Source: a virus. From it: a stretch of 64,000 nt of DNA. The position numbers and the translations under genes were made by a program. Where the stretch lies: IMG/VR virus record IMGVR_UViG_3300028197_001221, positions 61,942 to 125,941 of that record. One strand, written 5' to 3'. The notes under the pieces were generated by a model that saw only the letters and a list, made by a program, of their open reading frames with translations, was not told the DNA's origin and did no database searches. Every line of letters begins with the position of its first letter. The first letter of the stretch is position 1. Positions 1 to 64,000 of the stretch are shown here, in pieces.

Positions 1-3000
1 GATCAATTCTACTCTTGAAGTCACCCGCCCCAATACCACTTTGAGAGCCGACACCCTTAATGCCTTCAACTCCCACATTAGATCTCTTTAACAATTGTTG
101 TTGTTGAACTTCTGGTGTAAATGACGCACCACCAAACTCAGATTGTATTTTTAAAGCTTCTGTTTCTAAATCAATAGATCTTTGTTTTGTTTCAATTAAT
201 TTCTTCTCTAAATCAAGTCTTGCTTTAGTAAAGGTTAGTAATTTCTTTTGTGCTTCAGCCTGAGCCTTAAGTGCTGGCAACACTTGTTTCATAGCATTGT
301 CGCCCACCTTTTGGATAACTTCTTCAAAAGCAGAGAAGTCGCCTTCAGACACACGTTTCATTTGGCCGTCACTTATATCGCTACCTTCAATTTGTTTCTT
401 CAGACGTTCTACAGATTTCTCGTCAACCCCTTGCTTTGTAAGTTCATCACCTGTCGCTTTTGCAAATGCCGATCTACGCTCGCCCATCGTTCCAGCGGCT
501 TGTCTTCCTGACTTAAACGCTTCCTTCATAGATTTTTTAGTAGCCTCAAATATAGCAGGCATATTTGCTTGTGCAGCATTTACAGCTGTTAAATTTCCTC
601 TAAATTTATCTATCTGTTCACTATTAGCTCCTAAGTTTTCAAGAGTTTTACTGGCATTGTCTAGAGAAGAATTGAATTGATCTGGTGATATACCTTGAGC
701 AGCAGAAGTAATACTAGCTTCTAGTGTTGGAATAGTACTATCTAAAGTATTACTACCAAGCTCTTGGCTTCTGGTATAATTGTCAATAGCAAGAACACCA
801 GCATTAGCAGCAGCTGTAGCAGATTGCATCGCAAGGTTCATAGCAGCAAATGATTCTCGTACTCTGTCTGCTTCTTTTTTAAGATTTGCAAAAGCTTCTT
901 CTTGTATAGAGGGTAGGGCTTTACCGTCTTCATCTTCTCTCGCTTCAAACTGTCCTTGACGCTCCATAGTCTCTCGTGTATCTTTAGACAAGCTATTTTT
1001 ATACTGCTCAAAAGAACCATTAGTATTAGCAGTTTGCCTCATCACGTTGTCAGCAAGAGGCTGTGCGCTTCTAAGGAAATCTTTGTCCACCTTGTCTTGA
1101 TCTGCTTTAATTGCTTCCTGATCTTTTGACAGTCTTTCGTTTCTTTGCCCGCCGGACTCCATACCCATCATACCAGCAACGCCAAATGTAGCAACGCGAG
1201 CAAAGCCTCTTCCAAATCCACTTGCAGGTCCAGACTTATCATTCTCTTCTATACTTTTTACTCTGGCTGAAGACCTATCTGCACTTGCTTGCACTGTTGC
1301 TGCGTCTGGGTCAAGTCTTTTCAGTGCATCTATAGCTGAAAGATTACCCTCTTTAAATTGTCGCATAGCTGCGGTAGCTTCTTTATTTGCATTAGTCAAA
1401 GCTTCTTGTGTTTTTACAGCCTGCGCCCTAGCTCCAGCTTCTAGTTTAATCGTAGTAATACTCTTACCACCCATCCAGTAACCTAGACTCATAGCGGTGG
1501 TTTTAATCATAGGTCCAAGAATAGGAAGCTCACTTCCCAATTTAATTGCAGCTGCCGTTAACCCAGCGAATATAGGGCCAATGCCGGGAATGAATGAGCC
1601 TATAGCAGCAAAACCAATAGCTAGCTTATTAACAGCAGAAGCACCTTCTTTTTCAAAGGCTATAGATTCTGCCGCAGCAGCATTACCGTCTTTAATTGCG
1701 TTGTCAAGCTTTGTAGCCCTATCAGTTAAACTGTCTATAACAGCAGTCAAGGCAAAAATTGAACCAGTAGCTACAATAGCAGGACCAGCCATGCTAGCAA
1801 CAGCTCTAGTTGCAACAACTACACCCTCTGCATTTGCTGCGCCCAGACCAGCTTTTGTACCAACAGCGCGAGCAGCAGTTCCAGCGCGATTAACAAGTTT
1901 ACCACCACCGCCAAGAAACTTACCCATATCTTTAAGATTTAATCCCTTAAACATATCAGCAATAATATTGCCCTTCATCTGGGTTTGCATCAAGGAGAAT
2001 GTGCCTGATAGTGCTAGAGATACGTTTGCTAATTGAGAGAAAGAGCTAATCATGTTAGCGCCAAATCGTTCAAGCGAAGAACTGTTCTCATCAATAACGG
2101 GAGTCATGAAGCTCAGGGCCATACTTGTGGCAATCAAGCCTTCGTTCATAGCACCAAAACCCATAAGACCTTTCTTCCTAACATCAGTATTGTCTTTAAC
2201 GGTCTTGGTTCCCTCGTTAACCGCCTCATTCCAAGATTCAATAGTTGTTGTTATCTGAGTAGAAGCCCCGCTAGGACCACTACTGACAGCTCCAGAGAAA
2301 GTAGCGGGTTTGCTAGCAGTTTTAGGTCCGTAAGTATTTCTGCGAGAAGTAACAATACCACCAGCAGCATACTTGCCAACCTTATTCATTTGATTAAGAT
2401 TGTCATAGCCAATACTTTGTGAAGTTTTCTTGTTTACTACAAACTCGCCGGGAGTCAGCATTGCGGGAACTGTATCTGTTCCAGTGGCAGCACCTCCAGA
2501 AGCAAACTTTTGGAAAGTATATCCCGATTGATCGTTGGCATTAATATCATTTACTATTTTTTTAACAATACTTGCTATAGACTTTGGTGTATTACTTCTT
2601 TTTGCATCTGCTTTTAACATTCCACTAAAAGCAGAAGAATCAGACGCAAACATCTTGGATAAACCTTCTTTCTTAGCCATCAAGTCGCCCTTGAAATCCC
2701 ATCTGGATTTATCCCCTTGGAGTTTAGCTCCAGTAATTGCGTCAATAATACCTTCAAATACAAAACCACTAGTAGTAGCTAATGCGTTAGCGTCTTGAGA
2801 AATTCGATCAGCAGCAGCTTTAAGCATACCATCATTCAAATCAAATTCTGGTCTAACGTTATCAAGAGTTTTATTAACATCTATGGCGGCAGCATTAGTG
2901 GCTGATTTTAACGCTACGCTAGTTTGTTCATTCACCATACTAGCAACGCTTGAATTAATACTTCCAGAAGCTCCGGGGAAGAAACCTGCAATGGAGCCAC

Positions 3001-4918
3001 TGATAGGTATAGTTCTTGCCATTCCTGTATTTTTAATTTTGCTAACCTTGTCTTTACTGTTTGCATAGTCTCTGTCAAAATTTTGAACAGCTGTTTGATC
3101 AGTTTTCTTAGTAGACGCTCTTGTCTCAGCAAGAAATTTCTTTTGATCTGCAACAGTCCCTTTTTGAGACATATCATGTAAGAACTTATTAGTTTTTGTT
3201 CTTCCTAGCATCTTAGATTTTTGTGTTGGACTACTAGCAAAAAAGAAATCCTCGTCAGTTCCGCGATCAGGAGTTTGATATCCTAATTTTTTCAAAACAT
3301 TAAGATTAGTTATTTCTCCTTTGCCTGATATTCCAATTGTCCTGTCTATACCTTGTGATGGTTGTAGGAAAAATCCACCAACTTGATTTGGGTCAACAAC
3401 AATACCACCTTTAGCGTATTTATTGCTATTCATCGCCGCCAAATTAGAAGCGCCCAATTTTCCAACACTACTCTTTTTAATAACAAACTCACCGGGAGTT
3501 AACATGGCTGGAACTGTGTCTGTATTACCAGAGCCGGGAACTATACCTCCACTGTTGAAACCACGAATAGCACCACCGCCTCCACCACCTCCACCGCCCA
3601 TTACTCCACCTAAAAATCCACTAAGACCTTTAGCTAGTCTAATTGTAGCAAGTGTAGCAAGTATGGGAAGAAGTGGCTTGACAGCTTCTGCTATCTTAAT
3701 CATAGCACTAGCTAGGTTTAAAGCAGAGTTAGCCATAGTTTGGAATGTGCTGGTTTCGCTAATACCTCTGATAAGCGCTAAGAACTCTTCTTTAACTTTT
3801 ACAATTCTAACTGCTAACGAAGCTTGAGCTTTCGCAGCATCACCAGCTAAAGAATTAGATCCTTCTTGTGCAACCTTAAGAGCTTCTTGTGCAACGGCGT
3901 ATTCTTTGATCAAAGGCAGGACTTTACCAATCTGCCTAAATCCACCCAACTGTTCAGCAATTTCAACAAACGTAATATCACCTTCTTGAAGCCCAGCTAA
4001 AGCTCTATTAAGTTCTCCAACAGCTCTATATGGGCCAATAAATTTACCTTCTAAATCAACAAGTTCAACGCCAAACTTTTTTAAGTATTCTATTGTTTGA
4101 GGTCTTTGAATACGAGTAAATATAGTACGTAAACCAGTAGCAATACTTTCAGCAGATTCTCTAGTAGTTGATCTAACACTTGTGAACAGCGCGATAAGTT
4201 CATTGAGATCACCGCCAGCCTGTTTAAACACACCACCAGTTCTACGAATAGTAGCGATCAAGTCACCAGACTCAACAGCAAACTGACCAGCGACAGCATT
4301 CAAAGAACCAAGCTGGCCTTCTAATGCTCCAGCTCCTTTTTTAAACTGATTGAAGATAGCAACAGCGCCTTCAGCAGTTTGTGTAATGTTGTCAAAGGTA
4401 GGAGCAAGTTCTGATTTTGCAAGAGCATCTAGTGCGATTTTAGTTTCTCTAGCACTTAAACCAGCCTGAGAGAGTATTCTACTGACACCCAAGATAGACT
4501 CAGACGCAACGCCAAAGCTTGTAGAAAGCCTAGTAATCTCTTGCGTAAGACCTTTTAGATCTTGCATAGACTTTCCAGTAACCTGAGAAATTTTAATAAG
4601 TTCTCGTTCAAAGTCTATAGCAGACCTAACCGCATTACCAAGAGTGTTAGTGAATAAGCTAACAGCCCTAGTAGCCACAGCTAAAGCTGTAAATCTTCTT
4701 AAAGAAACATTAAAACTATTACCTAGTTTTTGAGCTGACTTATCAGCATCAGTTAATGCGCTAGAAAGATTGTTGACTTGTTGCTGTGCCTTTGCCGCAG
4801 TCTGTGCCTGTATATTTACATTAACTCCCTTTAGTTGGCTTTGTATTTGATTTACAACTTGACCAACGTTATTTGGAGCTTGTAATTGCAGTTGTGCAGT
4901 TAGTACAAATTTTGACAT
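1..4918 (-). CDS. Tail tape measure protein (TP901-like N-terminus), truncated at the window edge; carries an internal nuclease-like cargo domain
   Basis: Missing from the ORF track, consistent with no stop inside the window. ATG at 4918 gives MSKFVLTAQLQLQAP...AIDFERELIKISQVTG...LSQAGLSA...RESAESIATGLRTIFTRI. Frame open wherever spot-checked, including position 1 (>1600 aa). Ala/Gly-rich helical composition, downstream of tail tube and chaperone genes. Confidence 0.93.
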   Translation of the reverse strand, partial: MSKFVLTAQLQLQAPNNVGQVVNQIQSQLKGVNVNIQAQTAAKAQQQVNNLSSALTDADKSAQKLGNSFNVSLRRFTALAVATRAVSLFTNTLGNAVRSAIDFERELIKISQVTGKSMQDLKGLTQEITRLSTSFGVASESILGVSRILSQAGLSARETKIALDALAKSELAPTFDNITQTAEGAVAIFNQFKKGAGALEGQLGSLNAVAGQFAVESGDLIATIRRTGGVFKQAGGDLNELIALFTSVRSTTRESAESIATGLRTIFTRIQRPQTIEYLKKFGVELVDLEGKFIGPYRAVGELNRALAGLQEGDITFVEIAEQLGGFRQIGKVLPLIKEYAVAQEALKVAQEGSNSLAGDAAKAQASLAVRIVKVKEEFLALIRGISETSTFQTMANSALNLASAMIKIAEAVKPLLPILATLATIRLAKGLSGFLGGVMGGGGGGGGGAIRGFNSGGIVPGSGNTDTVPAMLTPGEFVIKKSSVGKLGASNLAAMNSNKYAKGGIVVDPNQVGGFFLQPSQGIDRTIGISGKGEITNLNVLKKLGYQTPDRGTDEDFFFASSPTQKSKMLGRTKTNKFLHDMSQKGTVADQKKFLAETRASTKKTDQTAVQNFDRDYANSKDKVSKIKNTGMARTIPISGSIAGFFPGASGSINSSVASMVNEQTSVALKSATNAAAIDVNKTLDNVRPEFDLNDGMLKAAADRISQDANALATTSGFVFEGIIDAITGAKLQGDKSRWDFKGDLMAKKEGLSKMFASDSSAFSGMLKADAKRSNTPKSIASIVKKIVNDINANDQSGYTFQKFASGGAATGTDTVPAMLTPGEFVVNKKTSQSIGYDNLNQMNKVGKYAAGGIVTSRRNTYGPKTASKPATFSGAVSSGPSGASTQITTTIESWNEAVNEGTKTVKDNTDVRKKGLMGFGAMNEGLIATSMALSFMTPVIDENSSSLERFGANMISSFSQLANVSLALSGTFSLMQTQMKGNIIADMFKGLNLKDMGKFLGGGGKLVNRAGTAARAVGTKAGLGAANAEGVVVATRAVASMAGPAIVATGSIFALTAVIDSLTDRATKLDNAIKDGNAAAAESIAFEKEGASAVNKLAIGFAAIGSFIPGIGPIFAGLTAAAIKLGSELPILGPMIKTTAMSLGYWMGGKSITTIKLEAGARAQAVKTQEALTNANKEATAAMRQFKEGNLSAIDALKRLDPDAATVQASADRSSARVKSIEENDKSGPASGFGRGFARVATFGVAGMMGMESGGQRNERLSKDQEAIKADQDKVDKDFLRSAQPLADNVMRQTANTNGSFEQYKNSLSKDTRETMERQGQFEAREDEDGKALPSIQEEAFANLKKEADRVRESFAAMNLAMQSATAAANAGVLAIDNYTRSQELGSNTLDSTIPTLEASITSAAQGISPDQFNSSLDNASKTLENLGANSEQIDKFRGNLTAVNAAQANMPAIFEATKKSMKEAFKSGRQAAGTMGERRSAFAKATGDELTKQGVDEKSVERLKKQIEGSDISDGQMKRVSEGDFSAFEEVIQKVGDNAMKQVLPALKAQAEAQKKLLTFTKARLDLEKKLIETKQRSIDLETEALKIQSEFGGASFTPEVQQQQLLKRSNVGVEGIKGVGSQSGIGAGDFKSRID

Positions 4919-4948
4919 ATGTTAAACTCACTAGCCACACTCTATCCG

Positions 4949-5842
4949 TTAGCTGTCCGCGCTTGCTTCTTTTTTCTTGGCTTTTGTTTTTCTTTTGGGC
5001 GTAACCTTCTCTTCTGTCTTTTTAACTTGCTTTCCAGTGTCGTCAACATACTTAAGGGGTGAAACATAATTTCCATCCTCATCAAGTTTATTTCCGTCTT
5101 TGTCTACCCTACCGCCATCGTTATCAACATACTGTCCCAAGCTGTTAATTCTGTTACCGTCTAAATCAACGGTCTCTCCCTTGTCATTAACAAGTGATAA
5201 TTCATCATTAACAAAATTAAACTCCTTTAAGAATTTATTTTCTGGAAGATTAGCTTCAAAATCTTTATCTATAGAATACATCATTTGAGCTAAAGCGTTA
5301 GCAGCAGCAAAAGCGATCTCACTATCAGACTGTGAAGTATAATCATCTAATGTTTTATACACCAATTCCCCATCAGCGTCATACGTGGAGTTAGCAACCA
5401 AAAAGTCAAAACGAGAGTTGTCTGAAAGCGAATCAGCAGTATTAGACTCTAGCGCCATTCTTTCAGAAATAAGCTCTCTTAGCTCTGATCTTTTCTGCCT
5501 CATCTCTATGGCTATGTCCTTAGCGTCAGAAGCTTTCATGGTTTTTTGAGAGTTCTTTCCAAGGTACAATTTTTTCTCTAGAGCTACAATGTCTTTAGTA
5601 ATTTGATCTTGCTCTGAGTCTTTCTGCTTATCCCAGATACCTTGCTGTCGCATAAACTTGGCAAGTTCTTTCTTAGTCATAATGCCGTCCCTGACACAAT
5701 CAGTCCAAGCCTTAGCTGCGACTCTTTGAGCTTTTGACATGAGATCACTAGGCGGTCTCTTAACAACAATCTTAACCGTCCTTTCTTCTCCTCCGTCTTC
5801 CTCAATTTTAACGTCTAGGTTTTTAGTTTTTTCCTTAATCAT
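4949..5842 (-). CDS. Hypothetical protein, probable tail assembly chaperone; C-terminal DxDG repeats
   Basis: 297-aa ORF directly upstream of the tape measure gene; helical and charged. Confidence 0.55.
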   Translation of the reverse strand: MIKEKTKNLDVKIEEDGGEERTVKIVVKRPPSDLMSKAQRVAAKAWTDCVRDGIMTKKELAKFMRQQGIWDKQKDSEQDQITKDIVALEKKLYLGKNSQKTMKASDAKDIAIEMRQKRSELRELISERMALESNTADSLSDNSRFDFLVANSTYDADGELVYKTLDDYTSQSDSEIAFAAANALAQMMYSIDKDFEANLPENKFLKEFNFVNDELSLVNDKGETVDLDGNRINSLGQYVDNDGGRVDKDGNKLDEDGNYVSPLKYVDDTGKQVKKTEEKVTPKRKTKAKKKEASADS

Positions 5843-5845
5843 ATC

Positions 5846-6199
5846 CTACTCCTCTTTTTGTGTAACGGGCATTGTTATTTGATACTTTAACCACTTCACA
5901 TCATATTGAGACAACTCAGCATCAATATTTCTAGCTTGGTGATTACCTTTGTCTAAAATCTGTGATCTTACTTTATCATAAAGATCTTTCATCAACTGTT
6001 TTTGTTCTGCGGATTGATCGTCAGACTCCCAGAGGAAACCAAAGCTTTCCTCTATAGTACTCAAAGCCCCAATCATAGTCGTCTGTATTTTCTTTTTAAG
6101 AATTTTAGAAAGTCTATCTTTAGAACCTTGGGCATATTTATCGTCCCTGTTCTTTTTATAGCTTTCTCTGTTTCTTCTCATTTCCTCGAAATTTTCCAT
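5846..6199 (-). CDS. Hypothetical protein (tail assembly region)
   Basis: 117-aa ORF, tightly packed in the operon. Confidence 0.7.
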   Translation of the reverse strand: MENFEEMRRNRESYKKNRDDKYAQGSKDRLSKILKKKIQTTMIGALSTIEESFGFLWESDDQSAEQKQLMKDLYDKVRSQILDKGNHQARNIDAELSQYDVKWLKYQITMPVTQKEE

Positions 6200-6203
6200 A
6201 ATA

Positions 6204-7229
6204 CTATTTCCTTTTCTTCATTTCTTCATACATCTGTTTAGTGAGATCTCTCTGCACATCTGGAAGTTTTATTCTATCTACAGCTCCTTCTTTTGCTACA
6301 TAAGACAACCTTTCGTCTCGTATGTAAGCGCTTTGTTCATCATTCATATTAGTGATAGATTTAACCTTTTCTTTATCTGTGGGGTTTGCCATTACAAACA
6401 CTTCATCTTTTCCAGCATTAGAGCCAAGCGTTGAATCTACATCCTTTTCTTTTTTATCTTTTTCTCGTTTTTTAGTTTGTACTATAAACCAACCGTCTAA
6501 CATGTCATCGTCTTTTATAACTTCTTCAGATGGAGCTTCCATATGTTCTTGTATGTTATCGTAAAGCTTAGACCATATAACCAAATTCTTTTGGCTAAAG
6601 GTTAATTCTTTAAAGCCGTCTTGTATAAATAATGGGCAACTTGAAACATCTCTATTTGACCAAATGGTTTTCCAAGGCTCATTTCTCGCCAAGTCTCTTA
6701 TTTCAGATTCTTGTAAATTAAGATCTGACCAATAACCAATAGCATCGTTAAGAGAGTATTCTTCAAAATTGTAAAGATGATTATCTTTATACGTGGTCTG
6801 ACTAATTAGATAGGATGTCTTTTCTAGTCCTGATAATCCTTCACAAGTATTTGTAAAATAACTAGTTTTAGTTGCGTTTTTACTGCCTAAAAGTTGTTTA
6901 GTAACTTGTAATATTTTTTTAAGACGACGTACTTCTTTTTTATCATAACGATTATTATAGATGTCTACTTTTGACTGATCTATTGCTTCTCTGAGTTTCT
7001 TTACCTCATCGTCGTCTGTTTTATGCCATAAGCCCTCCGATTTCATCCATCCTATCATATCCCTTTCAGTCATAACGCCTTGTGATTTTAATTCATCAAA
7101 GCTTTCTTTATATACTGTAGCCGCTTCTAAACATTGTTCTATAGTTGGTGGTATTATCTTTAAACCATTTTTAACAATTATACCAGAACGTATAGTATAA
7201 ATTAAAAGCTCCCGCATATGTTGTTCCAT
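6204..7229 (-). CDS. Hypothetical protein, possible tail assembly chaperone
   Basis: 341-aa charged helical ORF between tail tube and tape measure genes; GAGG ribosome-binding site. Confidence 0.6.
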   Translation of the reverse strand: MEQHMRELLIYTIRSGIIVKNGLKIIPPTIEQCLEAATVYKESFDELKSQGVMTERDMIGWMKSEGLWHKTDDDEVKKLREAIDQSKVDIYNNRYDKKEVRRLKKILQVTKQLLGSKNATKTSYFTNTCEGLSGLEKTSYLISQTTYKDNHLYNFEEYSLNDAIGYWSDLNLQESEIRDLARNEPWKTIWSNRDVSSCPLFIQDGFKELTFSQKNLVIWSKLYDNIQEHMEAPSEEVIKDDDMLDGWFIVQTKKREKDKKEKDVDSTLGSNAGKDEVFVMANPTDKEKVKSITNMNDEQSAYIRDERLSYVAKEGAVDRIKLPDVQRDLTKQMYEEMKKRK

Positions 7230-7254
7230 AACAAAACCTCATTTACGGGAGCTT
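7206..7254 (-). promoter_or_regulatory. mRNA hairpin enclosing the RBS and AUG of the 6204..7229 gene
   Basis: AAGCUCCCGUAAAUG pairs with CAUAUGCGGGAGCUU (14 of 15 pairs, one G-U), with an inner UUGUU-AUGG-AACAA stem. Confidence 0.7.
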
Positions 7255-7300
7255 CATAGAGTTGTTTCCTTTATCGTCCTGAATATTACTTATTCAGAAA

Positions 7301-7612
7301 CTATTCATCTTGTACATCAAGATTGTTAGCAACAAAGTCCAGATCAAAAGAGAACGTGTAGGTTCTTTTTAGGACATTGTTTGAAAGTGTTTGAGTTTGC
7401 GCGCTGCTTACTTTAGCAGAATCGCCGCTACCAATAACCTTATTGAAGTGATCACAAAGATTAAAAATAATCTCCGAGCCGTCACCTGCCGTTACATCAG
7501 CTGATACCAAACCCGTATTATCTACAAGTACAGCACTAAGAGTGCTGCCCGCAGTAGATTGATTAAAAACGCCGCTGCCACCAGATGCGCCAAATGCTTC
7601 GATTACTGACAT
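7301..7612 (-). CDS. Small virion/tail protein
   Basis: 103 aa, strong AAGGAG RBS, follows the tail tube gene. Confidence 0.7.
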   Translation of the reverse strand: MSVIEAFGASGGSGVFNQSTAGSTLSAVLVDNTGLVSADVTAGDGSEIIFNLCDHFNKVIGSGDSAKVSSAQTQTLSNNVLKRTYTFSFDLDFVANNLDVQDE

Positions 7613-7643
7613 GTTTAATTCTCCTTATTTATTTTTTAGCTTA

Positions 7644-8555
7644 TTAAGCGTAGACAAAATTATTGTATCCTGTATATGAATAGGAAACTGTAGCGTTTCC
7701 ACCAGAAGCGTCACCGCCACTGTAATTCATGCCAGTACATCGACCAGAAATACCAACGTTACCAGTGCTACCACCAGCGGTATATGAGATTTTAATGGAT
7801 GAATCAGCAGACTGAACATCAGTAGTCTGACCATCAGTGAAATTCAAACCTCCGTGATTAAGATTAGCTGAAACAGCGTTATAACTAACTTCTGCGCTAC
7901 ACTCAACTGGAAAGCTAGCTGCTCTAAAGTAAGGAGTCTTACTGCCAAACTCTAGCAAATCTTCTCTACCAAAGTCGATGCTAACTGTAGCACTTTGTAC
8001 TTTACCTGATTGACCTGCAATACCAGCAGCACTTAGTGTTAAATTTTGCCTCTTAGCTACATTAGCAGTCCCCACAGCTGGACTCAAGGTAAGAGTCTCT
8101 GCTCCCCAAGTCTGATGATTACCAACAACAGTGATTGTATCACTAGATGTACCATCTGTAGAGAAGTTAGCACTGTAATTAGACATATAAACACCAGTGC
8201 ATTCTACACCAATGATTCCTCCGGTATTTGTGTGAACACTTTCCGAGTCGTCTACAACTGCAAGAGTGACTGATTTTCTAAGTGTTGCTACCTTTGTAAT
8301 GCTCTGGTTCGCACCAGCGAATAAACCATAAAGGTTTTCCGCACTATCAAAAACCCTCTCAATAGTAAGCTCAACCTCTGGTGTACCTTCGATATTCTCA
8401 TAAATTTCAATCTGACCAAGCTGGAAAACCTGTTCTAGACCAAACGTGGAATTCACGCCAACGGACTGAACGCCGGTTAGGGCTGCGGAAGCATCACCCT
8501 TCTCCGGCCCGAAGCCTACTGCTTGGCAAGCGTAAAATATTCTATTTGTTGCCAT
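7644..8555 (-). CDS. Major tail (tube) protein
   Basis: 303 aa, beta-rich small-residue composition (GVQSVG, FQLGQIEIYENIEGTPEVELTIER), strong AGGAG RBS, own late promoter, canonical position. Confidence 0.75.
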   Translation of the reverse strand: MATNRIFYACQAVGFGPEKGDASAALTGVQSVGVNSTFGLEQVFQLGQIEIYENIEGTPEVELTIERVFDSAENLYGLFAGANQSITKVATLRKSVTLAVVDDSESVHTNTGGIIGVECTGVYMSNYSANFSTDGTSSDTITVVGNHQTWGAETLTLSPAVGTANVAKRQNLTLSAAGIAGQSGKVQSATVSIDFGREDLLEFGSKTPYFRAASFPVECSAEVSYNAVSANLNHGGLNFTDGQTTDVQSADSSIKISYTAGGSTGNVGISGRCTGMNYSGGDASGGNATVSYSYTGYNNFVYA

Positions 8556-8595
8556 TATTTTTTCTCCTGTTATGATAAAGGAAACTCTAAATACA

Positions 8596-8602
8596 TATAC
8601 AC
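8596..8602 (-). promoter_or_regulatory. Putative phage late promoter GTGTATA
   Basis: Intergenic TTTTT-GTGTATA-TGTAT upstream of the tail tube gene; motif recurs at 7 gene boundaries. Confidence 0.7.
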
Positions 8603-8609
8603 AAAAACG

Positions 8610-9566
8610 CTAAATGTTTGTATTGATCGTCTCTAGCGTTGATCTGACGATTCCAGCATAAAAATTAGTGTTTATCAGCTCCATACCCTGCACATTTGAG
8701 TTCTTAAACATAGCAGTTTTTGAAGTCCCATAATCTTCTAATATATCAGGATATCTCAATGCTCCAGACACTGGAACACCTCGATAATCCATTGGAAAAG
8801 CGCCACTTTCCGCTAACGTGTCGTTATCAAACATTTGAAAAACCTTATCATTTTGGAAAGAAACTATGTCTACAAGGGTATTCCTCATAGTCTCAGTCTC
8901 TGCCAAACAGTGAAATAACACATCAGTCATAATCCATTGACCACCACCAAACTGGTAGGGGGTCATAGTTCGCCTAGGAACCACTTCTATAGCAATAGCG
9001 GGTAACTGCACCTTCATTTCAGAAGGAAGAGTAAAATCCGTATTGTCTATAGAATTGAGATCTAAGCTCCTATATTGTATCTCTCTTAACCAAGGTAAAG
9101 AATTAGCATATATAACATTTATATATTTATAACTATGTTCTGCCTGTACCTTACTATCCGTTGGTAAAGAGTTATCAAATACGACTCTACCATTAAAATA
9201 ATCTACATGATGAGCGTATGTACCAGTGGTGTCTGAGGGGTAAAATGTATCATTTACATAAACTCCAGAGATTCCCGGTATAGCATTGTCAGAGCCAACA
9301 AGTGGAGCTGGAGAATAATTTATCCCAGACTGCCAAACCCAGTTCTTTCTAAACCCCTCCCAAGCCCTGCCACTGGCATAGCTTTGAGTGTTGGATAAAG
9401 TAAGCTTGCTGTAATCTTGACCGTTAGAAGAAGTCTCTCCCAACTCAGCATTGAAGTAATTGCCCTTTTCTAACAAACCCCAATCAAAGAACTCTACTAA
9501 ATTATCTTGTAGTTCATTGTTTAGTGTCGTTTCAAAGACATTGTTAAATCCTTTTAAATAACTCAC
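8610..9566 (-). CDS. Probable tail terminator/neck protein
   Basis: 318 aa, QLPAIAIE motif, immediately upstream of the tail tube gene. Confidence 0.55.
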   Translation of the reverse strand: MSYLKGFNNVFETTLNNELQDNLVEFFDWGLLEKGNYFNAELGETSSNGQDYSKLTLSNTQSYASGRAWEGFRKNWVWQSGINYSPAPLVGSDNAIPGISGVYVNDTFYPSDTTGTYAHHVDYFNGRVVFDNSLPTDSKVQAEHSYKYINVIYANSLPWLREIQYRSLDLNSIDNTDFTLPSEMKVQLPAIAIEVVPRRTMTPYQFGGGQWIMTDVLFHCLAETETMRNTLVDIVSFQNDKVFQMFDNDTLAESGAFPMDYRGVPVSGALRYPDILEDYGTSKTAMFKNSNVQGMELINTNFYAGIVRSTLETINTNI

Positions 9567-10195
9567 TGGAACACCTGCTGAAATATATTGGTAATAAACT
9601 GCTCAGACTCTTTACTAATTAAAGCTCTTGTAATAAAGTTATTATCTATTGTACCAGCAAATTCTGGTGGTACTCTAAAAGAAGCTCCCTTTTCCATTGT
9701 CCCCAAACCAGAACGACCTACGCCAGCTCCCGGTACATATTCATAGTTTATTACTATGGTTGTATCTCCTAAAGTAAGAAGCCACTTAAGCCAATGTAAA
9801 TCTCCTTTTTCGTAAACCACATGGCCTTCTGGTAAAGATAAAATATCTGCCAATTCATAAGGCTGAACATTTATATCTATACCACCACCTTTTAATTTAT
9901 CATCATAAGTTTTAACACTAACTCTTACAGAATTAATTACGGATTGTCTAATAGCATCTACGCTGTTGTTGGGGTCTACTAATCCAAAGGCTCCTCTAAG
10001 ATAACCACCTACTAAAGATTGAACTTCAGGTTGATTCATAATAGCAGAAGACACAAAAGGAACTATTTGACTTTGAATCTTTGGGCCATAATTTCTGATT
10101 TTTTTGTTAACCTCTTCTGCCAATGCTTTGTTAATCTTTGATTCTATTTGGGCCGTACTATCTAATAATTTAATATACATTATGACCGTTTCCAA
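9563..10195 (-). CDS. Probable tail completion/neck protein (true start may be 10180)
   Basis: 210 aa, synteny between head closure and tail terminator genes. Confidence 0.5.
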   Translation of the reverse strand: METVIMYIKLLDSTAQIESKINKALAEEVNKKIRNYGPKIQSQIVPFVSSAIMNQPEVQSLVGGYLRGAFGLVDPNNSVDAIRQSVINSVRVSVKTYDDKLKGGGIDINVQPYELADILSLPEGHVVYEKGDLHWLKWLLTLGDTTIVINYEYVPGAGVGRSGLGTMEKGASFRVPPEFAGTIDNNFITRALISKESEQFITNIFQQVFQ

Positions 10196-10662
10196 ATCAT
10201 TCCAAAATATCTATCTTGTTTTAATCCTAGTGGAATGAATTCGCCATCTGGAACAAACCTAAGTTCTTTTTTATCCTTAATATCTTTGTGAACAATAAGT
10301 TCTTTAGCTCTTAGAACAGATGCTAAATCGGACATTTTGCCAACGATTTGTACAGCAGAGTCTGGAACCTGCATAGAATCTGTTACTCCAACCCATTGTT
10401 TCTGATCCCAATAAACTTTGAGTTTAATGTCTGTTAAGACTTCTACTTCTTTAATAGTCTTAGTGCCAACATTTCTGTCTCCACCGCCCCTTCTGTGATC
10501 ATTAATTGTATTTACATCTGGTAGATTATTGTCAGGATTGTAAACGATTTCTTCTCTTTTTTCTATAGACACCAACTGACATGTGACACCAAAAATGTCA
10601 AAAGTAGAGTCGAGAACATCGTAGTATTTATCAAATACATCTTGGTTTATTGAAAGAGCCAT
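10180..10662 (-). CDS. Probable head-closure (stopper) protein
   Basis: 160 aa, beta-rich, located in the head-tail joining block. Confidence 0.5.
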   Translation of the reverse strand: MALSINQDVFDKYYDVLDSTFDIFGVTCQLVSIEKREEIVYNPDNNLPDVNTINDHRRGGGDRNVGTKTIKEVEVLTDIKLKVYWDQKQWVGVTDSMQVPDSAVQIVGKMSDLASVLRAKELIVHKDIKDKKELRFVPDGEFIPLGLKQDRYFGMIWKRS

Positions 10663-10663
10663 G

Positions 10664-12367
10664 TTATATCCTGTGTATACTAATTGTACTTGAGTCGAGA
10701 AAATTACCTGAAGCTTCTATATAAGCTTTGTCGCCAGAGGCCAGAGGAACGTGCCATACTTTTCCAGCACTAGTAGGATAATCAGTAGCACCAATATACT
10801 GCATATTACCAGTTGTCAAGACTTGATTGCCACTGGTAACTAATCTAAATTCAGCTAGTGGTGATAAAAGTTCTCCACCACTAGCAAGTATGTTTGTACT
10901 AATAGTATATACTCCAGATTTAGGAGCTGAGTAGATATAAGTATTCGTATTAAAACTAGCAGGGTGAGAATTGGATTCTACAACATCAAAATTAAATGTA
11001 GAAAAAGAACTGTATTGTCTTGAAGAATTCATCGCCAAACTATTACCACTACCAACAGCGCTAAAATAAACAGGAGTATGATCTTCAACAAAATTGTCAA
11101 ATTGATTATTAAGAACTTGAACTTTGTTGTCAAACACTCCACTAAAAGTGTCAACTTTATTATCCGTCACCTCAAACTTATTATCGAACACACCACTAAA
11201 GGTGTCAAATTGATTTTCCAGAGCTTGAAAATTATTATCCAAAACATTAAATTTGCTGTCTAGTGTATTGAATTTGTTGTCAAATATACCGCTAAAGGTA
11301 TTAAACTGAGTGTCTAACCTTCCACTATGGTTAATGAAGAATTGGTCTGCTCTTCCAGATTCAGCTATAAAGTGAGATACAATTCTTTCATTGTTATCAC
11401 GATTCCAATCTATAAGATATCCAGAAAGAGCAACATACTTAGTATCCAATTCATCAGCCACAACAGCATCTTTGGCATCCATGATCCCAATTAGATCTCC
11501 AGACGTTACTGCAAGTTGCGTAAGTGTAGCATACTGATCGCTAAGATCAGGAATATCCGTAGCATACAGCTGCCTGAATGAAGGATAGCCTTCAGGACAA
11601 GCTCCATCACAAACTCCCGTTGGGGCTGCGAAAACATAATTAACAGTTTGTTTTTTTAGTAGTGTGTATTCATTGACAACGCCACTGTGTTCTATTACCA
11701 GTGAAGATTTAGAATTATTATCTGTCTGATTGGGCAAGAAGTGTTTATACTGAATGCCGCCCACGTAGGAACTGTCATCTCCATTCGTAGCTCTGAATGT
11801 TACACCACTTATACCTACGTAATAACCACTAGCTCTAACGGCAGATTGTTGAGAACCATCACCACCAATGTCAATACCATAAACGGGGGTATTATTTTGT
11901 AATCCTAAAGATTTAAAATCTTGATTCCATATAAAATCAGAATCAGAATTAATCATATTGGCAGAGTTCCAGAAAGCAACAGAGTGTTGAGATGGAACAG
12001 AGAAATCAGCCAAACCAGAACCGCTATACACAGCATGAGTAGCTGGATAAGTAGCAAATATTTCTTTTGTACCAGTAGTAAAATTAACTAAGCCGTTTAA
12101 ATTACTGCTGGAAAAAGGACTTCTAGTTATATAACTATATGAAACTGTTCCACCATTAGGTAAATCTCCTCCAACTTTATAAAGGACACCGGAACCAATC
12201 TCATAATTTGTTCGATCAGCGATTGCGTAAAATACTGTATCTAAATGGTCAAAAGCATCTCCAAAAGAAGTGAAGCCAGCAACAGCACCAAGCAATCCAA
12301 AATTGCCCTGACCAGTACTAGTGCTAGTTTCTTTTACTCTATCATGTATTTTAACTGTGTTTGACAC
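10664..12367 (-). CDS. Trimeric fibre protein with coiled-coil repeats and C-terminal C1q-like domain
   Basis: N-terminus DRVKETSTSTGQG; xDTFSGVFDNK repeats; C-terminus VYFSA..FNFDVVESN..FNTNTYIYSAPKSGVYTI is C1q-like. GTG start. Confidence 0.7.
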   Translation of the reverse strand: MSNTVKIHDRVKETSTSTGQGNFGLLGAVAGFTSFGDAFDHLDTVFYAIADRTNYEIGSGVLYKVGGDLPNGGTVSYSYITRSPFSSSNLNGLVNFTTGTKEIFATYPATHAVYSGSGLADFSVPSQHSVAFWNSANMINSDSDFIWNQDFKSLGLQNNTPVYGIDIGGDGSQQSAVRASGYYVGISGVTFRATNGDDSSYVGGIQYKHFLPNQTDNNSKSSLVIEHSGVVNEYTLLKKQTVNYVFAAPTGVCDGACPEGYPSFRQLYATDIPDLSDQYATLTQLAVTSGDLIGIMDAKDAVVADELDTKYVALSGYLIDWNRDNNERIVSHFIAESGRADQFFINHSGRLDTQFNTFSGIFDNKFNTLDSKFNVLDNNFQALENQFDTFSGVFDNKFEVTDNKVDTFSGVFDNKVQVLNNQFDNFVEDHTPVYFSAVGSGNSLAMNSSRQYSSFSTFNFDVVESNSHPASFNTNTYIYSAPKSGVYTISTNILASGGELLSPLAEFRLVTSGNQVLTTGNMQYIGATDYPTSAGKVWHVPLASGDKAYIEASGNFLDSSTISIHRI

Positions 12368-12376
12368 TGTTTACTC

Positions 12377-13195
12377 CTATCTGATACTTAGTATTACTAA
12401 ATCATTTTGTTTGGTATTGATGTATTGGTTAAATTTATCTTGCACTGCAAAGGTGCAATGATCCGACTTTCTTATACAGCAAGCAGCATTTATCATATTT
12501 ACTTCTGAATCCGTTTCGTGACCATTGCTTGTGGCTATAGCTATGTAGTCGCCTTCTAAATCTTCATTAAAAACTATTTTAAATCTTCCCTTACTTATTT
12601 CTTCTATTGAACTTACATTAAAAGATGTGTTAACTGTTATTGGGTTTGTAGTTGAATCAAAACTAATCCAAGCGTTTGCAGATCCAGCTACTGATGTTAG
12701 CTTAGATTGATCTGAATCAAAAACTAAACTAGTATTACTAGCAACTAGAACATTTTCTTTTTGGCTAGTATATCTTTTAAATGATATTCCATAATTATTT
12801 ACACCTTTAGAGTTAATCCAAGCATCATTTAATCCTAAATTCCCTGTCATAAAACCGCCAGAATTACTCAATAAAATATCATGAGCGTTTGGCGAGTCTA
12901 AATTTGTAAGATTGTTATGCTCTACTGTATCACTACCCAAATAAGGAACTGTTTGAATAACTTCTGGTGTAGAAGAATTAGGAAACTTTACTCCTATGTC
13001 TAATTTTAAATTAACGTTTTCTGATAAATATATGTTTTTTTTAAATTGAATGTTGGCATTTTGAACTATTGGCATTACAGAATCTACTATATTCAAAGCC
13101 TGTAATAAAAAATCTACCTCTGTTAAGAAGTCTTCTTTTATAAGCTTTGTTGATATTTCATTTCTTAATATTGCAGGATCTGTAAAAATTGTCAT
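12377..13195 (-). CDS. Virion protein, paralog of 13195..14199
   Basis: Shares the QTVPY.G...HN.L.N...MTG.LG segment and a C-terminal A.A.I.F domain with its neighbour. Confidence 0.7.
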   Translation of the reverse strand: MTIFTDPAILRNEISTKLIKEDFLTEVDFLLQALNIVDSVMPIVQNANIQFKKNIYLSENVNLKLDIGVKFPNSSTPEVIQTVPYLGSDTVEHNNLTNLDSPNAHDILLSNSGGFMTGNLGLNDAWINSKGVNNYGISFKRYTSQKENVLVASNTSLVFDSDQSKLTSVAGSANAWISFDSTTNPITVNTSFNVSSIEEISKGRFKIVFNEDLEGDYIAIATSNGHETDSEVNMINAACCIRKSDHCTFAVQDKFNQYINTKQNDLVILSIR

Positions 13196-14199
13196 TACGT
13201 TACTGTTACTACGGTTGCGAGGGTTGGCTTCTCTACTCCAGAAGGAACTCCATAAACTACTACATCATTAACTTTAGCGTCTACATAATTACTACCATCA
13301 TTCTGTACTGCTAAAGTAAATACATCTCCACTGCGAACAACAGCAGCCGCATTAACTAAGTCCATGTCAGAAGCGCTAGAATTATCACTAGTTCCATTGC
13401 AGTGTGCTACAACTACATAATTACCACTGTCGAGCGGGTCGAATTCGTGACTAGCATCAAACCTAATTTCGTATCTACCAGCACCTATTCTCTGAATCGT
13501 ATCAATACCCATAGAACTCTGTACTTCTACACCATCATCTGTGGAAGAAGAAAACCTAATATATGCATGGGCTTGACCAATTGCTGAAGTCATAACAGAA
13601 TGATCTCTATCAAATTCTAGATTACTGCCTGATCCTAAATGTACATGTTCTAGATTTGAAGATCTTCTATCAAAGTAAATACCTAGAGGTTCAGATTCTT
13701 GCGGTCCTCTAGAACTAATCCTATTAGGTGGAATCTTATCAGCCTCAACTCCACCCGTTGGAACATAACCACCCATTCCGAGAGCGCCCGTCATAATATC
13801 CCCAGAAATTTGAACATACTGAGGGTGAGGATTCCCTATCTCTCTATTCAGTAAATCATTATGATTTATACTTTCTGGACCGGGGTAAGGAACGGTTTGT
13901 AGCTCGCCTGTTGAAAACTGTACTCCAGAATCTAAAATAAGAATACCGCCTCTAACCGCATCATTCAATGGATTTATATTTCTTTGCAATCGCAGATTTT
14001 CTTGAAATGGATTTCCAGCAGTGCCGAAGTCTCCACTACCTACATTTTCTAAAATAGAATCAACAATATCTTCAAGATTAACTCTAATATCAGCAGCGCT
14101 AATACGACCAGCGTTATTATCTGGTAAAAGCTGATTAATTCTACTTTTTATGCTGTCTTGTTCTCCAGCTGAATCTTCTGTTAAATGTCTAATCGCCAT
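13195..14199 (-). CDS. Virion protein
   Basis: N-terminus LPDNNAGRISAADIRVNLEDIVDS resembles the N-terminus of 43796..47233; HNDL...NPHPQY fibre motif. Confidence 0.7.
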   Translation of the reverse strand: MAIRHLTEDSAGEQDSIKSRINQLLPDNNAGRISAADIRVNLEDIVDSILENVGSGDFGTAGNPFQENLRLQRNINPLNDAVRGGILILDSGVQFSTGELQTVPYPGPESINHNDLLNREIGNPHPQYVQISGDIMTGALGMGGYVPTGGVEADKIPPNRISSRGPQESEPLGIYFDRRSSNLEHVHLGSGSNLEFDRDHSVMTSAIGQAHAYIRFSSSTDDGVEVQSSMGIDTIQRIGAGRYEIRFDASHEFDPLDSGNYVVVAHCNGTSDNSSASDMDLVNAAAVVRSGDVFTLAVQNDGSNYVDAKVNDVVVYGVPSGVEKPTLATVVTVT

Positions 14200-14211
14200 A
14201 TTTTTCTCCTT

Positions 14212-14733
14212 TTAATATCTAAAATATCCACCTCTAAGGTCAAGGTCTGAATTAGACCTTTGAACAAAGTCGCTACCGGGACTATAGGGACCAAGGATGG
14301 CTTTACCAGCAATGCTATTGCCAGCTTTGTAATCTAGTAACAATTGATCATATTTAGCACATATGTCTTTATACAAGCCCATTAAAGTGCCAGTAACATT
14401 TCGTAAATCTATTGAGCTTGGACCATCCTTGATAGCAATAGCATTTCCTGACTCTGCTTTAACTTCTCCTCCAAGAATTATACAAGCAGTTTTAAAGCTG
14501 ACTAAAGCTATAAAATCATTGTCTTTAGTTGCTTTTTCTGTAGGATCGGGATCTAGTGTACATGTTTCTACATTTATATCGTATGTTTGATTTAAATCAG
14601 TTTCTGTAGACAAGATGTGAGAAGCAACTAATATAGTCGTTTCTAATCTTCGAGATGAATATTTATAATTTGATGGATCGACATCACTAATTAAATGCCT
14701 AACCATTGTAGAGATTTGACCTTGCCAAGACAT
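14212..14733 (-). CDS. Probable head-tail adaptor protein
   Basis: 173 aa, VRHLISD...YS...L N-terminus and IKDGPSSID hairpin, typical of gp6/gp15-like adaptors. Confidence 0.6.
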   Translation of the reverse strand: MSWQGQISTMVRHLISDVDPSNYKYSSRRLETTILVASHILSTETDLNQTYDINVETCTLDPDPTEKATKDNDFIALVSFKTACIILGGEVKAESGNAIAIKDGPSSIDLRNVTGTLMGLYKDICAKYDQLLLDYKAGNSIAGKAILGPYSPGSDFVQRSNSDLDLRGGYFRY

Positions 14734-14740
14734 ATATCAC

Positions 14741-15046
14741 CTATAAATTGCAGTGTACTTTAAAAGAGTAAATATCAGTATAATAAGTTCCAGTAGAAAG
14801 AATAACTTTAGCTTGAAGTTTATAAAGTCCGGCCTCGTCTAAATCTCCTGCTAATGTGCTGTAATAAACTTTACCATCTGTTCCGTCAGAATCTAAAGTT
14901 CCAGCTTTTTGCATAAGCTCGTCATCTGGCTTTTTGAAGATCATGGTTATGCTAGTGGCTGTAGAAATGTCTACAGCTGCACCGTCATCTTTAATTGTAG
15001 CTAAAAACTTAGTGCCTACATCGTTTACATGTACTTCGCTAGCCAT
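14741..15046 (-). CDS. BppU-N-like Ig-fold virion protein
   Basis: VDIS.AT..ITMIFKKPD...DGKVYY...GDLDEAGLYKLQAKV pattern. Confidence 0.6.
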   Translation of the reverse strand: MASEVHVNDVGTKFLATIKDDGAAVDISTATSITMIFKKPDDELMQKAGTLDSDGTDGKVYYSTLAGDLDEAGLYKLQAKVILSTGTYYTDIYSFKVHCNL

Positions 15047-15047
15047 A

Positions 15048-15110
15048 TTATTTTCTCAATGTGATGTTGGATTGTTGCTGAATGGATAATGTAATATCTA
15101 GAATTTTCAT
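15048..15110 (-). CDS. 20-aa micro-ORF MKILDITLSIQQQSNITLRK
   Basis: Fills the gap between neighbours, start overlaps the upstream stop, AGGT RBS; resembles the LILNIQQ segment of the upstream ORF. Confidence 0.45.
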   Translation of the reverse strand: MKILDITLSIQQQSNITLRK

Positions 15111-15280
15111 ATCATTACCTGTGGATTTTTCTCTAGTGTTAAATCTATACCAATAACAGAATATATACTAGGATTGTGAATATCTATCTGTTGTATATTC
15201 AAAATCAAATCAGAGTCTATTCCATTATAATATATTATTCCCACAGCAGAAAATGGTAAAATACTAAAAAACCCAAACAT
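15107..15280 (-). CDS. Small hypothetical protein (start MFGF)
   Basis: GAGGTG RBS before ATG at 15280; first gene after a late promoter. Confidence 0.55.
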   Translation of the reverse strand: MFGFFSILPFSAVGIIYYNGIDSDLILNIQQIDIHNPSIYSVIGIDLTLEKNPQVMI

Positions 15281-15297
15281 ACTACACCTCACCTAAT

Positions 15298-15304
15298 TAT
15301 ACAC
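15298..15304 (-). promoter_or_regulatory. Putative late promoter GTGTATA
   Basis: Intergenic TTTTTA-GTGTATA-ATTAG. Confidence 0.65.
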
Positions 15305-15310
15305 TAAAAA

Positions 15311-15631
15311 CTATACTGACGGTGGATCAATGACCTGATTTTCTACACCTAGCTCAGTAACATACGCTATAATTCCAGCCATAGCCGCTTGAAGACTAGA
15401 GCTAGATTCTGATTTTTCTAGCATATTGTTCACTCTAATCCATTGACCATTTCCCGGTTCAAACTCAGCCACACCATCAAACATGCCATATTTGCGCAGT
15501 TTTACCTGTCCAGAAATATCCATATTAGGATCTGGTCCGCGAATAATTACTTCTTCAATCCACACTCTGTCGTAAGTTTTAGCGGGAATTGTTTCAGGTG
15601 TCACAGCATTTAAAATTGGTAAATCTGCCAT
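15311..15631 (-). CDS. Hypothetical virion-associated protein
   Basis: 106 aa, AGGAG RBS. Confidence 0.7.
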   Translation of the reverse strand: MADLPILNAVTPETIPAKTYDRVWIEEVIIRGPDPNMDISGQVKLRKYGMFDGVAEFEPGNGQWIRVNNMLEKSESSSSLQAAMAGIIAYVTELGVENQVIDPPSV

Positions 15632-15643
15632 AATATTTTCTCC

Positions 15644-15970
15644 TTAAGTTTTAGGATTATTATCTTTAACTAATTTAAGAGACAGATAAAAGTCTGATGT
15701 TTTATCTAGTGATCCACTGTCAATAGAATGCCATAGCATATCTAGCTGTTCACCTATTTCTGGATATTGTTCTCTTCTGTTGTGTTGGTATTCTATAGCG
15801 TCTTCTATAGCTTGTAGTCTTTCCATTTCGTTTTGAATGTCTTGTCTGGACACAGCGGTTACACCTGCGTCTTGAATTTCAATTTTGTCAAAGTTATTGT
15901 CTTCAACAGAAAATCTGACGTTTGGCATTAACGATATTAGTGCATCATGTATTTCTATGATTTTTTTCAT
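15644..15970 (-). CDS. Fibre assembly chaperone-like protein
   Basis: YQHNRREQYPEIGEQLDMLWH...VKDNNPK motif, common next to fibre genes. Confidence 0.65.
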   Translation of the reverse strand: MKKIIEIHDALISLMPNVRFSVEDNNFDKIEIQDAGVTAVSRQDIQNEMERLQAIEDAIEYQHNRREQYPEIGEQLDMLWHSIDSGSLDKTSDFYLSLKLVKDNNPKT

Positions 15971-16491
15971 ACTACTAAGATCTCCGTTAATATAGCTTGT
16001 GATACTGCATTTTCATAGGCTGCCGCTCCAGCAGAAGCTACTGTTCTGTTTAAATATAATGTCATCGCTACATTAGAGGATTGAATCATAAAATGATATT
16101 CTACTTCTTCGGTAGTATTTGGACTGTCAAAACAAATATAATGATTGGTAACTGGAGTAGAAGCGTTGTTATTATCATAGGGTATAAGTCCCCACCCAGA
16201 CCAATAATTACTATCATCATTTCTCACAACTTCAGTCTCTGCACCCCCATTGATACTTCTAGAAACTCTAAATACCGAATTCCAATCACATTCATATGAA
16301 ATATTTAATTCAACTCTAATTTTACTATTTGTTGCAGTGGGGGTTATAGCTGTGTCTAAAACCGTCATGTATGTTCCAGCATCAGGAGAAGCCAGAACAG
16401 AATATGTTGTCTTGCCAGTATAAACACTGGTCACGACTTGTCCAAGAAACTCTTTGCCTGTGCGGATTGCATTATCGTATGTTTTTGTCAT
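15967..16491 (-). CDS. Fibre tip/receptor-binding-like protein
   Basis: LGQVV...ITPTATNSKIRV...DSPNTTEEVEY...LTEI beta-sandwich pattern. Confidence 0.6.
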   Translation of the reverse strand: MTKTYDNAIRTGKEFLGQVVTSVYTGKTTYSVLASPDAGTYMTVLDTAITPTATNSKIRVELNISYECDWNSVFRVSRSINGGAETEVVRNDDSNYWSGWGLIPYDNNNASTPVTNHYICFDSPNTTEEVEYHFMIQSSNVAMTLYLNRTVASAGAAAYENAVSQAILTEILVV

Positions 16492-17159
16492 GATAATTCT
16501 CCAAAAAATATTAATCCTACATATTCTGAATCAAATAAAGTTCCCGTCGAATAAGTAGTAGTAATAATAACACTAGTGGTAGTCATGCCTGAGTCTAAGG
16601 TACGATTTCTATGTATTTGAACGGTAGCTGTTGTATTGTTGGCATTCTGCGTAAACCTAGCAGTACCAGCCATTGCAAAGTCATTGTTAGCGAAAGCTCT
16701 TTTGAAATTAACTTGATAATAACCTGTACTTCCAAGATCAGTGATACTATCTACATTGTATTCATCTCTAATGCCTACTGTTCCGTTGCCTTGAAAATTG
16801 ACCCAAGCAGCAGCAACTCTTCTCTTTACGTTTTCAGTTTCTGTAGAGCTATCAGAAAGTTTGTCAGCTGTAACAGCTTCATCTACAATTTCACTAGTAT
16901 TAACAGCACTAAGCCCAGAGTTAGAAGTGTTACGAATAGAGAACTCAATAATATCGCCAGCACTAGCGCCCTGCGTTAATGTTATACCACTAGTTCCGTT
17001 CAAGCTGTAATCCGACCCCTGAATAAGCCTAACTCCATTAAGATAAGTCTCAATGCTAGCGCCACTAAATCCACCAGTAACAGTAACCGCCGTTTGGTTT
17101 GCTGTTAGAGTTACAGTCTGTCTTGAAGTTTGTCTACTTATGTCTCTGGCTATACTCAT
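16488..17159 (-). CDS. Fibre-associated protein
   Basis: YLNGVRL..GSDY repeat plus AWVNF.G...YNVDSITD.G.GYYQVNF C-terminal domain. Confidence 0.65.
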   Translation of the reverse strand: MSIARDISRQTSRQTVTLTANQTAVTVTGGFSGASIETYLNGVRLIQGSDYSLNGTSGITLTQGASAGDIIEFSIRNTSNSGLSAVNTSEIVDEAVTADKLSDSSTETENVKRRVAAAWVNFQGNGTVGIRDEYNVDSITDLGSTGYYQVNFKRAFANNDFAMAGTARFTQNANNTTATVQIHRNRTLDSGMTTTSVIITTTYSTGTLFDSEYVGLIFFGELS

Positions 17160-17160
17160 A

Positions 17161-17781
17161 TTATATCTCCGCTAGTTCTTCTACTGCTGTTGCGTCTTTT
17201 ACTAATTTCCTTCTAGCAGCATCTCCTCCACTTAATTGACTTCTAGCTGCTCCATAAGCTAACATCAAGGGTGTCATTTCTGCTACGCTTAATGAATGAA
17301 GTTCGCTGTCTGTGTCTGAAATAACAACAGGGTCTGTAGAGCCTAAAGATGCTGCTTCTTTAGCAAGAGCATATGCAGCACTCAACAAAGCCACATCGTC
17401 TGTATGAATACCAAGACTCCAACCTTCTGGTGTTTGCCACCCGTTGTTTAGCGTAACTTTCCAAGCTTCATCAATCTCTGTTAGCTTGTCTCTTTTTGCT
17501 TTATCTAAATCTGAAATATACATAGCCTCAGTCACAGGATCAACGACTTTTAATTCTTCTGGTGTTGTAGCACTTGTAATTCTTTCATCTTCTGGAGCAT
17601 CTCGTAGTAGTTGTTTTCTTTTTTCTATATCGTTTTTCAATGTAACATTCTGTGCTTCTGTAGCTTTAAGATAATCTACATCTAAAGAAACAAAATAAGG
17701 CTCTCTATCTGCACGAATTTTTTCTTTCCATATCTCTTTAGCTTTATTTATATTAATATTAATTTGCATACTAACCTCCAT
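17161..17781 (-). CDS. Fibre assembly chaperone-like protein
   Basis: INKAKEI.KEKIR..R......LDV.YLKA.E...KQLLRDAP pattern; true start may be slightly downstream. Confidence 0.6.
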   Translation of the reverse strand: MEVSMQINININKAKEIWKEKIRADREPYFVSLDVDYLKATEAQNVTLKNDIEKRKQLLRDAPEDERITSATTPEELKVVDPVTEAMYISDLDKAKRDKLTEIDEAWKVTLNNGWQTPEGWSLGIHTDDVALLSAAYALAKEAASLGSTDPVVISDTDSELHSLSVAEMTPLMLAYGAARSQLSGGDAARRKLVKDATAVEELAEI

Positions 17782-18019
17782 AGCCTAATCTAAAGAACTC
17801 GTCTGCCCCTATACCGAAACCTTCAGGATCAGTAAAGTCAGCTTCCCAAGCACTGCGAAAAGTTCTATCTGTAGGAACATCTGTATGTTCTATAATTCTA
17901 TAAGGTTTGCCTTTAGGAACATCCTTAAGAGCAATTTCCTCTATTGTATATTTTGTATTTGGAGATGGGATAACAATCGCAACTCCATCATCATCATTTG
18001 GATAAATTATTCTTTTCAT
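17771..18019 (-). CDS. Fibre-associated small protein
   Basis: IIYPNDDDGVAIVIP...IALKDVPKG.PY.I....VPTDRTFRSAW pattern. Confidence 0.65.
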   Translation of the reverse strand: MKRIIYPNDDDGVAIVIPSPNTKYTIEEIALKDVPKGKPYRIIEHTDVPTDRTFRSAWEADFTDPEGFGIGADEFFRLGYGG

Positions 18020-18028
18020 TTTTTCTCC

Positions 18029-18382
18029 TTACTCGAAAATTAATACGTCCATAGCACCCATATCTGCATAAGCTATCGCACCATAATTTTCTAGACCATA
18101 AATATCAACACTACTTGTACTTTTACTATTGGGCCAAACTGAACATATATCACCATCGACATTAATACCAGCAGATGTTACAACGACGTAACTAGCAGAT
18201 TCCATGTTATTTTCAAAACTAAGTTTATATTGACCGGCATATGAAAAACCCGAATCAGTTACACTACTAACATTGAAAGATCTAACGATAAAAGGACTTA
18301 CCGAGTTATAAGTCCCACCACCAAAGTAACACCAAGCCTTTGCCTGTCTTGCGTTTTCACTTGTTTCTCTTGCTCTTGTCAT
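18029..18382 (-). CDS. Fibre-associated protein, paralog of the 16488 C-terminal domain
   Basis: AKAWCYF.G...SFNVSSVTD.G...Y...F. Confidence 0.65.
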   Translation of the reverse strand: MTRARETSENARQAKAWCYFGGGTYNSVSPFIVRSFNVSSVTDSGFSYAGQYKLSFENNMESASYVVVTSAGINVDGDICSVWPNSKSTSSVDIYGLENYGAIAYADMGAMDVLIFE

Positions 18383-19272
18383 CTTGTATACCTCACTATT
18401 ACTATGCCGCTACCACCAGATCCACCAGTATAACCAGAAGAACCGCCTCCTCCACCGCCAGTATTAGCAGCTCCAGCTGCACCTAAATGTGGAGAAATGT
18501 CACTAGCTCCACCAAGGCCACCACCTCCAAGCCCACCAACACCTCTATTAGCAGTAGTATACGATTGTGTTTCCCCCGGCCCTCTACCAGAACCGCCTCC
18601 TCCACCACCAGCATAATAAGTGTTTGTCCCACTTATGTTGTACTGTAGACCAATCCCACCATTTGGGTCTGTACCGGAATTTTCGGAACCATTCTTGCTA
18701 GGAGAGTAGCCACCTGTTCCAGCCGCACCAGCACCACCGCCACCACCTGTATTTCTAGGATCATTGGTGTTAAGGTTTCCAGTTCTACCTCCAGAATTAC
18801 CCTGACCAGAAGTTCCCGCACCAGCTGTTGGATTATTGCTATTAGAATTATAAGCAGAACCTCCACCAGAGCCACCAGAGCCACCATTTCTACTATGACC
18901 AGAATTAGCACTTCCTCCTTTACCACCACCAATAGCTGTTAGAGAAACAGAAGGGCCAATAAATGAAGAAGATGCTCCTTGAGTTACTTGAGAGCCTCCA
19001 TCGCCTACTGTAATATTAAATGTTCCTCCTCCTACCACTTGAGCAGATTCATAAACTAAACCGCCAGCTCCTCCACCACCTCCTCTATGCGAACCTCCAC
19101 CGCCACCTCCAGCAACAATTAATATTTGCATAGTTTTAGACCCAGTAACGGTAAATGTTCCACTAGACGTAAAGGTATGAATATTATCACTACCATCAGT
19201 GGTTACTGTTCCCCCCAAAGCAGAGAAGTCTTGCTCTGTAGCGAGTAAAGATTTTTTAGGTAGAAAAATCAT
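18379..19272 (-). CDS. Glycine-rich-domain virion protein
   Basis: IHTFTSSGTF...LIVAGGGGGG...NTGGGGGG...GGSGIVIVRY. Confidence 0.8.
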   Translation of the reverse strand: MIFLPKKSLLATEQDFSALGGTVTTDGSDNIHTFTSSGTFTVTGSKTMQILIVAGGGGGGSHRGGGGGAGGLVYESAQVVGGGTFNITVGDGGSQVTQGASSSFIGPSVSLTAIGGGKGGSANSGHSRNGGSGGSGGGSAYNSNSNNPTAGAGTSGQGNSGGRTGNLNTNDPRNTGGGGGAGAAGTGGYSPSKNGSENSGTDPNGGIGLQYNISGTNTYYAGGGGGGSGRGPGETQSYTTANRGVGGLGGGGLGGASDISPHLGAAGAANTGGGGGGSSGYTGGSGGSGIVIVRYTR

Positions 19273-22200
19273 ACGTGATACTCCTGTTGTGCGCTACCGT
19301 ACCAATTTGTACCGTCTGAATAGAATGTGAGAATATCCATTCTGTTAGCGGTAGTGCTAATTGTTGGAGCAACGTTGTCAGGGAATTTAACACCTGTAAA
19401 TGTAGCAACAAAGCTACCAGCTCCTGTTTTAAGAAGCATTGTGAAACTTCTACCAGCATCTGCTGTTGGCATTGTAAATGTACAATTACCATTTAATGTA
19501 TATGTTTGTAAAGTACTATCACTAATATCTATAGTTTGTGCAGTACCAGTATTACCATTATCTGTATGTGTTTCTTTATATCCAGTAACAATTAAGTCTG
19601 CATTGACAGTTAAGTTACCTGTCATTGTATCGCCAGTTTTGGAGAGATTAGAACTAGCTACTGTAGCGCCATAAGCTATGTACTCAACAACATCTCCAGA
19701 AACTGCTGTGGATGTCAATGTGAACTGAGAACTACTGGTTACGTTATAGTCAGTACCGTCTACCAACTTAACACCATTTAGGAATACAGCCAAGTTAGAG
19801 CTAGTAAATGTGTCGCCTGTGTTGAATACGGTTTGATTACTTGTGACAGACACGCTACCTAAAGATGTATTACCAGTAGCACTTGTAGATGCGTTTAGAG
19901 CAACGTATTCTATCAAGTCACCATTAGTTGCTGCATTAGCAAGGGTGAATGTTGTTCCACCTCCAGTTTCAGTGAAGTCATAAGAAGAACCTTTGAATAA
20001 CTTAACACCATTCTGGTATACGTCTAGAGTGTTAGTATTATAACCACCACTAACTGTAAACACTGAAGTGGAAGTAGTGACAACAAATGAACCTCTTATT
20101 AAATTGCCAGCCCCACCGCCTCCATTATTATCTACATAGTCTTTTACAGCAGCTGAAGTTGGGAGAGTGGTATCATTGTCGTTTGATGATATTCCTTCTG
20201 ATTCTGTTATGATTGAAGATGCATTAAAGTCAGTTATATCAATGTTACTAGCGTGATCATACAATATAGTGTTTAGAAAATTAACAATTTCTGGCGATGT
20301 GACATCATAAAATCCGGGCCAACACCAATCTAATTTAGAATCACCAGTTGCATCATAGAATAAATAAGTTCTGTGCCTTTGTGTCGTAGTGGATGGTCCC
20401 ATTCTGAAATCTTGATGATTGGAAAAGTTAATTCTAGCTCCAGTATCTAATCTATAAACACCTCCAACACCAGTACTTGTCGTCACTGGGTCGCTATGAG
20501 CATGTATAATTCCAATAGAAACACACCAAACATCCTGTGGCAAGCTTGTTAGACCGGCAGAGTGAAAGTATGGATTTGTACTAGAAACACCAGCCAAGGT
20601 TTCAGTTTGACCAGAAGCACTTCCACAACCGTGATAGAAACTACCATTTGTATTAGACCCCACTCGTCTAACATATACAATACTAATATATGTTTTTTCT
20701 GGATCTAACCCTTCAATGTCTTTATTCCAACCTCCATCCGCGCCACTATCAGTAGTGTTGTTTCTAGTCTTCCATATCAGACCCCTCATGCTATTTGGCA
20801 AATCTCCAAACTCACATGAATTTTCTCCGTTTCCACCGTTTCTGGAAAAATCTCCACCGTAATAGCCAGTTTGACTTTCAGTGCTTTCGGTCCAACCTTC
20901 TGATGTAGCGTAATTTAATCCATACCCAACAGCATTTCCAAATGATAAATTTCCAACCCCATCTGTTTGCAATAATTGATTTGCAAGGCCGTCAGACGTT
21001 GGTAATGTGTAATCACTATTAATTGTTAGTGATGCTAAATCATAACTACTTTCATATAACTTTAAGGATCTAGATACAACATGAGATGTAACCACACTGC
21101 TTATATCAGAAGCAGCGACAATGCCAACATCCCAATTGTCAGCCCAATTGCTAAAGACAAGACCAGAGTGACCGCAGAATAGATTAGAAATAGAGACTTT
21201 TGGATATCTCCAAAGACTAGACGCTGCTTGATCTGTTCCATTTTTCCCATCTGAATAATAAGATATCCATATAGCTTTATCACCATTTGCGTCTACACCA
21301 AAGCTAACTTTGTATTGATTATCAGTCGGACCATTGCTGTCCATTGTAACTTGGGTTCTAGTCCAATTAGTGGCTTGATATTCATATCCAGCAATCCTAA
21401 ACTTAGCGACTCTTCCTTGTGTGTTATCTTCGTATTCATAAATATCTAAATCAAAAGCAATCATAGTGCTAGCGTTTTTCACAGGCAGCTTGATCTTTAT
21501 ATAGCCCGTTACTGTAGAAGCAGAACTTCCTCCATACGTGCCACCTCCGGGGTATAAAATATGCACACCGTCATCTGCCTTACCAATACCTCCACCAACT
21601 CCAGCGCTTGAAGATGATAAAATATTGCCACCGACTATATGCAGTTTTTCTGTTGGAGAAATCGTAGCAATTCCAAGATTACCACCCACTGCTTGTAATG
21701 ATAAATTTCTTGCCCAGCTAGTACCGGGATCAACAGCTTGAATAGACGCAATATCATTTGCAGAATCTACTCCTAGTAACATTCCATGTGTTTCTGGACT
21801 GCCACCATCACTAATTTTTATAGCATATGTATTTTCAGAACTATATGTAGAATCTTCATAAATATGTAATTTAGTAGCCGGACTATAATTTCCTCCCATG
21901 CCAACATTACCACCACCATACCCCATGACTATGTTGTCAGAAGTATAATGATTCAAAGATATGTATTGTCCATTACTGTCTAATATAAGATATTGACTCG
22001 CGGAATCAGCTCCAGTTGCTCTAATAGAACTAGCGCCTGATCCTCTACCAAGTAACATTCCATGAGATGTTGTTGGTTCTATTCGCGTTGTACCAGAAAC
22101 ATCTAACGGGTAAGTGGGATTAAGAATATTAATACCAACGTTACCATTACTATACAAAATATTAAAACTAGCCGTATCGTATGCAGGTCCAATCCAATAA

Positions 22201-22943
22201 CGCGACAATACATCATCAGTACCATACCATCCATATCCACCACTGTTTGTACCGGATGACCCCAAAGCATCATGGGAAAATTCCCAGCCACCAGTACTTG
22301 CTTTTTTTGAAGTAACTATATTACCGTCAGTAGATATTGTTACAGGTCGGTTGCTATCAACTAATATGTCTCCTCCAGACACATGCAATTTTTTAGATGG
22401 CGAGGTAGTTCCGATACCAACGTTAGTGCCATTGTCATAAATAATTCCAGTACCAAGCACAGTAGAACTAGTCCAACGGGCAGCATAGCTTGAAGCACCA
22501 GTTCCAGTAATCCCGCCACCGCCACTAACCCCGCTCCAAGCAACCTGATTAGAGCCAGAATAAACAAGACTATCACCAACATTTCCAGCTCCAGTAGGAA
22601 ACGTATATTGACCGTTAACATTTATTTCATCTGCACTAAAATCCCCATTAACGTCTAGCTTAAAAAGCGGCGAGGAGGTTCCAATCCCCATGTTACCATT
22701 TTTATCAATCCTAACTCGTTCAACAGCGGCAGCGGCATCTGCCGCAGATGTAGAGAAAACCAGTGCGGCTGGATTTGAAGAGCTAGTGAACGCTCCTTCA
22801 GCTACAGAATTCATTGAGCCGACTATATAGGTAGATGCTGCACCGTCAGACTCTGCCGGAACAGCGTAGTTAATTCTACCTATTATATCGCCAGCGGTAA
22901 TGACATTATCACCACCAGCGTTCTGTAATGTTAAACTATACAT
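19269..22943 (-). CDS. Long fibre protein
   Basis: 1224 aa, repeated GNVGIGTxSP segments, NGVKL repeats, C-terminal SDGTNW domain. Confidence 0.8.
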   Translation of the reverse strand: MYSLTLQNAGGDNVITAGDIIGRINYAVPAESDGAASTYIVGSMNSVAEGAFTSSSNPAALVFSTSAADAAAAVERVRIDKNGNMGIGTSSPLFKLDVNGDFSADEINVNGQYTFPTGAGNVGDSLVYSGSNQVAWSGVSGGGGITGTGASSYAARWTSSTVLGTGIIYDNGTNVGIGTTSPSKKLHVSGGDILVDSNRPVTISTDGNIVTSKKASTGGWEFSHDALGSSGTNSGGYGWYGTDDVLSRYWIGPAYDTASFNILYSNGNVGINILNPTYPLDVSGTTRIEPTTSHGMLLGRGSGASSIRATGADSASQYLILDSNGQYISLNHYTSDNIVMGYGGGNVGMGGNYSPATKLHIYEDSTYSSENTYAIKISDGGSPETHGMLLGVDSANDIASIQAVDPGTSWARNLSLQAVGGNLGIATISPTEKLHIVGGNILSSSSAGVGGGIGKADDGVHILYPGGGTYGGSSASTVTGYIKIKLPVKNASTMIAFDLDIYEYEDNTQGRVAKFRIAGYEYQATNWTRTQVTMDSNGPTDNQYKVSFGVDANGDKAIWISYYSDGKNGTDQAASSLWRYPKVSISNLFCGHSGLVFSNWADNWDVGIVAASDISSVVTSHVVSRSLKLYESSYDLASLTINSDYTLPTSDGLANQLLQTDGVGNLSFGNAVGYGLNYATSEGWTESTESQTGYYGGDFSRNGGNGENSCEFGDLPNSMRGLIWKTRNNTTDSGADGGWNKDIEGLDPEKTYISIVYVRRVGSNTNGSFYHGCGSASGQTETLAGVSSTNPYFHSAGLTSLPQDVWCVSIGIIHAHSDPVTTSTGVGGVYRLDTGARINFSNHQDFRMGPSTTTQRHRTYLFYDATGDSKLDWCWPGFYDVTSPEIVNFLNTILYDHASNIDITDFNASSIITESEGISSNDNDTTLPTSAAVKDYVDNNGGGGAGNLIRGSFVVTTSTSVFTVSGGYNTNTLDVYQNGVKLFKGSSYDFTETGGGTTFTLANAATNGDLIEYVALNASTSATGNTSLGSVSVTSNQTVFNTGDTFTSSNLAVFLNGVKLVDGTDYNVTSSSQFTLTSTAVSGDVVEYIAYGATVASSNLSKTGDTMTGNLTVNADLIVTGYKETHTDNGNTGTAQTIDISDSTLQTYTLNGNCTFTMPTADAGRSFTMLLKTGAGSFVATFTGVKFPDNVAPTISTTANRMDILTFYSDGTNWYGSAQQEYHV

Positions 22944-22944
22944 A

Positions 22945-24528
22945 TTACATTATATACCAATTTGATCCATCGCTACAAAATCTTAAAGTTTCATATATGT
23001 GATACAGTTGAAAGCTAGTAGATCCATCTATTGTATCAGATCCTTTTCTTTCAATAGTCACAGTATTGCTGCTACTGTCTACTCTCTTGACAGTAAAAAT
23101 TCTTCCTTCGTCTCCGTTTTCTGGTAACTTGACTGTGACATTTCCAAAGACAGCATTGACTAAAGTAACATCATGATCCAATGGGTCTTTACTGGACGTA
23201 ACAGTTTCTACACTTCTGTGTCTTTGAGTCTCAGTAATACCACCGTTTTTAACTCTTACAGCGCCAGTACCATTAGTGTTACTTAACTCAACAGTAGTAT
23301 CATCTACAGTTACTTCTACTTCATCAGCATTAACTGTAATACCATCACCACCAATAACATCAAGAGTGTGCGAACCAGTAATAGCTCCACCACCCACCAT
23401 CCCAGCACCACCATTAATTTGAATGTTACCATGATTAATATGTTCGTTGGCAACAAAGTTTAGCAACAAGTCATGATTAATTTCATTATGGTCGAGGCCA
23501 AAATCAATCTCATTGGCTGAAGAATTTACTGTAATGTTTATTCCTGAACCAGCATCGAATTCAAGAGTCTCACCGTCTGAAATAATTTGAGTGTTATTTG
23601 TATCACTGATTGTGAAAGAACTCATAGCTCCAAGGCCACTAACAAAATTAGTCCTATTGATTTTCTTCAACGCACTGGCTGAATCATCATAAAGTAAAAT
23701 GTAGTCATCCGTAGATCCATCGTGAGCGCCACTATATTCAGTTTGACCAGTAATAGCGGTTGTATCTAAGGACACAGGAAGAGAAATATTGGTGCTGCCA
23801 TCTAAAGCCACAGCAGAGTTTGTCGTAACCTGTCCTGTAAGCGTAATATCTATAGAATTTTCCCACTTACTAGCCGTATCTGCATTACCAACAACATCAC
23901 CAGTAAACACAGCGTCTGAACCACTAGTTCCATTTTCAAGGATCTTACTGGTTCCATTACCGGCGTATATGTCTCCCATAAAATTAGCTTCAATCATACC
24001 AGTAGAACCGCTGACAGTTTCACTGCTAATTGTTGCGTCAGGAACAAAAGTAAAGCGACCAGTACTGTCATCAAAACCAAAGAAACCAGTTTTGGCAGTA
24101 GTGTCATAATAATTAAACGACACACCGCGATCTTTATTATCATCAGCAGTAGGAGTTCCACTACCAAGAACAATGATAGGATCTTCTACAGTAATTGTTG
24201 TAGAGTTAACAGTAGTAGTCGTTCCATGAACTGTTAAGTCTCCGTCAACGACAACATCGCCTTGGGCTGCTATATCGCCACCAACGCTAAAGTCTAAGTC
24301 AACTGCAAGATCATATTTGAGGCTAACATCTCCGTTAGATGCAATAGTTATTGCGTCTTCAGTTGTTACACTGCCAATCTGACCACCATCATCGACGGTT
24401 AAATTGCTAGCGTGTAAAACTCCACCACCAATTGTGAAATTAGTGCTGGAATCATATACCGGATCAGCGGTACTAGTTCCGAAAAACAAGATACCGCTAG
24501 GATTTCTTTCGTGTGGTCTATATGCCAT
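22945..24528 (-). CDS. Fibre/adaptor virion protein
   Basis: GDLTVHGTTTTVNST...DRG..F.Y segment, GNADTASKW motif, C-terminal domain shared with 24571..25266. Confidence 0.75.
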   Translation of the reverse strand: MAYRPHERNPSGILFFGTSTADPVYDSSTNFTIGGGVLHASNLTVDDGGQIGSVTTEDAITIASNGDVSLKYDLAVDLDFSVGGDIAAQGDVVVDGDLTVHGTTTTVNSTTITVEDPIIVLGSGTPTADDNKDRGVSFNYYDTTAKTGFFGFDDSTGRFTFVPDATISSETVSGSTGMIEANFMGDIYAGNGTSKILENGTSGSDAVFTGDVVGNADTASKWENSIDITLTGQVTTNSAVALDGSTNISLPVSLDTTAITGQTEYSGAHDGSTDDYILLYDDSASALKKINRTNFVSGLGAMSSFTISDTNNTQIISDGETLEFDAGSGINITVNSSANEIDFGLDHNEINHDLLLNFVANEHINHGNIQINGGAGMVGGGAITGSHTLDVIGGDGITVNADEVEVTVDDTTVELSNTNGTGAVRVKNGGITETQRHRSVETVTSSKDPLDHDVTLVNAVFGNVTVKLPENGDEGRIFTVKRVDSSSNTVTIERKGSDTIDGSTSFQLYHIYETLRFCSDGSNWYIM

Positions 24529-24564
24529 TTTTTTGTCTCCATATCGTGCGGGTTACTAATATTA

Positions 24565-24571
24565 TATACAC
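24565..24571 (-). promoter_or_regulatory. Putative late promoter GTGTATA
   Basis: TTTATA-GTGTATA-TAATAT at a gene boundary. Confidence 0.65.
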
Positions 24572-25266
24572 TATAAAATATGCCAATCATCTCCGTCTGA
24601 GAAGCAAGAAATTGACTCATTTTTATGATGTAATGTGTGTAAAGTTGTACTGTCTAAATTATCTAAAACCTGTGGTGTAATAAAACATTTATATTGACTT
24701 GATGTAAATTTAAAGGTAACTGTCTTCCCCTCCATAGCAGAGGCAAAAGGTAAGGTAACTGATATGTCACCAGATAAAACTGTTATGATTACGACATCAA
24801 CAGTAGTTGCTAGCCCTTGAGTTGTATTAATGCTAATGTGAGATCTAGTAGAATCTCCCCCTCCATTGTCACCACCAGAGGATGCTGTTGCTTGAGTTGT
24901 ACCATCTGGAAATTTAACTCCAGCGTAAGAAGAATCAAAAGATTTAATAAATCCAGACTCATCTAGTATAGAGTGTTTAGCAGCTGGGTATGTGACAAAA
25001 ACTGTTGACACACCCTCTAGGTTTATTTTGTTAGTGCCATCACTACTGACGAGAACTAAGTCTCTAGATAAACTGTCTGTGGAGCTATTATATGTACCAA
25101 GCCCTATCTCGAATTCAGTAAATGTTTCTATAGAATAGTACGTGGAGTTGCCATCTCCAATCGCTATTGCAAACGATTGAAAGCTAGGCAGCGTACTGTT
25201 AAAAACTACGTCGCCAGTTCCAGTTGTAACAGAGGTTTGTTTTACTCTATCTGCTAATTTGAACAT
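24571..25266 (-). CDS. Virion protein (DRVK N-terminal domain plus SDG.W C-terminal domain)
   Basis: N-terminus paralogous to 10664..12367, C-terminus paralogous to 22945..24528. Confidence 0.7.
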   Translation of the reverse strand: MFKLADRVKQTSVTTGTGDVVFNSTLPSFQSFAIAIGDGNSTYYSIETFTEFEIGLGTYNSSTDSLSRDLVLVSSDGTNKINLEGVSTVFVTYPAAKHSILDESGFIKSFDSSYAGVKFPDGTTQATASSGGDNGGGDSTRSHISINTTQGLATTVDVVIITVLSGDISVTLPFASAMEGKTVTFKFTSSQYKCFITPQVLDNLDSTTLHTLHHKNESISCFSDGDDWHIL

Positions 25267-25730
25267 TTAGTCTGTTTTCTTTCTGCTCTAGCTATAGCAA
25301 GATCTATTAATTTACTACCAAAAAATTTGACAAAGGGTAATTTTCTTTTTTTAGCTTCATAAGCCAACCAAGATAATATAAGATCCTTATTTTCTCTACA
25401 CCATTGAGTTCCATTATCATTCATGATTTTGGCTTTTTGATTACATGAGCAGTTGGGACTAGCTTTAATATTCATATATGATAACATTTTTTTTAATTCA
25501 TAACCAGCGCCAAATTCTTCTTCTTTAATTATGTCCTTATTATTTCTAGGATGATCAGGAACTTGAACTATATGATTACTTTTAGGATGCGGATACAGTT
25601 TATGTTCAACGTCAATAATCCATAAATCATCAAGTTGATCTACAACACATCCCATGACTTCCTCTAAAGTGTAGCCTCTTTGTAAGCATCTTTCTTTTAA
25701 GAACTCTGATTTAACAGTAAGTAATTTCAT
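25254..25730 (-). CDS. Cys-containing hypothetical protein
   Basis: GAGYELKKML...ASPNCSC...WCREN...LPF. Confidence 0.7.
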   Translation of the reverse strand: MKLLTVKSEFLKERCLQRGYTLEEVMGCVVDQLDDLWIIDVEHKLYPHPKSNHIVQVPDHPRNNKDIIKEEEFGAGYELKKMLSYMNIKASPNCSCNQKAKIMNDNGTQWCRENKDLILSWLAYEAKKRKLPFVKFFGSKLIDLAIARAERKQTKCSN

Positions 25731-25739
25731 TTTAAAATC

Positions 25740-28700
25740 CTATCCAGTATGAGCCGAAGTTGGTGGGTCAAATTCTCCATCGTATATAATTGCTGCACTT
25801 AATCTTACGTCATCATAATAAGCACAGTGAGAGTATGCCGAGTTAATTGGATCGTCGTATTCTAGGCTGTAATGATCAATGCCTAAAGTAAATGTTCCAT
25901 AACCTAAAGCTGGGTCATAATCACTTCCTAAATATGAATATTTATCGTTAGGAATTGTTTGGATGCCATGAAAAAAGTCGTTACCTCCCACTCCATCATG
26001 TTTAACAGTTATATGTAGAGTAGGATTGTGCGTAAACACTTCTGCTCCGTCTAGGTACATAGTTACAAAGTTGGAACCTTCAGCATCTACAGATAGTGCT
26101 ATATGATGCCAATCTTCATCATTTAAATATACTGAAGTTGGTATAGAATACGAATCCATGCCTCTGAAAGAGATGCCATGAGATGTGGGCCTATTGCCAA
26201 ACGAAGCTAAAAATTCATTTGGTGTCTCTGGATTAATTATATTGTAGTAAGGACTTTGTACATGCCGAAATATTGTTTCTACCTCTCTAGGAACTGCGTC
26301 ATTAGGAGCAGAGGGGTCAATACGTCTTAAATCCTTAACGCTAGTATGATCATTATAAATAAGCCTAAACCCAAGACTTGGAACATATTGTCCTTTAATG
26401 CTAAACTTAGTATATGCATGTCTCTCATCATCATAAGGAATCAAAGTATTATATATGCTTGAGCCATCACCCCTACCAGTATCACCTGTGTGGGAGTAAG
26501 AATAAGACTCGTTTCCATTAAATGGGAAAGTTGAAGTAAAATCCTTTGTGTGCGCACAAATCAATTCACATAGATTGACTATATCAAACTGGCTGTCACT
26601 CTCCCAATCGCTTTGATAATTTTCGCTTAACTTGAACCAAAACTCAAAAGTGAAAGCAGTTTTTCCATCTTTGTGTAAAGGAACAGGGGGGGCAAGAATC
26701 TCCTCAGAGTAACCTTGATCATATATCTGTACTCCTTCAAGATATTTCCAGCCATATATGTAAGAATAATATTCATCATTTTCATAGTACTGTTCACGAT
26801 AATTATCTTTTGGGCAAGCAAATTCGTATTCAGAAAGATAAAGTCCAGAATTTCCGAACTTAGAAACGTTAAGATTATAATCTGTAAAGCCACCAACATA
26901 ATCTTCTGACGATGTAAGCCCGCCGTCGCCAGTGATAAGTCTCGCTGGAAGATTTCTAGGTCCAACATCTTCTGTTATTTGACTTCCACTAGGCCAGTAC
27001 GGATAAAAGCTTCTAGTTACTTCCTGACCATTTTCTAAATTTGTAATATTGAGATACGAACTGTCATCCTCATCTAGTAACCTCCAAGATTCAAAGTTGT
27101 ATATAAATACAGTATTAGGATTGTAAAAACCATAAACTCCAGTATTATAAATACTGTCAACTACAATAGGGACTCCCTCCACAGTATGGTGAATGACTTC
27201 AAATTTTGTAATCGCAGCTACCTTTAACTCGTAATCTCCAGAAGGTACAGTGTCAGAAGTTTTAAAACTAAGAAGATTATTAGTTTTAATAGGGTCTGTG
27301 AAATCACCATCTGGTAATAATCTATAGGAAAATACATAATCACTTACAGGACAAAAGCCATCATCTAAAGGCGAGTACCAAGAACCGCTCATCTCTACAA
27401 AAGAATTGGGTTCACCATCCAGCAAAGTGTAAGATACTCCAGTTGGCGCAGAGGGTGGAAAGGCCATTAAGGAATAACCAGTTGCAGCTACACTGTTACC
27501 AACCTCGTTTACACCTTCAACAGTAAATTCATATTGTTCACAACTCGAAAAAGGTCCAGTAATTGAAACGCTAGTTTCAACGTCTGAATAAGTATCAGTT
27601 ACGTAATCTTGGTTGGAACCACTAGGTCTGTATTTAATTACATGAGAAAGTAAAGGCTGGTCTGGACTTGAAAATGCTTCCCAATCCAAATTATAACCTC
27701 TGCCTGAAGATGTTCTAAAAGGAAAAAGACTGAAATTCAAAATAGTGGGTGGATCATTGGCAACCGTTTTACCAAGAACAGAGTTATGACCAAGTACACT
27801 TGAGCCTTTTATTCCAAAATAATTTTTAGAAAAAACAGAATATTGTATATTAACACCGTCATATTCAAAAGATACAGGTTGGAAATAACTAGTAACAGAA
27901 GGTTCAACGCCAGTATTAACAATAGTGGTTTCATCGTCCCAAAACTTACCCCCATCAGGGAGTTTGCCAACAATGTGGTATCCTGTTATGTCTGAGTTTC
28001 CATCATAAACAGGCGGCTCCCAAGACAAAAATACTTTTCTGAAATCTCCACTAGATTCTACATTTGTCACAGCGTTGGGTGGTTCAAAGTATTTAGGAGC
28101 AAGGGTCGTAGTCGTAGTTGTAGTAGGGTCAGGGAAATCAAAGAAAATAGAATCACTATATATTTTATTAGGTTCAATTAACAAAAGTCTGTAATAATAA
28201 TCTTTTTCTTTTGGCTCTCTAATAAATACTGTCTTATTAGATAGAGACTCTTGCAAGTCCGTATGCCTAACCCAATCTGTTCCTTCTTCTTTTCTTTCCC
28301 ACCAATATGTAAATGATGAGCCTCCAATAATACTTATATCAGATTCTACTCTATAATAATCAATATCATCTGATGTCTTAATAGTCGGCTGTCTATCTAT
28401 TATTGTTCTATTTACAACTACTGGTGCAGGAGTAGTTGTTGTAATAGGATCTGGAGGAACAACGTAAAAATCAGTCAAAGGGAGACATAGGACATCATAT
28501 CCACTAACAGATACATTTTCTGGAAGGTGATCACAACAAGGATTAGAACCAGAGTCGCATAGGCTATTAAACTCTATTCTTAAAGATAAGCCCTCTAAAT
28601 TAATAGAAGGAGAACACGGCTCCAATATTATAGATGGATACTCGTACAAACTGTCTGATGGCATGATTGAAATATCATCTAGACGACCAATAATTTTTTG

Positions 28701-29003
28701 GGCGAGAAGAGTATTATTTTTAGTTTCATATATCTTAACTTGTATAGAATTCTCAACTATCCAAGGTCCACAAGTGCCAGACTCTTGGTCGCAATATATA
28801 ACATATTTATCTACAGATATGTTTTTTGTTATTTCAGAAGAAGCCGTTGTGAATGATGAGCCTGCTGATATCTGCACAGCTTGATTGTGGATTAAAGGAT
28901 AGTCAATATTACTAGAATCAGAAATTAATCCAATTCTAAGACTTGCGGGAATTCTTATGTTTCCGCAAATAACTTCTGAAAATGATGTTTTAAAATGTTT
29001 CAT
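25740..29003 (-). CDS. Virion protein with fibronectin type III repeats and a C-terminal LamG/ConA-like domain
   Basis: LSWEPPVYDGNSDITGY and W.SP.DDG...V.DY FN3 motifs; FTFEFWFK...WHHIAL...MYLDG...YYDDVRLS LamG motifs; Thr-rich linkers. Confidence 0.8.
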   Translation of the reverse strand: MKHFKTSFSEVICGNIRIPASLRIGLISDSSNIDYPLIHNQAVQISAGSSFTTASSEITKNISVDKYVIYCDQESGTCGPWIVENSIQVKIYETKNNTLLAQKIIGRLDDISIMPSDSLYEYPSIILEPCSPSINLEGLSLRIEFNSLCDSGSNPCCDHLPENVSVSGYDVLCLPLTDFYVVPPDPITTTTPAPVVVNRTIIDRQPTIKTSDDIDYYRVESDISIIGGSSFTYWWERKEEGTDWVRHTDLQESLSNKTVFIREPKEKDYYYRLLLIEPNKIYSDSIFFDFPDPTTTTTTTLAPKYFEPPNAVTNVESSGDFRKVFLSWEPPVYDGNSDITGYHIVGKLPDGGKFWDDETTIVNTGVEPSVTSYFQPVSFEYDGVNIQYSVFSKNYFGIKGSSVLGHNSVLGKTVANDPPTILNFSLFPFRTSSGRGYNLDWEAFSSPDQPLLSHVIKYRPSGSNQDYVTDTYSDVETSVSITGPFSSCEQYEFTVEGVNEVGNSVAATGYSLMAFPPSAPTGVSYTLLDGEPNSFVEMSGSWYSPLDDGFCPVSDYVFSYRLLPDGDFTDPIKTNNLLSFKTSDTVPSGDYELKVAAITKFEVIHHTVEGVPIVVDSIYNTGVYGFYNPNTVFIYNFESWRLLDEDDSSYLNITNLENGQEVTRSFYPYWPSGSQITEDVGPRNLPARLITGDGGLTSSEDYVGGFTDYNLNVSKFGNSGLYLSEYEFACPKDNYREQYYENDEYYSYIYGWKYLEGVQIYDQGYSEEILAPPVPLHKDGKTAFTFEFWFKLSENYQSDWESDSQFDIVNLCELICAHTKDFTSTFPFNGNESYSYSHTGDTGRGDGSSIYNTLIPYDDERHAYTKFSIKGQYVPSLGFRLIYNDHTSVKDLRRIDPSAPNDAVPREVETIFRHVQSPYYNIINPETPNEFLASFGNRPTSHGISFRGMDSYSIPTSVYLNDEDWHHIALSVDAEGSNFVTMYLDGAEVFTHNPTLHITVKHDGVGGNDFFHGIQTIPNDKYSYLGSDYDPALGYGTFTLGIDHYSLEYDDPINSAYSHCAYYDDVRLSAAIIYDGEFDPPTSAHTG

Positions 29004-29005
29004 AT

Positions 29006-32000
29006 TTACGGCAATGGGTTTGGAGGATAACTAGAGAAATCATAACAACTAACTGCTGCCAATGTTCTAATGGCTATTTTAGTAAGACAAGAAACACCAG
29101 AAGTATTTGAAGTTCCATCTTCGCAATCTACAAATGCTTCTGTTGGCATTGCTGGACATTGATTAGCATATTGCGCATCTATATCTATCTTGAGACTTTC
29201 AGTAGATCTTGAACCAGCTTCTTCTCCAGTTATTACACTAAATACCCTTCTTATGATATCGTCTTGACTCAAATCAGTACAACAAGTATCGAATTTTATA
29301 GTATTTGAAGATGATTGAAGGTTAGGCGTACACACACCATCAACTTTATGGCAAACTAAAGTTTGTTCACACAAGACTAATATCAAATCGTCACAAGGCT
29401 CTTCTGTAGTTGTTGGTGGAGGAGGTGGTGGTGGCTCCGGTGGTGGTGGAACTGTTGTTGTTAGAATTGGAGCGCCGTCGATTCTTACATATATTGTATT
29501 ACCACCCTCTGGCATTTCTGGTAATCCTATTTTTATAGGAAGAGGATTTGGGACGGAATTAGAACCACAAGAGGGTTTACCATAATTTACTTTTATGCCC
29601 TCTGCTCCCATGTCAAAACTATGATCATTATTTGAGCAATAATAATATTGATTTAATTGTTTAATATCTTCTTTTATGTCATCTTGCAAGCAGGATATAA
29701 ACTGATTTGTTTCATTATTTTTAGGTATTTCACTAAAAGAATCATCTGTAACAGTAAGTATTGGAACATGATCTTCCCTGTATTCTAAATTATCATCAAT
29801 GCTGTTGTACGTCATATGGTTATTACTAGTGCAGTCGTTACTGTTTTTTGTAGAACCCGTACCCACTGGACCAATGTAAGTATATTCATATGTATTATCT
29901 AATTCTTGGTCATAAGGATTTATAACCAAATCTTTATACCTAAACACAGTTTGGTATGACATGTTTTTGAAAATAATCTTGTACGTAAATTTAGGAGGTA
30001 GAGTAGTAGTAGGCTTAGGTCTAAGATTTCCATCAATATAGATTATCGCAGAGCCTCCATCATTTGGCATTATAAAATTATTTATCTTTGCAGAAGTGGC
30101 AGTAAGAATCTCCATAGACAGTGATGAATTAGCTGGTATAAATGTAAACGACAAGGGACCATCTAATTCAAAAGAGCTATCATCAATTGTGATGCTTATG
30201 TTTTGTTTTGGTAAATCTTTTACTTCACTGCCTTCAGCTTTCGTTATAAATCTTTCTGATCTATTATTTTCTGAACCAGACAAAGAAGTTCCATCGACTC
30301 TGTTTACAATATAAAATCTAAATGTAGCATCTTCAGGAACTGGAGCGGGCGTAGTTCCTAGAATAAAAGTAGCTTCTATTTCATCATCTAACATAGAAAT
30401 TTTTTCGTCTTTAGAATATGTTAGCAAGATAAAGCATTTATATTTCTCACATGTCGAACAAGGTCTAGCGTCTGGATTAAAAGAAAGAATTTTAGGACTG
30501 TTACCACTTTTTACAACTCCGCTACCAGCTACTCCTTGTACAATAGGTTCTAAATGAAAACGAACATCACCGTTCTCATAGTCTGGATATGTATCTTTAT
30601 AGTCAAGATTTTTAATCTCATCATAATGTTGAACTGGACCTATATCACCACTTGCTATATAGATGCTACCCCAATCAGCATTAGTAGTAGTTAAATCTAT
30701 ATCTCCACCACAATAGTTATCGGGCCGAGATAAACTTTCAGTTGAAGCTTTTATTTCCCAGTTTAAAGACCCCGGCTCATTTACCTGAATCCACAATACA
30801 GCATTCTCACAGTGACCACCAGACAGTTTAGCTACAAAAGGGTTTTCATAAGTTCCTTCTCCAGAGACACTCCAAGGAGTCCTGACTGAAACTCCAGCAG
30901 GTCTATCCCATAAGTCTTTACAATCTGAATAGTAGCTCCATATTGGTTTCTTGTCAGTAATTGGAAGAGAAATAGGAGCAGAACAATCAGCTAACAAAAG
31001 AGAGAAATATTTATAAAAATCTTCAAATCTTTTCTCTTTAAAGAAATCAGAATATTTAATTTTCAGGTTATAACGAGATGCGTTAGAAGGATTTTTAATT
31101 AAATATAATTCGTTATCAATCATTTCAAAAAGGTTAGCATGTTGACCAGTTAAAGTTTTTAGATGAGGACCACAGTATTCGTCTTCTCTTAATGTTGCTA
31201 CTTTAAACCTAATGTCTTTTTCAAGAACTGGTGCTACCGTGGTTGTAGTTGTTGTAGTGGTTTCTAAAACTTCTTTCGGATCTACATACCAATAAACTTC
31301 TGTTTCTGTAGAAAATGAATCATTACTAGGTTCTACATTTGGTTTAGTTCTGGTTATATCTGAAAAGATAGCATTATAAGCAGTTGTATAGTATGCTCCT
31401 TGAGACCCCACCGTATTAAAATATGTAAAACTATCGGACAGGCCGTTACTCATGCTATCGTCTTCAACGTTTTTGCTATATATAGATCTTACAGGTTTTT
31501 CTAAATCTATAAAATCGTCGAAATCAAAAGGAGATAAAGTGAATAAGCCATCGGTATAATCTGCCTCATCTTGAGATGGGAATGTACCATCTGCATGAAA
31601 AGAGAAAGATCTTTTACTAGGGTTATTAATAGACTGCATGAAATGAAACCATTCGCACAGAACCAAGCCTTTACCATTTTCTAAAACTTCGTGCATAATT
31701 CTTTGTTGAACTATGTCAGGCATCCAGCCGCCTTCTCGCGGGTTATAACTTGGGAATAGTAAATAGACAGAACCTTTGTCAGATGCCTCATTAGGATTAT
31801 CGAATATTGGTTGATACTCATACCAAGGTAAAATTTTATTAACAGTAAATCCCATGCTAGTACACAACGATTCTATATTAGTATTAAACAATTCGTTCTC
31901 TGTGTCGAAGTATGTTATCTTCTTACCTTTATCGTTATTGGACCAGAGTATCATATTTTTTATTAATCTAGCAGTATTTCTTCTTTGTAAATCAACAACG

Positions 32001-32104
32001 TGCAAAGCTTTTGAAAAAGCGCAGACCCTCCCTCTAGGTCTTCTACAACCATTGCCATCAACTTTGTAATGTTTTGTTCCAGCCACGCCAATATTTCTAA
32101 TCAT
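29006..32104 (-). CDS. Large multidomain virion protein with Thr/Pro linkers and Cys-rich C-terminus
   Basis: 1032-aa ORF in the fibre block. Confidence 0.7.
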   Translation of the reverse strand: MIRNIGVAGTKHYKVDGNGCRRPRGRVCAFSKALHVVDLQRRNTARLIKNMILWSNNDKGKKITYFDTENELFNTNIESLCTSMGFTVNKILPWYEYQPIFDNPNEASDKGSVYLLFPSYNPREGGWMPDIVQQRIMHEVLENGKGLVLCEWFHFMQSINNPSKRSFSFHADGTFPSQDEADYTDGLFTLSPFDFDDFIDLEKPVRSIYSKNVEDDSMSNGLSDSFTYFNTVGSQGAYYTTAYNAIFSDITRTKPNVEPSNDSFSTETEVYWYVDPKEVLETTTTTTTTVAPVLEKDIRFKVATLREDEYCGPHLKTLTGQHANLFEMIDNELYLIKNPSNASRYNLKIKYSDFFKEKRFEDFYKYFSLLLADCSAPISLPITDKKPIWSYYSDCKDLWDRPAGVSVRTPWSVSGEGTYENPFVAKLSGGHCENAVLWIQVNEPGSLNWEIKASTESLSRPDNYCGGDIDLTTTNADWGSIYIASGDIGPVQHYDEIKNLDYKDTYPDYENGDVRFHLEPIVQGVAGSGVVKSGNSPKILSFNPDARPCSTCEKYKCFILLTYSKDEKISMLDDEIEATFILGTTPAPVPEDATFRFYIVNRVDGTSLSGSENNRSERFITKAEGSEVKDLPKQNISITIDDSSFELDGPLSFTFIPANSSLSMEILTATSAKINNFIMPNDGGSAIIYIDGNLRPKPTTTLPPKFTYKIIFKNMSYQTVFRYKDLVINPYDQELDNTYEYTYIGPVGTGSTKNSNDCTSNNHMTYNSIDDNLEYREDHVPILTVTDDSFSEIPKNNETNQFISCLQDDIKEDIKQLNQYYYCSNNDHSFDMGAEGIKVNYGKPSCGSNSVPNPLPIKIGLPEMPEGGNTIYVRIDGAPILTTTVPPPPEPPPPPPPTTTEEPCDDLILVLCEQTLVCHKVDGVCTPNLQSSSNTIKFDTCCTDLSQDDIIRRVFSVITGEEAGSRSTESLKIDIDAQYANQCPAMPTEAFVDCEDGTSNTSGVSCLTKIAIRTLAAVSCYDFSSYPPNPLP

Positions 32105-32119
32105 AATAAAACCTATAAC

Positions 32120-35100
32120 CTAATCTTCTTCTTCTATGTCTACCCTGCTGACAGTAAAAACTTCCGAAAAGTCAAAACTTCTTTGACCTACCGTTGTGCC
32201 GGTTTCGTTTGTAGATATAACCCATGTCTTCATAATTTCTGGCAATTCTCTAAAATTACCAGTACCTTGGTCTAACATATGCTGTTCGTGCCTCGACAAG
32301 TCACTGTCTGCGTTAGCAGTTGGTGGTCTTATTGCAATATGCTGACCGGGAACTATTAAGTCTAACCAGTGTTCGTGACCATGACCGTCATGACCATGTG
32401 GTGATCTACCCGATATAAACTGCTTTTTAAAGTCTGCAAAAGTGACGTTTTGATATCGTTCCACTTGTGGGTCGTCGTTCTCGTACATTTGTACCGTAAA
32501 GGAAAATCTAGGAGGAACATAGTCTCCGTAAACAACCTCTATCTGTGGTGTCCCATCAGGGTTGAGTAATGGATTACCATCATCGTCTAAAATAGGCTCT
32601 TCTGTAAAAGTGTGATATCCTTCACTGACCAGTTTAGTTTCTTTGATGTAAGTTATTAAATCTACTTGAGAATTGCTACCACTTGCTACATACGTACCCG
32701 AGTACCCTCTTTCTTGTATCGACCTTATTGTTTTTTCGGGGTCAATAAGGCTATATGGTTGGTTAGTTGCTAAAGCAAATTGTTCGTTAATATATCTTCC
32801 ATTATTGCAACCATTCCCAGCAGTATAAGAGAATGTTAATTTGTTAGTATCAATCTTAACATCATAAGCAATAGGCCAATCTCCCGCATAATTATAATTT
32901 AAATCTTCAGGTTCTATAGTGATAAAATATTCATCTCCAGTTTGAGATATTAATATGTCACCATTTTCATGAAAACACCTTGAGTCTTGTCCTTTAATTT
33001 GCCAATTTTGAACGCCTAAATCTTCCCAAGTCCAATCTGATTCAAGTCCGGGTTCTGCACGGTTATAAAGGTGTCCTTGAATTTTAACTACTATTGACAA
33101 GGTATAACTTTTTGTTATTTTAAAACCTCTGCCAAACATTGGTATACCAACGCACTCTCCCTCATCATTACAAGAGTTAGCGCCAGATCCATTAAACCTA
33201 GGTGGTGGGTTTAAAGCTTCACCTCTATTATATTTTTGAATACATGTCCACCATGTGCGATCTACATTTTCTTCATCAGGAATAGGGCCACCGTCTGAAT
33301 CTATTCCAGCAGTTGCACCTTCTGGTTTCCAGCTGTCAATATCATAATATAATTCATTTTCGTTATCATACCAATAATTAGGCCAATCGCTTAAAAACTC
33401 TCCATTATGTTTCCATCTTAAAGCAACATAGTGGCAACTAAAAACTTCGCCTAAGTCTCCCGGTACTTGATAAACGAATTCTACAATCACAACATTTATT
33501 AGCTGCTCATCTGTAGGGTCATCATCATAATATCCCTTTAGTACATCAGAACTAGTAGTGCCATAACAATTCACCCAGACTGTACCTGCACAAGTTTTCC
33601 ATTTGTCACTCCCTTCAGAAGGAAGAGTAGAAATATTTGCACCTCGCAAATTAACAATATCTTTAAAGTTAGGTATAGTAGTTTCTTGAGGAGACCAAAG
33701 AGCGGAAGAATGTCTTATAGTTGCATAAGATCTTAAATAATATTCTTCATTATTAATTATCTTTACATCATCCCCGAAATGGCTACTTCCAAAACCATTT
33801 TTACCCAATGTTACGGAGCCGCCATAATATCCAATGTATCTAGAAGGAGGTACTGCTCCTTCAGCTTCATCCTCTGGATCTGCTCGAAATGTTGTTTCCA
33901 CAGGGGAAGTAGTTTTGTAGTACACGCCTTCGGGATCATAAAGCCCTATTTGTAATTTAAACTTCTCAAAATTAGCTGGTGGATATTTCGCAACGAGTGA
34001 AGTTCCAAGGTTTCCGTTGGCATCATAATAATCCACATAAGATTTTCCAGTAACATTCTCCATTATAAAGTCTTTACAAGTTGGAGCCGCTGGACCGTAG
34101 TAATGATTACACTCCCAAGGTACTGGTATTAGTTCGGGACTAGCAGTCGTGGTTGTAGTTGTTGTAGTAGTAGTAGTCGTAGTGGTAGTAGTAGTGGTTG
34201 TTGTTGTTGTCGTTGTAAAAATTGGCGCAGATGTTGTTGTTGGCCTTACACATACATACAATCTTTCTTCTATGTCATTTTCTAAATCGCTGTTAAGAGC
34301 TTCACCACAAATATCATAAGAAATAAATGAATCCATAAGCAGCACTTCTTCTACAATGTCTTCTTCGGGAATAGTCGAATCCCCATCGTCATTATAAACT
34401 TGGTGATTAACCCATAGAAAAGAATTAACGTTTTCTTCATCTACTTTGTAATAACCTATATCATTACTATCAATAGATAATAAGTAATCTGTTGGACAAT
34501 CTAAACAAAATGGAACTTTAATTTTTTTACCTTGTCGTAAAGAATCTTCATCATATATACAATACATTTTAACTTCCAAGCCACCTTTACCAGTAAGCCC
34601 ACTAACTTTCTTGGTAAGCCCTAGAGAGTTTGTGACCTCAAAAGTAAATTCCCAAAATTCAATTGTTGCGTCTGGAGAGCTGCCCGGAGGACTTCCCGGT
34701 GGTGGAGGATCTGGAGCATAAAAAGTTGGTTGTTCTATCGAGCATGGACTTGGGACATCTGGCCCTATTGTTTCTTCACGAGCCAATTCTCCAAATAACA
34801 ATCGCCAATCTTTATCGTATTGATATCCATACGGCATATCAGTGTCTGCTGATCTTCTAACTAAAGTTAATTCCATTTCATTTGAATATCTTCCATCACT
34901 GGAAGGACAAAGTGTTACAGGAGTACTAGTGGGTTTAAGACCTTTCTTCGGAGTACCATCTGGGCCAGATTCTCCGGGCCAAGATGGAGGCCATTTTCTA
35001 AGCGGATACCTTGCTACAAACTCAGCATAGGTAATGGGCCTATAAGTAAAACACCCAGACTTTCCAAGAGTCAGTGCTGGCTCTATTGTAACGAGATAGT

Positions 35101-38100
35101 GTCCCTGCATATAACTAACCATAGTCTCTTCGTCTATGTCAACATTAGAAGCATTTAAAATTTCTTCAGGCATTGACCACTCTCCTACATTGTAGGAGAT
35201 TTTTTTAATTGAAGGCTGATCATCATGTATACAGATTCCTTCTTCATACATACTCCAGTTACCAGCGCCTCTTTTTACTAAACCCTTGGGTTTGTATTGC
35301 AACCAGTTAGGTACTGCTGAGTACAAGGATCTACAATCATCAGAACAAAGTAACGACATGCTTCCAGAATCTGGGAATTTTTCTGGAAAAGTCCAAATCC
35401 AAACTCTGTGTTTTGCTGATCGAACATCTGTGTCAGTAATAACTTGAAATTCAATGAAAGAATTTTCAAACCCATAAGTTGGAATATATATCTCTCCGTC
35501 AGGTAAAGTTCCTCCAACAGACCCCGCAGAACTTTCAACAACATAAGAAGTAGCATTTAATGTTAACGATCCCACATCTAAATTACTTAAATCTATACTT
35601 ACTTTTTGATCACTACTGTTTGACCCTAAGTCAACTTTTAATTGAGGATCTATTGGCACAAAATTAAAAACGCCAAGCTGACTAGTCATTCTACGGTAGG
35701 GATCTCCCGCAACTGCATACATATACTGCCCCTTTATAACAACTGCATATTGGTATCGACCGGGAGTTGTTATTGTGTGAGAATGAAGGCCGTCATCAAA
35801 AAATCTTCCACCTTCGCTATAGTCAACAGCAATATATATACCGCCTTCTGTACATTTATATTCATGGTATGGATGAGCTGCTACAGGGGTTATATATAGC
35901 TCATACTGGTTCACATTCCCTATACTTTGATTTATAAGTTTAAAGGGAAGAACTGACCCTTCTCCTTTATACCAAAAATTAAGATCTGGAGCTACATCTC
36001 TATAAAACTCTGTATCCGTATCGTCAACTCCACTAACAATAAGTTGACCATTCTCAGTAATTATAAAATTTAAACCTACAATTGGATCAACTGTGGTTTT
36101 ACTTTTTTCAGAATAAAAAGTTTTATTTTTAACTTGAGCAAATATTACATGCTCTCCAGCATAAGTATTCTCAAGAACTATTCTGTCTGAATCTTGATGT
36201 GTTCGTGGGTCTATTATCATAGATTTTAAAGAACTAGGATTGTAACCTAAACTTGGAACGTATCCACTTGAACCTTCTAAAACTGCTGCATAAAGAATTT
36301 TTATTTCTGTAATCTCATCTAACTCTTGTTCCCAGAATTCAGAAGACCATCCAGTTTGATTACTCAAAGAAAGAGAAAATTCTATACGACCTTGCTTTCC
36401 AATCGGATTAACAAACTCTGGGCGGGCTGGTCTCCGGGGAGGAGGGGCTACTGCAAATAATTCTCTTGCATCACTCTTAAACTCATGCGTATTAACATTA
36501 TTAGCAGTGGAATATGCAGTGATTAAAAATGTTGAATTAGGTTCAAACATAAAAATATTATTTATAATTGTTTCATCATTTTCGTCTAATACAAATCCGT
36601 AAACATCACGATTCAGATCTTTCTGTTTTTGTGCAACGCTGGCAGGTGTAGCCCAAAAACTTTGTACAGCAAAATACTCTATGATTTCGCCAACCCTTTT
36701 TATTTTTTGTATAGTAAAGCGAAAAAATTTGCTATTCTCTGGATCTGCATGATTTAATTTAATTTTCGCTGACTTAAAATCTCTAAAATTAAATACTACA
36801 GCTGGTTGTGCTAAGGGGTGTTTTCGAGATAAACCATCTCCAACAGGAGGAGGGCCAATAGAACACTCCTCTTCTTTAGTTAAAATCGTTTTGACTACTG
36901 ACTTGCTACTGTATTCTAAATCATCGCCTTCAACGTAGGCAGATATCATAAGCGTATATCTACCAAAGCCTCTTATCTCAAAAGTTGTTACATATGTAGG
37001 TGTAGGATATCTAGGATCATAGTCACCGTAATTAATTGTAGACTTTTGAACCTCGCCGTCTTCATTTGAAAAATAAAGTTTATATCCTATAGTTCTACCT
37101 TCCGCAGACCCCAATTCAAAATCTTCAATATTAAGAGAGTCTTCAAATACAACAGTGGCTTCACAGTCATGAACCCCAAGTCCAACTCTTCTTGGAGGTA
37201 AAAGCTCTGGGGTTGTAGGAAAATCGTTGTAATATGTGGTACAAGTAGGATCTCCTATAACTCCTTCTGGGCTTAAAGGAAACACACAGAAACAGAAAGC
37301 GCCAGTAACGTTTTGATGTTCTGGCCTTGGTTGTAATTCTATACGAGGAATGTTAGTAAAAAACTGATAGTCGTAACTTGCTTCTAGTATTGAGGGGCAA
37401 GAATTTGGATTGCCATTACTATCCGTTGGAGTGTCATCTCCTTCTTTAGCGCCGGGGATAAAATTACAAGTTATTATAAAACCACCATCTTTATGATTAG
37501 GAGTATAAGGCGGTGGCAAAGGCCAATCATCATCTGGTTGAGATGGAGGTCCACTGGTAGTAGTAGCAATAGTAGTATTAGTCGGAGGCGTGGGCGTAAA
37601 ACTTAAAATTATAGGCCCATTAGTTGGAGGGTTAGGATCGGGATATGGAACACTTCCAGTTGGTGGAGCAGGGCCGCAATTTATGATTCCACCCTGCGGT
37701 CCTTGTGGTCTTTCTTCAGGAGGAAAATTTTTAGGAGAAGGATTTGGATTAAATCCATCAGGATAATAATAAAACATACAACAACCAACGACATAATCTA
37801 AATCTGGATCAAAAGAATCAACAGGAAAACCACAACCAATAGTGAAACTATTTTCTTTTTTATTAATTCTATCTTCTGGAATTGGTATGCAAACGGTAGG
37901 TATGTCGCTAGTACCTTCACAGTTTGTAAACAAAATAACACCTATAGCATCTTGATCCCAAGTTCCGTCAAAGTTTATTGCTATGCTTGAAGTAGGTGAT
38001 GCTATATTATTTTCCCAAGAGTGCGAACTGTAAGATGGTACACCGCTATATATTGAAGAAGGTTCACAGAATGCTATTTCTTCTCCTGATCCAGATTCTC

Positions 38101-40438
38101 CATAAGATAAATATCCAAGACGACTTGTACTAAATACATTCCAAACTTTTATTAACATTTGAACAATAGTATTACTAGATACATTTATTTCACAATTAAA
38201 AATTCTAACAGTGTTTCTTTCTCCTCTAGAAACTCGGAAATTAAATGTATGAGAACCAATTTCTATATAGACTTCTCTAGCGTGTTCTACATCGTCTACA
38301 TCAAATGACAATTCTATAAATCCACATAAACCATCACCTCCATCTTTAACAATTAAATTTTTAAGATAAGGTATTTTATTTTCTACTTTGAGTCTAGGGT
38401 CAATAATCAAACATTTTGTTTCTTTTTCTTTAAATACTGGAACTCCATTGTTCATAATACCACATTGAATTATTACCGTATCTCCAGATTTTACTATACC
38501 ACCACTACAATTTATCATTGAACATTGACTAGGAGCCGGTATTGGATCGCTCCACTCCCCTTCGTCACCAACCTTAAATCTTAACACACAATCAATGTGT
38601 AGCTTGTCAAGACAAATATCTATATTTATTAATCTAGGATCATAGGTCGCTGATACTATTTCAGGAATAAGGTCAAGATCTACTACAGGTACTCTAACAA
38701 TATCTCCTCGCAAAAAAGAAGTATTATCATTTTCACTAGTAATTGCTATCCTGAAATCATAGGTATCGTAAGGTAGTCTAAAAGTTTTAAAAGTTTTATA
38801 TCTATCTGATAAAACATAGGAAGACATGGAAAATTGTGTTTCACTAGCTTTTTTATATTCTATATAATAGTAAGTTTTGATACCATCTTGATTTGGTGGG
38901 TTCCATATTAGGGTTACTTCATTATCGCAGACTTGTGCATATTCTATTTTTAAAGGTGTAACCTTTGTGTCAACATCGTATAGCCTAGGGCTGTCTTTTA
39001 AGTATTTTAAAATTATTTTACCGCTACCGCCATAACCTGCATTAGAAGATTTTGTTACGTCTAGTTCAGAATTGCCAGCTCCTCCAGAACCAGTATTAGC
39101 TTCTCCATTAACAGAAAGATACGAACCTCCTCCACCTTGACCACCACTTCCAGTTTGTTCTATGCCACTACCACCTCCAGCTCCACCAGCCGCATAATAC
39201 CTAGCGCTATAGGGATTGGAATCAATATATATTCCATCGCCACCATTGCCGCCCTTCCAAGTACTTTCCGTTAAAGTATCTGAACCTCTAGCACCAGCGC
39301 CTCCACCTCCACCACCTCCAGAAAAAACATCATCAGTAGAAACGCCACCATTATTAGTAAAAACATTTAACTGTTGATTATCGTAGTCTCCAGTTGTAGA
39401 CCTTTGAGAATCAGCACCAGTACCACCATGAGATCCAACGTTTTCAAAATAATCAGGGCCAACATTTTGAGAATCAGAAGGAGATCCTAAGTCTCCGTAA
39501 ATGCCACCAAAGCCTCCACCATTTGCGTAATTAAAATTAAATGAGGATCTGTTTCCATTCTCCCCAACAGCTCCACCTTGACCAATAAATATAGCATGAT
39601 TTCCTGTACTAAGAGATGTCACTCCGCTAACAACAGCTCCAGCACCACCGCCACCGCTGGGACCACGCTCGTCTTGTACACCGCCGCCTCCACCTCCACC
39701 TATTATAATATATTCAAAATCGAGGCTTGGAGCTGCAAAGTCGTCTGAAGTATAATTTAAAGACATTTCTGTAGATTCATTGAATGACAAATATCTATAT
39801 TTATTATCTTCTGATACTATAGCGCCGGGAGCTATAATATTAAAATTACTAGTATCAGGAACATTTGGAAGATCGTATCTAGATTTAGGGTTTTTAGGAA
39901 TAACAGTTATATCTTCAACGCCTTGTACCATTCCGGGGTGATGCTTACAGTAACCGTATAACTTTACATTTTGACCATACGGTATATGTATTTTTGTTCC
40001 TGCGCCTTCTGTTCCGGGGGTTCCAAAAGTTTCTACAAATCTGGTAAAAGATGAGCCACCATTATGAATACCATCTAGTGTTTTTGAAAATAACAAAGGG
40101 TGTCCCAAGTTACTTGGATGAGACTGATCAAAAGTGTAAGTTTCTCCCTCTTCAAGTACATAAGTAGGAAACATACAGACATTACCTGTTCTTGGATCGT
40201 CTTTTGGCTGCACAGTGGTTGTAACAGTAGATCCGGGGGTTTCAAAAATCACAGCGTCTGTAAAAACTACAGATTCATCAGACATAGTTAACTTTGCTCT
40301 CACCTGAATATTCTCACCGGGAGGCAAATCGCTAAGAGGCACAAAGAAACTTTTAAATGCACCTTCAGATGGAATGCTAGCTGCTTCACCAAACAACTTG
40401 TCTTCATCAACAAAGTTATGGTCTTCTTTTTTTGTCAT
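32120..40438 (-). CDS. Giant (2772 aa) multidomain virion protein: cupredoxin-like, Gly-rich, FN3-like, Pro/Thr linkers, His-rich patch
   Basis: SNLGHPL...YCKHHPGM; Gly-rich domain similar to 18379..19272; VTLIWNPP FN3 motif; 24-Thr run; HGHDGHGHEH. Confidence 0.8.
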   Translation of the reverse strand: MTKKEDHNFVDEDKLFGEAASIPSEGAFKSFFVPLSDLPPGENIQVRAKLTMSDESVVFTDAVIFETPGSTVTTTVQPKDDPRTGNVCMFPTYVLEEGETYTFDQSHPSNLGHPLLFSKTLDGIHNGGSSFTRFVETFGTPGTEGAGTKIHIPYGQNVKLYGYCKHHPGMVQGVEDITVIPKNPKSRYDLPNVPDTSNFNIIAPGAIVSEDNKYRYLSFNESTEMSLNYTSDDFAAPSLDFEYIIIGGGGGGGVQDERGPSGGGGAGAVVSGVTSLSTGNHAIFIGQGGAVGENGNRSSFNFNYANGGGFGGIYGDLGSPSDSQNVGPDYFENVGSHGGTGADSQRSTTGDYDNQQLNVFTNNGGVSTDDVFSGGGGGGGAGARGSDTLTESTWKGGNGGDGIYIDSNPYSARYYAAGGAGGGSGIEQTGSGGQGGGGSYLSVNGEANTGSGGAGNSELDVTKSSNAGYGGSGKIILKYLKDSPRLYDVDTKVTPLKIEYAQVCDNEVTLIWNPPNQDGIKTYYYIEYKKASETQFSMSSYVLSDRYKTFKTFRLPYDTYDFRIAITSENDNTSFLRGDIVRVPVVDLDLIPEIVSATYDPRLINIDICLDKLHIDCVLRFKVGDEGEWSDPIPAPSQCSMINCSGGIVKSGDTVIIQCGIMNNGVPVFKEKETKCLIIDPRLKVENKIPYLKNLIVKDGGDGLCGFIELSFDVDDVEHAREVYIEIGSHTFNFRVSRGERNTVRIFNCEINVSSNTIVQMLIKVWNVFSTSRLGYLSYGESGSGEEIAFCEPSSIYSGVPSYSSHSWENNIASPTSSIAINFDGTWDQDAIGVILFTNCEGTSDIPTVCIPIPEDRINKKENSFTIGCGFPVDSFDPDLDYVVGCCMFYYYPDGFNPNPSPKNFPPEERPQGPQGGIINCGPAPPTGSVPYPDPNPPTNGPIILSFTPTPPTNTTIATTTSGPPSQPDDDWPLPPPYTPNHKDGGFIITCNFIPGAKEGDDTPTDSNGNPNSCPSILEASYDYQFFTNIPRIELQPRPEHQNVTGAFCFCVFPLSPEGVIGDPTCTTYYNDFPTTPELLPPRRVGLGVHDCEATVVFEDSLNIEDFELGSAEGRTIGYKLYFSNEDGEVQKSTINYGDYDPRYPTPTYVTTFEIRGFGRYTLMISAYVEGDDLEYSSKSVVKTILTKEEECSIGPPPVGDGLSRKHPLAQPAVVFNFRDFKSAKIKLNHADPENSKFFRFTIQKIKRVGEIIEYFAVQSFWATPASVAQKQKDLNRDVYGFVLDENDETIINNIFMFEPNSTFLITAYSTANNVNTHEFKSDARELFAVAPPPRRPARPEFVNPIGKQGRIEFSLSLSNQTGWSSEFWEQELDEITEIKILYAAVLEGSSGYVPSLGYNPSSLKSMIIDPRTHQDSDRIVLENTYAGEHVIFAQVKNKTFYSEKSKTTVDPIVGLNFIITENGQLIVSGVDDTDTEFYRDVAPDLNFWYKGEGSVLPFKLINQSIGNVNQYELYITPVAAHPYHEYKCTEGGIYIAVDYSEGGRFFDDGLHSHTITTPGRYQYAVVIKGQYMYAVAGDPYRRMTSQLGVFNFVPIDPQLKVDLGSNSSDQKVSIDLSNLDVGSLTLNATSYVVESSAGSVGGTLPDGEIYIPTYGFENSFIEFQVITDTDVRSAKHRVWIWTFPEKFPDSGSMSLLCSDDCRSLYSAVPNWLQYKPKGLVKRGAGNWSMYEEGICIHDDQPSIKKISYNVGEWSMPEEILNASNVDIDEETMVSYMQGHYLVTIEPALTLGKSGCFTYRPITYAEFVARYPLRKWPPSWPGESGPDGTPKKGLKPTSTPVTLCPSSDGRYSNEMELTLVRRSADTDMPYGYQYDKDWRLLFGELAREETIGPDVPSPCSIEQPTFYAPDPPPPGSPPGSSPDATIEFWEFTFEVTNSLGLTKKVSGLTGKGGLEVKMYCIYDEDSLRQGKKIKVPFCLDCPTDYLLSIDSNDIGYYKVDEENVNSFLWVNHQVYNDDGDSTIPEEDIVEEVLLMDSFISYDICGEALNSDLENDIEERLYVCVRPTTTSAPIFTTTTTTTTTTTTTTTTTTTTTTTTASPELIPVPWECNHYYGPAAPTCKDFIMENVTGKSYVDYYDANGNLGTSLVAKYPPANFEKFKLQIGLYDPEGVYYKTTSPVETTFRADPEDEAEGAVPPSRYIGYYGGSVTLGKNGFGSSHFGDDVKIINNEEYYLRSYATIRHSSALWSPQETTIPNFKDIVNLRGANISTLPSEGSDKWKTCAGTVWVNCYGTTSSDVLKGYYDDDPTDEQLINVVIVEFVYQVPGDLGEVFSCHYVALRWKHNGEFLSDWPNYWYDNENELYYDIDSWKPEGATAGIDSDGGPIPDEENVDRTWWTCIQKYNRGEALNPPPRFNGSGANSCNDEGECVGIPMFGRGFKITKSYTLSIVVKIQGHLYNRAEPGLESDWTWEDLGVQNWQIKGQDSRCFHENGDILISQTGDEYFITIEPEDLNYNYAGDWPIAYDVKIDTNKLTFSYTAGNGCNNGRYINEQFALATNQPYSLIDPEKTIRSIQERGYSGTYVASGSNSQVDLITYIKETKLVSEGYHTFTEEPILDDDGNPLLNPDGTPQIEVVYGDYVPPRFSFTVQMYENDDPQVERYQNVTFADFKKQFISGRSPHGHDGHGHEHWLDLIVPGQHIAIRPPTANADSDLSRHEQHMLDQGTGNFRELPEIMKTWVISTNETGTTVGQRSFDFSEVFTVSRVDIEEED
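34145..34216 (-). repeat. Poly-threonine tract (24 Thr codons)
   Basis: 72 nt using all four ACN codons. Confidence 0.95.
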
Positions 40439-40448
40439 AATAAATTAC

Positions 40449-43400
40449 TCAATCTATTGGAAATTCAGGGGGTGTCGCGGTGGTTGTCGTCGTCGTTGCT
40501 GGGCCTAGAAGGCTCGCCACCGTAATCTCATCTCCTCCATCACCGCTATCTAATTCATCATCTGCATCATAGTTTGTGAACCTATCCAACCCTATAAATG
40601 TAGCCCTCGCAACACTGTTGGTTCCCGGCTCCATATGAAAACGAATTCCAAAAGGCAACTTTTTTCCTCTCAACTCAGGTAGATTATCCATCGTTGGTAT
40701 GGGATCAGTACTTTTGAAAGGCGAATATTCACTAGAAGCAAGCAGTATATCAGCTTTGGGGACGAAATCATAAGTTCCATCTGGCATTATAGCACGAGTA
40801 GTTCTATTTGTAATTCGATTGCATCTATAAATTGCTCTCACCCGAAACTTATATTGGTAGCTATATTCAGCTTCGATGGCTTCGGTAATACCTACGGGGT
40901 TGTCTTCTGGAGCATCGGGCAAATAAAGTGTCTCCGTCGCGGATGGATCTGTTTCAACAAAATCTAATGCACCGTAATTCCCACCGAGATTAAGTTCCAA
41001 AGAAAGTCCATTCCTATATTTTACACCGTCCCTACCCTTGATGACGCTGGCGTTGTAACCCAAGTCACCATCACTATTCGCTTCAGGACTGCCGCCGTCG
41101 CCTATAAGTAAATCTATTTCTTTTCTAACACCATCAACTTCTATGTCCTCAGTTGGAATTCTATCGTCATCCGTTATTTTGAACCAGTGATGCCATCCAG
41201 TTTCATCTGCTTTGTTAGATATCCATTGAAATTCATAACCAAAAAGTTCATATTTATCATCACCATAAATCTCATACCTCTGTCGAGTTTCTTCTGGTTT
41301 AAACGCATGAGCCATGTACCACTCAGAATCTGTATAGTCATAAATAATTTCTGTTTTCTCTGGCACACTCCAACTCATCATTGGTAGGTTGTTGGCTTCT
41401 AATTGTGCGTAGACAGTCTGGTTATAGCAACAAGTAGGAGCTATGTGTTCTAAACTTCCTATTCTTGAATAGTTCAATTGAGAAGGTGTCGCCGTTAACC
41501 TTGCTGATAGGAATTGAGTTCCCTCTTCTGCCCCATTACATTCGCTTGGGACATATATTTCACTCGAAAAAGTTGAGGTACGACCTACGGTGGTGGAAGT
41601 GCCATCAATCGATGCACTTAAACTATATCTTTTATTAACAACATCATAGGTAGGCTCCCAAGCGTTCTCTCCCGTATTTGGATCTTGTCTTGGTGGACAA
41701 ACATTATCGAATGTTAAGTAATTGCCTATAACACTAACGCTAAGGGTAAAACTTTCTAGGTGTAGGGAGGGAGACCCAAGGATTGAAATTGTGTCAAAAC
41801 TATCAAAGTCTGCTCTAGTTTCTTTCACCATATACAACTCTCCAGCTCCTGTACTATCAACGCTAACGTCTTTCGACTCATACTCTTCTGGAAGAATAGC
41901 ATTAGAATATTGAGCGCGTGTCAGATCGGAATAAGTAAATACTTTTGTTTCAGGACTTTCTCTATTTTCCCAACCCTGTCCTCGATGAACATTTACACCA
42001 GCTATCTGCCATTGTAGCTCTACATTAGAATATTGTAATAAATCAGGAGTCCAGTTGTTCCAAAAATTGTTCCTGTTTGCGAAAACAGAAGTACCAGATC
42101 GCGTGATACGCCCCCTCATTCCCGGCGGCATAGTGCCATATTGTTGGACAGATATAAAATAATGATAGTCCCCGTTCCAAAAGCGATCACCATCATCGTT
42201 TGTAGGAGCTTGCGTAGTAGTAGTTATATTTGTTGGCTGATCAATATGAGAAGAACCGTATGTCATAGTGGTTCTAGCGTCAGGAATTGTTCCAAACGTA
42301 GTTGCGCAAGCAACTTCAGTTCCACCCACATACGCTTTATCTGCCCAAAAATATTTTTTTGCTTCAGTGTTTCCAAAAAGTCCGATTTGCGGTCCTACTT
42401 CAACTTTAATCACATTGCCCCTAGGATATTTTACTAGATGGTAAGGATTTGTATCTGGAGGAATTGTTGTGCTTGTGGTGGTAGCTGTAGTAGAAACACT
42501 CACAGTAGTAACAGCTGGAGCAGTAGTTTGTAAAGGCTCTAAAAATTCATAGTCTGGTATTCTATATCTAATATCACTCTTCCTACCCTTACCAGTTCTT
42601 GGCACACAAGCTCCTTGTATGTTACAGACAACAGAAGATGTATCATGAATATATAAATTATCTGGCGGTAATCTTAAAGGTGGAACTTCTGGTGGGGGTT
42701 CTGTAGTTACAACTAAAATATCTTTAATATTTATAATCCCACCATAACCAATACCAGCAGCAGAGTCATAGTACAATATATCGGGAGTATCGTTAGACAC
42801 TGTGAAGTATATAAAACCATACTCTGATCCAGCTGCACCAAAGTAATCAACACCTTGAGAATATGGTGATAGTCCAAGATTTAAAAGAGGAGATTTATTT
42901 TTTTTTCTTTCATAAAACCTAAGAGGTTGTTCTGCATTAGACTCATCTCTTAAGTCAAAAATATAACTTTTACCTCTATAAAGATTTAAGGTAGGTGTAG
43001 TTATATCTCTAATATAAAATGCATCACGATTACCAGAACTAACATTTGCATTTTTAATAATGATATCATGTATTATGCTGTCAGCACGAAAATTGAATTG
43101 AAGCAGTCTTCTCAAATCCATTATTTTGTCAGGAGCAGCTCCAAAGACTTGAATTGAATCAGGCAAGGTCCAAGTATCACCATTATTAGGAATAACAGCG
43201 TTTGCCGTAGGTATTTCAACTGGCGTGATATTAACTGGCGTGGTGTCAACTGGCGTGGGTGTTTGCGTGGTAGTAACACCGGATTCAGTAGTTGTTATAT
43301 TTGCAGGCTGAGTAGTAGTGGTGGCTTGAGTAGTAGTAGTGGCTTGAGTAGTAGTAGTGGCTTGAGTAGTAGTAGTGGCTTGAGTAGTAGTAGTGGCTTG

Positions 43401-43769
43401 AGTAGTAGTGGTTTGAGTTGTTGGTACATCTTGAGTGGTAGTAGTCTGCGTGGTTGTAGCAACGCTACCAGCAACACTAATATTTCCCCGCATACTAGTA
43501 GAGTGGACTGTACACTTATATACATACATCCCACCAGAAGAAACATTCCAAGTGTACGTACCAGAAGTATAATCTCCAAAAACAGAAGAGCTGCCCTGCT
43601 CAATTCTAAAGGGATGACCAGCATTATTAAAAGTAAAGTTTACAACGTCTCCAACATCAAATGTCAAACTTGGATCATTGCTTGAATTTAAAGCTCCACC
43701 GGAGTGGCTTCCATTAAATACAAAGCTAGAAAAGCCATTGTTGGTTATAGTTATGTTATAAGTAGCCAT
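40449..43769 (-). CDS. Large virion protein with N-terminal cupredoxin-like domain and mucin-like TTTTQA repeats
   Basis: GHPFRI...YVYKCTVHSTSMRG; Thr-rich stalk. Confidence 0.8.
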   Translation of the reverse strand: MATYNITITNNGFSSFVFNGSHSGGALNSSNDPSLTFDVGDVVNFTFNNAGHPFRIEQGSSSVFGDYTSGTYTWNVSSGGMYVYKCTVHSTSMRGNISVAGSVATTTQTTTTQDVPTTQTTTTQATTTTQATTTTQATTTTQATTTTQATTTTQPANITTTESGVTTTQTPTPVDTTPVNITPVEIPTANAVIPNNGDTWTLPDSIQVFGAAPDKIMDLRRLLQFNFRADSIIHDIIIKNANVSSGNRDAFYIRDITTPTLNLYRGKSYIFDLRDESNAEQPLRFYERKKNKSPLLNLGLSPYSQGVDYFGAAGSEYGFIYFTVSNDTPDILYYDSAAGIGYGGIINIKDILVVTTEPPPEVPPLRLPPDNLYIHDTSSVVCNIQGACVPRTGKGRKSDIRYRIPDYEFLEPLQTTAPAVTTVSVSTTATTTSTTIPPDTNPYHLVKYPRGNVIKVEVGPQIGLFGNTEAKKYFWADKAYVGGTEVACATTFGTIPDARTTMTYGSSHIDQPTNITTTTQAPTNDDGDRFWNGDYHYFISVQQYGTMPPGMRGRITRSGTSVFANRNNFWNNWTPDLLQYSNVELQWQIAGVNVHRGQGWENRESPETKVFTYSDLTRAQYSNAILPEEYESKDVSVDSTGAGELYMVKETRADFDSFDTISILGSPSLHLESFTLSVSVIGNYLTFDNVCPPRQDPNTGENAWEPTYDVVNKRYSLSASIDGTSTTVGRTSTFSSEIYVPSECNGAEEGTQFLSARLTATPSQLNYSRIGSLEHIAPTCCYNQTVYAQLEANNLPMMSWSVPEKTEIIYDYTDSEWYMAHAFKPEETRQRYEIYGDDKYELFGYEFQWISNKADETGWHHWFKITDDDRIPTEDIEVDGVRKEIDLLIGDGGSPEANSDGDLGYNASVIKGRDGVKYRNGLSLELNLGGNYGALDFVETDPSATETLYLPDAPEDNPVGITEAIEAEYSYQYKFRVRAIYRCNRITNRTTRAIMPDGTYDFVPKADILLASSEYSPFKSTDPIPTMDNLPELRGKKLPFGIRFHMEPGTNSVARATFIGLDRFTNYDADDELDSGDGGDEITVASLLGPATTTTTTATPPEFPID
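43323..43412. repeat. 18-bp tandem repeat (GGCTTGAGTAGTAGTAGT x4 plus one near copy) encoding TTTTQA
   Basis: Units start at 43323, 43341, 43359, 43377 and 43395, with degenerate flanks. Confidence 0.95.
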
Positions 43770-43795
43770 TTTTTAAAATCCTAGAATAATCCTCA

Positions 43796-46700
43796 CTAAA
43801 ATGGAATAGATACAAATATTGGCCTATACTCCCCATTTATATTTATAGCAATAACAAAGTCATCTTTTTCTATTCTTAAGTATGGATCTCTGTTTGTAAT
43901 AATTACAGCGTCACTATCAACCCATGAACCACTTGCATTTTTAATTTTTCTAGTAATTCTTCCAGTACTAGGATTTGATGGACTTGTGGCAACATTAATC
44001 TGTCCGTCAGCAAAACCTTCCACGTATAGATTGTTTAAGGTTGAGTCGAGAGCATCTAGTTCATCTCTTTGAGTGGCTATTTTATTAGCATTGCTTAGAG
44101 TTCTGCTAGTGTTCTCCGTAGCTGTATCAACAACAACGTTCCAAGAAGATTCAGTAATTGTAGATTCACCAAGTTGAATACTACCTTCTACTTTGAGATT
44201 ACCTTTGGCTTCAAGAACTGTTATTCCACCCGATTTGAATGTAGCTACAGTATCACCCTGAACATTAATATCAAAGTCTTGATTAGAGGAGTTAGAAGAA
44301 TGAGGTATATAATTTAAAGATCCAAAGTGCGGCTCAATCTCTATCTTATTAATTGAATTCGGGAAAGCTGTGCCATTGGTAAGCGTGAGGGAAGAATCTT
44401 TTAAGTAAACCTTATTACAGGTTCCATAGGTAGTTATCATGTCTTTATGAATTTCTACAACATTATCAATTAATATATTTGAATTATGACTTGATGTAAA
44501 ACTAGGATCACCAACATTAGCTCCAATAATAATATTATTACTTCCTAAAGAACTAGCAAATCCAGCTCTATAGCCTATACAAACATTATTCTCAACAGAA
44601 CCTTGGGCAAATACTCCAGCTTCAGATCCTATGAATGTATTTTTATCTCCCGTTGAAATATTTTGAAATGCTTTGTAACCCATCGTTGTATTATCATTAG
44701 ATGAGGAAATTGAAGATCTAGCTAGAGGAGAATCTGTACCAAGTAATGTGTTTTTACGCCCATCAGCAAAAGCTGTAACATCAGTTATAGTTCCAGCGCC
44801 ACCAGCTGTTGTAATTCCGTTCATAGCTAATTCAAAATAATTACCAGACGAATCCACAAAATTTATAACATTAGATTGCTGATCTCTATCTACTGGTCTA
44901 ACAAATATTTTTCCATACCCCTGATCACCGTTAGCATAGGATGAGTTTTCACATATTGACACAGCAGCTTGAGTATCCGATGGATTACCAATAGTCAACA
45001 TGGAATTAGGTTGACCGTTAGCGTATATACCAAATTTATTAGTAGAAGAAGTTGTTGCTTTTATAACATTTGTTCTACTACTTTCACCGTCGTAATACAT
45101 ATCTAAATTAAAATCATCAGCAGAATTATCATAAAATATATCTGCTCCATAGTCCAAACAATTAGATTGAGTAAGCAATTGAAGTGCAGATTTTGTAGTT
45201 GCTGAATTTTCGGCAGTAACTCTTAATATTGCATCTCCAGTAGCTCTTACATTAAGTATGGTATCAGGTGTCATGTATTGACCGTTAGTAAAATCGTTTA
45301 TTCCGACAGTACCATCGTTACCATGATTCATAACCATTAAAGTTCTGTTATTACCTTCTTTTTCTCCATGTATAATAAATCTGTCATATGTTTGACCGGC
45401 TTCTGGATTTAAAACGTTGTTGTCAACAGAGTCTACAGCCCAATAGCTTAATGTAAACTTGCCAGTACCTACTATGTCAAAATGTTGATTAATTCTTTGA
45501 GAAGTATATTGTGAGCCTAAATATCTTACGTCATAATCTGAATTATTAACAGCATATGGTGCGATGAATTCCACATGTTTATAGCCACTTATTTGTGGAA
45601 CAATGTTGCCCTCATCTCCATCTTCGTATAGTAGTTTTATAGAATCTTCATCTCCAAAACATATACTGTACGTTGGAGCGTGATCAGAATAACCAAGACC
45701 CAAGGAGGGAGCATCAGAGTTAAAATAACGATCTCTTAAAAATACTCCGATACCAGTTCTATCGTTTAACATGGCAACTGTATCTGAACTCAATAATCTG
45801 TCTGTTTTAATATGACAACCATTAGCAGTAGTTAAACTGACATTACTATACCAACTAGATCTAGTATACGGAGTGTCTACAGCTGGGTGTTTAATACTAT
45901 GGTCTTGAGGTCTGAATTGTAAATAATAATCTCTAGTATATCCAGCGGCAGAATCAGAAGAGTATATGTTTAAGCCAGCTCCAGCTAACTCTTCATCATT
46001 TAAATATCCAACAGGAGGTTCAATATTATCATCAGGATGATAATTTTCTTGAAGACTTCTAACACCACCACCATCTACAGTATCTATGTACCCCTTAGAA
46101 GCTAAGTATATTGTCTTGTGCAAATAGTGTGATTGTTCTATTGCTTCAAATTTATTAAACTTACTTAAGCCAGTTACATTTATATTATGAAAATTAGCAC
46201 TCAAAAATGGGTATTCTGCACTTCCCATCTTGCTATGCAGAGCAACTTGTGGAATTATATTTTCAGAAACTGATATACCCTGATTAACTGTTAACGATCC
46301 ATCAGTATCTATGCTTCCACTTACTGTAAGGTTTTCATCAACAATTAAAGACTTAGCTAAATGAAGTCCTCCAGTTGTATCTAAGTCGCCTTCAAAATTA
46401 GCAGCACCAGTGATATCAAAAGAGTCAGACAAACTATTATATCTAATATAGTTATTGTCTCCAAAGAACACAGAGTCATTAAGGAATAAATTTTTAAATT
46501 TATAAGTAAAACTTCCAAGGCTATACGTATAGTCTGAAGTTTGATCAGTGTGTATACTGCCACCCACTTGTAGAGCTGCCCCAGTATGTAAATCAGAAAC
46601 AGCTATACCAACTCTTAGTCTTGTGCTATTTAAATCGCCTTGTATTAGAGGAACAAGACCTTCACCGTCTGAGTTGCTACATATATAATCTTTATCAACA

Positions 46701-47233
46701 TTGTGAGAAGCTATAAAAAGTTTACTACTATCATCTTTATCAATGTAATATCCAGCGCCATGACCAATCGCTATATTTAGATTACCAGTTTTATTATTAT
46801 GTATACTGTAATTTCCAACACCAACATTTCCATACCCAACAGTATTAGCTGCAACAGCATTAAAACCTAAACCAACATTATTGTGACCATGAATATTGCA
46901 ATTAAGAGATTGTGAACCTAAAGCTGTGTTGGCATATCCTGAAAAGTTTTTATTTAAGCTAGAGTATCCAACAGCTGTATTGTCAACGCTGGTATAGCCA
47001 TCTATACCTCTGCGTAAATTTTCTAGAGTAAAATCGCCAAACCGTGTAGTGCGACTGCCAGAAGCTGTGTCTACGTTTGTAGACTTTAAGGGTTGAAACT
47101 CTGTTAAGAGATGTAGAGAGTCTATTAAATCTAATAGATTATGACGTATATCATTTGGGCTAATTGAGCCTTTAGAATTATCAGATATCTCTGCTTTTAT
47201 ATTATCTACAAGATTTGGCTTAGATATAATCAT
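43796..47233 (-). CDS. Fibre protein with YadA/Hep_Hag-like NxxxG repeats
   Basis: Two blocks of NTAVG/NTALG/NVGLG/NIAIG repeats; coiled coil near the C-terminus. Confidence 0.75.
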   Translation of the reverse strand: MIISKPNLVDNIKAEISDNSKGSISPNDIRHNLLDLIDSLHLLTEFQPLKSTNVDTASGSRTTRFGDFTLENLRRGIDGYTSVDNTAVGYSSLNKNFSGYANTALGSQSLNCNIHGHNNVGLGFNAVAANTVGYGNVGVGNYSIHNNKTGNLNIAIGHGAGYYIDKDDSSKLFIASHNVDKDYICSNSDGEGLVPLIQGDLNSTRLRVGIAVSDLHTGAALQVGGSIHTDQTSDYTYSLGSFTYKFKNLFLNDSVFFGDNNYIRYNSLSDSFDITGAANFEGDLDTTGGLHLAKSLIVDENLTVSGSIDTDGSLTVNQGISVSENIIPQVALHSKMGSAEYPFLSANFHNINVTGLSKFNKFEAIEQSHYLHKTIYLASKGYIDTVDGGGVRSLQENYHPDDNIEPPVGYLNDEELAGAGLNIYSSDSAAGYTRDYYLQFRPQDHSIKHPAVDTPYTRSSWYSNVSLTTANGCHIKTDRLLSSDTVAMLNDRTGIGVFLRDRYFNSDAPSLGLGYSDHAPTYSICFGDEDSIKLLYEDGDEGNIVPQISGYKHVEFIAPYAVNNSDYDVRYLGSQYTSQRINQHFDIVGTGKFTLSYWAVDSVDNNVLNPEAGQTYDRFIIHGEKEGNNRTLMVMNHGNDGTVGINDFTNGQYMTPDTILNVRATGDAILRVTAENSATTKSALQLLTQSNCLDYGADIFYDNSADDFNLDMYYDGESSRTNVIKATTSSTNKFGIYANGQPNSMLTIGNPSDTQAAVSICENSSYANGDQGYGKIFVRPVDRDQQSNVINFVDSSGNYFELAMNGITTAGGAGTITDVTAFADGRKNTLLGTDSPLARSSISSSNDNTTMGYKAFQNISTGDKNTFIGSEAGVFAQGSVENNVCIGYRAGFASSLGSNNIIIGANVGDPSFTSSHNSNILIDNVVEIHKDMITTYGTCNKVYLKDSSLTLTNGTAFPNSINKIEIEPHFGSLNYIPHSSNSSNQDFDINVQGDTVATFKSGGITVLEAKGNLKVEGSIQLGESTITESSWNVVVDTATENTSRTLSNANKIATQRDELDALDSTLNNLYVEGFADGQINVATSPSNPSTGRITRKIKNASGSWVDSDAVIITNRDPYLRIEKDDFVIAININGEYRPIFVSIPF

Positions 47234-47266
47234 TATAAAGCCTTTGAAGGTGTAAGGTGACTAGGA

Positions 47267-48031
47267 TTATGTTAAGCTAATTTCTAGAGATCGTGTGTCA
47301 AATTTAATTTGATCTCCAGTATAAATAAATCTAGGGTTTCTAAGTTGAGCATACATTAAAAGATTACCCTCACCAAAGTTAGAACTATCTAAAATTGCTA
47401 TGCCAGAAACAAATCCCCAATCTCTAAATGCAGGTTCAAAAATAATTTGATTAGCATTTTTTATAAATCCATTACCTTCGTACAAAAGACTTCCACCGTC
47501 TTGAACTACTCCAGATGAAACACCCTGTCTAGGAGAATAAAAACTAACCCCTGAATATTCATCTTCAAACTTAAAAATATAATTCTGATCGTTACTGTCT
47601 AGTAATTTAGCTAAATTCTTAGCTGTAGTTGTTTGGTCAACGTCAGAGTCATTTGCTGGAAATAATGGATAGTAGTAGCCACTGCCAACGCTTTCTGCAA
47701 AAACATTACTATCGCCTTCAGCAAATCCAACAGAAGATGATTCTGGAATATATACTTGATAGGTAGTATTGTCATCTCTTCCAACAGCAAACCATCGGCT
47801 GTCTCCAACCTCAGACGGGCTTTGCAAACTCTGCCTTCCATAGTTAGTCGTGAAAGAAGATTCTCCGACAGTAATAGACGCAGGGATTTCAGGTATTGTA
47901 GATCCAGATTGATTGTCTTTGGCAACGTCAGACGTTAATGCAATACTTATATTAGTTGGTTTAGAAAAATTAGATTCTCTGAATATATGATTCAATATCT
48001 TTGTCTCAAGATAATCCGAAATAGCAGCCAT
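47267..48031 (-). CDS. Virion structural (fibre-anchor-like) protein
   Basis: SDYLETKILNHIFR...IAL...IIF.PA..DWG.V...AILDS...GNLL pattern; directly follows the major capsid gene. Confidence 0.65.
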   Translation of the reverse strand: MAAISDYLETKILNHIFRESNFSKPTNISIALTSDVAKDNQSGSTIPEIPASITVGESSFTTNYGRQSLQSPSEVGDSRWFAVGRDDNTTYQVYIPESSSVGFAEGDSNVFAESVGSGYYYPLFPANDSDVDQTTTAKNLAKLLDSNDQNYIFKFEDEYSGVSFYSPRQGVSSGVVQDGGSLLYEGNGFIKNANQIIFEPAFRDWGFVSGIAILDSSNFGEGNLLMYAQLRNPRFIYTGDQIKFDTRSLEISLT

Positions 48032-48079
48032 ATTTTTTCTCCCGTATATGTCCTACGTAGGTGGGGGTTTCTATTGATA

Positions 48080-48086
48080 TATACAC
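48080..48086 (-). promoter_or_regulatory. Putative late promoter GTGTATA abutting the capsid terminator
   Basis: TTTT-GTGTATA-TATCAAT. Confidence 0.65.
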
Positions 48087-48116
48087 AAAAAGCTGCCTCC
48101 GGTAACGAAGGCAGCT
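48087..48116 (-). terminator. Intrinsic terminator after the major capsid gene
   Basis: AGCTGCCTTCG-TTAC-CGGAGGCAGCT followed by a T run on the minus strand. Confidence 0.85.
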
Positions 48117-48145
48117 CAAATGTGCAGACATTATAGTTAATAGAA

Positions 48146-49174
48146 CTAGAATGATCCAAGAATGATTCTTCTATTATCTAGAACGCCAAAGCCAAGCTCT
48201 GACCAGCCATAATAGCCAGCTCTCTGCTGACGGTGCAACGTAGGATCTTCGTAGACCTGAAGCTGCTCCTTGACGGGCATTACAAAGCTGTCGTTGCTGG
48301 ACTGATCCAGACCTACGACAAGCTCAACGTCATTAGCAGAATGTCCACCACCAGATTGGGCGACATTTCCACTAAGATCAGAAGTGAAGAACGACTGATA
48401 CTCTTGACCTTCGCCAAGCTCATCAAGATCGTGAAGATTAACACCAAAGATGCGTGTGATAGGCGCACCATCTTCAGATGACGTATAAATTTCACGACGA
48501 GTTACTTCATCTACTTGATCGAGACCCCAGTTACGAACGTCTTCCAGAGCTTCTGGAGAAACATACATATCTGTAAGTCTTCCTCTACCAACAGAGGCGC
48601 TATTACCACCGGAATTACGGCGCATAACAGTCTGCATGAGGGAAACAAGTCTCTTACTGAAGAGACCAGATGTTGCATCGCCATCATAAACGAGAATGTT
48701 ACGGTCAACACCAGCTGCGAGCAGCGTGTGCCATCCGTCATCATTCATCTTCTTTACGAAGCCAGCTTCCATGACTTGCATGGCGCGACCAACAACATCC
48801 CAACGTGCTTCTTTAGCATATCGTAGAAGATAATCTACAGATGATGCAATGTTGTACGTTGGAATCATGACGTAATCGCTTTCAACCGCACGTTCTGGAA
48901 TTCTACCATGACCGGGATTGGTATAAGCGACATGTTCGCCTTCTAGACCGGGACTAATAAGATCGAGCGGAAACTCTGTAGTAGAGCCAGCTTCGACATT
49001 GATAGTCTCGAAAATATTTCCGAGGATGTTGCCAACAAGGACACCCTTACGGAGTGGAAGCTCAAGAGCTTTTGCAAACTCTCTTTGTGCAGCTTGCGCT
49101 ACGTTTACATCTGCATCCCCTGATTTACGGAGGAGACTGATGAATTCATCACTAGGTCTTTCATTAATAGGCAT
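48146..49174 (-). CDS. Major capsid protein (HK97 fold)
   Basis: 342 aa, strong RBS, follows protease/scaffold and decoration genes, followed by a terminator; C-terminal GYYGWSELGFGVLD. Confidence 0.88.
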   Translation of the reverse strand: MPINERPSDEFISLLRKSGDADVNVAQAAQREFAKALELPLRKGVLVGNILGNIFETINVEAGSTTEFPLDLISPGLEGEHVAYTNPGHGRIPERAVESDYVMIPTYNIASSVDYLLRYAKEARWDVVGRAMQVMEAGFVKKMNDDGWHTLLAAGVDRNILVYDGDATSGLFSKRLVSLMQTVMRRNSGGNSASVGRGRLTDMYVSPEALEDVRNWGLDQVDEVTRREIYTSSEDGAPITRIFGVNLHDLDELGEGQEYQSFFTSDLSGNVAQSGGGHSANDVELVVGLDQSSNDSFVMPVKEQLQVYEDPTLHRQQRAGYYGWSELGFGVLDNRRIILGSF

Positions 49175-49200
49175 ATTATTTTTCTCCTTTAGTATGTTAT

Positions 49201-49653
49201 TCAGGGTAGGTTAACTTCGACTTTGGCATAACCGTCAGCGTCTTCTGCTGAAAGGAAAGCACCAACGACATTTGTTCCACTTGTGGCAACGTTGCCAGCA
49301 GTGGTTTCACACTGATAAGCTACATCTCCAGCAGCTGGGGTTCCAGTGACATTACTAGTTACAACGTAACCCTTGCGGAGTACAGTAACTTTACCACCCT
49401 TTTGTACTTCATCCTTATATTGATTAAGATGAGTACGAGTAAGGTCTTTATCAACTACATCATTCAACAAGATGCCAAGCACCTTTGCCGAACTAGAGGC
49501 TGATTTTGCGCAAAGATTTGCGCCCTGATCCATAGCTGCGCCAGTACCAGCTGTACCGCCGTGACATACAACACAACCGCGAGTAGTCGCAGCAGCATTG
49601 TAGAAAAAGCTAATGTCAGTTTGAAGTTCATATCTATCTGATTTTAGAGCCAT
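49201..49653 (-). CDS. Capsid decoration/cement protein
   Basis: 150 aa, GKVTVLRKGYVVT...GAFLS...DGYAKVEVNLP, located between scaffold and capsid genes. Confidence 0.75.
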   Translation of the reverse strand: MALKSDRYELQTDISFFYNAAATTRGCVVCHGGTAGTGAAMDQGANLCAKSASSSAKVLGILLNDVVDKDLTRTHLNQYKDEVQKGGKVTVLRKGYVVTSNVTGTPAAGDVAYQCETTAGNVATSGTNVVGAFLSAEDADGYAKVEVNLP

Positions 49654-49671
49654 GTTTGTATCTCCTTTAAA

Positions 49672-51162
49672 TTACTTACTGAGTACGTTGTTTTCGAGCC
49701 ATTCAGCGACACTCGCTCTAGTGGCTTCTAGTTCTTCATTTTCATCAGAAGCGTCTACCAGAGTTGCCTCAGTGGTTTCTACTTCTTCAAGAGCTTCTTC
49801 AGCAGCTACTTCAGCTTCAGCTTCTTCAGCTTCTTCTGCTTTAACTGGTGGTTTAGCCTTGGCTTTTTTCTCGTCTTCTTCCGTAGGCTTTGCCTTGGCT
49901 TCGTCTTCTTCGTCCTTCTTGACTTTGCCAACTTTCTTTTCCATCTTCGTCATTGCTGAGATAATGGTATCAAAAGTAGCGTCATCAAACTCTTCGTAAG
50001 AAGCAAGTGTTTCTTCAGCTTCTTCAGCCTCAAAACCAAGATCAAGAAGTGCAGCCTTGCGAGCTTCAGTCTTCTTTTCCTTCTTCATCTTCTTAAGCTC
50101 TTCCATTCTTTCTTTAAACTCATTGTCTTTGGCTTCCAATGATTCTTGAAGTTCCGTAATGGATGCTTCTTTTTCAGCGACTGTAACTTCAAGAGCTGCA
50201 ATTGCTTCATCTTTAGCTGCCAACGTTTCTTCAAGCTTGGCAACAGCTGCACCTTGCTCTTTAGCTGAAGTAGCTTCGATTTCTTCTCGAAGTGCTACAT
50301 TTTCTTCTTTAGCAGATGCTAACTCACTTTTCATTTCAGCAAGTTGCTTCTCTAAGAGATTGGTATCTGACATGTCATTATCTCCTTCAGGGAAACTAGT
50401 TAAAATTGATGTGTTAGAATTTAGAGAGAAAGCTCTGCTAGAATCAAGTATTACACTTCTTGGATTCGCTGGTTTAGATACTAAACCTTTACCAGAAAAA
50501 GAAATGTCTCTTAATGATCGTCCCAGTTTGTAGCCTTCATATTCTCCAGTACCACCGTATGCTCGTAAATGCTTAGTTAAGAATGCAGAACCCTCATTAC
50601 GTTCGAGAAGTTTTGCACCACCACTTTCATCTAACAAGGCGTAGTCAAAACCAGCAAACAAACATTCCATAGAAACAAACCATTTGCCTTCTTCGATTTC
50701 AGCAATAATTTGATTCATGCGCTGTCTGTTTTCTGGATCTGTCCAGCTATTATATAACACAGCCTCGGTGATAATGTCGAAATCATCTGGCTGAGTATCA
50801 TCGTCTACCACGCTGCCGTTTTTATCGACAACGTAACTTCCTGTAATATGCCCAATGATATCATTCTCATTGTGCATAAAATTGAATTGTTTATCTTCTG
50901 GTGTGTCTCTGGCATTCCAAGTAGCTTGAGTTTGAAACACATCGTCATTTTTATTCCAACCTGTTGAAACCAATACTGATTTCAAGTAGAATAAATCTAT
51001 TTGTTTTGGGTTTCCACTATCTGCTTTAACTTTATTAGCAAAAGCTAGCGATTCATCGTTAGCGGTTTCGCAAATAGTAGCGGGCATACAATAGGCTATA
51101 CTGGCGCTAGATTGCACCAGTTCTGCAATATTGTCTTTTATTTCTTGTTTATATATTTTCAT
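49672..51162 (-). CDS. Prohead protease fused to an acidic coiled-coil scaffold
   Basis: WNKNDDVF, NFMH..IIGHI, VSMEC and GLVSKPANP protease-like motifs; Glu/Ala/Lys-rich C-terminal half. Confidence 0.8.
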   Translation of the reverse strand: MKIYKQEIKDNIAELVQSSASIAYCMPATICETANDESLAFANKVKADSGNPKQIDLFYLKSVLVSTGWNKNDDVFQTQATWNARDTPEDKQFNFMHNENDIIGHITGSYVVDKNGSVVDDDTQPDDFDIITEAVLYNSWTDPENRQRMNQIIAEIEEGKWFVSMECLFAGFDYALLDESGGAKLLERNEGSAFLTKHLRAYGGTGEYEGYKLGRSLRDISFSGKGLVSKPANPRSVILDSSRAFSLNSNTSILTSFPEGDNDMSDTNLLEKQLAEMKSELASAKEENVALREEIEATSAKEQGAAVAKLEETLAAKDEAIAALEVTVAEKEASITELQESLEAKDNEFKERMEELKKMKKEKKTEARKAALLDLGFEAEEAEETLASYEEFDDATFDTIISAMTKMEKKVGKVKKDEEDEAKAKPTEEDEKKAKAKPPVKAEEAEEAEAEVAAEEALEEVETTEATLVDASDENEELEATRASVAEWLENNVLSK

Positions 51163-51181
51163 ACGTTGCCCTCGTAAACAT

Positions 51182-51188
51182 TATACAC
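51182..51188 (-). promoter_or_regulatory. Putative late promoter GTGTATA
   Basis: Intergenic TTTT-GTGTATA-ATGTT upstream of the protease/capsid genes. Confidence 0.7.
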
Positions 51189-51210
51189 AAAATATTAAAA
51201 AAAATGTGTA

Positions 51211-53241
51211 TTAGCCCGTTTTAGTATCTACGAACAATCCTATAACGTATGTTCTGTAATCGTCTATACTCATGCTATCAAGATTGACGCTATTATCCAG
51301 CATAATCTTTTTTAACTCTCTGTTTGTTTTTACGCCAGATTTAAGCTTTTTAAATATAGTTGTGGGGTTAACACTTTCATGAGTGTCAAAATTAGTGAAC
51401 ACATCTAGTTTAATTGATTCTAGGTCTTTAACCTGAGCCTTTGTTAGCTGTCTTAAGTTCTTCTTATTATGAGAATTTAGAAAGGCGTTATTTACGGTTT
51501 CAGAAATTTTAGACCATGAATTTTCTGCCCACACCAAAGTTTCAGCAAGTCCCGGTTGTGATTTTGGTTTTTCAACACGCTTCTTTCTTGGTCCATTATC
51601 CAGACTATTTGGTGGTCTGCCATCATCTTTAATATCTGTATTGGTATTACGTTTAACAGATTTTTGTTTTTCTTTTTCTTGCTTTAAATTAATCTGTCCT
51701 TGCTTATCCATTTTCTCTATATCTTGATCATGGTTAGGATTATGATAAGGACTTGCTTTTGGAGGACCAGCTTCGTCTCTCTTAGAAAGCTCTCTTTTAA
51801 TTCTAATGTTTTCTATCTGAGGTATTTCCTTGAATCTCTCAAGTAATGTTTCATGACTAATGATATCTCTGTCAGCAAGTTGTATAAGGAGATTCTTTTC
51901 AGCAGCTTCATCAGAAAGAGTCATTTGATCAAATTGTATATGAGCCTTATATCTAAAGCCCATAGACTTTCGTACAATTTCTAATTCTTTTTCCCAAAAC
52001 TTAGTAAGCAAGTCTCTTCCGTACTGAAGTCTTTCTAGTAATGTTTTAAGTGATATAAAGTTGTTTGTAAACCCACCGCCATTGCTAGCCATACCAGTAA
52101 GCGTTGGCGGTACACCAAGGCCAGCGTAGATGCTATTCAATACGGAGGTATATTTCTCGGAACCTAAGAATTTATATACCTCACTACTAGATTCTTGAAA
52201 CGAAAGTTCTGGCCCCCAGACTAGTTCCATAGTGCCACCGCCAACGTTACTGGATAGAATGTCTCGTAATTTATTAATGGCTGCTTTATTAGGTAGTATC
52301 TTATGATCCAAATTACCTAAAGTCCATAATCTAATATTTGATATAGCTCCATCTAATGCAGACATGTCAGCGAGCCTCATTTTTTCAAGCATGACAATAT
52401 CATCTAATATAGCATATATCATGGGATTAGCCCACTGTCTCCAATCATCTTTTTTGTAGTAAGATATTGTAAGACGTTCTGGGTCTAGTGGTATATCTTT
52501 TTGTCCTTTTAATATAGCTTGTTTTACATTTACGGGTAAAGTTTCGATTACATGATTAGGAAGATCTCCAGACCTGAATTTGTCGAAAAATGAGTTCGTA
52601 GTTATTGTATAGTTTTGCCTACCCATAAATAAAGATAGTTGACCTTCCTTCATCTTAACGGTCAGAGGGTTAAAGAAATTGTACCTCCAAGGTATCTGGT
52701 TCTCTGGCGCAGAAGGGACTTCAACTTTAATGTCAGAAGACAAGGCTTTCATATAACTCTTTAACTGAGGGGTTATATTTGCATAACTTCTATAAATGAT
52801 TACATTTCCAGTTTTATAAAGGTTATTAAGAAATCTTTCTGATCTTTCTTTACCATTTATGTTTTTAAACCATTGTTGGTAGAACTTCTCAACACTTTTA
52901 TCTTTATGTACAATTTGAATTCCTTGACTACCAAAGTCTCCCATGAGATCAATAATATTACGAATGATGCCAACTTTGTCGTATGCATCCATGCACATTT
53001 TAATTATTCTTCTTTGCTGATTAGGCACAGCTTCGTCGGGCCTGAACGCATAATAGTCCTTAGAAGTAAATCCCGGCTTAACAGATCGGTTAGGTTCAAT
53101 GTCAATAAAATGTCTGTAGTGATTGCCTTGACTTTTGCTTAGACCACTATAAGCCTGAACATTGTCAGAGAATTGAGACATAGCTTTAGCTTTGCCTTCG
53201 TCGTCACCTTCTTGCCAAGTTATCATATCTTCTTCACTCAT
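51211..53241 (-). CDS. Portal protein
   Basis: 676 aa between large terminase and protease; IIRNIIDLM, GLGVPPTL and ISHETLLE motifs. Confidence 0.85.
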   Translation of the reverse strand: MSEEDMITWQEGDDEGKAKAMSQFSDNVQAYSGLSKSQGNHYRHFIDIEPNRSVKPGFTSKDYYAFRPDEAVPNQQRRIIKMCMDAYDKVGIIRNIIDLMGDFGSQGIQIVHKDKSVEKFYQQWFKNINGKERSERFLNNLYKTGNVIIYRSYANITPQLKSYMKALSSDIKVEVPSAPENQIPWRYNFFNPLTVKMKEGQLSLFMGRQNYTITTNSFFDKFRSGDLPNHVIETLPVNVKQAILKGQKDIPLDPERLTISYYKKDDWRQWANPMIYAILDDIVMLEKMRLADMSALDGAISNIRLWTLGNLDHKILPNKAAINKLRDILSSNVGGGTMELVWGPELSFQESSSEVYKFLGSEKYTSVLNSIYAGLGVPPTLTGMASNGGGFTNNFISLKTLLERLQYGRDLLTKFWEKELEIVRKSMGFRYKAHIQFDQMTLSDEAAEKNLLIQLADRDIISHETLLERFKEIPQIENIRIKRELSKRDEAGPPKASPYHNPNHDQDIEKMDKQGQINLKQEKEKQKSVKRNTNTDIKDDGRPPNSLDNGPRKKRVEKPKSQPGLAETLVWAENSWSKISETVNNAFLNSHNKKNLRQLTKAQVKDLESIKLDVFTNFDTHESVNPTTIFKKLKSGVKTNRELKKIMLDNSVNLDSMSIDDYRTYVIGLFVDTKTG

Positions 53242-53279
53242 TTTTACCTCAATCGGAATGTAATTGGATTGTATATGTA

Positions 53280-55259
53280 TTAATACACATCTTTCATGGA
53301 ATCTGCAAACCAGCTTGGACCAGTATACATATTTTCATCTTTTTCTTTTGGCTTATGGCCTCCAGTTGCAAAGCCTCCATAAAATTCATAATCCGCTTGT
53401 GTTGGAGTTCTCTGTAATATTCTAGCAGCCATATTAGCCATTAACAATGCTGAGTATCTATCTTTTCTCATTTTACTTTTTCTACCAGTACCAATAACAA
53501 CTTCTGGTGTATCCCACCTATCTCTACCACTATTTGTCTGAGTCATTTGTATCATAGACAATTCATCCTTAAGTTCTTCTATATCAAGAACGCACTCTTC
53601 AAGAGTATCAAACATTCTGTTTTTTGTGTCGTCTTGATGTTGAGATATATCTAGACTTACAGGGTCAAAGAATGGGAATAATAAAACTTTATCCTCAAAG
53701 TCTTTTCTCATGCCGTGATTCGATTCAGCTAGCCAATCATATTTTGCAAATTGACACATTTCTAGAATATGCAACCCACGTTCTCCGTCTGTGTCTTTTT
53801 CTTTGTTATCATCAATTACGGGCCATATGGCTATCTCTCCTTCCTTGATCTTATCTTTATCATGCAAAGATTCCATAACAGCAACGCCACCGCCCTGAGC
53901 ATCCATAGCTATGTGTAGGCATGGGTATAGTTTCATTAGATCTCTAATTTTTCTAGCACAGTAGGAGTAAAAATCAGTTTCGCTAGAATATCCCTTCTTG
54001 ACTCTTTCTTTATGCTCTGATCTAGTAGTCGTCCAGCAATGTACAATTCTTCTGTGATCTAGATTTACTTCTAATACTACTATACTAAAATTATCTACTT
54101 CTGATGCAGGGTCAACTCCAAATATATAATACTTATCTTTACTTCCCATTAATGAGGCTTCAAAATGTATTTCATTATCATTACTATCTTTAATAGCGCT
54201 GTCGTTAGAAATAACACAAGATTCTATTAGTGAACGCTTAAAGAATCCTTGACTATCTCTGGTGAAGCAGGCTCCATACTCCATTTGGTATATACCAGTA
54301 TGCACAGTGGCTTTAGACCGTGCTACTTGATCTGCATCCATAAAACCTTTAGGCAATAATTCATAAGGCATACGAATAATAGAATACTGAGTCCAATCAA
54401 AATTTTCTGGTGGATCTTCTCCAAATATTTCTCTTAACCTATTAGCTCTGCCTCTACTTTGTATAATAGATTTCCATTTTTTCCAATATGTAGCAAAGTG
54501 ATTAAAATCATAATAAGCAGTACCTGATAAAATAATTTGATTATCTTTTTTGACTTCTCTTTGCTCCTCTTCAAATGACACTCCTAATTCTTCTGCTTTT
54601 TTCTGTGCAGCTAATCTCTTTACATTTTCTACAGGATCTGCGCTAACAGCTGCAAAACCAGCTACAACATTTTCAAATATTTCTCTAGGTATAGATGCAA
54701 ATTCATCAGCAATAATATCATTAGCTCTTTGACCTCTAATCTTCTGACCATCACCAAGAGGTAAGCATGTCACAGTGCTATCGTTAAGCCTTAGCGTACA
54801 CCTGTCTGTGTCTCTTCGTGGACCGCTATCTCCATCGCAAATGTCTCGTAGCATAGGGGAATTACGCCATATAGTCTCCATGTATTCAAACAAAACTTTA
54901 GACTGTCTAAAAGCAGCTCCTACAACTACTACTTTTCTATTTGGTAGTATCAAGGCTCTTAGCACAGCGTACAGAGACAACATAAACGATTTACCAAAAC
55001 CTCGACTAGCAATAAGCATTGGAAATTTTCTATTCCATATTTCTCTTAAGAACAAAGCCTGAGATGGAAGCAGTTGAACATTAAGCACTTCTTTACATAT
55101 AAAAGAAAGGTACTCTGGCCTAGTCATCAACCAAGCAAGTTTTAAATTGAAGTCATCTTCCTGTGGTTTTAGAATACTCATAGGATTGAAAAAATCAGTC
55201 TCTATAGCATCTAAACCAAGCCACGCTTCGTCTATTTTTTTTAATTTAGTTTTTGCCAA
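53280..55259 (-). CDS. terL: Terminase large subunit
   Basis: Walker A SRGFGKS, Walker B IIADE, RNase H-like FGVDPA and KDRYSA motifs. Confidence 0.93.
   Translation of the reverse strand: MAKTKLKKIDEAWLGLDAIETDFFNPMSILKPQEDDFNLKLAWLMTRPEYLSFICKEVLNVQLLPSQALFLREIWNRKFPMLIASRGFGKSFMLSLYAVLRALILPNRKVVVVGAAFRQSKVLFEYMETIWRNSPMLRDICDGDSGPRRDTDRCTLRLNDSTVTCLPLGDGQKIRGQRANDIIADEFASIPREIFENVVAGFAAVSADPVENVKRLAAQKKAEELGVSFEEEQREVKKDNQIILSGTAYYDFNHFATYWKKWKSIIQSRGRANRLREIFGEDPPENFDWTQYSIIRMPYELLPKGFMDADQVARSKATVHTGIYQMEYGACFTRDSQGFFKRSLIESCVISNDSAIKDSNDNEIHFEASLMGSKDKYYIFGVDPASEVDNFSIVVLEVNLDHRRIVHCWTTTRSEHKERVKKGYSSETDFYSYCARKIRDLMKLYPCLHIAMDAQGGGVAVMESLHDKDKIKEGEIAIWPVIDDNKEKDTDGERGLHILEMCQFAKYDWLAESNHGMRKDFEDKVLLFPFFDPVSLDISQHQDDTKNRMFDTLEECVLDIEELKDELSMIQMTQTNSGRDRWDTPEVVIGTGRKSKMRKDRYSALLMANMAARILQRTPTQADYEFYGGFATGGHKPKEKDENMYTGPSWFADSMKDVY
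53282..53288 (-). promoter_or_regulatory. Putative late promoter GTGTATT
   Basis: Overlaps the end of the terminase gene, about 40 bp upstream of the portal start. Confidence 0.55.
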
Positions 55260-55888
55260 TCTTCTAATACCCTATCTGCGAAACCGTAGTGAACAGCTTC
55301 TTGTGAATTAATGTACCAATCGCCTGACTTTAATTTTCTTGTTAAGTATGTTTTAACTTTCTCTATGTCTGGATTCTTACCATACTTTTCTTGGAAGTAC
55401 GGTCCTTGACTGCAACTCTTTGCATAAATATCAATCATAACATCACAAATATGTTTTTCATATTTAGCTAAATTCTGAACAGTTAGGTATTCGCCAATAG
55501 CTGCACTAGATCCATAATGAGACATAAAATAAGTATTGGGTGTAATCAATCTTAAATCCGCAGCTTGAAATATTATACTACTCATAGACTCCGCTTGACC
55601 ATAAGCAATAATAGTAACAAAAGATCTAGACATTGATATAGCGTCATAAATAGCCATGCCATCTGACCATTCTCCCCCAACGCTTTGCATATGTATAGTA
55701 ATGGGTTTATCTGATTTAATATCTAATGCTCTCATATTTTTTAAGAACGTATTAGACATCTTATACTCTACGCCGGGATTGTCTTCATCATTAGCTCCAT
55801 AATGATTATGCAGAAATATTTCTCTAGTATCTATATTAGCGCAATAATTATGAAGATCGTAAAGTAGATCTTTATCGTAATTATTCAT
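55241..55888 (-). CDS. clpP: ClpP-family peptidase
   Basis: ITIHMQSVGG, GQAESMS (Ser), FMSHYG (His), GDWYI (Asp), EAVHYGFAD. Confidence 0.88.
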   Translation of the reverse strand: MNNYDKDLLYDLHNYCANIDTREIFLHNHYGANDEDNPGVEYKMSNTFLKNMRALDIKSDKPITIHMQSVGGEWSDGMAIYDAISMSRSFVTIIAYGQAESMSSIIFQAADLRLITPNTYFMSHYGSSAAIGEYLTVQNLAKYEKHICDVMIDIYAKSCSQGPYFQEKYGKNPDIEKVKTYLTRKLKSGDWYINSQEAVHYGFADRVLEDWQKLN

Positions 55889-56388
55889 TTCTTTCTCCCT
55901 ATAGTATACATTTCGTTAATCCTCTTAAATATACTACTAACCGCTAAGAATGCTGTATGTTTGTCTCCGCAGAAAAGAACATGAACATCATTATACAATT
56001 CAAATTCTATTAAACATTTTAACATGTATCTTCCAGTTATTTTTACAGAAGCTTTATTCTTAATTGGTATTCTAGTTTCTTTAGGAAACTTTATTAATTC
56101 TTCTAAAGAAAATTCAAGTATCATATATTTATGAGGGAAAGGCTCCATCCTTTCTATCTCTTTAAGAAACGCTGTCTTTTTAGAACCAAGGTTTTGGGCT
56201 AACTCTTCAACGCAACCCTTTCTTTCGACGCATATTTTATCCTCTAATCCTTCTATTGAATAATCACCAGTATCTAGTTTATGCTCTATCATTCCAGCGC
56301 AAGTATTAAACTTACTAAAGTAATATCCGTCTTGCTCACGGGTATCTTTTATTACTGTAAAATCAGGAGCTTGTTTATATTTACTCAT
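55885..56388 (-). CDS. ERCC4/XPF-Mus81-family nuclease
   Basis: IKDTREQ...LDTGDYSI...VERK signature. Confidence 0.88.
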   Translation of the reverse strand: MSKYKQAPDFTVIKDTREQDGYYFSKFNTCAGMIEHKLDTGDYSIEGLEDKICVERKGCVEELAQNLGSKKTAFLKEIERMEPFPHKYMILEFSLEELIKFPKETRIPIKNKASVKITGRYMLKCLIEFELYNDVHVLFCGDKHTAFLAVSSIFKRINEMYTIGRKK

Positions 56389-56641
56389 TTATTATCTCTC
56401 TGAATACATGTTCATAGTGGGATTCTCTACCTGTTACTGACTTATGACAATATTTACATAGGGTTATTCCATTTGAAACTTCATACCTAAGAGCAGAAGC
56501 TCCTGCCCATTTTGATATATGATGAACTTGTAAATTTTTTTTATTTTTACATCCGGGCATCTGACACTGAAATTTATCTCGTTTCAGAACCTTGACTCTA
56601 AAGTCTTTATATACCGGATCATGATAGTCTCTCATAAACAC
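56381..56641 (-). CDS. HNH endonuclease
   Basis: VLKRDKFQCQMPGC...VHHI...NGITLCKYCH. Confidence 0.9.
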   Translation of the reverse strand: MFMRDYHDPVYKDFRVKVLKRDKFQCQMPGCKNKKNLQVHHISKWAGASALRYEVSNGITLCKYCHKSVTGRESHYEHVFREIINE

Positions 56642-56880
56642 TCTACTTTATCTATTCTCATATACCTTCTTATTTTTCTGCATATTACTCTGGTTTCTAT
56701 CGTTGGTTCAATTTCCATTATAGCTGACATTATTCTATGCATTATAATAGAACAAGCGTCGTCAGGATTTTGTGCTTCTATGAAATACAAGCAGAACGGT
56801 GTTCTGTATTCTCTAAGATCATACGGCATCAGTTCTAAGTGTAAATCTATTAAGTCTAGTGATAATCTATAATTTGGCAT
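56632..56880 (-). CDS. Hypothetical protein
   Basis: 82 aa, overlaps both neighbours. Confidence 0.65.
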   Translation of the reverse strand: MPNYRLSLDLIDLHLELMPYDLREYRTPFCLYFIEAQNPDDACSIIMHRIMSAIMEIEPTIETRVICRKIRRYMRIDKVECL

Positions 56881-57910
56881 CTAGCATCAGTTTAACCAAT
56901 CCTTCTAGGTTTTGCTTAGGTTCCCATCCTAGAACCTTTTTAGCCTTAGTGTAATCCCCTTTTAAATAATCTACTTCACATGGTCTGTAAAATTTTGGAT
57001 CTATAACAATAAATTTATGATAATCTTTTAATTTGGCTTGTGTAAACGCTTCGTTTAAAAAATCTTTTATTGTATAACTCTTGCCAGTACATATAACATA
57101 ATCGTCAGCCTGCTCTTGTTGCAGCATTAACCACATCGCTTCAACATAGTCTCCAGCATACCCCCAATCTCGATATGCTTCTAAATTGCCTAGTCTAAGT
57201 TTAGGGAAACTTTCTCTATGTATCACTATATGATCTGCTGTATAATCTATAGGAAAGTCGTCAAAAGATGAATAAGATAACCATTTTTTAAAATTCGATA
57301 TCCATGTAATTATTTTCTGCGTGACAAAAGCTTCGCCCCTACGTGGTCCTTCATGATTAAAAAGAATACCAGCACTAGCATGAACGTTATAAGCATTCCG
57401 ATATATACGAACGCAATTATGGGCAGCGCACTTAGCGATAGCATATGGTGAGTTGGGCATGAGTTTAGTTTGTTCATCTTGATATTTGACTCCATTCCTA
57501 TCTATATCATAAGAACTTCCAAACATCTCACTTGAAGAAGCTTGGTAAAATCTAACATGGTTCATTTTCAAATCTACCAGAGACTGTAGTAAATTTAAGC
57601 ATCCTCTACCTGTAACATCCCATGTTAGCGCAGGTTGTTTGAAAGAAACTCCTACATGCGATTGTGCCGCTAGATTATAGACTTCATCTACATTATCGTT
57701 ATCTTTAAATATATTAATTACACTACTAACATCTGTTATATCCCCGTCGATCAATTTAAAATTCTTATAATTTAAGAGATGTTTAATGCGCTCGCTCGTA
57801 TCCACGCTGCATCTTCTTGCTACGCCTATAACCTCATAATTCTTTTCAAGGAGCAGGTCTGCGAGATGGCTTCCATCCTGCCCCGTAATGCCTGTAATAA
57901 TAGCTTTCAT
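56867..57910 (-). CDS. gmd: GDP-mannose 4,6-dehydratase
   Basis: GITGQDG, NLAAQSHV, YQASSSEMFG, SPYAIAK, GILFNHE, LGNLEAYRDWG, YRPCEVDYL. Confidence 0.96.
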   Translation of the reverse strand: MKAIITGITGQDGSHLADLLLEKNYEVIGVARRCSVDTSERIKHLLNYKNFKLIDGDITDVSSVINIFKDNDNVDEVYNLAAQSHVGVSFKQPALTWDVTGRGCLNLLQSLVDLKMNHVRFYQASSSEMFGSSYDIDRNGVKYQDEQTKLMPNSPYAIAKCAAHNCVRIYRNAYNVHASAGILFNHEGPRRGEAFVTQKIITWISNFKKWLSYSSFDDFPIDYTADHIVIHRESFPKLRLGNLEAYRDWGYAGDYVEAMWLMLQQEQADDYVICTGKSYTIKDFLNEAFTQAKLKDYHKFIVIDPKFYRPCEVDYLKGDYTKAKKVLGWEPKQNLEGLVKLMLDAKL

Positions 57911-58509
57911 TTTACTTCCTCGTATAGTTTAAAATCTTTATCATACATTTCTTCAATTTTTCTCATTGAATCGTATGAAAGAATATCTTGGTACTTTCCG
58001 TGAGAACTTTGGTTTTCTTTAGCCACTCCTTTAAGACCTACTCTTATTAAATCTTTTTCAAGTCTCTCATATTTTCCAATTACATCAAAGTTTTTCTTGT
58101 CATTAATAAAAAATATTTGTTTATTGAAATGTACTGGAAACGTGGGCCAAAGAACCTTCTCGAAATTTTCACTTCCTATAAAATCATTAATATCTTTATC
58201 TAAGTATTCTTCTAAGATAGGATATGATTTAGAATAAGAGTTCCAATGGTAATCGCCCCTGTCAGCCACTTTGCTCATATTGTAGTAATATGCAGACACA
58301 AATCTATCAAATGGGTTTCTTATAAAAACAAACTTAAAAAAGTTTCGTGCTGCAATAGGACTTTTTTTAAGGATTTGATTATAGTTATAATGCCACTCTG
58401 TTAATAGTGGTTTATCGTCTTTATACTTTTTATTAAGAGCTGTTTTAATAGAAGATCCCGCACACTTGGGATTATGAATAAACAGAACTTTATTTGCTAA
58501 AAAAATCAT
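57907..58509 (-). CDS. Sulfotransferase family 2 protein
   Basis: PAPS-binding motifs FIHNPKCAGSSI and RNPFDRFVSAY; start set at the ATG at 58509 with a GAGGA RBS. Confidence 0.85.
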   Translation of the reverse strand: MIFLANKVLFIHNPKCAGSSIKTALNKKYKDDKPLLTEWHYNYNQILKKSPIAARNFFKFVFIRNPFDRFVSAYYYNMSKVADRGDYHWNSYSKSYPILEEYLDKDINDFIGSENFEKVLWPTFPVHFNKQIFFINDKKNFDVIGKYERLEKDLIRVGLKGVAKENQSSHGKYQDILSYDSMRKIEEMYDKDFKLYEEVK

Positions 58510-58604
58510 TTTATCCTCGATAATATAAACCACGCTATTGACAATTCTACTGTAAGCGCTATCATCCAACATGGTAAGATTACGAACAGTGATTCTGGGT
58601 CCAT
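58506..58604 (-). CDS. 32-aa single-pass membrane peptide MDPESLFVILPCWMIALTVELSIAWFILSRIK
   Basis: AAGGA RBS, fills the gap between neighbours, ATGA overlap with the sulfotransferase start. Confidence 0.6.
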   Translation of the reverse strand: MDPESLFVILPCWMIALTVELSIAWFILSRIK

Positions 58605-58605
58605 C

Positions 58606-59397
58606 TTAATCCTTTACTGTGTCCGGTGTTAAAAACGGTTGGTCTATGGTTCCATCCTCATACTTGTGTAAAGCTGACAAGCGTTCACCCTCGTTTTTCA
58701 TAGCTGCCCTCATCTTCTCCATCTCAACCCCATATGATTTCATAAGGTCTGGATCTTGCATCATAGAAGCCACCCAGCTAGTAAAACTCTGCTTGCTATC
58801 CTCAAGCCTCTTAATTCGCTGCTCACGGGTTCCTTTCATCTCGCGCAACATACTTGACTTCTTAGCCTGCAACTCCCTGTAATCACGATTTAAGCTTTCC
58901 TGCGATGCCCTCAGAGAAGCCACCTGTCTTTCTAAGTTAATAATATAATCATGATCTTGTTGATCTTTGTCTCTAGATCGTTCATCTTTAATCATGACAT
59001 CATAAGTATTAATCTGTTCTATATTCTCTTTATTACCTTTGAGACATCTATTCATTAATAACTCCAACTTAATCACATCGACTACTTGGAGTTCTTCAGT
59101 TGGAAAGACATCATCTTTAAACTGGGATATAATCCTAGCCCAGTGATATTTGAATAATTCTAATTCTGATTCGGTAAACTGTGATTCTAGTTCAATCCAA
59201 TAGGGACGATCCTGTAGTGAATATGCGGCCATTTCAATCTTATTTAAACCAATTTTTAGTTTTCTCTTTATATATTCCTCTACAGAGTTAACGGACCTAT
59301 CTAATTGTTTAGCTATATCTTCCACTGGCAGACTGTCTGATAGCCTTGCTATAGTACGTCCTTCGTCGTCAGATATCCTACCCTTCTTCATAACCAT
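58606..59397 (-). CDS. HTH plus coiled-coil protein, candidate terminase small subunit
   Basis: N-terminal VEDIAKQLDRSVNSVEEYI HTH, long helices, upstream of terL. Confidence 0.5.
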   Translation of the reverse strand: MVMKKGRISDDEGRTIARLSDSLPVEDIAKQLDRSVNSVEEYIKRKLKIGLNKIEMAAYSLQDRPYWIELESQFTESELELFKYHWARIISQFKDDVFPTEELQVVDVIKLELLMNRCLKGNKENIEQINTYDVMIKDERSRDKDQQDHDYIINLERQVASLRASQESLNRDYRELQAKKSSMLREMKGTREQRIKRLEDSKQSFTSWVASMMQDPDLMKSYGVEMEKMRAAMKNEGERLSALHKYEDGTIDQPFLTPDTVKD

Positions 59398-59872
59398 ACT
59401 CCTCTAATATAATACGTACCGCCTCTAGAACATCAAGTCTACGTTTTTTAGGTGTGTAAATGTTATTAAGTATTTTTAAGTAATCTTCTCTCATCTTAGC
59501 TGGAAGTCTTTTATCTATAATCTTAAATAATTCAGTAGTGTCTACATTATTGTGTTCAGACTCATCACATACAAGGTTATCAAACATAAGCTGTTTAGGA
59601 GAAAGAACTTTACGCTTGTCTTCAGAAGACTTGGTGAAATTATTATCTCTAATAAAGTTTTTAAGCCTGTTGGATAAATTAACTGATAGGAAGTTCTCTA
59701 GGGGGCGTTTTTGATCATAACGGGATAAAGCTTCATAACATATAATAAAAGATTCTTGTTTTATGTCATTTATATCATAACCGTGGAAAGTGTACTTGGG
59801 GGCGATCCTATTTATAACAAGTTCTATTTTTTCTAATACTTCATCTTGATTAAGATTCTTGGGTATCTTCAT
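59378..59872 (-). CDS. Phage-encoded sigma70-family sigma factor (region 2 clear, region 4 degenerate)
   Basis: DIKQESFIICYEALSRYDQKRPLENFLSVNLSNRLKNFIRD matches region 2; start assumed at MKIPK. Confidence 0.75.
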   Translation of the reverse strand: MKIPKNLNQDEVLEKIELVINRIAPKYTFHGYDINDIKQESFIICYEALSRYDQKRPLENFLSVNLSNRLKNFIRDNNFTKSSEDKRKVLSPKQLMFDNLVCDESEHNNVDTTELFKIIDKRLPAKMREDYLKILNNIYTPKKRRLDVLEAVRIILEEYGYEEG

Positions 59873-60587
59873 AAGATATCTTTCTCCATTGTGTACCATC
59901 AAAGAGTTTTAAACACTTGGATGTAGAATCATAAACAATGGAGCCTTCAGTATTCTTTGGCTTTTTAGAAGATTTAAGAGTGAGCTGTGTAAGTGATAAA
60001 GAAGTTATCTTTTTAAATATATCTTTTAGTGATATAGAAACGAGTCCTTCTTTTAACCTGCCTACTAAAGACTCAGCCTCAACATGTAGGGGCGATACAA
60101 TAGCGTCATTCTGACAAACAGGAATAACATGAGAGTCTATCAATATATCTCTTACATTTTGTGGATATACAGATACAAGCATAAATGTAGTATGTTCAGT
60201 AACATCTTCAGTCAATGCTTGCTGTGGAGTTGTTACGTGAGTTACTTCTCCGTCAGAGGGCGACCATTGCATTGGCTGCGCTCTAACAAACAATATGTCT
60301 TCACCTACTTTCTCTAAGTAACCCATTCCAGATTCACCTAGAGATAATTTTTCACCACCGTCATATCTTTCTAAGATATAAAAGAATTTATCGTTATCAG
60401 TATTAAATTGATCAGTAACAGAAGACAATTCATCAGCTCTGGCGAATTGTATTTTAAGTGGGGGAAATATATCAAAAGCTATTTTAGATTTATCGAGCTT
60501 AAAACGTATATGGTCTTTAGTGGATACAAGCACATCAGCAGTCTGGTTGGTCTGTACCTTCAGCTTCCTGTCTACTATTTTGTTCAT
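59850..60587 (-). CDS. Hypothetical protein with a C-terminal fibre-type motif
   Basis: Ends in EGSIVYDSTSKCLKLFDGTQW. Confidence 0.65.
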   Translation of the reverse strand: MNKIVDRKLKVQTNQTADVLVSTKDHIRFKLDKSKIAFDIFPPLKIQFARADELSSVTDQFNTDNDKFFYILERYDGGEKLSLGESGMGYLEKVGEDILFVRAQPMQWSPSDGEVTHVTTPQQALTEDVTEHTTFMLVSVYPQNVRDILIDSHVIPVCQNDAIVSPLHVEAESLVGRLKEGLVSISLKDIFKKITSLSLTQLTLKSSKKPKNTEGSIVYDSTSKCLKLFDGTQWRKISYEDTQES

Positions 60588-60702
60588 CTAATAGTTCTCC
60601 TAGAGATTTGTCCTTTATTTGTAAGTCCCTCTGTACGTCTTCTTGTAATTCAGCAGACGCTTTACAATGCAATTGACATTCTAATTGTTTTGAATCTTTC
60701 AT
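60535..60702 (-). CDS. Small hypothetical protein (first late gene)
   Basis: AAAGGG RBS-like sequence before the ATG at 60702, downstream of a GTGTATT motif. Confidence 0.5.
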   Translation of the reverse strand: MKDSKQLECQLHCKASAELQEDVQRDLQIKDKSLGELLDEQNSRQEAEGTDQPDC

Positions 60703-60727
60703 ATTATAGCCCTTTCTATCAGTATAA

Positions 60728-60734
60728 TACACAC
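60728..60734 (-). promoter_or_regulatory. Putative late promoter GTGTATT at the head of the late region
   Basis: TTTGGT-GTGTATT-ATATAC. Confidence 0.6.
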
Positions 60735-60825
60735 CAAACCATAATAATTGCAACTAACAGGGGCTGACCGAAGAGGATTGGGTAATACATTTACATTTAA
60801 AATTTTTATTGTTTATGAACCACCC

Positions 60826-60841
60826 AGCATTTTTCATGCCA
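60826..60841 (-). promoter_or_regulatory. Sigma54 (-24/-12) promoter candidate
   Basis: TGGCATGAAAAATGCT = GG-N10-GC. Confidence 0.55.
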
Positions 60842-60870
60842 AAACGGGGCGAGAAGTTTAGGTACTAAAA

Positions 60871-60932
60871 GTACACCCCTTTTAATGGGGGTGAATGGGT
60901 TGACCAAAAAACCCCCCGAAATAGGGGGAGGT
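60871..60932 (-). repeat. Double-hairpin cassette, inverted copy
   Basis: Reverse complement ACCTCCCCCTATTTCGGGGGGTTTT...ACCCCCATTAAAAGGGGTGTAC aligns with the copies at 62243 and 63748. Confidence 0.65.
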
Positions 60933-61009
60933 CTCTTTTTGTAGGAATACATAGGGGTATCATTTTGAGAAAATACATGCCGGTATATACTGTACAAATG
61001 TACCCCCTG

Positions 61010-61052
61010 TTGCATTTTGCATTGCATTTTGCACATATCGTAGCATTTTGCA
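61010..61052. repeat. Three direct repeats of GCATTTTGCA
   Basis: TTGCATTTTGCA x2 in tandem plus TAGCATTTTGCA. Confidence 0.9.
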
Positions 61053-61116
61053 TACACGGTCTTATAATGAGAATACAAATATCCCTATATTTATAGGGTT
61101 AAAATAATATCATGAA

Positions 61117-61132
61117 TGGCACAGTAGTTGCA
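61117..61132 (+). promoter_or_regulatory. Sigma54 (-24/-12) promoter
   Basis: TGGCACAGTAGTTGCA, near-perfect TGGCAC-N5-TTGCA, about 47 bp upstream of the first plus-strand gene. Confidence 0.75.
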
Positions 61133-61179
61133 CTATATATATAGTATAAGAAACAATTAACTCTATAAGGAAAATTACA

Positions 61180-61356
61180 ATGTCAAACAACTTTGAAATC
61201 GTTTACTCTTCAGATTGCTGTGGTGCTAACGTACATTCTGACGCTGACCTTTGCCCTACTTGCTTTGAGCATTGTGAGGTTATTGAGGAACGTGTTGATT
61301 ATGACTGTTCAGAAGCTGTACACGCCGCTCAGGGATTAGACTATTTTTCCGCTTGA
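61180..61356 (+). CDS. 58-aa zinc-ribbon protein
   Basis: SDCCGA...LCPTCFEHC; AAGGA RBS; below the ORF-track size cutoff. Confidence 0.8.
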   Translation: MSNNFEIVYSSDCCGANVHSDADLCPTCFEHCEVIEERVDYDCSEAVHAAQGLDYFSA

Positions 61357-61389
61357 CTCATTAAAGTTTATACTGTACAATGTCGATAT
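61353..61389 (+). promoter_or_regulatory. Overlapping sigma70 and sigma28-like promoters
   Basis: TTGACT-N17-TACAAT (61353-61381) and TAAA-N16-GTCGATAT (61362-61389). Confidence 0.65.
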
Positions 61390-61411
61390 ACTTAATAAGG
61401 AGACAACAACA

Positions 61412-61549
61412 ATGACTTACAATTTTGAATACTTCCAAGAATTAGAATCATACGAAGCCCAAGAAGAATACAATATTTGGCTTGACGAGCAAGACGACGA
61501 TATGGTAAGATTGCATGAATCAGAGATGTCCCCAGAGGTAGTAGAATAA
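61412..61549 (+). CDS. 45-aa acidic protein
   Basis: MTYNFEYFQELESYEAQEEYNIWLDEQDDD...; AAGGAG RBS. Confidence 0.75.
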   Translation: MTYNFEYFQELESYEAQEEYNIWLDEQDDDMVRLHESEMSPEVVE

Positions 61550-61707
61550 TGAATGAATACATGGTAACAAGTTTGTATGATGTGCTTGACAGATTCGATA
61601 CACCTAAATTGCAAATGTACTTGTTATGCTGTCAGGAAGAAAAAGAGTTTGACGGTGTACGTGTAGCCGCTAACATTTTACGAATGAGGTTTATAAATGA
61701 AAATTAA
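61549..61707 (+). CDS. 52-aa hypothetical protein
   Basis: TAATG coupling, GAGGT RBS. Confidence 0.65.
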   Translation: MNEYMVTSLYDVLDRFDTPKLQMYLLCCQEEKEFDGVRVAANILRMRFINEN

Positions 61708-61789
61708 TATTGACAGTGATATGTTAAGTGTTATAATATTCTTAGTTGTTACGGTTGTTATGGTATTTATTGAAAGAGGGCTAATCTAA
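61697..61789 (+). CDS. 30-aa membrane peptide MKINIDSDMLSVIIFLVVTVVMVFIERGLI
   Basis: GAGGT RBS, hydrophobic stretch, TAATG coupling to the next gene. Confidence 0.6.
   Translation: MKINIDSDMLSVIIFLVVTVVMVFIERGLI
61710..61737 (+). promoter_or_regulatory. Sigma70 promoter candidate
   Basis: TTGACA-N16-TATAAT with TG extended -10. Confidence 0.55.
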
Positions 61790-61995
61790 TGAGTATTTTT
61801 GATCGACCTGATTTTGACGAGATGTTTCACAATGCGATTTATAATAGTCGCACTGATGAGGTAGACGCTGACATTATCGCAGCGGCTGACGTTGAGCTTG
61901 ATGATTGGGATGATGACTATCAGCCTACATTGTATGATGAGGCACAGGATTTGTATGGTGGCGATGATTACATTGAACAATGGGAGGTAGAATAA
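61789..61995 (+). CDS. 68-aa extremely acidic protein
   Basis: About 23 Asp/Glu versus 2 Arg. Confidence 0.75.
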   Translation: MSIFDRPDFDEMFHNAIYNSRTDEVDADIIAAADVELDDWDDDYQPTLYDEAQDLYGGDDYIEQWEVE

Positions 61996-62183
61996 TGGGA
62001 TTAATTGATTTGAATATTCAGTCTATCGTGATAGGATACGTGGTAGGCGTTGCGTTGATGTGGTCAATTTGTGAAACGTTGTATGGAGACAACAATGAAA
62101 CAAGAGCAGAAAAGGATTCTGAAAATATTCGCCCTCGCTATGATCGCAGGTATCATATGCTGTACGGTGATTCACCTGAATGA
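61995..62183 (+). CDS. Small membrane protein
   Basis: GGAGG RBS, TAATG coupling, hydrophobic N-terminal half. Confidence 0.6.
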   Translation: MGLIDLNIQSIVIGYVVGVALMWSICETLYGDNNETRAEKDSENIRPRYDRRYHMLYGDSPE

Positions 62184-62238
62184 ATGTACAGTAGTTCAGC
62201 CATGCTTCGATCTACCTGCACTATTGCCAGTAGAATAA
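62095..62238 (+). CDS. 47-aa membrane/secreted peptide MKQEQKRILKIFALAMIAGIICC...
   Basis: GGAG RBS, basic N-terminus followed by a hydrophobic segment. Confidence 0.6.
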   Translation: MKQEQKRILKIFALAMIAGIICCTVIHLNECTVVQPCFDLPALLPVE

Positions 62239-62242
62239 GCAG

Positions 62243-62300
62243 AAGCCCCCCGAAAGGGGGGTTTCCCGGCCCGCCCAAAAACCCTCAATTAGAGGGGTAT
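62243..62300 (+). repeat. Double-hairpin cassette (terminator-like first stem)
   Basis: GCCCCCC-GAAA-GGGGGGT-TTC...GGCCCGCC..AAAAACCC...GAGGGGT. Confidence 0.8.
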
Positions 62301-62320
62301 ATAAATAATATAGTATTACC

Positions 62321-62348
62321 TAAAGTAATCCGGTAGGGATGCCGATAT
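62321..62348 (+). promoter_or_regulatory. Sigma28 (FliA/WhiG/SigD)-like promoter
   Basis: TAAA-N16-GCCGATAT. Confidence 0.7.
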
Positions 62349-62373
62349 ATATACTATAGAAAGAAGGTGATGT

Positions 62374-62550
62374 ATGTTGACAATCGTTACACTATTAAGT
62401 ATGTTCGCAGGGTATGAAGGATACAACGACGATAAGGTGTACATAGGTATATATACTCCCACTTGTGAATATGGGTGGGTTATAAAAAAAGATAAAATAT
62501 ACCTTGACAGCGTATATGTAAAAGACTATAATGTAAAACATAAGGAGTAA
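62374..62550 (+). CDS. 58-aa hypothetical protein
   Basis: AAGGTG RBS; MLTIVTLLSMFAGYEGY... Confidence 0.6.
   Translation: MLTIVTLLSMFAGYEGYNDDKVYIGIYTPTCEYGWVIKKDKIYLDSVYVKDYNVKHKE
62504..62532 (+). promoter_or_regulatory. Consensus sigma70 promoter
   Basis: TTGACA-N17-TATAAT, A-rich upstream, 23 bp before the next ATG with an AAGGAG RBS. Confidence 0.85.
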
Positions 62551-62555
62551 CACAA

Positions 62556-62681
62556 ATGTTTACAGAACAAGAAAAACTAGAAATCACTATTGACGGCCTA
62601 CGAAATGGTGATATATTTATGCAAGATGGAATACCAGTTGACGAATACGGCGACCCTATATTTGAGGAGGATCAGGAATGA
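62556..62681 (+). CDS. 41-aa acidic protein
   Basis: AAGGAG RBS; MFTEQEKLEITIDG... Confidence 0.7.
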   Translation: MFTEQEKLEITIDGLRNGDIFMQDGIPVDEYGDPIFEEDQE

Positions 62682-62845
62682 GTAATAATAACTGTGTTGT
62701 ATATCCAAGAAAAAACGTATGGGTTGTAATTGACCTGCAAGGAAATAAGATTGGCGAAGTTGGGGCAATGACAGAAATCGAGGCTAGACAAAAGGTAGCC
62801 GATCATGTTATAATCCCTTTCACACTTTCACACATTGAGGAATAA
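62678..62845 (+). CDS. 55-aa hypothetical protein
   Basis: ATGA overlap, GGAGG RBS. Confidence 0.65.
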   Translation: MSNNNCVVYPRKNVWVVIDLQGNKIGEVGAMTEIEARQKVADHVIIPFTLSHIEE

Positions 62846-62846
62846 A

Positions 62847-63191
62847 ATGCAAGCTAAAGCAAACCCACTGCGATTAATTGAAACACGTTTTGAATTAGAA
62901 AATATGGGAACGGGAAAATATGTTAAACGATACTTTTTTGCTAATGGGCTTGGTGCTAGTGTGGTATGTCACAAGGGCAGTTACGGAGGGGATTCGGGCC
63001 ACTTTGAAGTAGCGGTACTGCAATATCCTATAGGAACCACAGCAGAAAATACTTGTGAGATTGTATATGAAGAGCCAATCAATGATCATCTTGGGATCGT
63101 TGATGTGGCAGGATGGCTTGACTTTTTTGAAGTTGCTGATATACTACAGAAAATAAGAAACTTTGACACAGGAGAATATACCTATGAATAA
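62847..63191 (+). CDS. Conserved phage early protein (F.NG.GASV...SYGG family)
   Basis: YFFANGLGASVVCHKGSYGG...FEVAVL; GAGGA RBS before the ATG at 62847. Confidence 0.75.
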   Translation: MQAKANPLRLIETRFELENMGTGKYVKRYFFANGLGASVVCHKGSYGGDSGHFEVAVLQYPIGTTAENTCEIVYEEPINDHLGIVDVAGWLDFFEVADILQKIRNFDTGEYTYE

Positions 63192-63501
63192 AAATGAATA
63201 CAATGGTTGGTTCAACTATGAAACTTGGTTGGTGAATCTGTGGATGGACAATGACCAAGGGTCACAGGAGATGTGGCGAGAACATGCTAGAGAATCTATT
63301 GATGCAGACGAAGGTTGTAATTGGTTCTACTTTGAGGAAAGACTAAAAGAATACCTTGACATGCTCATCGAAGATATGGATAATGGCATAGCGTCTGGAT
63401 TGGCTCATGATCTTATTGGTGCTGCTATTTCAGAAGTAAACACTAGAGAAATATCAATGTCGTGGATTGAAAACGAACTCGAAAACGCAGAGGTAGAATG
63501 A
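63184..63501 (+). CDS. Conserved phage early protein (YNGW.NYETW family)
   Basis: YNGWFNYETWLVNLWMDND; AGGAG RBS before the ATG at 63184. Confidence 0.78.
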   Translation: MNKNEYNGWFNYETWLVNLWMDNDQGSQEMWREHARESIDADEGCNWFYFEERLKEYLDMLIEDMDNGIASGLAHDLIGAAISEVNTREISMSWIENELENAEVE

Positions 63502-63761
63502 TGAACGGATACGAACTACTAGAACAACTGAAAAAGGATGTTAAGGAATGTTTCACCGTGCCAAACGATTGGCTACCTGAAGAGTTCCGCGACAATAGGA
63601 GCGACAGCGTTTCACTCGCAGACGTAGAACGAAAGTGTGACGCACGGGACAGATGTACACTATCAAGTTTTGAAGAAGAAGCTATTGAACGTGCGAAGCG
63701 TGTACAGGCGTACAGGTCGCAAAACGACAGAGGATTGGAAATCACGTACCTCCCTCGATAG
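63498..63761 (+). CDS. Hypothetical protein
   Basis: 87 aa, ATGA overlap. Confidence 0.7.
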   Translation: MMNGYELLEQLKKDVKECFTVPNDWLPEEFRDNRSDSVSLADVERKCDARDRCTLSSFEEEAIERAKRVQAYRSQNDRGLEITYLPR

Positions 63762-63807
63762 GGGGGTTTCGTGGCCCGCCTAAAAACCCCACCAATGAGG
63801 GGTGTAT
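63748..63807 (+). repeat. Double-hairpin cassette
   Basis: ACCTCCCTCGATAGGGGGGTTTC...GGCCCGCC.AAAAACCCC...GAGGGGTGTAT. Confidence 0.8.
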
Positions 63808-63853
63808 CACCTGACCCGTCAGGGTCACATATAATAAAATAGCCAGCAATTCC

Positions 63854-63892
63854 TAAAGTTTTATTTGACATAATGACGATATATGTTATAGT
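63854..63892 (+). promoter_or_regulatory. Overlapping sigma28-like and sigma70 promoters
   Basis: TAAA-N17-GACGATAT (63854-63882) and TTGACA-N16-TATAGT (63865-63892). Confidence 0.6.
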
Positions 63893-63910
63893 AGAGAGAA
63901 GGAGATAATA

Positions 63911-64000
63911 ATGAAAAAAGTATATCAGGAAATAATGATGTCGTTCTATATAGAAGATGAGAAAGATATAGACGAAGTATTATTTGAGATGGAAGTTGAC
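63911..64000 (+). CDS. Hypothetical protein, truncated at the window edge
   Basis: AAGGAG RBS, MKKVYQEIMMSFYIEDE... Confidence 0.65.
   Translation, partial: MKKVYQEIMMSFYIEDEKDIDEVLFEMEVD

What the first reader, a model, noticed from the sequence alone, without database searches (positions are those of the whole stretch)
2355..3560. Tape measure protein carries a PD-(D/E)XK nuclease-like cargo between two copies of an AxGG/DTVPAMLTPGEFV module
Seen by hand translation. Module 1 (about 3405-3560) reads GFNSGG..DTVPAMLTPGEFVIKK...MNSNKYAKGG. Module 2 (about 2355-2510) reads KFASGG..DTVPAMLTPGEFVVNKK...MNKVGKYAAGG. The two DTVPAMLTPGEFV cores are identical in protein but differ at synonymous sites. 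Between them lies an insert of about 300 aa ending GFVFEGII...SRWDF...LKADAKRS. Known: a helix Glu, a strand Asp and a (D/E)xK motif in this order is the restriction-endonuclease-fold active site, and tape measure proteins are ejected into the host at infection. Inference: this tape measure protein is a polyprotein that delivers a nuclease-like effector with the genome. The four [FY]xxGG sites may be proteolytic release points, and the flanking repeats could act as cassette borders for cargo swapping.
Basis: partly seen in the sequence, partly recalled or inferred. Interest (0 to 1): 0.8.

Follow-up and report, generated by a model that had tools for sequence, protein, structure and literature searches.

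The report
Conserved nuclease-like domain inside tape measure
A giant tail tape measure protein of an uncultured marine phage holds, between two copies of a motif also found in phage lambda's tape measure, a conserved small domain whose invariant Glu, Asp and Asp-x-Lys residues look like a restriction-nuclease active site, although its fold could not be firmly matched to one.

Summary
Window 2357-3571 (minus strand) encodes aa 450-854 of a 2,646-aa TP901/lambda-type tape measure protein (TMP). Two diverged copies of a ~54-aa module flank a 298-aa insert.

The module is an old TMP motif. It occurs 2-7 times in relatives, twice in mycobacteriophage Douge's TMP, and once in lambda gpH (733-782), beside the Gly-rich region where gpH is cleaved.

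This insert is not swapped cargo. Its last ~100 aa are a core domain found in the first bracket of 63 of 66 independently retrieved relatives. Across 155 distinct sequences, G718 and E722 never vary, D741 and K773 nearly never, and position 771 is always D or E.

Best reading (0.45): a very divergent PD-(D/E)XK-like domain fixed in the TMP.

The cassette idea holds only for relatives, where extra module-bounded segments carry ADP-ribosyltransferase-like and unknown domains. Cleavage at the GG sites is untested.

The parts
2..4918 (-). First 1,639 codons of the 2,646-aa tape measure protein gene. The gene continues past the window start, to contig 58919.
   Evidence: ORF list and translation; PF10145 and PHROG TMP families
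3983..4543 (-). PhageMin_Tail (TP901-type TMP core) domain, aa 126-312
   Evidence: Pfam PF10145, E 2.7e-22, 80.1 bits against a cut-off of 33.2
3572..3724 (-). Hydrophobic stretch followed by a poly-Gly run (aa 399-449), directly before module 1. Lambda gpH has the same layout before its module.
   Evidence: Read from the translations; layout compared by eye only
3404..3571 (-). Module 1 (aa 450-505): FNSGG, then DTVPAMLTPGEFV, then MN..YAKGG
   Evidence: Module HMM, E 6e-30; predicted as a beta-hairpin plus two short helices; homologous to lambda gpH 733-782 and to two sites in Douge gp16
2834..3403 (-). Variable N-terminal part of the insert (aa 506-695). It starts with a conserved strand motif (GGFFLxP).
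   Evidence: An HMM of aa 506-640 hits 84 of 201 relatives, against 138 to 170 of 201 for the C-terminal part. First-bracket length ranges from 152 to 1000 aa.
2519..2833 (-). Conserved core domain (aa 696-800) with the G-x3-E / D / (D/E)-x-K / K constellation
   Evidence: Alignment A3 of 50 sequences; AlphaFold pLDDT 89.0, pTM 0.74; 547 cluster representatives at E<=1e-3
2753..2755 (-). Glu722 codon, mid-helix
   Evidence: Glu in 155 of 155 distinct homologues; helix 15-34 of the model; codon checked
2696..2698 (-). Asp741 codon, at the start of a short strand
   Evidence: 152 Asp and 3 Glu of 155; invariant in A3
2600..2608 (-). Asp771-Ala-Lys773, the (D/E)xK motif
   Evidence: Position 771 is 130 Asp and 25 Glu of 155; Lys773 is 154 of 155. 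It lies on strand 320-326 of the 405-aa model.
2558..2560 (-). Lys787 codon, on the following helix
   Evidence: 150 of 155
2357..2518 (-). Module 2 (aa 801-854): FASGG, then DTVPAMLTPGEFV, then MNKVGKYAAGG
   Evidence: Module HMM, E 3.5e-28. Position-specific type: 131 of 137 held-out second modules score better with the second-module profile.
1538..1825 (-). Hydrophobic, membrane-like segments after module 2 (aa 1032-1127)
   Evidence: Kyte-Doolittle windows of 1.5 or more

Best explanation
Shown: the stretch encodes aa 450-854 of a genuine 2,646-aa tape measure protein of an uncultured marine phage. Two old, position-specific copies of a ~54-aa TMP motif bracket a 298-aa segment. The same motif occurs once in lambda gpH (733-782). 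The C-terminal ~100 aa of the segment form a compact, confidently modelled domain, which so far has been found only in this TMP lineage.

Inferred: the domain is a very divergent PD-(D/E)XK (restriction-endonuclease-like) domain. Glu722 on a helix, Asp741 on a strand, and Asp771 and Lys773 on the next strand would bind a divalent metal and act on, or at least grip, nucleic acid. Because it is part of the TMP, it would leave the tail with the TMP, ahead of the DNA.

It is a fixed core part of the protein, not exchangeable cargo. The modules are conserved punctuation. They most likely mark domain boundaries and serve as docking or processing elements, as in lambda, where the homologous region is the part of gpH that is cleaved.
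For: TMP identity: PF10145 and PHROG TMP families.

Module homology: a profile of 57 modules hits Douge gp16 twice (E 6.9e-8) and lambda gpH 733-782 (E 0.004) among PDB sequences. A local HMM scores gpH at 1.7e-10. At E<=1 the module matches 17 PHROG families, 11 of them annotated TMP, mostly near the C-terminal end of the profile.

Active-site-like conservation: in 155 distinct homologues about 20-50% identical, G718 is 155/155, E722 155/155, D741 152 D plus 3 E, position 771 130 D plus 25 E, K773 154/155 and K787 150/155. A position that varies only between D and E is what a metal ligand would show.

Secondary-structure context fits the family's pattern: E on helix 15-34, D just before strand 47-48, and DxK at strand 74-75 in the 111-aa model and on strand 320-326 in the 405-aa model. 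Confidence is pLDDT 89.0 and 77.4.

In the VIA-align search of 48,161 chains with the 111-aa model, I count 21 of the 50 listed rows as PD-(D/E)XK nucleases. They include BsaWI, Cfr10I, Bse634I, PspGI, NgoMIV, AgeI, NucS, two VRR_NUC entries, five bunyavirus or arenavirus cap-snatching endonucleases, a Cas4-family protein and Dna2. They align over 64-95 residues. I classed the rows from the entry titles and from memory.

Four relatives carry a compact form at the same place, of the type G.(A/K)FE, about 18-25 aa, D, about 8-12 aa, (V/F/S)E(I/A)K. This has the classical spacing. It was seen by regex in 3 of 318 TMPs and by eye in L018.

Core status: present in the first bracket of 63 of 66 relatives that were retrieved through N-terminal patterns only.

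Against: The modelled sheet is tiny. Only two 2-residue strands appear in the isolated domain, so the alpha-beta-beta-beta-alpha-beta core is not evident.

No sequence link to any known family was found. Pfam at E<=10, NCBIfam, PDB sequences and the ESM Atlas gave nothing, and the Mrr_cat model finds nothing in the genome at E<=10.

Three relatives read D-x-T where the Lys should be (L020, L054, P0079; by eye).

The domain lies between hydrophobic segments. It may end up in the envelope rather than the cytoplasm, and an active nuclease next to the phage's own DNA end would need control.

I could not measure 3D clustering of the four residues.
Confidence: 0.45

Rival explanations
1. The conserved domain is not a nuclease relative. 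It is a TMP-specific structural or assembly domain, or an enzyme of another kind such as a cell-wall hydrolase. In that case the invariant Glu, Asp and Lys residues form salt bridges, bind a metal for folding, or contact a tail or host-envelope partner.
Against: Four charged residues staying invariant at ~20-50% identity, with only D/E exchange at one of them, is more typical of catalysis than of packing. No lysozyme or transglycosylase appears among the 50 VIA rows, while 21 nucleases do. The Glu is mid-helix and an invariant Lys follows two residues after the second acid, which is not the lysozyme pattern as I recall it. No peptidoglycan-hydrolase family hit was found.
Confidence: 0.35
2. 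One reading: the TMP is a polyprotein, the [FY]AxGG sites at both ends of each module are cleaved, the nuclease-like piece is released as a free effector, and the modules are recombination borders for swapping cargo.
For: The GG pairs are invariant: G457/G458, G504, G808/G809 and G853/G854 in 20 full-length relatives. The lambda homologue of the module (gpH 733-782) lies within the C-terminal piece (about residues 690-853) that is cut off from gpH, in its Gly-rich region. The site and the protease are unknown (passages of PMC12617516). T5 pb2 is cleaved to free an enzymatic C-terminal piece (passages of 10.1101/2022.09.20.507954). In relatives, extra domains end exactly where an extra module begins. 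P0117 has an ADP-ribosyltransferase domain at 923-1135 between modules at 815-865 and 1144-1196. An unknown domain in 11 of 318 TMPs and another in 31 of 318 abut modules in the same way. The 119 non-core brackets fall into 59 sequence clusters. The short form ..QKFAxGG also separates domains without the hairpin (by eye).
Against: This particular insert is not exchanged. The core domain is in the first bracket of 63 of 66 relatives. The two modules are position-specific lineages (138 of 147 and 131 of 137 held-out copies) and share only 92 of 159 bases, so they are not being homogenised by recombination. In 150 sampled pairs of related TMPs the 400 aa after module 2 are as divergent as the insert (median identity 0.23 and 0.29, against 0.83 for the N-terminus). 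Only 2 of the 108 pairs with insert identity below 0.35 kept the region after module 2 at 0.6 or more. No protease domain was found in the TMP. No cleavage data exist for this phage.
Confidence: 0.15

Closest known systems
Phage lambda tape measure protein gpH (and TP901-type TMPs, Pfam PF10145)
   Same: Both have a hydrophobic stretch, then a Gly-rich run, then the ~50-aa motif FAxGG..(V/I)(P/H)xGEFV..G.GNL..YAxGG. In gpH it is at 733-782; here it is at aa 450-505 and 801-854. The PF10145 core is present.
   Different: Lambda has one copy near its C-terminus and no domain inserted after it. Here the motif is duplicated around a 298-aa insert in the N-terminal third of a protein three times longer.
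Mycobacteriophage Douge TMP gp16 (PDB 8zdo)
   Same: It has two copies of the same module in one TMP, at 964-1025 and 1411-1467, about 385 aa apart.
   Different: I did not examine what lies between Douge's copies. Only residues 1658-1699 of gp16 are resolved in the structure (passages of PMC13033339). It belongs to a different phage lineage.
TMPs with built-in enzymes, such as T5 pb2 (C-terminal metallopeptidase piece pb2C released by cleavage)
   Same: An enzymatic-looking domain is carried inside the TMP and leaves the tail with it. In T5, processing separates it from the rest.
   Different: The known cases are cell-wall hydrolases. T5 pb2 has no detectable copy of the module. Here the candidate chemistry is nuclease-like, and no cleavage is shown.
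PD-(D/E)XK (restriction-endonuclease-like) nucleases
   Same: The order and secondary-structure context of Glu (helix), Asp (strand) and (D/E)xK (strand) agree. These nucleases are enriched among the weak structural neighbours.
   Different: No significant fold or profile match was found. About 29 residues with two helices lie between Asp and (D/E)xK. The modelled beta-sheet is very small.
Polyvalent proteins of phages and conjugative elements (Iyer et al. 2017, PMC5512222)
   Same: These are large proteins delivered with the DNA that string together effector domains, including ADP-ribosyltransferases. Some relatives of this TMP carry such domains.
   Different: That paper never uses the term 'tape measure' (0 occurrences). 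Its hallmark processing peptidase domain was not found here, and the window's TMP has only one candidate effector domain.

Membership tests
TP901-type tail tape measure protein (Pfam PF10145 PhageMin_Tail) | Match to the family model above its curated cut-off | tested here: met
   80.1 bits against a cut-off of 33.2, E 2.7e-22, aa 126-312; phrog_4211 and phrog_28 'tail length tape measure protein'
TP901-type tail tape measure protein (Pfam PF10145 PhageMin_Tail) | Long protein with hydrophobic segments, encoded in the virion structural gene block | tested here: met
   2,646 aa, on the same strand as terminase, major head protein and tail-fibre-like genes; hydrophobic windows at aa 1032-1127
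Lambda gpH-type C-proximal TMP motif (unnamed) | Sequence homology to gpH 733-782 | tested here: met
   Profile of 57 modules against PDB sequences: gpH E 0.004, Douge gp16 E 6.9e-8; local HMM against gpH 1.7e-10
PD-(D/E)XK nuclease superfamily | Conserved acidic and Lys residues in the order E ... D ... (D/E)xK | tested here: met
   E722 155/155, D741 152 D plus 3 E, position 771 D or E 155/155, K773 154/155 distinct homologues; invariant in A3
PD-(D/E)XK nuclease superfamily | Glu on the first core helix, Asp and (D/E)xK on adjacent beta-strands | tested here: met
   DSSP of the two AlphaFold models. The strands are very short in the isolated domain.
PD-(D/E)XK nuclease superfamily | Alpha-beta-beta-beta-alpha-beta core fold superposable on solved members | tested here: inconclusive
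PD-(D/E)XK nuclease superfamily | Profile match to a curated family of the clan | tested here: not met
   Pfam scan of the insert at E<=10 lists only TctA. The Mrr_cat model finds nothing in the genome at E<=10. No hit in NCBIfam or in PDB sequence profiles. Many true members of this clan are undetectable by sequence, so this lowers the claim but does not exclude it.
PD-(D/E)XK nuclease superfamily | Catalytic residues clustered around one metal site in 3D | not testable with these tools
PD-(D/E)XK nuclease superfamily | Divalent-metal-dependent cleavage of nucleic acid | not testable with these tools
   Needs a bench assay
Polyvalent proteins (Iyer et al. 2017) | Several effector domains plus a processing peptidase domain in one injected polypeptide | tested here: not met
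   Pfam finds only PF10145 in the window's TMP. Some relatives do carry an ADP-ribosyltransferase domain.

The most novel reading that the evidence does not exclude
The ~54-aa module is a self-contained processing signal shared by lambda gpH and by giant marine-phage TMPs. Cleavage at its FAxGG/YAxGG edges would turn these TMPs into true polyproteins. At DNA entry they would release a PD-(D/E)XK nuclease, and in relatives ADP-ribosyltransferases and unknown domains. If true, this would also identify the determinant of the 50-year-old, still unmapped gpH to gpH* cleavage.
Probability: 0.12. Interest if true: 0.85.

Novelty: new variant of a known kind. Interest (0 to 1): 0.6.

Why it matters
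TMPs with built-in cell-wall enzymes are known. A lineage-wide, nuclease-like active-site constellation inside a TMP is not something I could find in print. I ran three full-text searches: 'tape measure protein' with 'nuclease domain'/'ejected', with 'ADP-ribosyltransferase', and with 'restriction endonuclease-like'. None returned a paper on it.

The lineage is large. 478 viral contigs and 547 clusters at 50% identity carry it, many from genomes of 100-170 kb in metagenomes. So the domain is probably important for infection by an abundant group of uncultured phages.

The link between the repeated module and lambda gpH 733-782 gives a concrete, cheap test in lambda of what the motif does. This includes whether it directs the unexplained gpH cleavage.

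The module-bounded extra domains in relatives suggest a simple grammar for finding proteins that phages deliver with their DNA.

Tried and rejected
- Pfam, NCBIfam and PHROGs on the insert gave nothing usable. Hits were TctA at E 0.017 and phrog_4378 (unknown function) at E 0.0015.
- PDB sequence searches with the insert, with the core-domain profile and with a compact variant from L072 gave no meaningful hit.
- Foldseek against PDB with both models and against BFVD with the core model gave nothing at E<=0.001.
- The ESM Atlas gave no usable hit.
- The Mrr_cat family search of the genome found no match. It also returned no loci from control genomes, so I could not build profiles of known nuclease families for hhalign.
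- Complex prediction with three copies of the module gave no answer (score 0.01, controls not run). This is not evidence either way.
- Lysozyme-like reading of the Glu...Asp spacing: rejected, because the Glu is mid-helix, an invariant (D/E)xK follows, and no lysozyme appears among the structural rows.
- S24/S26 peptidase-like reading of DTVPAMLTPGEFV, a resemblance I recalled: no Pfam hit at E<=10 and the module is too short. Dropped.
- T5 pb2 has no copy of the module.
The mapped T5 cleavage site is in a supplementary figure, for which only the legend is held, so I could not compare its sequence context.
Full report
**What is there**

The window is the last 64 kb of a 125,941-bp viral record estimated 81% complete. 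The finding lies in a minus-strand ORF that runs off the window start. In the whole record the ORF is 2,646 aa, at contig 58919-66859. A 4,540-aa gene follows it directly.

Pfam places a PhageMin_Tail (TP901-type tape measure) domain at aa 126-312, with E 2.7e-22. PHROG families annotated 'tail length tape measure protein' match the first 480 aa. On the same strand lie a terminase, head proteins and tail-fibre-like genes. No cultured phage is close. The best tblastn matches of the whole protein in 50,697 phage records cover at most 14% of it.

**The observation**

It is correct.

- DTVPAMLTPGEFV occurs at aa 467-479 and 815-827. The coding DNA differs at 7 of 39 bases, all synonymous.
- The full modules are aa 450-505 and 801-854. 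They share 30 of 53 residues and 92 of 159 bases.
- A profile made from relatives scores them at 6e-30 and 3.5e-28 and finds no third copy.
- The 298-aa insert and its GFVFEGII, SRWDF and LKADAKRS strings are as described.

**What the module is**

It is not peculiar to this gene.

- A search with aa 440-870 against 5.8 billion proteins gave 4,224 hits at E<=1e-3 among the 8,000 candidates scored. Nearly all of the 120 listed are 1.5-4.4-kaa proteins with PF10145.
- In a pooled set of 318 distinct TMPs have the module. The copy numbers are: 26 have 1 copy, 91 have 2, 122 have 3, 31 have 4, 21 have 5, 16 have 6 and 1 has 7. Some of these proteins are truncated.
- tblastn of module 2 alone finds it in 156 phage records. 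Most hits lie under genes annotated as tape measure, in Gordonia, Mycobacterium, Streptomyces, Nodularia, Stenotrophomonas, Acinetobacter and other phages. It also occurs in a few cyanomyovirus proteins and in Streptomyces-phage 'endolysins'.
- Against PHROGs it matches 17 families at E<=1. Eleven are annotated TMP, and the match is mostly near the C-terminal end of the profile.
- A profile of 57 modules searched against all PDB sequences hits two TMPs. One is mycobacteriophage Douge gp16, with two copies at 964-1025 and 1411-1467 (E 6.9e-8). The other is an 853-aa 'tape measure protein' of entries 8iyk, 8iyl and 8k35, at residues 733-782 (E 0.004).
- I fetched lambda gene H. It is 853 aa, and a local search confirms the match (1.7e-10): FATGG...GIVHRGEFV...GVGNLYRLMRGYATGG. 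As here, a hydrophobic stretch and a Gly-rich run come before it.
- T5 pb2 has no copy.

According to passages of PMC12617516:

- The C-terminal piece, gpHC, is taken as residues ~690-853, and its part 690-817 is unresolved.
- The exact site and the catalyst are unknown.

So the module's lambda homologue sits inside the processed region. That is a precedent, not a demonstration.

**Age of the two copies**

The two copies are old and position-specific. Profiles were trained on first and second modules from half of the proteins. On the other half they classify 138 of 147 first modules and 131 of 137 second modules correctly.

In 150 pairs sampled from 714 pairs whose N-termini are 80-97% identical, the median identities are:

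| Segment | Median identity |
|---|---|
| N-terminus | 0.83 |
| Module 1 | 0.81 |
| Insert | 0.29 |
| Module 2 | 0.84 |
| Next 400 aa | 0.23 |

. The modules are therefore conserved islands in a fast-changing protein. The insert is no more divergent than what follows it.

**The insert**

phmmer with the window's insert hits the first-bracket segment of 106 of 121 relatives. The best-kept part is its last ~160 aa.

An HMM of aa 700-800 finds one copy in 143 of 201 TMPs, and in 170 of 201 after four rounds.

The cleanest sample is the 80 loci fetched through N-terminal peptide patterns only. Of 66 distinct TMPs with at least two modules, 63 have the domain in the first bracket. Of the other three:

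- L033 has it after module 2.
- L018 shows a compact form of the motif (by eye).
- L024 shows none.

A profile search of 1.84 billion cluster representatives finds 547 at E<=1e-3. The 150 listed are giant TMPs with the domain around aa 600-1300, or short proteins. Most of the short proteins are gene fragments: of 24 under 700 aa, 15 carry a flanking module and others start mid-sequence.

So the domain is a fixed part of this TMP lineage and is not known outside it.

**Is it nuclease-like?**

Conservation says the domain has a functional site. Among 155 distinct sequences:

| Position | Residues |
|---|---|
| G718 | 155/155 |
| E722 | 155/155 |
| D741 | 152 D, 3 E |
| 771 | 130 D, 25 E |
| K773 | 154/155 |
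| K787 | 150/155 |

The surrounding positions vary freely. In a 50-sequence alignment with identities down to 16%, the only invariant columns are G, E, D and K.

AlphaFold with 45 relatives models aa 450-854 at pLDDT 77.4, with blocks of 84-97 over aa 640-800. The domain alone (aa 696-806, 50 relatives) reaches pLDDT 89.0 and pTM 0.74. The key residues sit as follows:

- E722 is in the middle of a 20-residue helix.
- D741 is at the start of a short strand.
- D771 and K773 are on the next strand.
- K787 is on the following helix.

The fold test is weak.

- Foldseek finds nothing.
- I classed the rows from the entry titles and from memory, and I have no control model. So I treat the enrichment as suggestive only.
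- No curated family matches by sequence.

Two further observations point the same way. Four relatives carry, at the same place, a compact version with classical spacing, such as G.AFE, ~25 aa, LDG, ~10 aa, VEIKS (L018). This suggests that the common form has two helices inserted between the Asp and the (D/E)xK. Against this, three relatives read DxT in place of DxK (by eye).

**Cassette idea**

For this insert the idea fails, as shown above. For the family it has substance.

- The first bracket varies from 152 to 1000 aa.
- The 119 brackets of 800 aa or less without a detected core domain fall into 59 sequence clusters. The largest cluster turned out to hold diverged core domains.
- P0117 carries an ADP-ribosyltransferase exoenzyme domain (PF03496, E 5.9e-10, above the cut-off) at 923-1135, between modules at 815-865 and 1144-1196.
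- P0038 and L055 have weaker matches to the same family, below the cut-off.
- Two unknown domains, found in 11 and in 31 of 318 TMPs, usually end within a few residues of the next module.

Each added domain thus tends to come with a module at its C-terminal edge. A shortened ..QKFAxGG also separates domains (by eye).

The concept nearest in print is the 'polyvalent protein' of Iyer et al. I read passages of PMC5512222. The term 'tape measure' occurs 0 times there.

**How it most likely works**

Shown:

- It is a TMP.
- It contains a duplicated lambda-type motif.
- Between the copies lies a conserved, well-folded domain with an invariant acidic and Lys constellation.

Established knowledge, from passages:

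- TMPs fill the tail tube.
- They are expelled before the DNA and help form the channel across the envelope.
- The TMPs of lambda and T5 are proteolytically processed.

Inferred:

- The domain binds a metal and acts on, or holds, nucleic acid.
- Because it travels with the TMP, it would be at the entry site when the genome arrives. There it could attack host or competing DNA, or bind the phage's own leading end.
- The modules act as domain punctuation, with a docking or processing role.

I put 0.45 on the nuclease-like reading, 0.35 on a non-nuclease conserved domain, and 0.15 on the full release-by-cleavage and swapping model for this gene.

**Limits**

- Supplements are closed, and the T5 cleavage site is shown only in a supplementary figure.
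- The pooled set of 318 TMPs is partly selected with the insert itself. For that reason the frequency claim rests on the 66 loci.

Noticed in passing
Outside the window: contig 45291-58913 (minus strand), = L085:2295-15914: The gene directly downstream of the TMP encodes a 4,540-aa protein. Its only Pfam match is an FG-GAP repeat near aa 4180. In 49 of the 80 related loci the longest plus-strand ORF is about 2,000-3,350 aa with no module, apparently a huge ORF after the TMP that is often cut by the 10-kb flank.
   Followed up: partly
window 19269-47233 (minus strand): A run of very large ORFs (1,224, 1,087, 1,032, 2,772, 1,106 and 1,145 aa) lies between the head genes and the tail genes. None of them was scanned; two smaller ORFs in the same stretch were. 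Such an unusually large structural block in a genome of perhaps 150 kb deserves its own look.
   Followed up: no
Relatives P0117 (aa 923-1135), P0038 (aa 881-1037), L055:8029-9486: ADP-ribosyltransferase exoenzyme-like domains (PF03496) sit inside tape measure proteins of related phages and are bounded by modules. P0117 is above the Pfam cut-off and the other two are below it.
   Followed up: partly
Relatives P0115 (aa 596-639), L072 TMP (aa 600-635), P0088 (aa 1021-1059), L018 first bracket: A compact G.(A/K)FE ... D ... (V/F/S)E(I/A)K motif with classical restriction-endonuclease spacing occupies the first bracket. In L072 it precedes a normal core domain. No Pfam or PDB hit.
   Followed up: partly
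Relative P0088, aa 528-662: A Walker-A-containing segment (YGASGAGKTTYA) in the first bracket has a weak match to nSTAND3, a STAND NTPase family (E 0.0019, below the cut-off).
   Followed up: no
Relatives: 31 of 318 TMPs, e.g. L058 TMP aa 771-940: A recurrent ~170-aa domain of unknown function (GIENAPLVDDILQ...) is inserted between the core domain and module 2. A second unknown domain (..ATSGYGPKLYD..) occurs in 11 of 318. Pfam has no match for either.
   Followed up: partly
window 3572-3598 (aa 441-449); also aa 1907-1923, outside the window: Runs of 8-9 consecutive glycines lie directly before module 1. A second Gly-rich run (GGAGGGGGGGDGGGGG) lies far downstream. Most relatives have a third module near the C-terminus, which this TMP lacks.
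   Followed up: partly
L040 / L066 and other pairs of relatives: P0040 and the L066 TMP are 94% identical in the N-terminus and 60% identical after module 2. Their inserts are only 21% identical and differ in length (296 and 234 aa). This is a candidate for a real replacement of the insert.
   Followed up: no

Follow-up and report, generated by a model that had tools for sequence, protein, structure and literature searches.

Promoter-like boxes of the sigma-28 class nested with sigma-70 promoters in the early region of an uncultured marine phage

The early promoters of phages are generally seen as strong promoters for the primary sigma factor of the host. The late sigma factor of phage T4, gp55, is a sigma-2-like protein that reads a -10-only promoter together with helper proteins. 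Promoters of Bacillus subtilis SigD and Streptomyces WhiG have the form TAAA-N15-GCCGATAT, and sigma-28 tolerates an n12 spacer. The sigma-28 consensus is TAAAGTTT-n11-GCCGATAA, where n counts the nucleotides between the two 8-mers (PMC2859248; PMC7286023), and the non-flagellar sigma-28 of Chlamydia, in the PVC superphylum, bound two genes by ChIP-seq (PMC12282069).

The DNA analysed here, hereafter the window, is a 64-kb stretch at the end of a 125.9-kb (125,941 b) record of an uncultured marine phage. The record is classed as linear and 81% complete, and it breaks inside the early region; circular closure was rejected, as no repeat is common to both ends and the last ORF of the window has no sensible continuation at base 1. 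No close relative was found among 50,697 isolated phages by megablast of positions 60800-64000, and the terminase is at most 26% identical to those of isolated phages among the matches listed. Four RNA-labelled runs, drawn from three studies, include contigs that align with parts of 61316-63603 and 63812-64000; the likeness is mostly 90-95%, and the contigs therefore derive from relatives. Being assembled, they carry no information on transcription starts, and DNA carry-over is possible.

Within the window, TAAAGT-N15-17-CGATATA has exactly three matches, all on the + strand (61362-61390, 62321-62349 and 63854-63883). A sequence-only reading had placed the motif at 61362, 62321 and 63854, and all three positions held in a re-scan. 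In 100 dinucleotide-preserving shuffles of the window the mean number of matches was 0.00 and the largest 0, and we reject a chance origin of the three sites. That reading had also called for a genome-wide count; run on the whole record, the looser pattern TAAA-N14-18-CGATA[TA] adds only five matches, none with TAAAGT and all within listed ORFs. Neither word is enriched by itself (CGATATA, 11 against 7.4 expected; CTAAAGT, 20 against 15.9), and the signal is the pairing of the two boxes at a fixed distance. Each site lies just ahead of a start codon, with 21, 24 and 27 nt separating CGATATA from the ATG at sites 1, 2 and 3 (ATG at 61412, 62374 and 63911), in agreement with the 20-30 bp first described; the spacers of 16, 16 and 17 after TAAA were likewise given correctly. 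Written as 8-mers (Table 1), the first box matches the sigma-28 consensus TAAAGTTT at 8, 6 and 8 of 8 positions and the second matches GCCGATAA at 6, 7 and 6 of 8, with CGATA invariant. The spacers are 12, 12 and 13 nt where the sigma-28 class has 11, and this departure counts against a sigma-28 reading.

The boxes had further been described as nested with sigma-70 promoters, two of the three copies overlapping sigma-70 sites. We found this interleaving at sites 1 and 3, where the sigma-70 boxes match consensus at 10/12 and 11/12 positions, and it takes two registers: relative to TAAAG, the -35 box starts 9 nt upstream at site 1 and 11 nt downstream at site 3. Site 2 stands alone, with neither a sigma-70 -35 box nor a pair, ahead of ORF 62374-62550 and downstream of a terminator module. 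The perfect sigma-70 site reported at 62504 is present as described, and a second 12/12 promoter begins at 61710; both are without TAAAG and CGATA boxes. The sigma-54 site of the sequence-only reading is also there, as a sigma-54-like element (Table 1).

Table 1. Features around the two-box sites, in window positions
Feature	Position	Strand	Details
Site 1, composite promoter-like	61353..61390	+	ahead of ORF 61412-61549
Site 1 sigma-70 boxes	TTGACT 61353-58, TACAAT 61376-81	+	spacer 17; 10/12 match
Site 1 sigma-28-type boxes	TAAAGTTT 61362-69, GTCGATAT 61382-89	+	spacer 12 (n12)
Site 2, sigma-28-type boxes alone	62321..62349: TAAAGTAA 62321-28, GCCGATAT 62341-48	+	spacer 12 (n12)
Site 3, composite promoter-like, other register	63854..63892	+	ahead of ORF from 63911, running off contig end
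Site 3 sigma-28-type boxes	TAAAGTTT 63854-61, GACGATAT 63875-82	+	spacer 13 (n13)
Site 3 sigma-70 boxes	TTGACA 63865-70, TATAGT 63887-92	+	-35 inside two-box spacer, -10 downstream; spacer 16; 11/12 match
Plain sigma-70 consensus promoter	62504..62532	+	TTGACA-17-TATAAT; 12/12
Second plain sigma-70 consensus promoter	61710..61737	+	TTGACA-16-TATAAT; 12/12
Two-hairpin terminator module, repeated	62238..62297	.	closes putative transcription unit begun at site 1
Terminator module copy	60877-60927
Third terminator module copy	63752..63802	.	just upstream of site 3
Sigma-54-like promoter	61117-61132	+	TGGCAC-N5-TTGCA; ahead of ORF 61180-61356
Three GCATTTTGCA repeats	61009-61053	+	upstream of sigma-54-like promoter
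Phage sigma factor, 164 aa	59378..59872	-	sigma domain 2 recognised; C-terminal three helices without family assignment
263-aa protein adjoining sigma gene	58606..59397	-	N-terminal helix-turn-helix, then long coiled coils; highly conserved
Promoter-like site of leftward operon holding sigma gene	60722..60753	-	TTGCAA-18-TATTAT, includes TGTGTATTATAC

The same geometry recurs in 72 related IMG/VR loci (862,905 b), which were collected via the sigma gene described below and not via the two-box motif. Unique two-box sites in these loci fall at n12 (32 sites) and n13 (17 sites), with at most two at any other n from 8 to 18 and a single site at n11; reversed-sequence controls gave 0-3 sites. Thirty-five of 50 unique sites sit 13-54 nt ahead of an ORF start preceded by a Shine-Dalgarno sequence, and at the sigma loci every intergenic-looking site is on the early strand, opposite to the sigma gene. 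Across five near-complete relatives 46 two-box sites were counted, where the control gave 10; they are biased to one strand, and most of them cluster next to the sigma gene. In some relatives the second box is the consensus GCCGATAA itself. Among 49 unique sites, a full sigma-70 pair has its -35 box at -8/-9 in 15 and at +10 to +13 in 25, and nine have no pair; the site-3 architecture, with the sigma-70 -35 box within the two-box spacer, was found again in relatives. In one relative (L005) a composite TAAAG/CGATAT promoter follows the site-2 copy at a distance of 227 nt, about where the window has its 62504 promoter (183 nt from site 2), as judged by comparing positions, not by alignment. Together, the strict spacing, the early-gene orientation and the occurrence in two fixed registers or standing alone argue, on sequence grounds, that the boxes are an independent bipartite promoter-like element rather than part of the sigma-70 promoters. 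The motif and the rule for its spacing, like its orientation, registers, conservation and place ahead of ORFs, are observed, and these data from relatives on spacing, register and orientation greatly strengthen the nested-promoter reading.

Overlap with sigma-70 promoters could also mean that a regulator, encoded by phage or host, binds the boxes there and tunes or shuts off early transcription, no transcripts starting from the boxes; the sequence-only reading had itself raised an operator. In 40 of the 49 sites the boxes lie across a full sigma-70 pair, an overlap common among operators. Orthologues of site 1 (n=7) are invariant from TTGAC through the Shine-Dalgarno sequence while their upstream flank diverges, and with conservation running from -35 to Shine-Dalgarno sequence no function can be assigned to single boxes there. 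Orthologues of site 2 (n=5) keep TAAAG and TG.CGATATATA invariant and vary in the spacer between the boxes. We consider an operator decidedly improbable: the two boxes form neither a palindrome nor a direct repeat, keep their distance from one another in either register with the sigma-70 boxes, always point the same way as the gene that follows and both match a known promoter class, and 9/49 sites have no sigma-70 pair, site 2 sitting behind a terminator module.

What reads the boxes could be encoded by the phage. The sequence-only reading had offered a phage-encoded FliA-like sigma as an alternative and proposed a search for additional sigma genes. This search yielded one divergent sigma factor of 164 aa, and nothing FliA-like: a six-frame search of the 125,941-b record (81% complete) with model TIGR02479 (FliA_WhiG) gave no match at E <= 1, nor was a Sigma70_r4 match found in the record at that threshold. 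The 164-aa ORF scores 25.1 bits against Pfam Sigma70_r2 (cut-off 24) and E 1e-7 against NCBIfam sigma70-ECF, below that model's cut-off. Its predicted structure (pLDDT 77) aligns over residues 2-80 to sigma domain 2, with Z 8.5-9.9 and an rmsd of about 2 A over 70-79 residues; a Pfam search, which covered the C-terminal three helices (112-158) as part of the whole protein, gave no Sigma70_r4 or r4_2 match. By tblastn the protein has no match at E <= 0.01 among the 50,697 isolated phages. A larger candidate, the 245-aa ORF at 59850-60587, was rejected as a FliA-sized sigma, having no family match and poor conservation; its C-terminus resembles a tail-fibre motif by eye.

Could this factor read the boxes as promoters, the helix-turn-helix of its 263-aa neighbour perhaps serving as a separate -35 reader? 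The clade sigma is present in 8/8 large motif-bearing records examined and in 9/9 of another record set, and its presence in every motif-bearing clade record examined makes for perfect co-occurrence with a phage factor, all within one clade; the clade records share ancestry, and this co-occurrence is therefore weak evidence. The strict spacer of 12-13, departing from the canonical 11, also speaks for a phage reader. The neighbour is 53-98% identical across matched loci, and its helix-turn-helix gives a weak Sigma70_r4_2 match (E 0.0067, below cut-off), whereas its fold search has no match at E <= 0.001, LuxR-type regulators and the small terminase of HK97 being among the weak entries; either function, regulator or small terminase, may apply to it. 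In G036 and G034, boxes on one strand continue over about the first 28 kb of the record. Timing would permit such a role: TGTATAAT-type sites precede the sigma operon in 31/41 loci, and several of these sites, on inspection, have a TTGAC-like -35, so with a sigma-70-type promoter on its operon in many relatives the phage sigma can be early. It would then re-use or boost early and middle units, and sites without sigma-70 boxes would switch on as delayed-early genes.

Several observations make this reader, though the main rival to a host sigma, rather unlikely in our view. Region 4 was not detected in the 164-aa sigma, and a barely recognisable factor reading both pan-bacterial sigma-28 boxes would be a remarkable convergence. 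The late arm offers a better match for a sigma-2-only factor: across 161 late-arm upstream regions the top k-mers are GTGTATA (30) and TGTGTAT (29), with a common -10-only word, TTTGTGTATAAT, and no conserved -35. With only domain 2 recognised and a separate late word that has no -35, the phage sigma appears a poor fit for a -35/-10 code. A fuller version, in which a domain-2-only phage sigma, perhaps two-part with the 263-aa helix-turn-helix, took over the sigma-28 code at a spacer 1-2 nt longer and made early and middle promoters its own dialect overlapping host sigma-70 promoters, we rate as improbable.

The code also occurs in records where the clade sigma was not found. In eight unrelated viral records 36 boxes were counted and in the control 0; almost all have the n11 spacer, and in some of them TTGACA falls within it. 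A FliA-like sigma was found in 0/8 and the clade sigma in 0/8, which counts against the phage factor. A sigma-70-family match was absent from seven of the eight and weak in the other; 7/8 are fragments (6-80% complete), and a sigma gene may therefore be missing from the sequence there.

The boxes might also be read by another form of polymerase, whether with a second phage sigma lying in the 19% that the record lacks or with a factor delivered by the virion. In favour of this, the record ends within the early region, and additional sigma-like ORFs that have a canonical region 4 occur in relatives G033, G034, G035, G036, G038 and G040. Synteny does not help to predict the missing part, since G038 bases 1-33,500 have almost no synteny with G000. 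These second sigmas are, however, of differing kinds and in differing places, and searches detected none in G000, G037 (94% complete) and G039, which all bear the boxes or the primary sigma; second sigmas are thus unlikely as the common reader. A virion polymerase in the giant proteins was likewise dismissed: Pfam, in a kind of search that may miss divergent polymerases, gave no polymerase domain but only FG-GAP, glycine-rich and tape-measure-like domains. We regard a reader of either kind, second phage sigma or virion-delivered factor, as highly improbable.

The sole host hint is a DUF1559 prepilin-like gene, present in 1/9 clade records and 63% identical to a gene on a marine Planctomycetaceae MAG contig; no tRNA gene was found as a clue in the stretches scanned. 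A FliA_WhiG-type sigma scored above cut-off in 31/31 Planctomycetaceae genomes searched, Flagellin_N was found in 0/31, and TAAAG-N14-16-GCCGATA was not enriched in the 31 genomes (10 against 17 in the control). The lack of motif enrichment and of Flagellin_N in this candidate family would weigh less against a host sigma-28 if the regulon were tiny.

Our best guess for the reader, evenly balanced on present sequence evidence, is a host holoenzyme of the sigma-28 family, and probably two forms of host RNA polymerase are able to start the same early genes. Promoter function, the identity of the reader and timing we infer. Sites 1-3 would function as promoters that drive short early transcription units, and each bears the paired boxes characteristic of sigma-28 (FliA/SigD/WhiG) promoters. 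Since that code is interleaved with near-consensus sigma-70 boxes at sites 1 and 3, either a sigma-70 or a sigma-28-type holoenzyme would bind there, one at a time and never both together, with starts about 8-12 nt apart; site 2 would offer the sigma-28-type code alone. The early genes could then fire where a sigma-28-family factor is active and also where the primary sigma dominates. The phage's 164-aa sigma would most likely be made early from its sigma-70-type promoter and serve the late arm with its -10-only TTTGTGTATAAT.

A whole clade of abundant uncultured aquatic phages (about 110-170 kb) appears to write a second, alternative-sigma code with fixed geometry into its early promoters, and several unrelated viral records carry arrays of the code's canonical form with little or no sigma-gene signal detected. 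If a host sigma-28-type factor reads the sites, early expression would be tied to cell state, for example to motile or developmental cells, much as the sequence-only reading had conjectured for the flagellated stage of a motile or dimorphic host, and promoter grammar could then help to predict the hosts and infection timing of uncultured phages. With the minimal sigma of the phage as the reader, the sites would represent a new instance of sigma mimicry. Full-text literature searches found no paper describing such nested sigma-28-type early promoters, which is not proof of absence.

Among known systems, T4 gp55 resembles the phage's 164-aa sigma in that only domain 2 is recognisable and the late arm has a -10-only TTTGTGTATAAT; in contrast, gp55 was not matched in either sequence or fold, and we assign the late word to this sigma by inference. 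The sigma-28 of Chlamydia indicates that a factor of this family can occur where flagella are lacking and can control very few genes (PMC12282069). A tiny non-flagellar regulon of this kind would explain a FliA-type sigma in 31/31 genomes without a flagellin match or motif enrichment; no link between the phage and Chlamydiae was found. SigD and WhiG promoters share with site 2 an exact match to the GCCGATAT form of the -10 box, but the window has N16, N16 and N17 after TAAA, and its host is apparently not a Firmicute. The closest likeness in layout is to class 3 flagellar promoters of E. coli/Salmonella FliA and P. aeruginosa FliA, which have the same boxes in the same order and orientation (PMC2859248; PMC7286023); the phage sites keep the CGATA core invariant and lie just upstream of short leaders. 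The phage sites differ in a spacer of 12-13 rather than 11 and in a last base that is mostly T at sites 1-3, and they lie in an early region, mostly interleaved with sigma-70 boxes, where their sigma-28 dependence is putative.

The window forms the 64-kb end of one viral record of 125,941 b, linear and 81% complete by IMG/VR-style metadata; judged by gene content in the ORF list and Pfam scans, the record belongs to a large tailed phage. A leftward arm starting near window 60750 carries a sigma-like gene, ClpP, the large terminase and structural genes, along with a 2646-aa tape-measure-like protein and adhesin-like proteins of up to 4540 aa. The rightward arm starts at 61180, runs past the contig end and resumes at record base 1. 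It begins with small ORFs without family matches and later encodes ribonucleotide reductase, dUTPase, PhoH, RecA, DnaB, primase, a split DnaE and glycosyltransferases. Three two-box sigma-28-type motifs (sites 1-3, each a TAAAG box followed by a CGATA box) lie within the first 3 kb of this arm, adjoining the divergence point. Where this stretch lies, its small orphan ORFs and its density of strong promoters mark it as most likely the early region. The record ends (window 64000) inside an early ORF, so the assembly truncates the early region together with its promoters, and further sites may be missing.

The sequence-only reading had described the three motif copies, and we recovered them: TAAAGT-N15-17-CGATATA gave three matches, all on the (+) strand, against a mean of 0.00 in 100 shuffles, while TAAAGT-type and CGATATA-type words taken singly showed no enrichment. 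Genome-wide, searching the full record with a looser pattern added only hits that lacked TAAAGT and fell inside ORFs by the ORF list. Two papers give the sigma-28 consensus as TAAAGTTT-n11-GCCGATAA (PMC2859248; PMC7286023), n11 being 11 nt between the two 8-mer boxes. The claimed sigma-70 overlap at two of three sites held, with sites 1 and 3 interleaved with sigma-70 pairs and site 2 not. The perfect sigma-70 site reported at 62504 is present, as is a second at 61710, both without the boxes. Separately, a ATATATATA(G/C)TATA stretch occurs in two places and may be a common start-site/leader element or a sigma-70 -10-like box.

Positions of the features discussed (window coordinates unless stated; L-numbers are loci or stretches of records)
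Feature	Position	Strand	Detail
Site 1	61362	+	TAAAGTTT-n12-GTCGATAT; interleaved with TTGACT-17-TACAAT; ATG 21 nt past CGATATA
Site 2	62321	+	TAAAGTAA-n12-GCCGATAT; no sigma-70 pair; ATG 24 nt past CGATATA
Site 3	63854	+	TAAAGTTT-n13-GACGATAT; interleaved with TTGACA-16-TATAGT; ATG 27 nt past CGATATA
ATATATATA(G/C)TATA stretch	61135-61148, 62345-62358		after sigma-54 -12 box; after site-2 CGATAT
Two-hairpin terminator module	60877-60927, 62238-62297, 63752-63802		GGGGGGTTTC..GGCCCGCC..AAAAACCC-hairpin
Sigma-54-like promoter	61117-61132		TGGCAC-N5-TTGCA; within 61009-61132
Phage sigma	59378-59872	-	164 aa
263-aa protein	58606-59397	-	directly downstream of sigma gene; N-terminal helix-turn-helix and three long helices
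TTTGTGTATA(A/T)T word	8603, 48087, 51189, 53289, 60733	-	15-45 nt before late-arm genes or sigma operon
TTTGTGTATA(A/T)T word	record base 277	+	
DUF1559/N-terminal-methylation prepilin-like gene	record bases 11595-12626 (L001:11595-12626)		outside window
Relatives' additional small sigmas	L229:1166-1822, L230:1190-1750, L231:765-1235(-), L232:649-1128, L233:482-961(-)		
Eight unrelated records (G041-G048)	L312, L313, L278-L280, L242, L243, L273-L277, L282, L283, L305, L306		

An exact motif scan of IMG/VR turned up at least 132 matching stretches, many of which share contigs, and the form cTTGACAnnTAAAGTttnnnnTGTAgAATGTCGATATA predominates in the contexts of the matches listed. Relatives of the phage sigma occur at 72 IMG/VR loci; because the sigma gene itself led to these loci, a spacer census over their unique TAAAGnnn-n-nnCGATA[AT] sites is not selected for the motif. 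It returned 32 sites at n12, 17 at n13 and at most two at each other n from 8 to 18, with 0-3 in reversed sequences. Every intergenic-looking site in these loci lies on the strand opposite the sigma gene, the early strand. Five near-complete relatives hold 46 sites (10 in the control), with strong strand bias and most of them clustered no further than about 20 kb from the sigma gene, and 35 of 50 unique sites fall 13-54 nt ahead of a Shine-Dalgarno-preceded ORF start. A full sigma-70 pair accompanies most of the 49 unique sites classified, in one of two registers: as at site 1, with the -35 starting 8-9 nt upstream of TAAAG (15/49), or as at site 3, with the -35 10-13 nt downstream, inside the spacer (25/49). 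The remaining nine resemble site 2 and have no pair. The boxes keep their mutual distance in all three settings and are therefore no mere part of the spacer or discriminator of a sigma-70 promoter; judged by sequence, they are an independent, asymmetric, oriented bipartite element.

Among orthologues of site 2 only TAAAG and TG.CGATATATA are invariant, with variable spacer and flanks; among those of site 1 everything from the -35 through the Shine-Dalgarno is invariant. This pattern fits a promoter read by a sigma factor. That the boxes are instead a regulator's binding site appears distinctly improbable, as asymmetric, oriented boxes at fixed distance are unlike a palindromic or repeat operator. 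As anatomy, the nested-promoter reading is well supported by these comparisons.

Which factor reads the boxes is less certain. We give an even chance to a host sigma-28-type factor. The sequence-only reading had offered a phage-encoded FliA-like sigma as an alternative; in this 81%-complete record we found no FliA_WhiG match at E <= 1, nor a Sigma70_r4 match anywhere at that threshold, and searches for further sigma genes left one sigma-70-family protein. This protein probably starts at 59872 (164 aa), as its relatives do. It passes Pfam Sigma70_r2 (25.1 bits, cut-off 24), has a sub-threshold ECF hit and weakly matches sigma region 2 in a profile search of solved structures (best E 0.0011). 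In its AlphaFold model (pLDDT 77), residues 2-80 align with sigma domain 2 (Z 8.5-9.9) and the C-terminus forms three unassigned helices. We consider it unlikely that this protein reads the boxes, despite two observations in its favor: all large motif-bearing records searched have the sigma of its clade (8/8 and 9/9), and the spacer holds strictly to 12-13 instead of the canonical 11. Its want of a region 4 match counts against it, although a two-part sigma is conceivable with the adjoining 263-aa protein, which is far more conserved (53-98% identity across matched loci) and has weak hits to Sigma70_r4_2 (at the helix-turn-helix), Terminase_5 and a PHROG labelled as D5-like regulator; a fold search with its model gave no clear match.

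The late arm, moreover, has its own -10-only word, which we take as the phage sigma's target. The candidate late promoter TTTGTGTATA(A/T)T precedes the terminase, the next gene after it, a capsid-region gene and a tail-region gene. In relatives, no k-mer ranks above TTTGTGTATAAT across 161 regions upstream of late-arm genes, and alignment of 51 sites reveals no conserved -35; two orthologous positions account for most of these sites, one overlapping the ClpP gene end, making this evidence modest. T4 gp55 is a factor serving late, -10-only promoters, and the phage sigma would serve such promoters likewise; the TAAAG/CGATA code would then fall to a host sigma-28-family factor. A TGTATAAT-type site lies ahead of the sigma operon in 31 of 41 loci, several of those listed with a TTGAC-like -35 box, so transcription by host sigma-70 can supply the phage sigma early.

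Some other reader seems more doubtful still. Clade relatives do encode second sigmas with canonical region 4, but these are of at least two kinds at different genome positions, and are missing from clade records G000, G037 (94% complete) and G039; none was found in this record (81% complete).

Canonical boxes also occur outside the clade, a further point against the phage sigma. Among the matches listed, eight unrelated viral records of 11-118 kb carry box arrays before small genes, one 30-kb record having 11 boxes. Together they hold 36 sites (control, 0), nearly all n11 and of the canonical TAAAGTTT-n11-GCCGATA form; the IMG/VR scans for canonical n11 and n12 forms both give lower bounds and do not compare their abundance. 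Some boxes have TTGACA nested in the spacer, and GTATAAG-like bases are often shared downstream. Neither a FliA-like sigma nor the clade's sigma was found in any of the eight, and seven lack any sigma-70-family match. Of the eight, seven are fragments (6-80% complete), and the sole complete record has two sites only. These arrays favor reading by the host, as support without proof.

No tRNA genes were found in the stretches of the record scanned, and no close isolated relative of the phage. The sole host clue is the prepilin-like gene, present in one of nine clade records (this one). It shares 63% identity with a gene of an uncultured marine Planctomycetaceae MAG, where the flanks on the contig are not phage-like; the phage gene is possibly a surface or secretion mimic derived from a host. 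All 31 genomes searched from that family have a FliA_WhiG-type sigma, none has Flagellin_N, and TAAAG-N14-16-GCCGATA is not enriched in them (10 versus 17 in the control). The proposed targeting of a flagellated host stage thus gets no support there. Chlamydia sigma-28 is reported to have bound two genes (PMC12282069), and a non-flagellar sigma-28 with a similarly tiny regulon would leave no genome-wide signal. Across 18 studies, 24 marine or seawater runs have contigs containing the early stretch; those from RNA-labelled runs are assembled and not informative on transcription starts.

With its terminator modules the early region falls into short units, and one of the promoters reopens each. 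The second hairpin's T-runs read as a minus-strand terminator, and the module may be a bidirectional insulator between early cassettes. The sigma-54-like promoter precedes a 58-aa double-zinc-ribbon-like ORF (61180-61356), and three GCATTTTGCA repeats 65-120 nt upstream are laid out like an enhancer-binding-protein site; Pfam scans of the record listed no activator gene. In one RNA-labelled run, a contig links the site-3 region (63870) with the ORF at 62556 via a different composite promoter, suggesting that promoter-gene cassettes are shuffled among relatives.

Our literature searches found no paper on such nested boxes in phage early promoters, which does not prove absence. The kind of element, a sigma-28-class promoter, is already known; the variation that is new is how systematically phage early promoters carry it nested, at n12-13.
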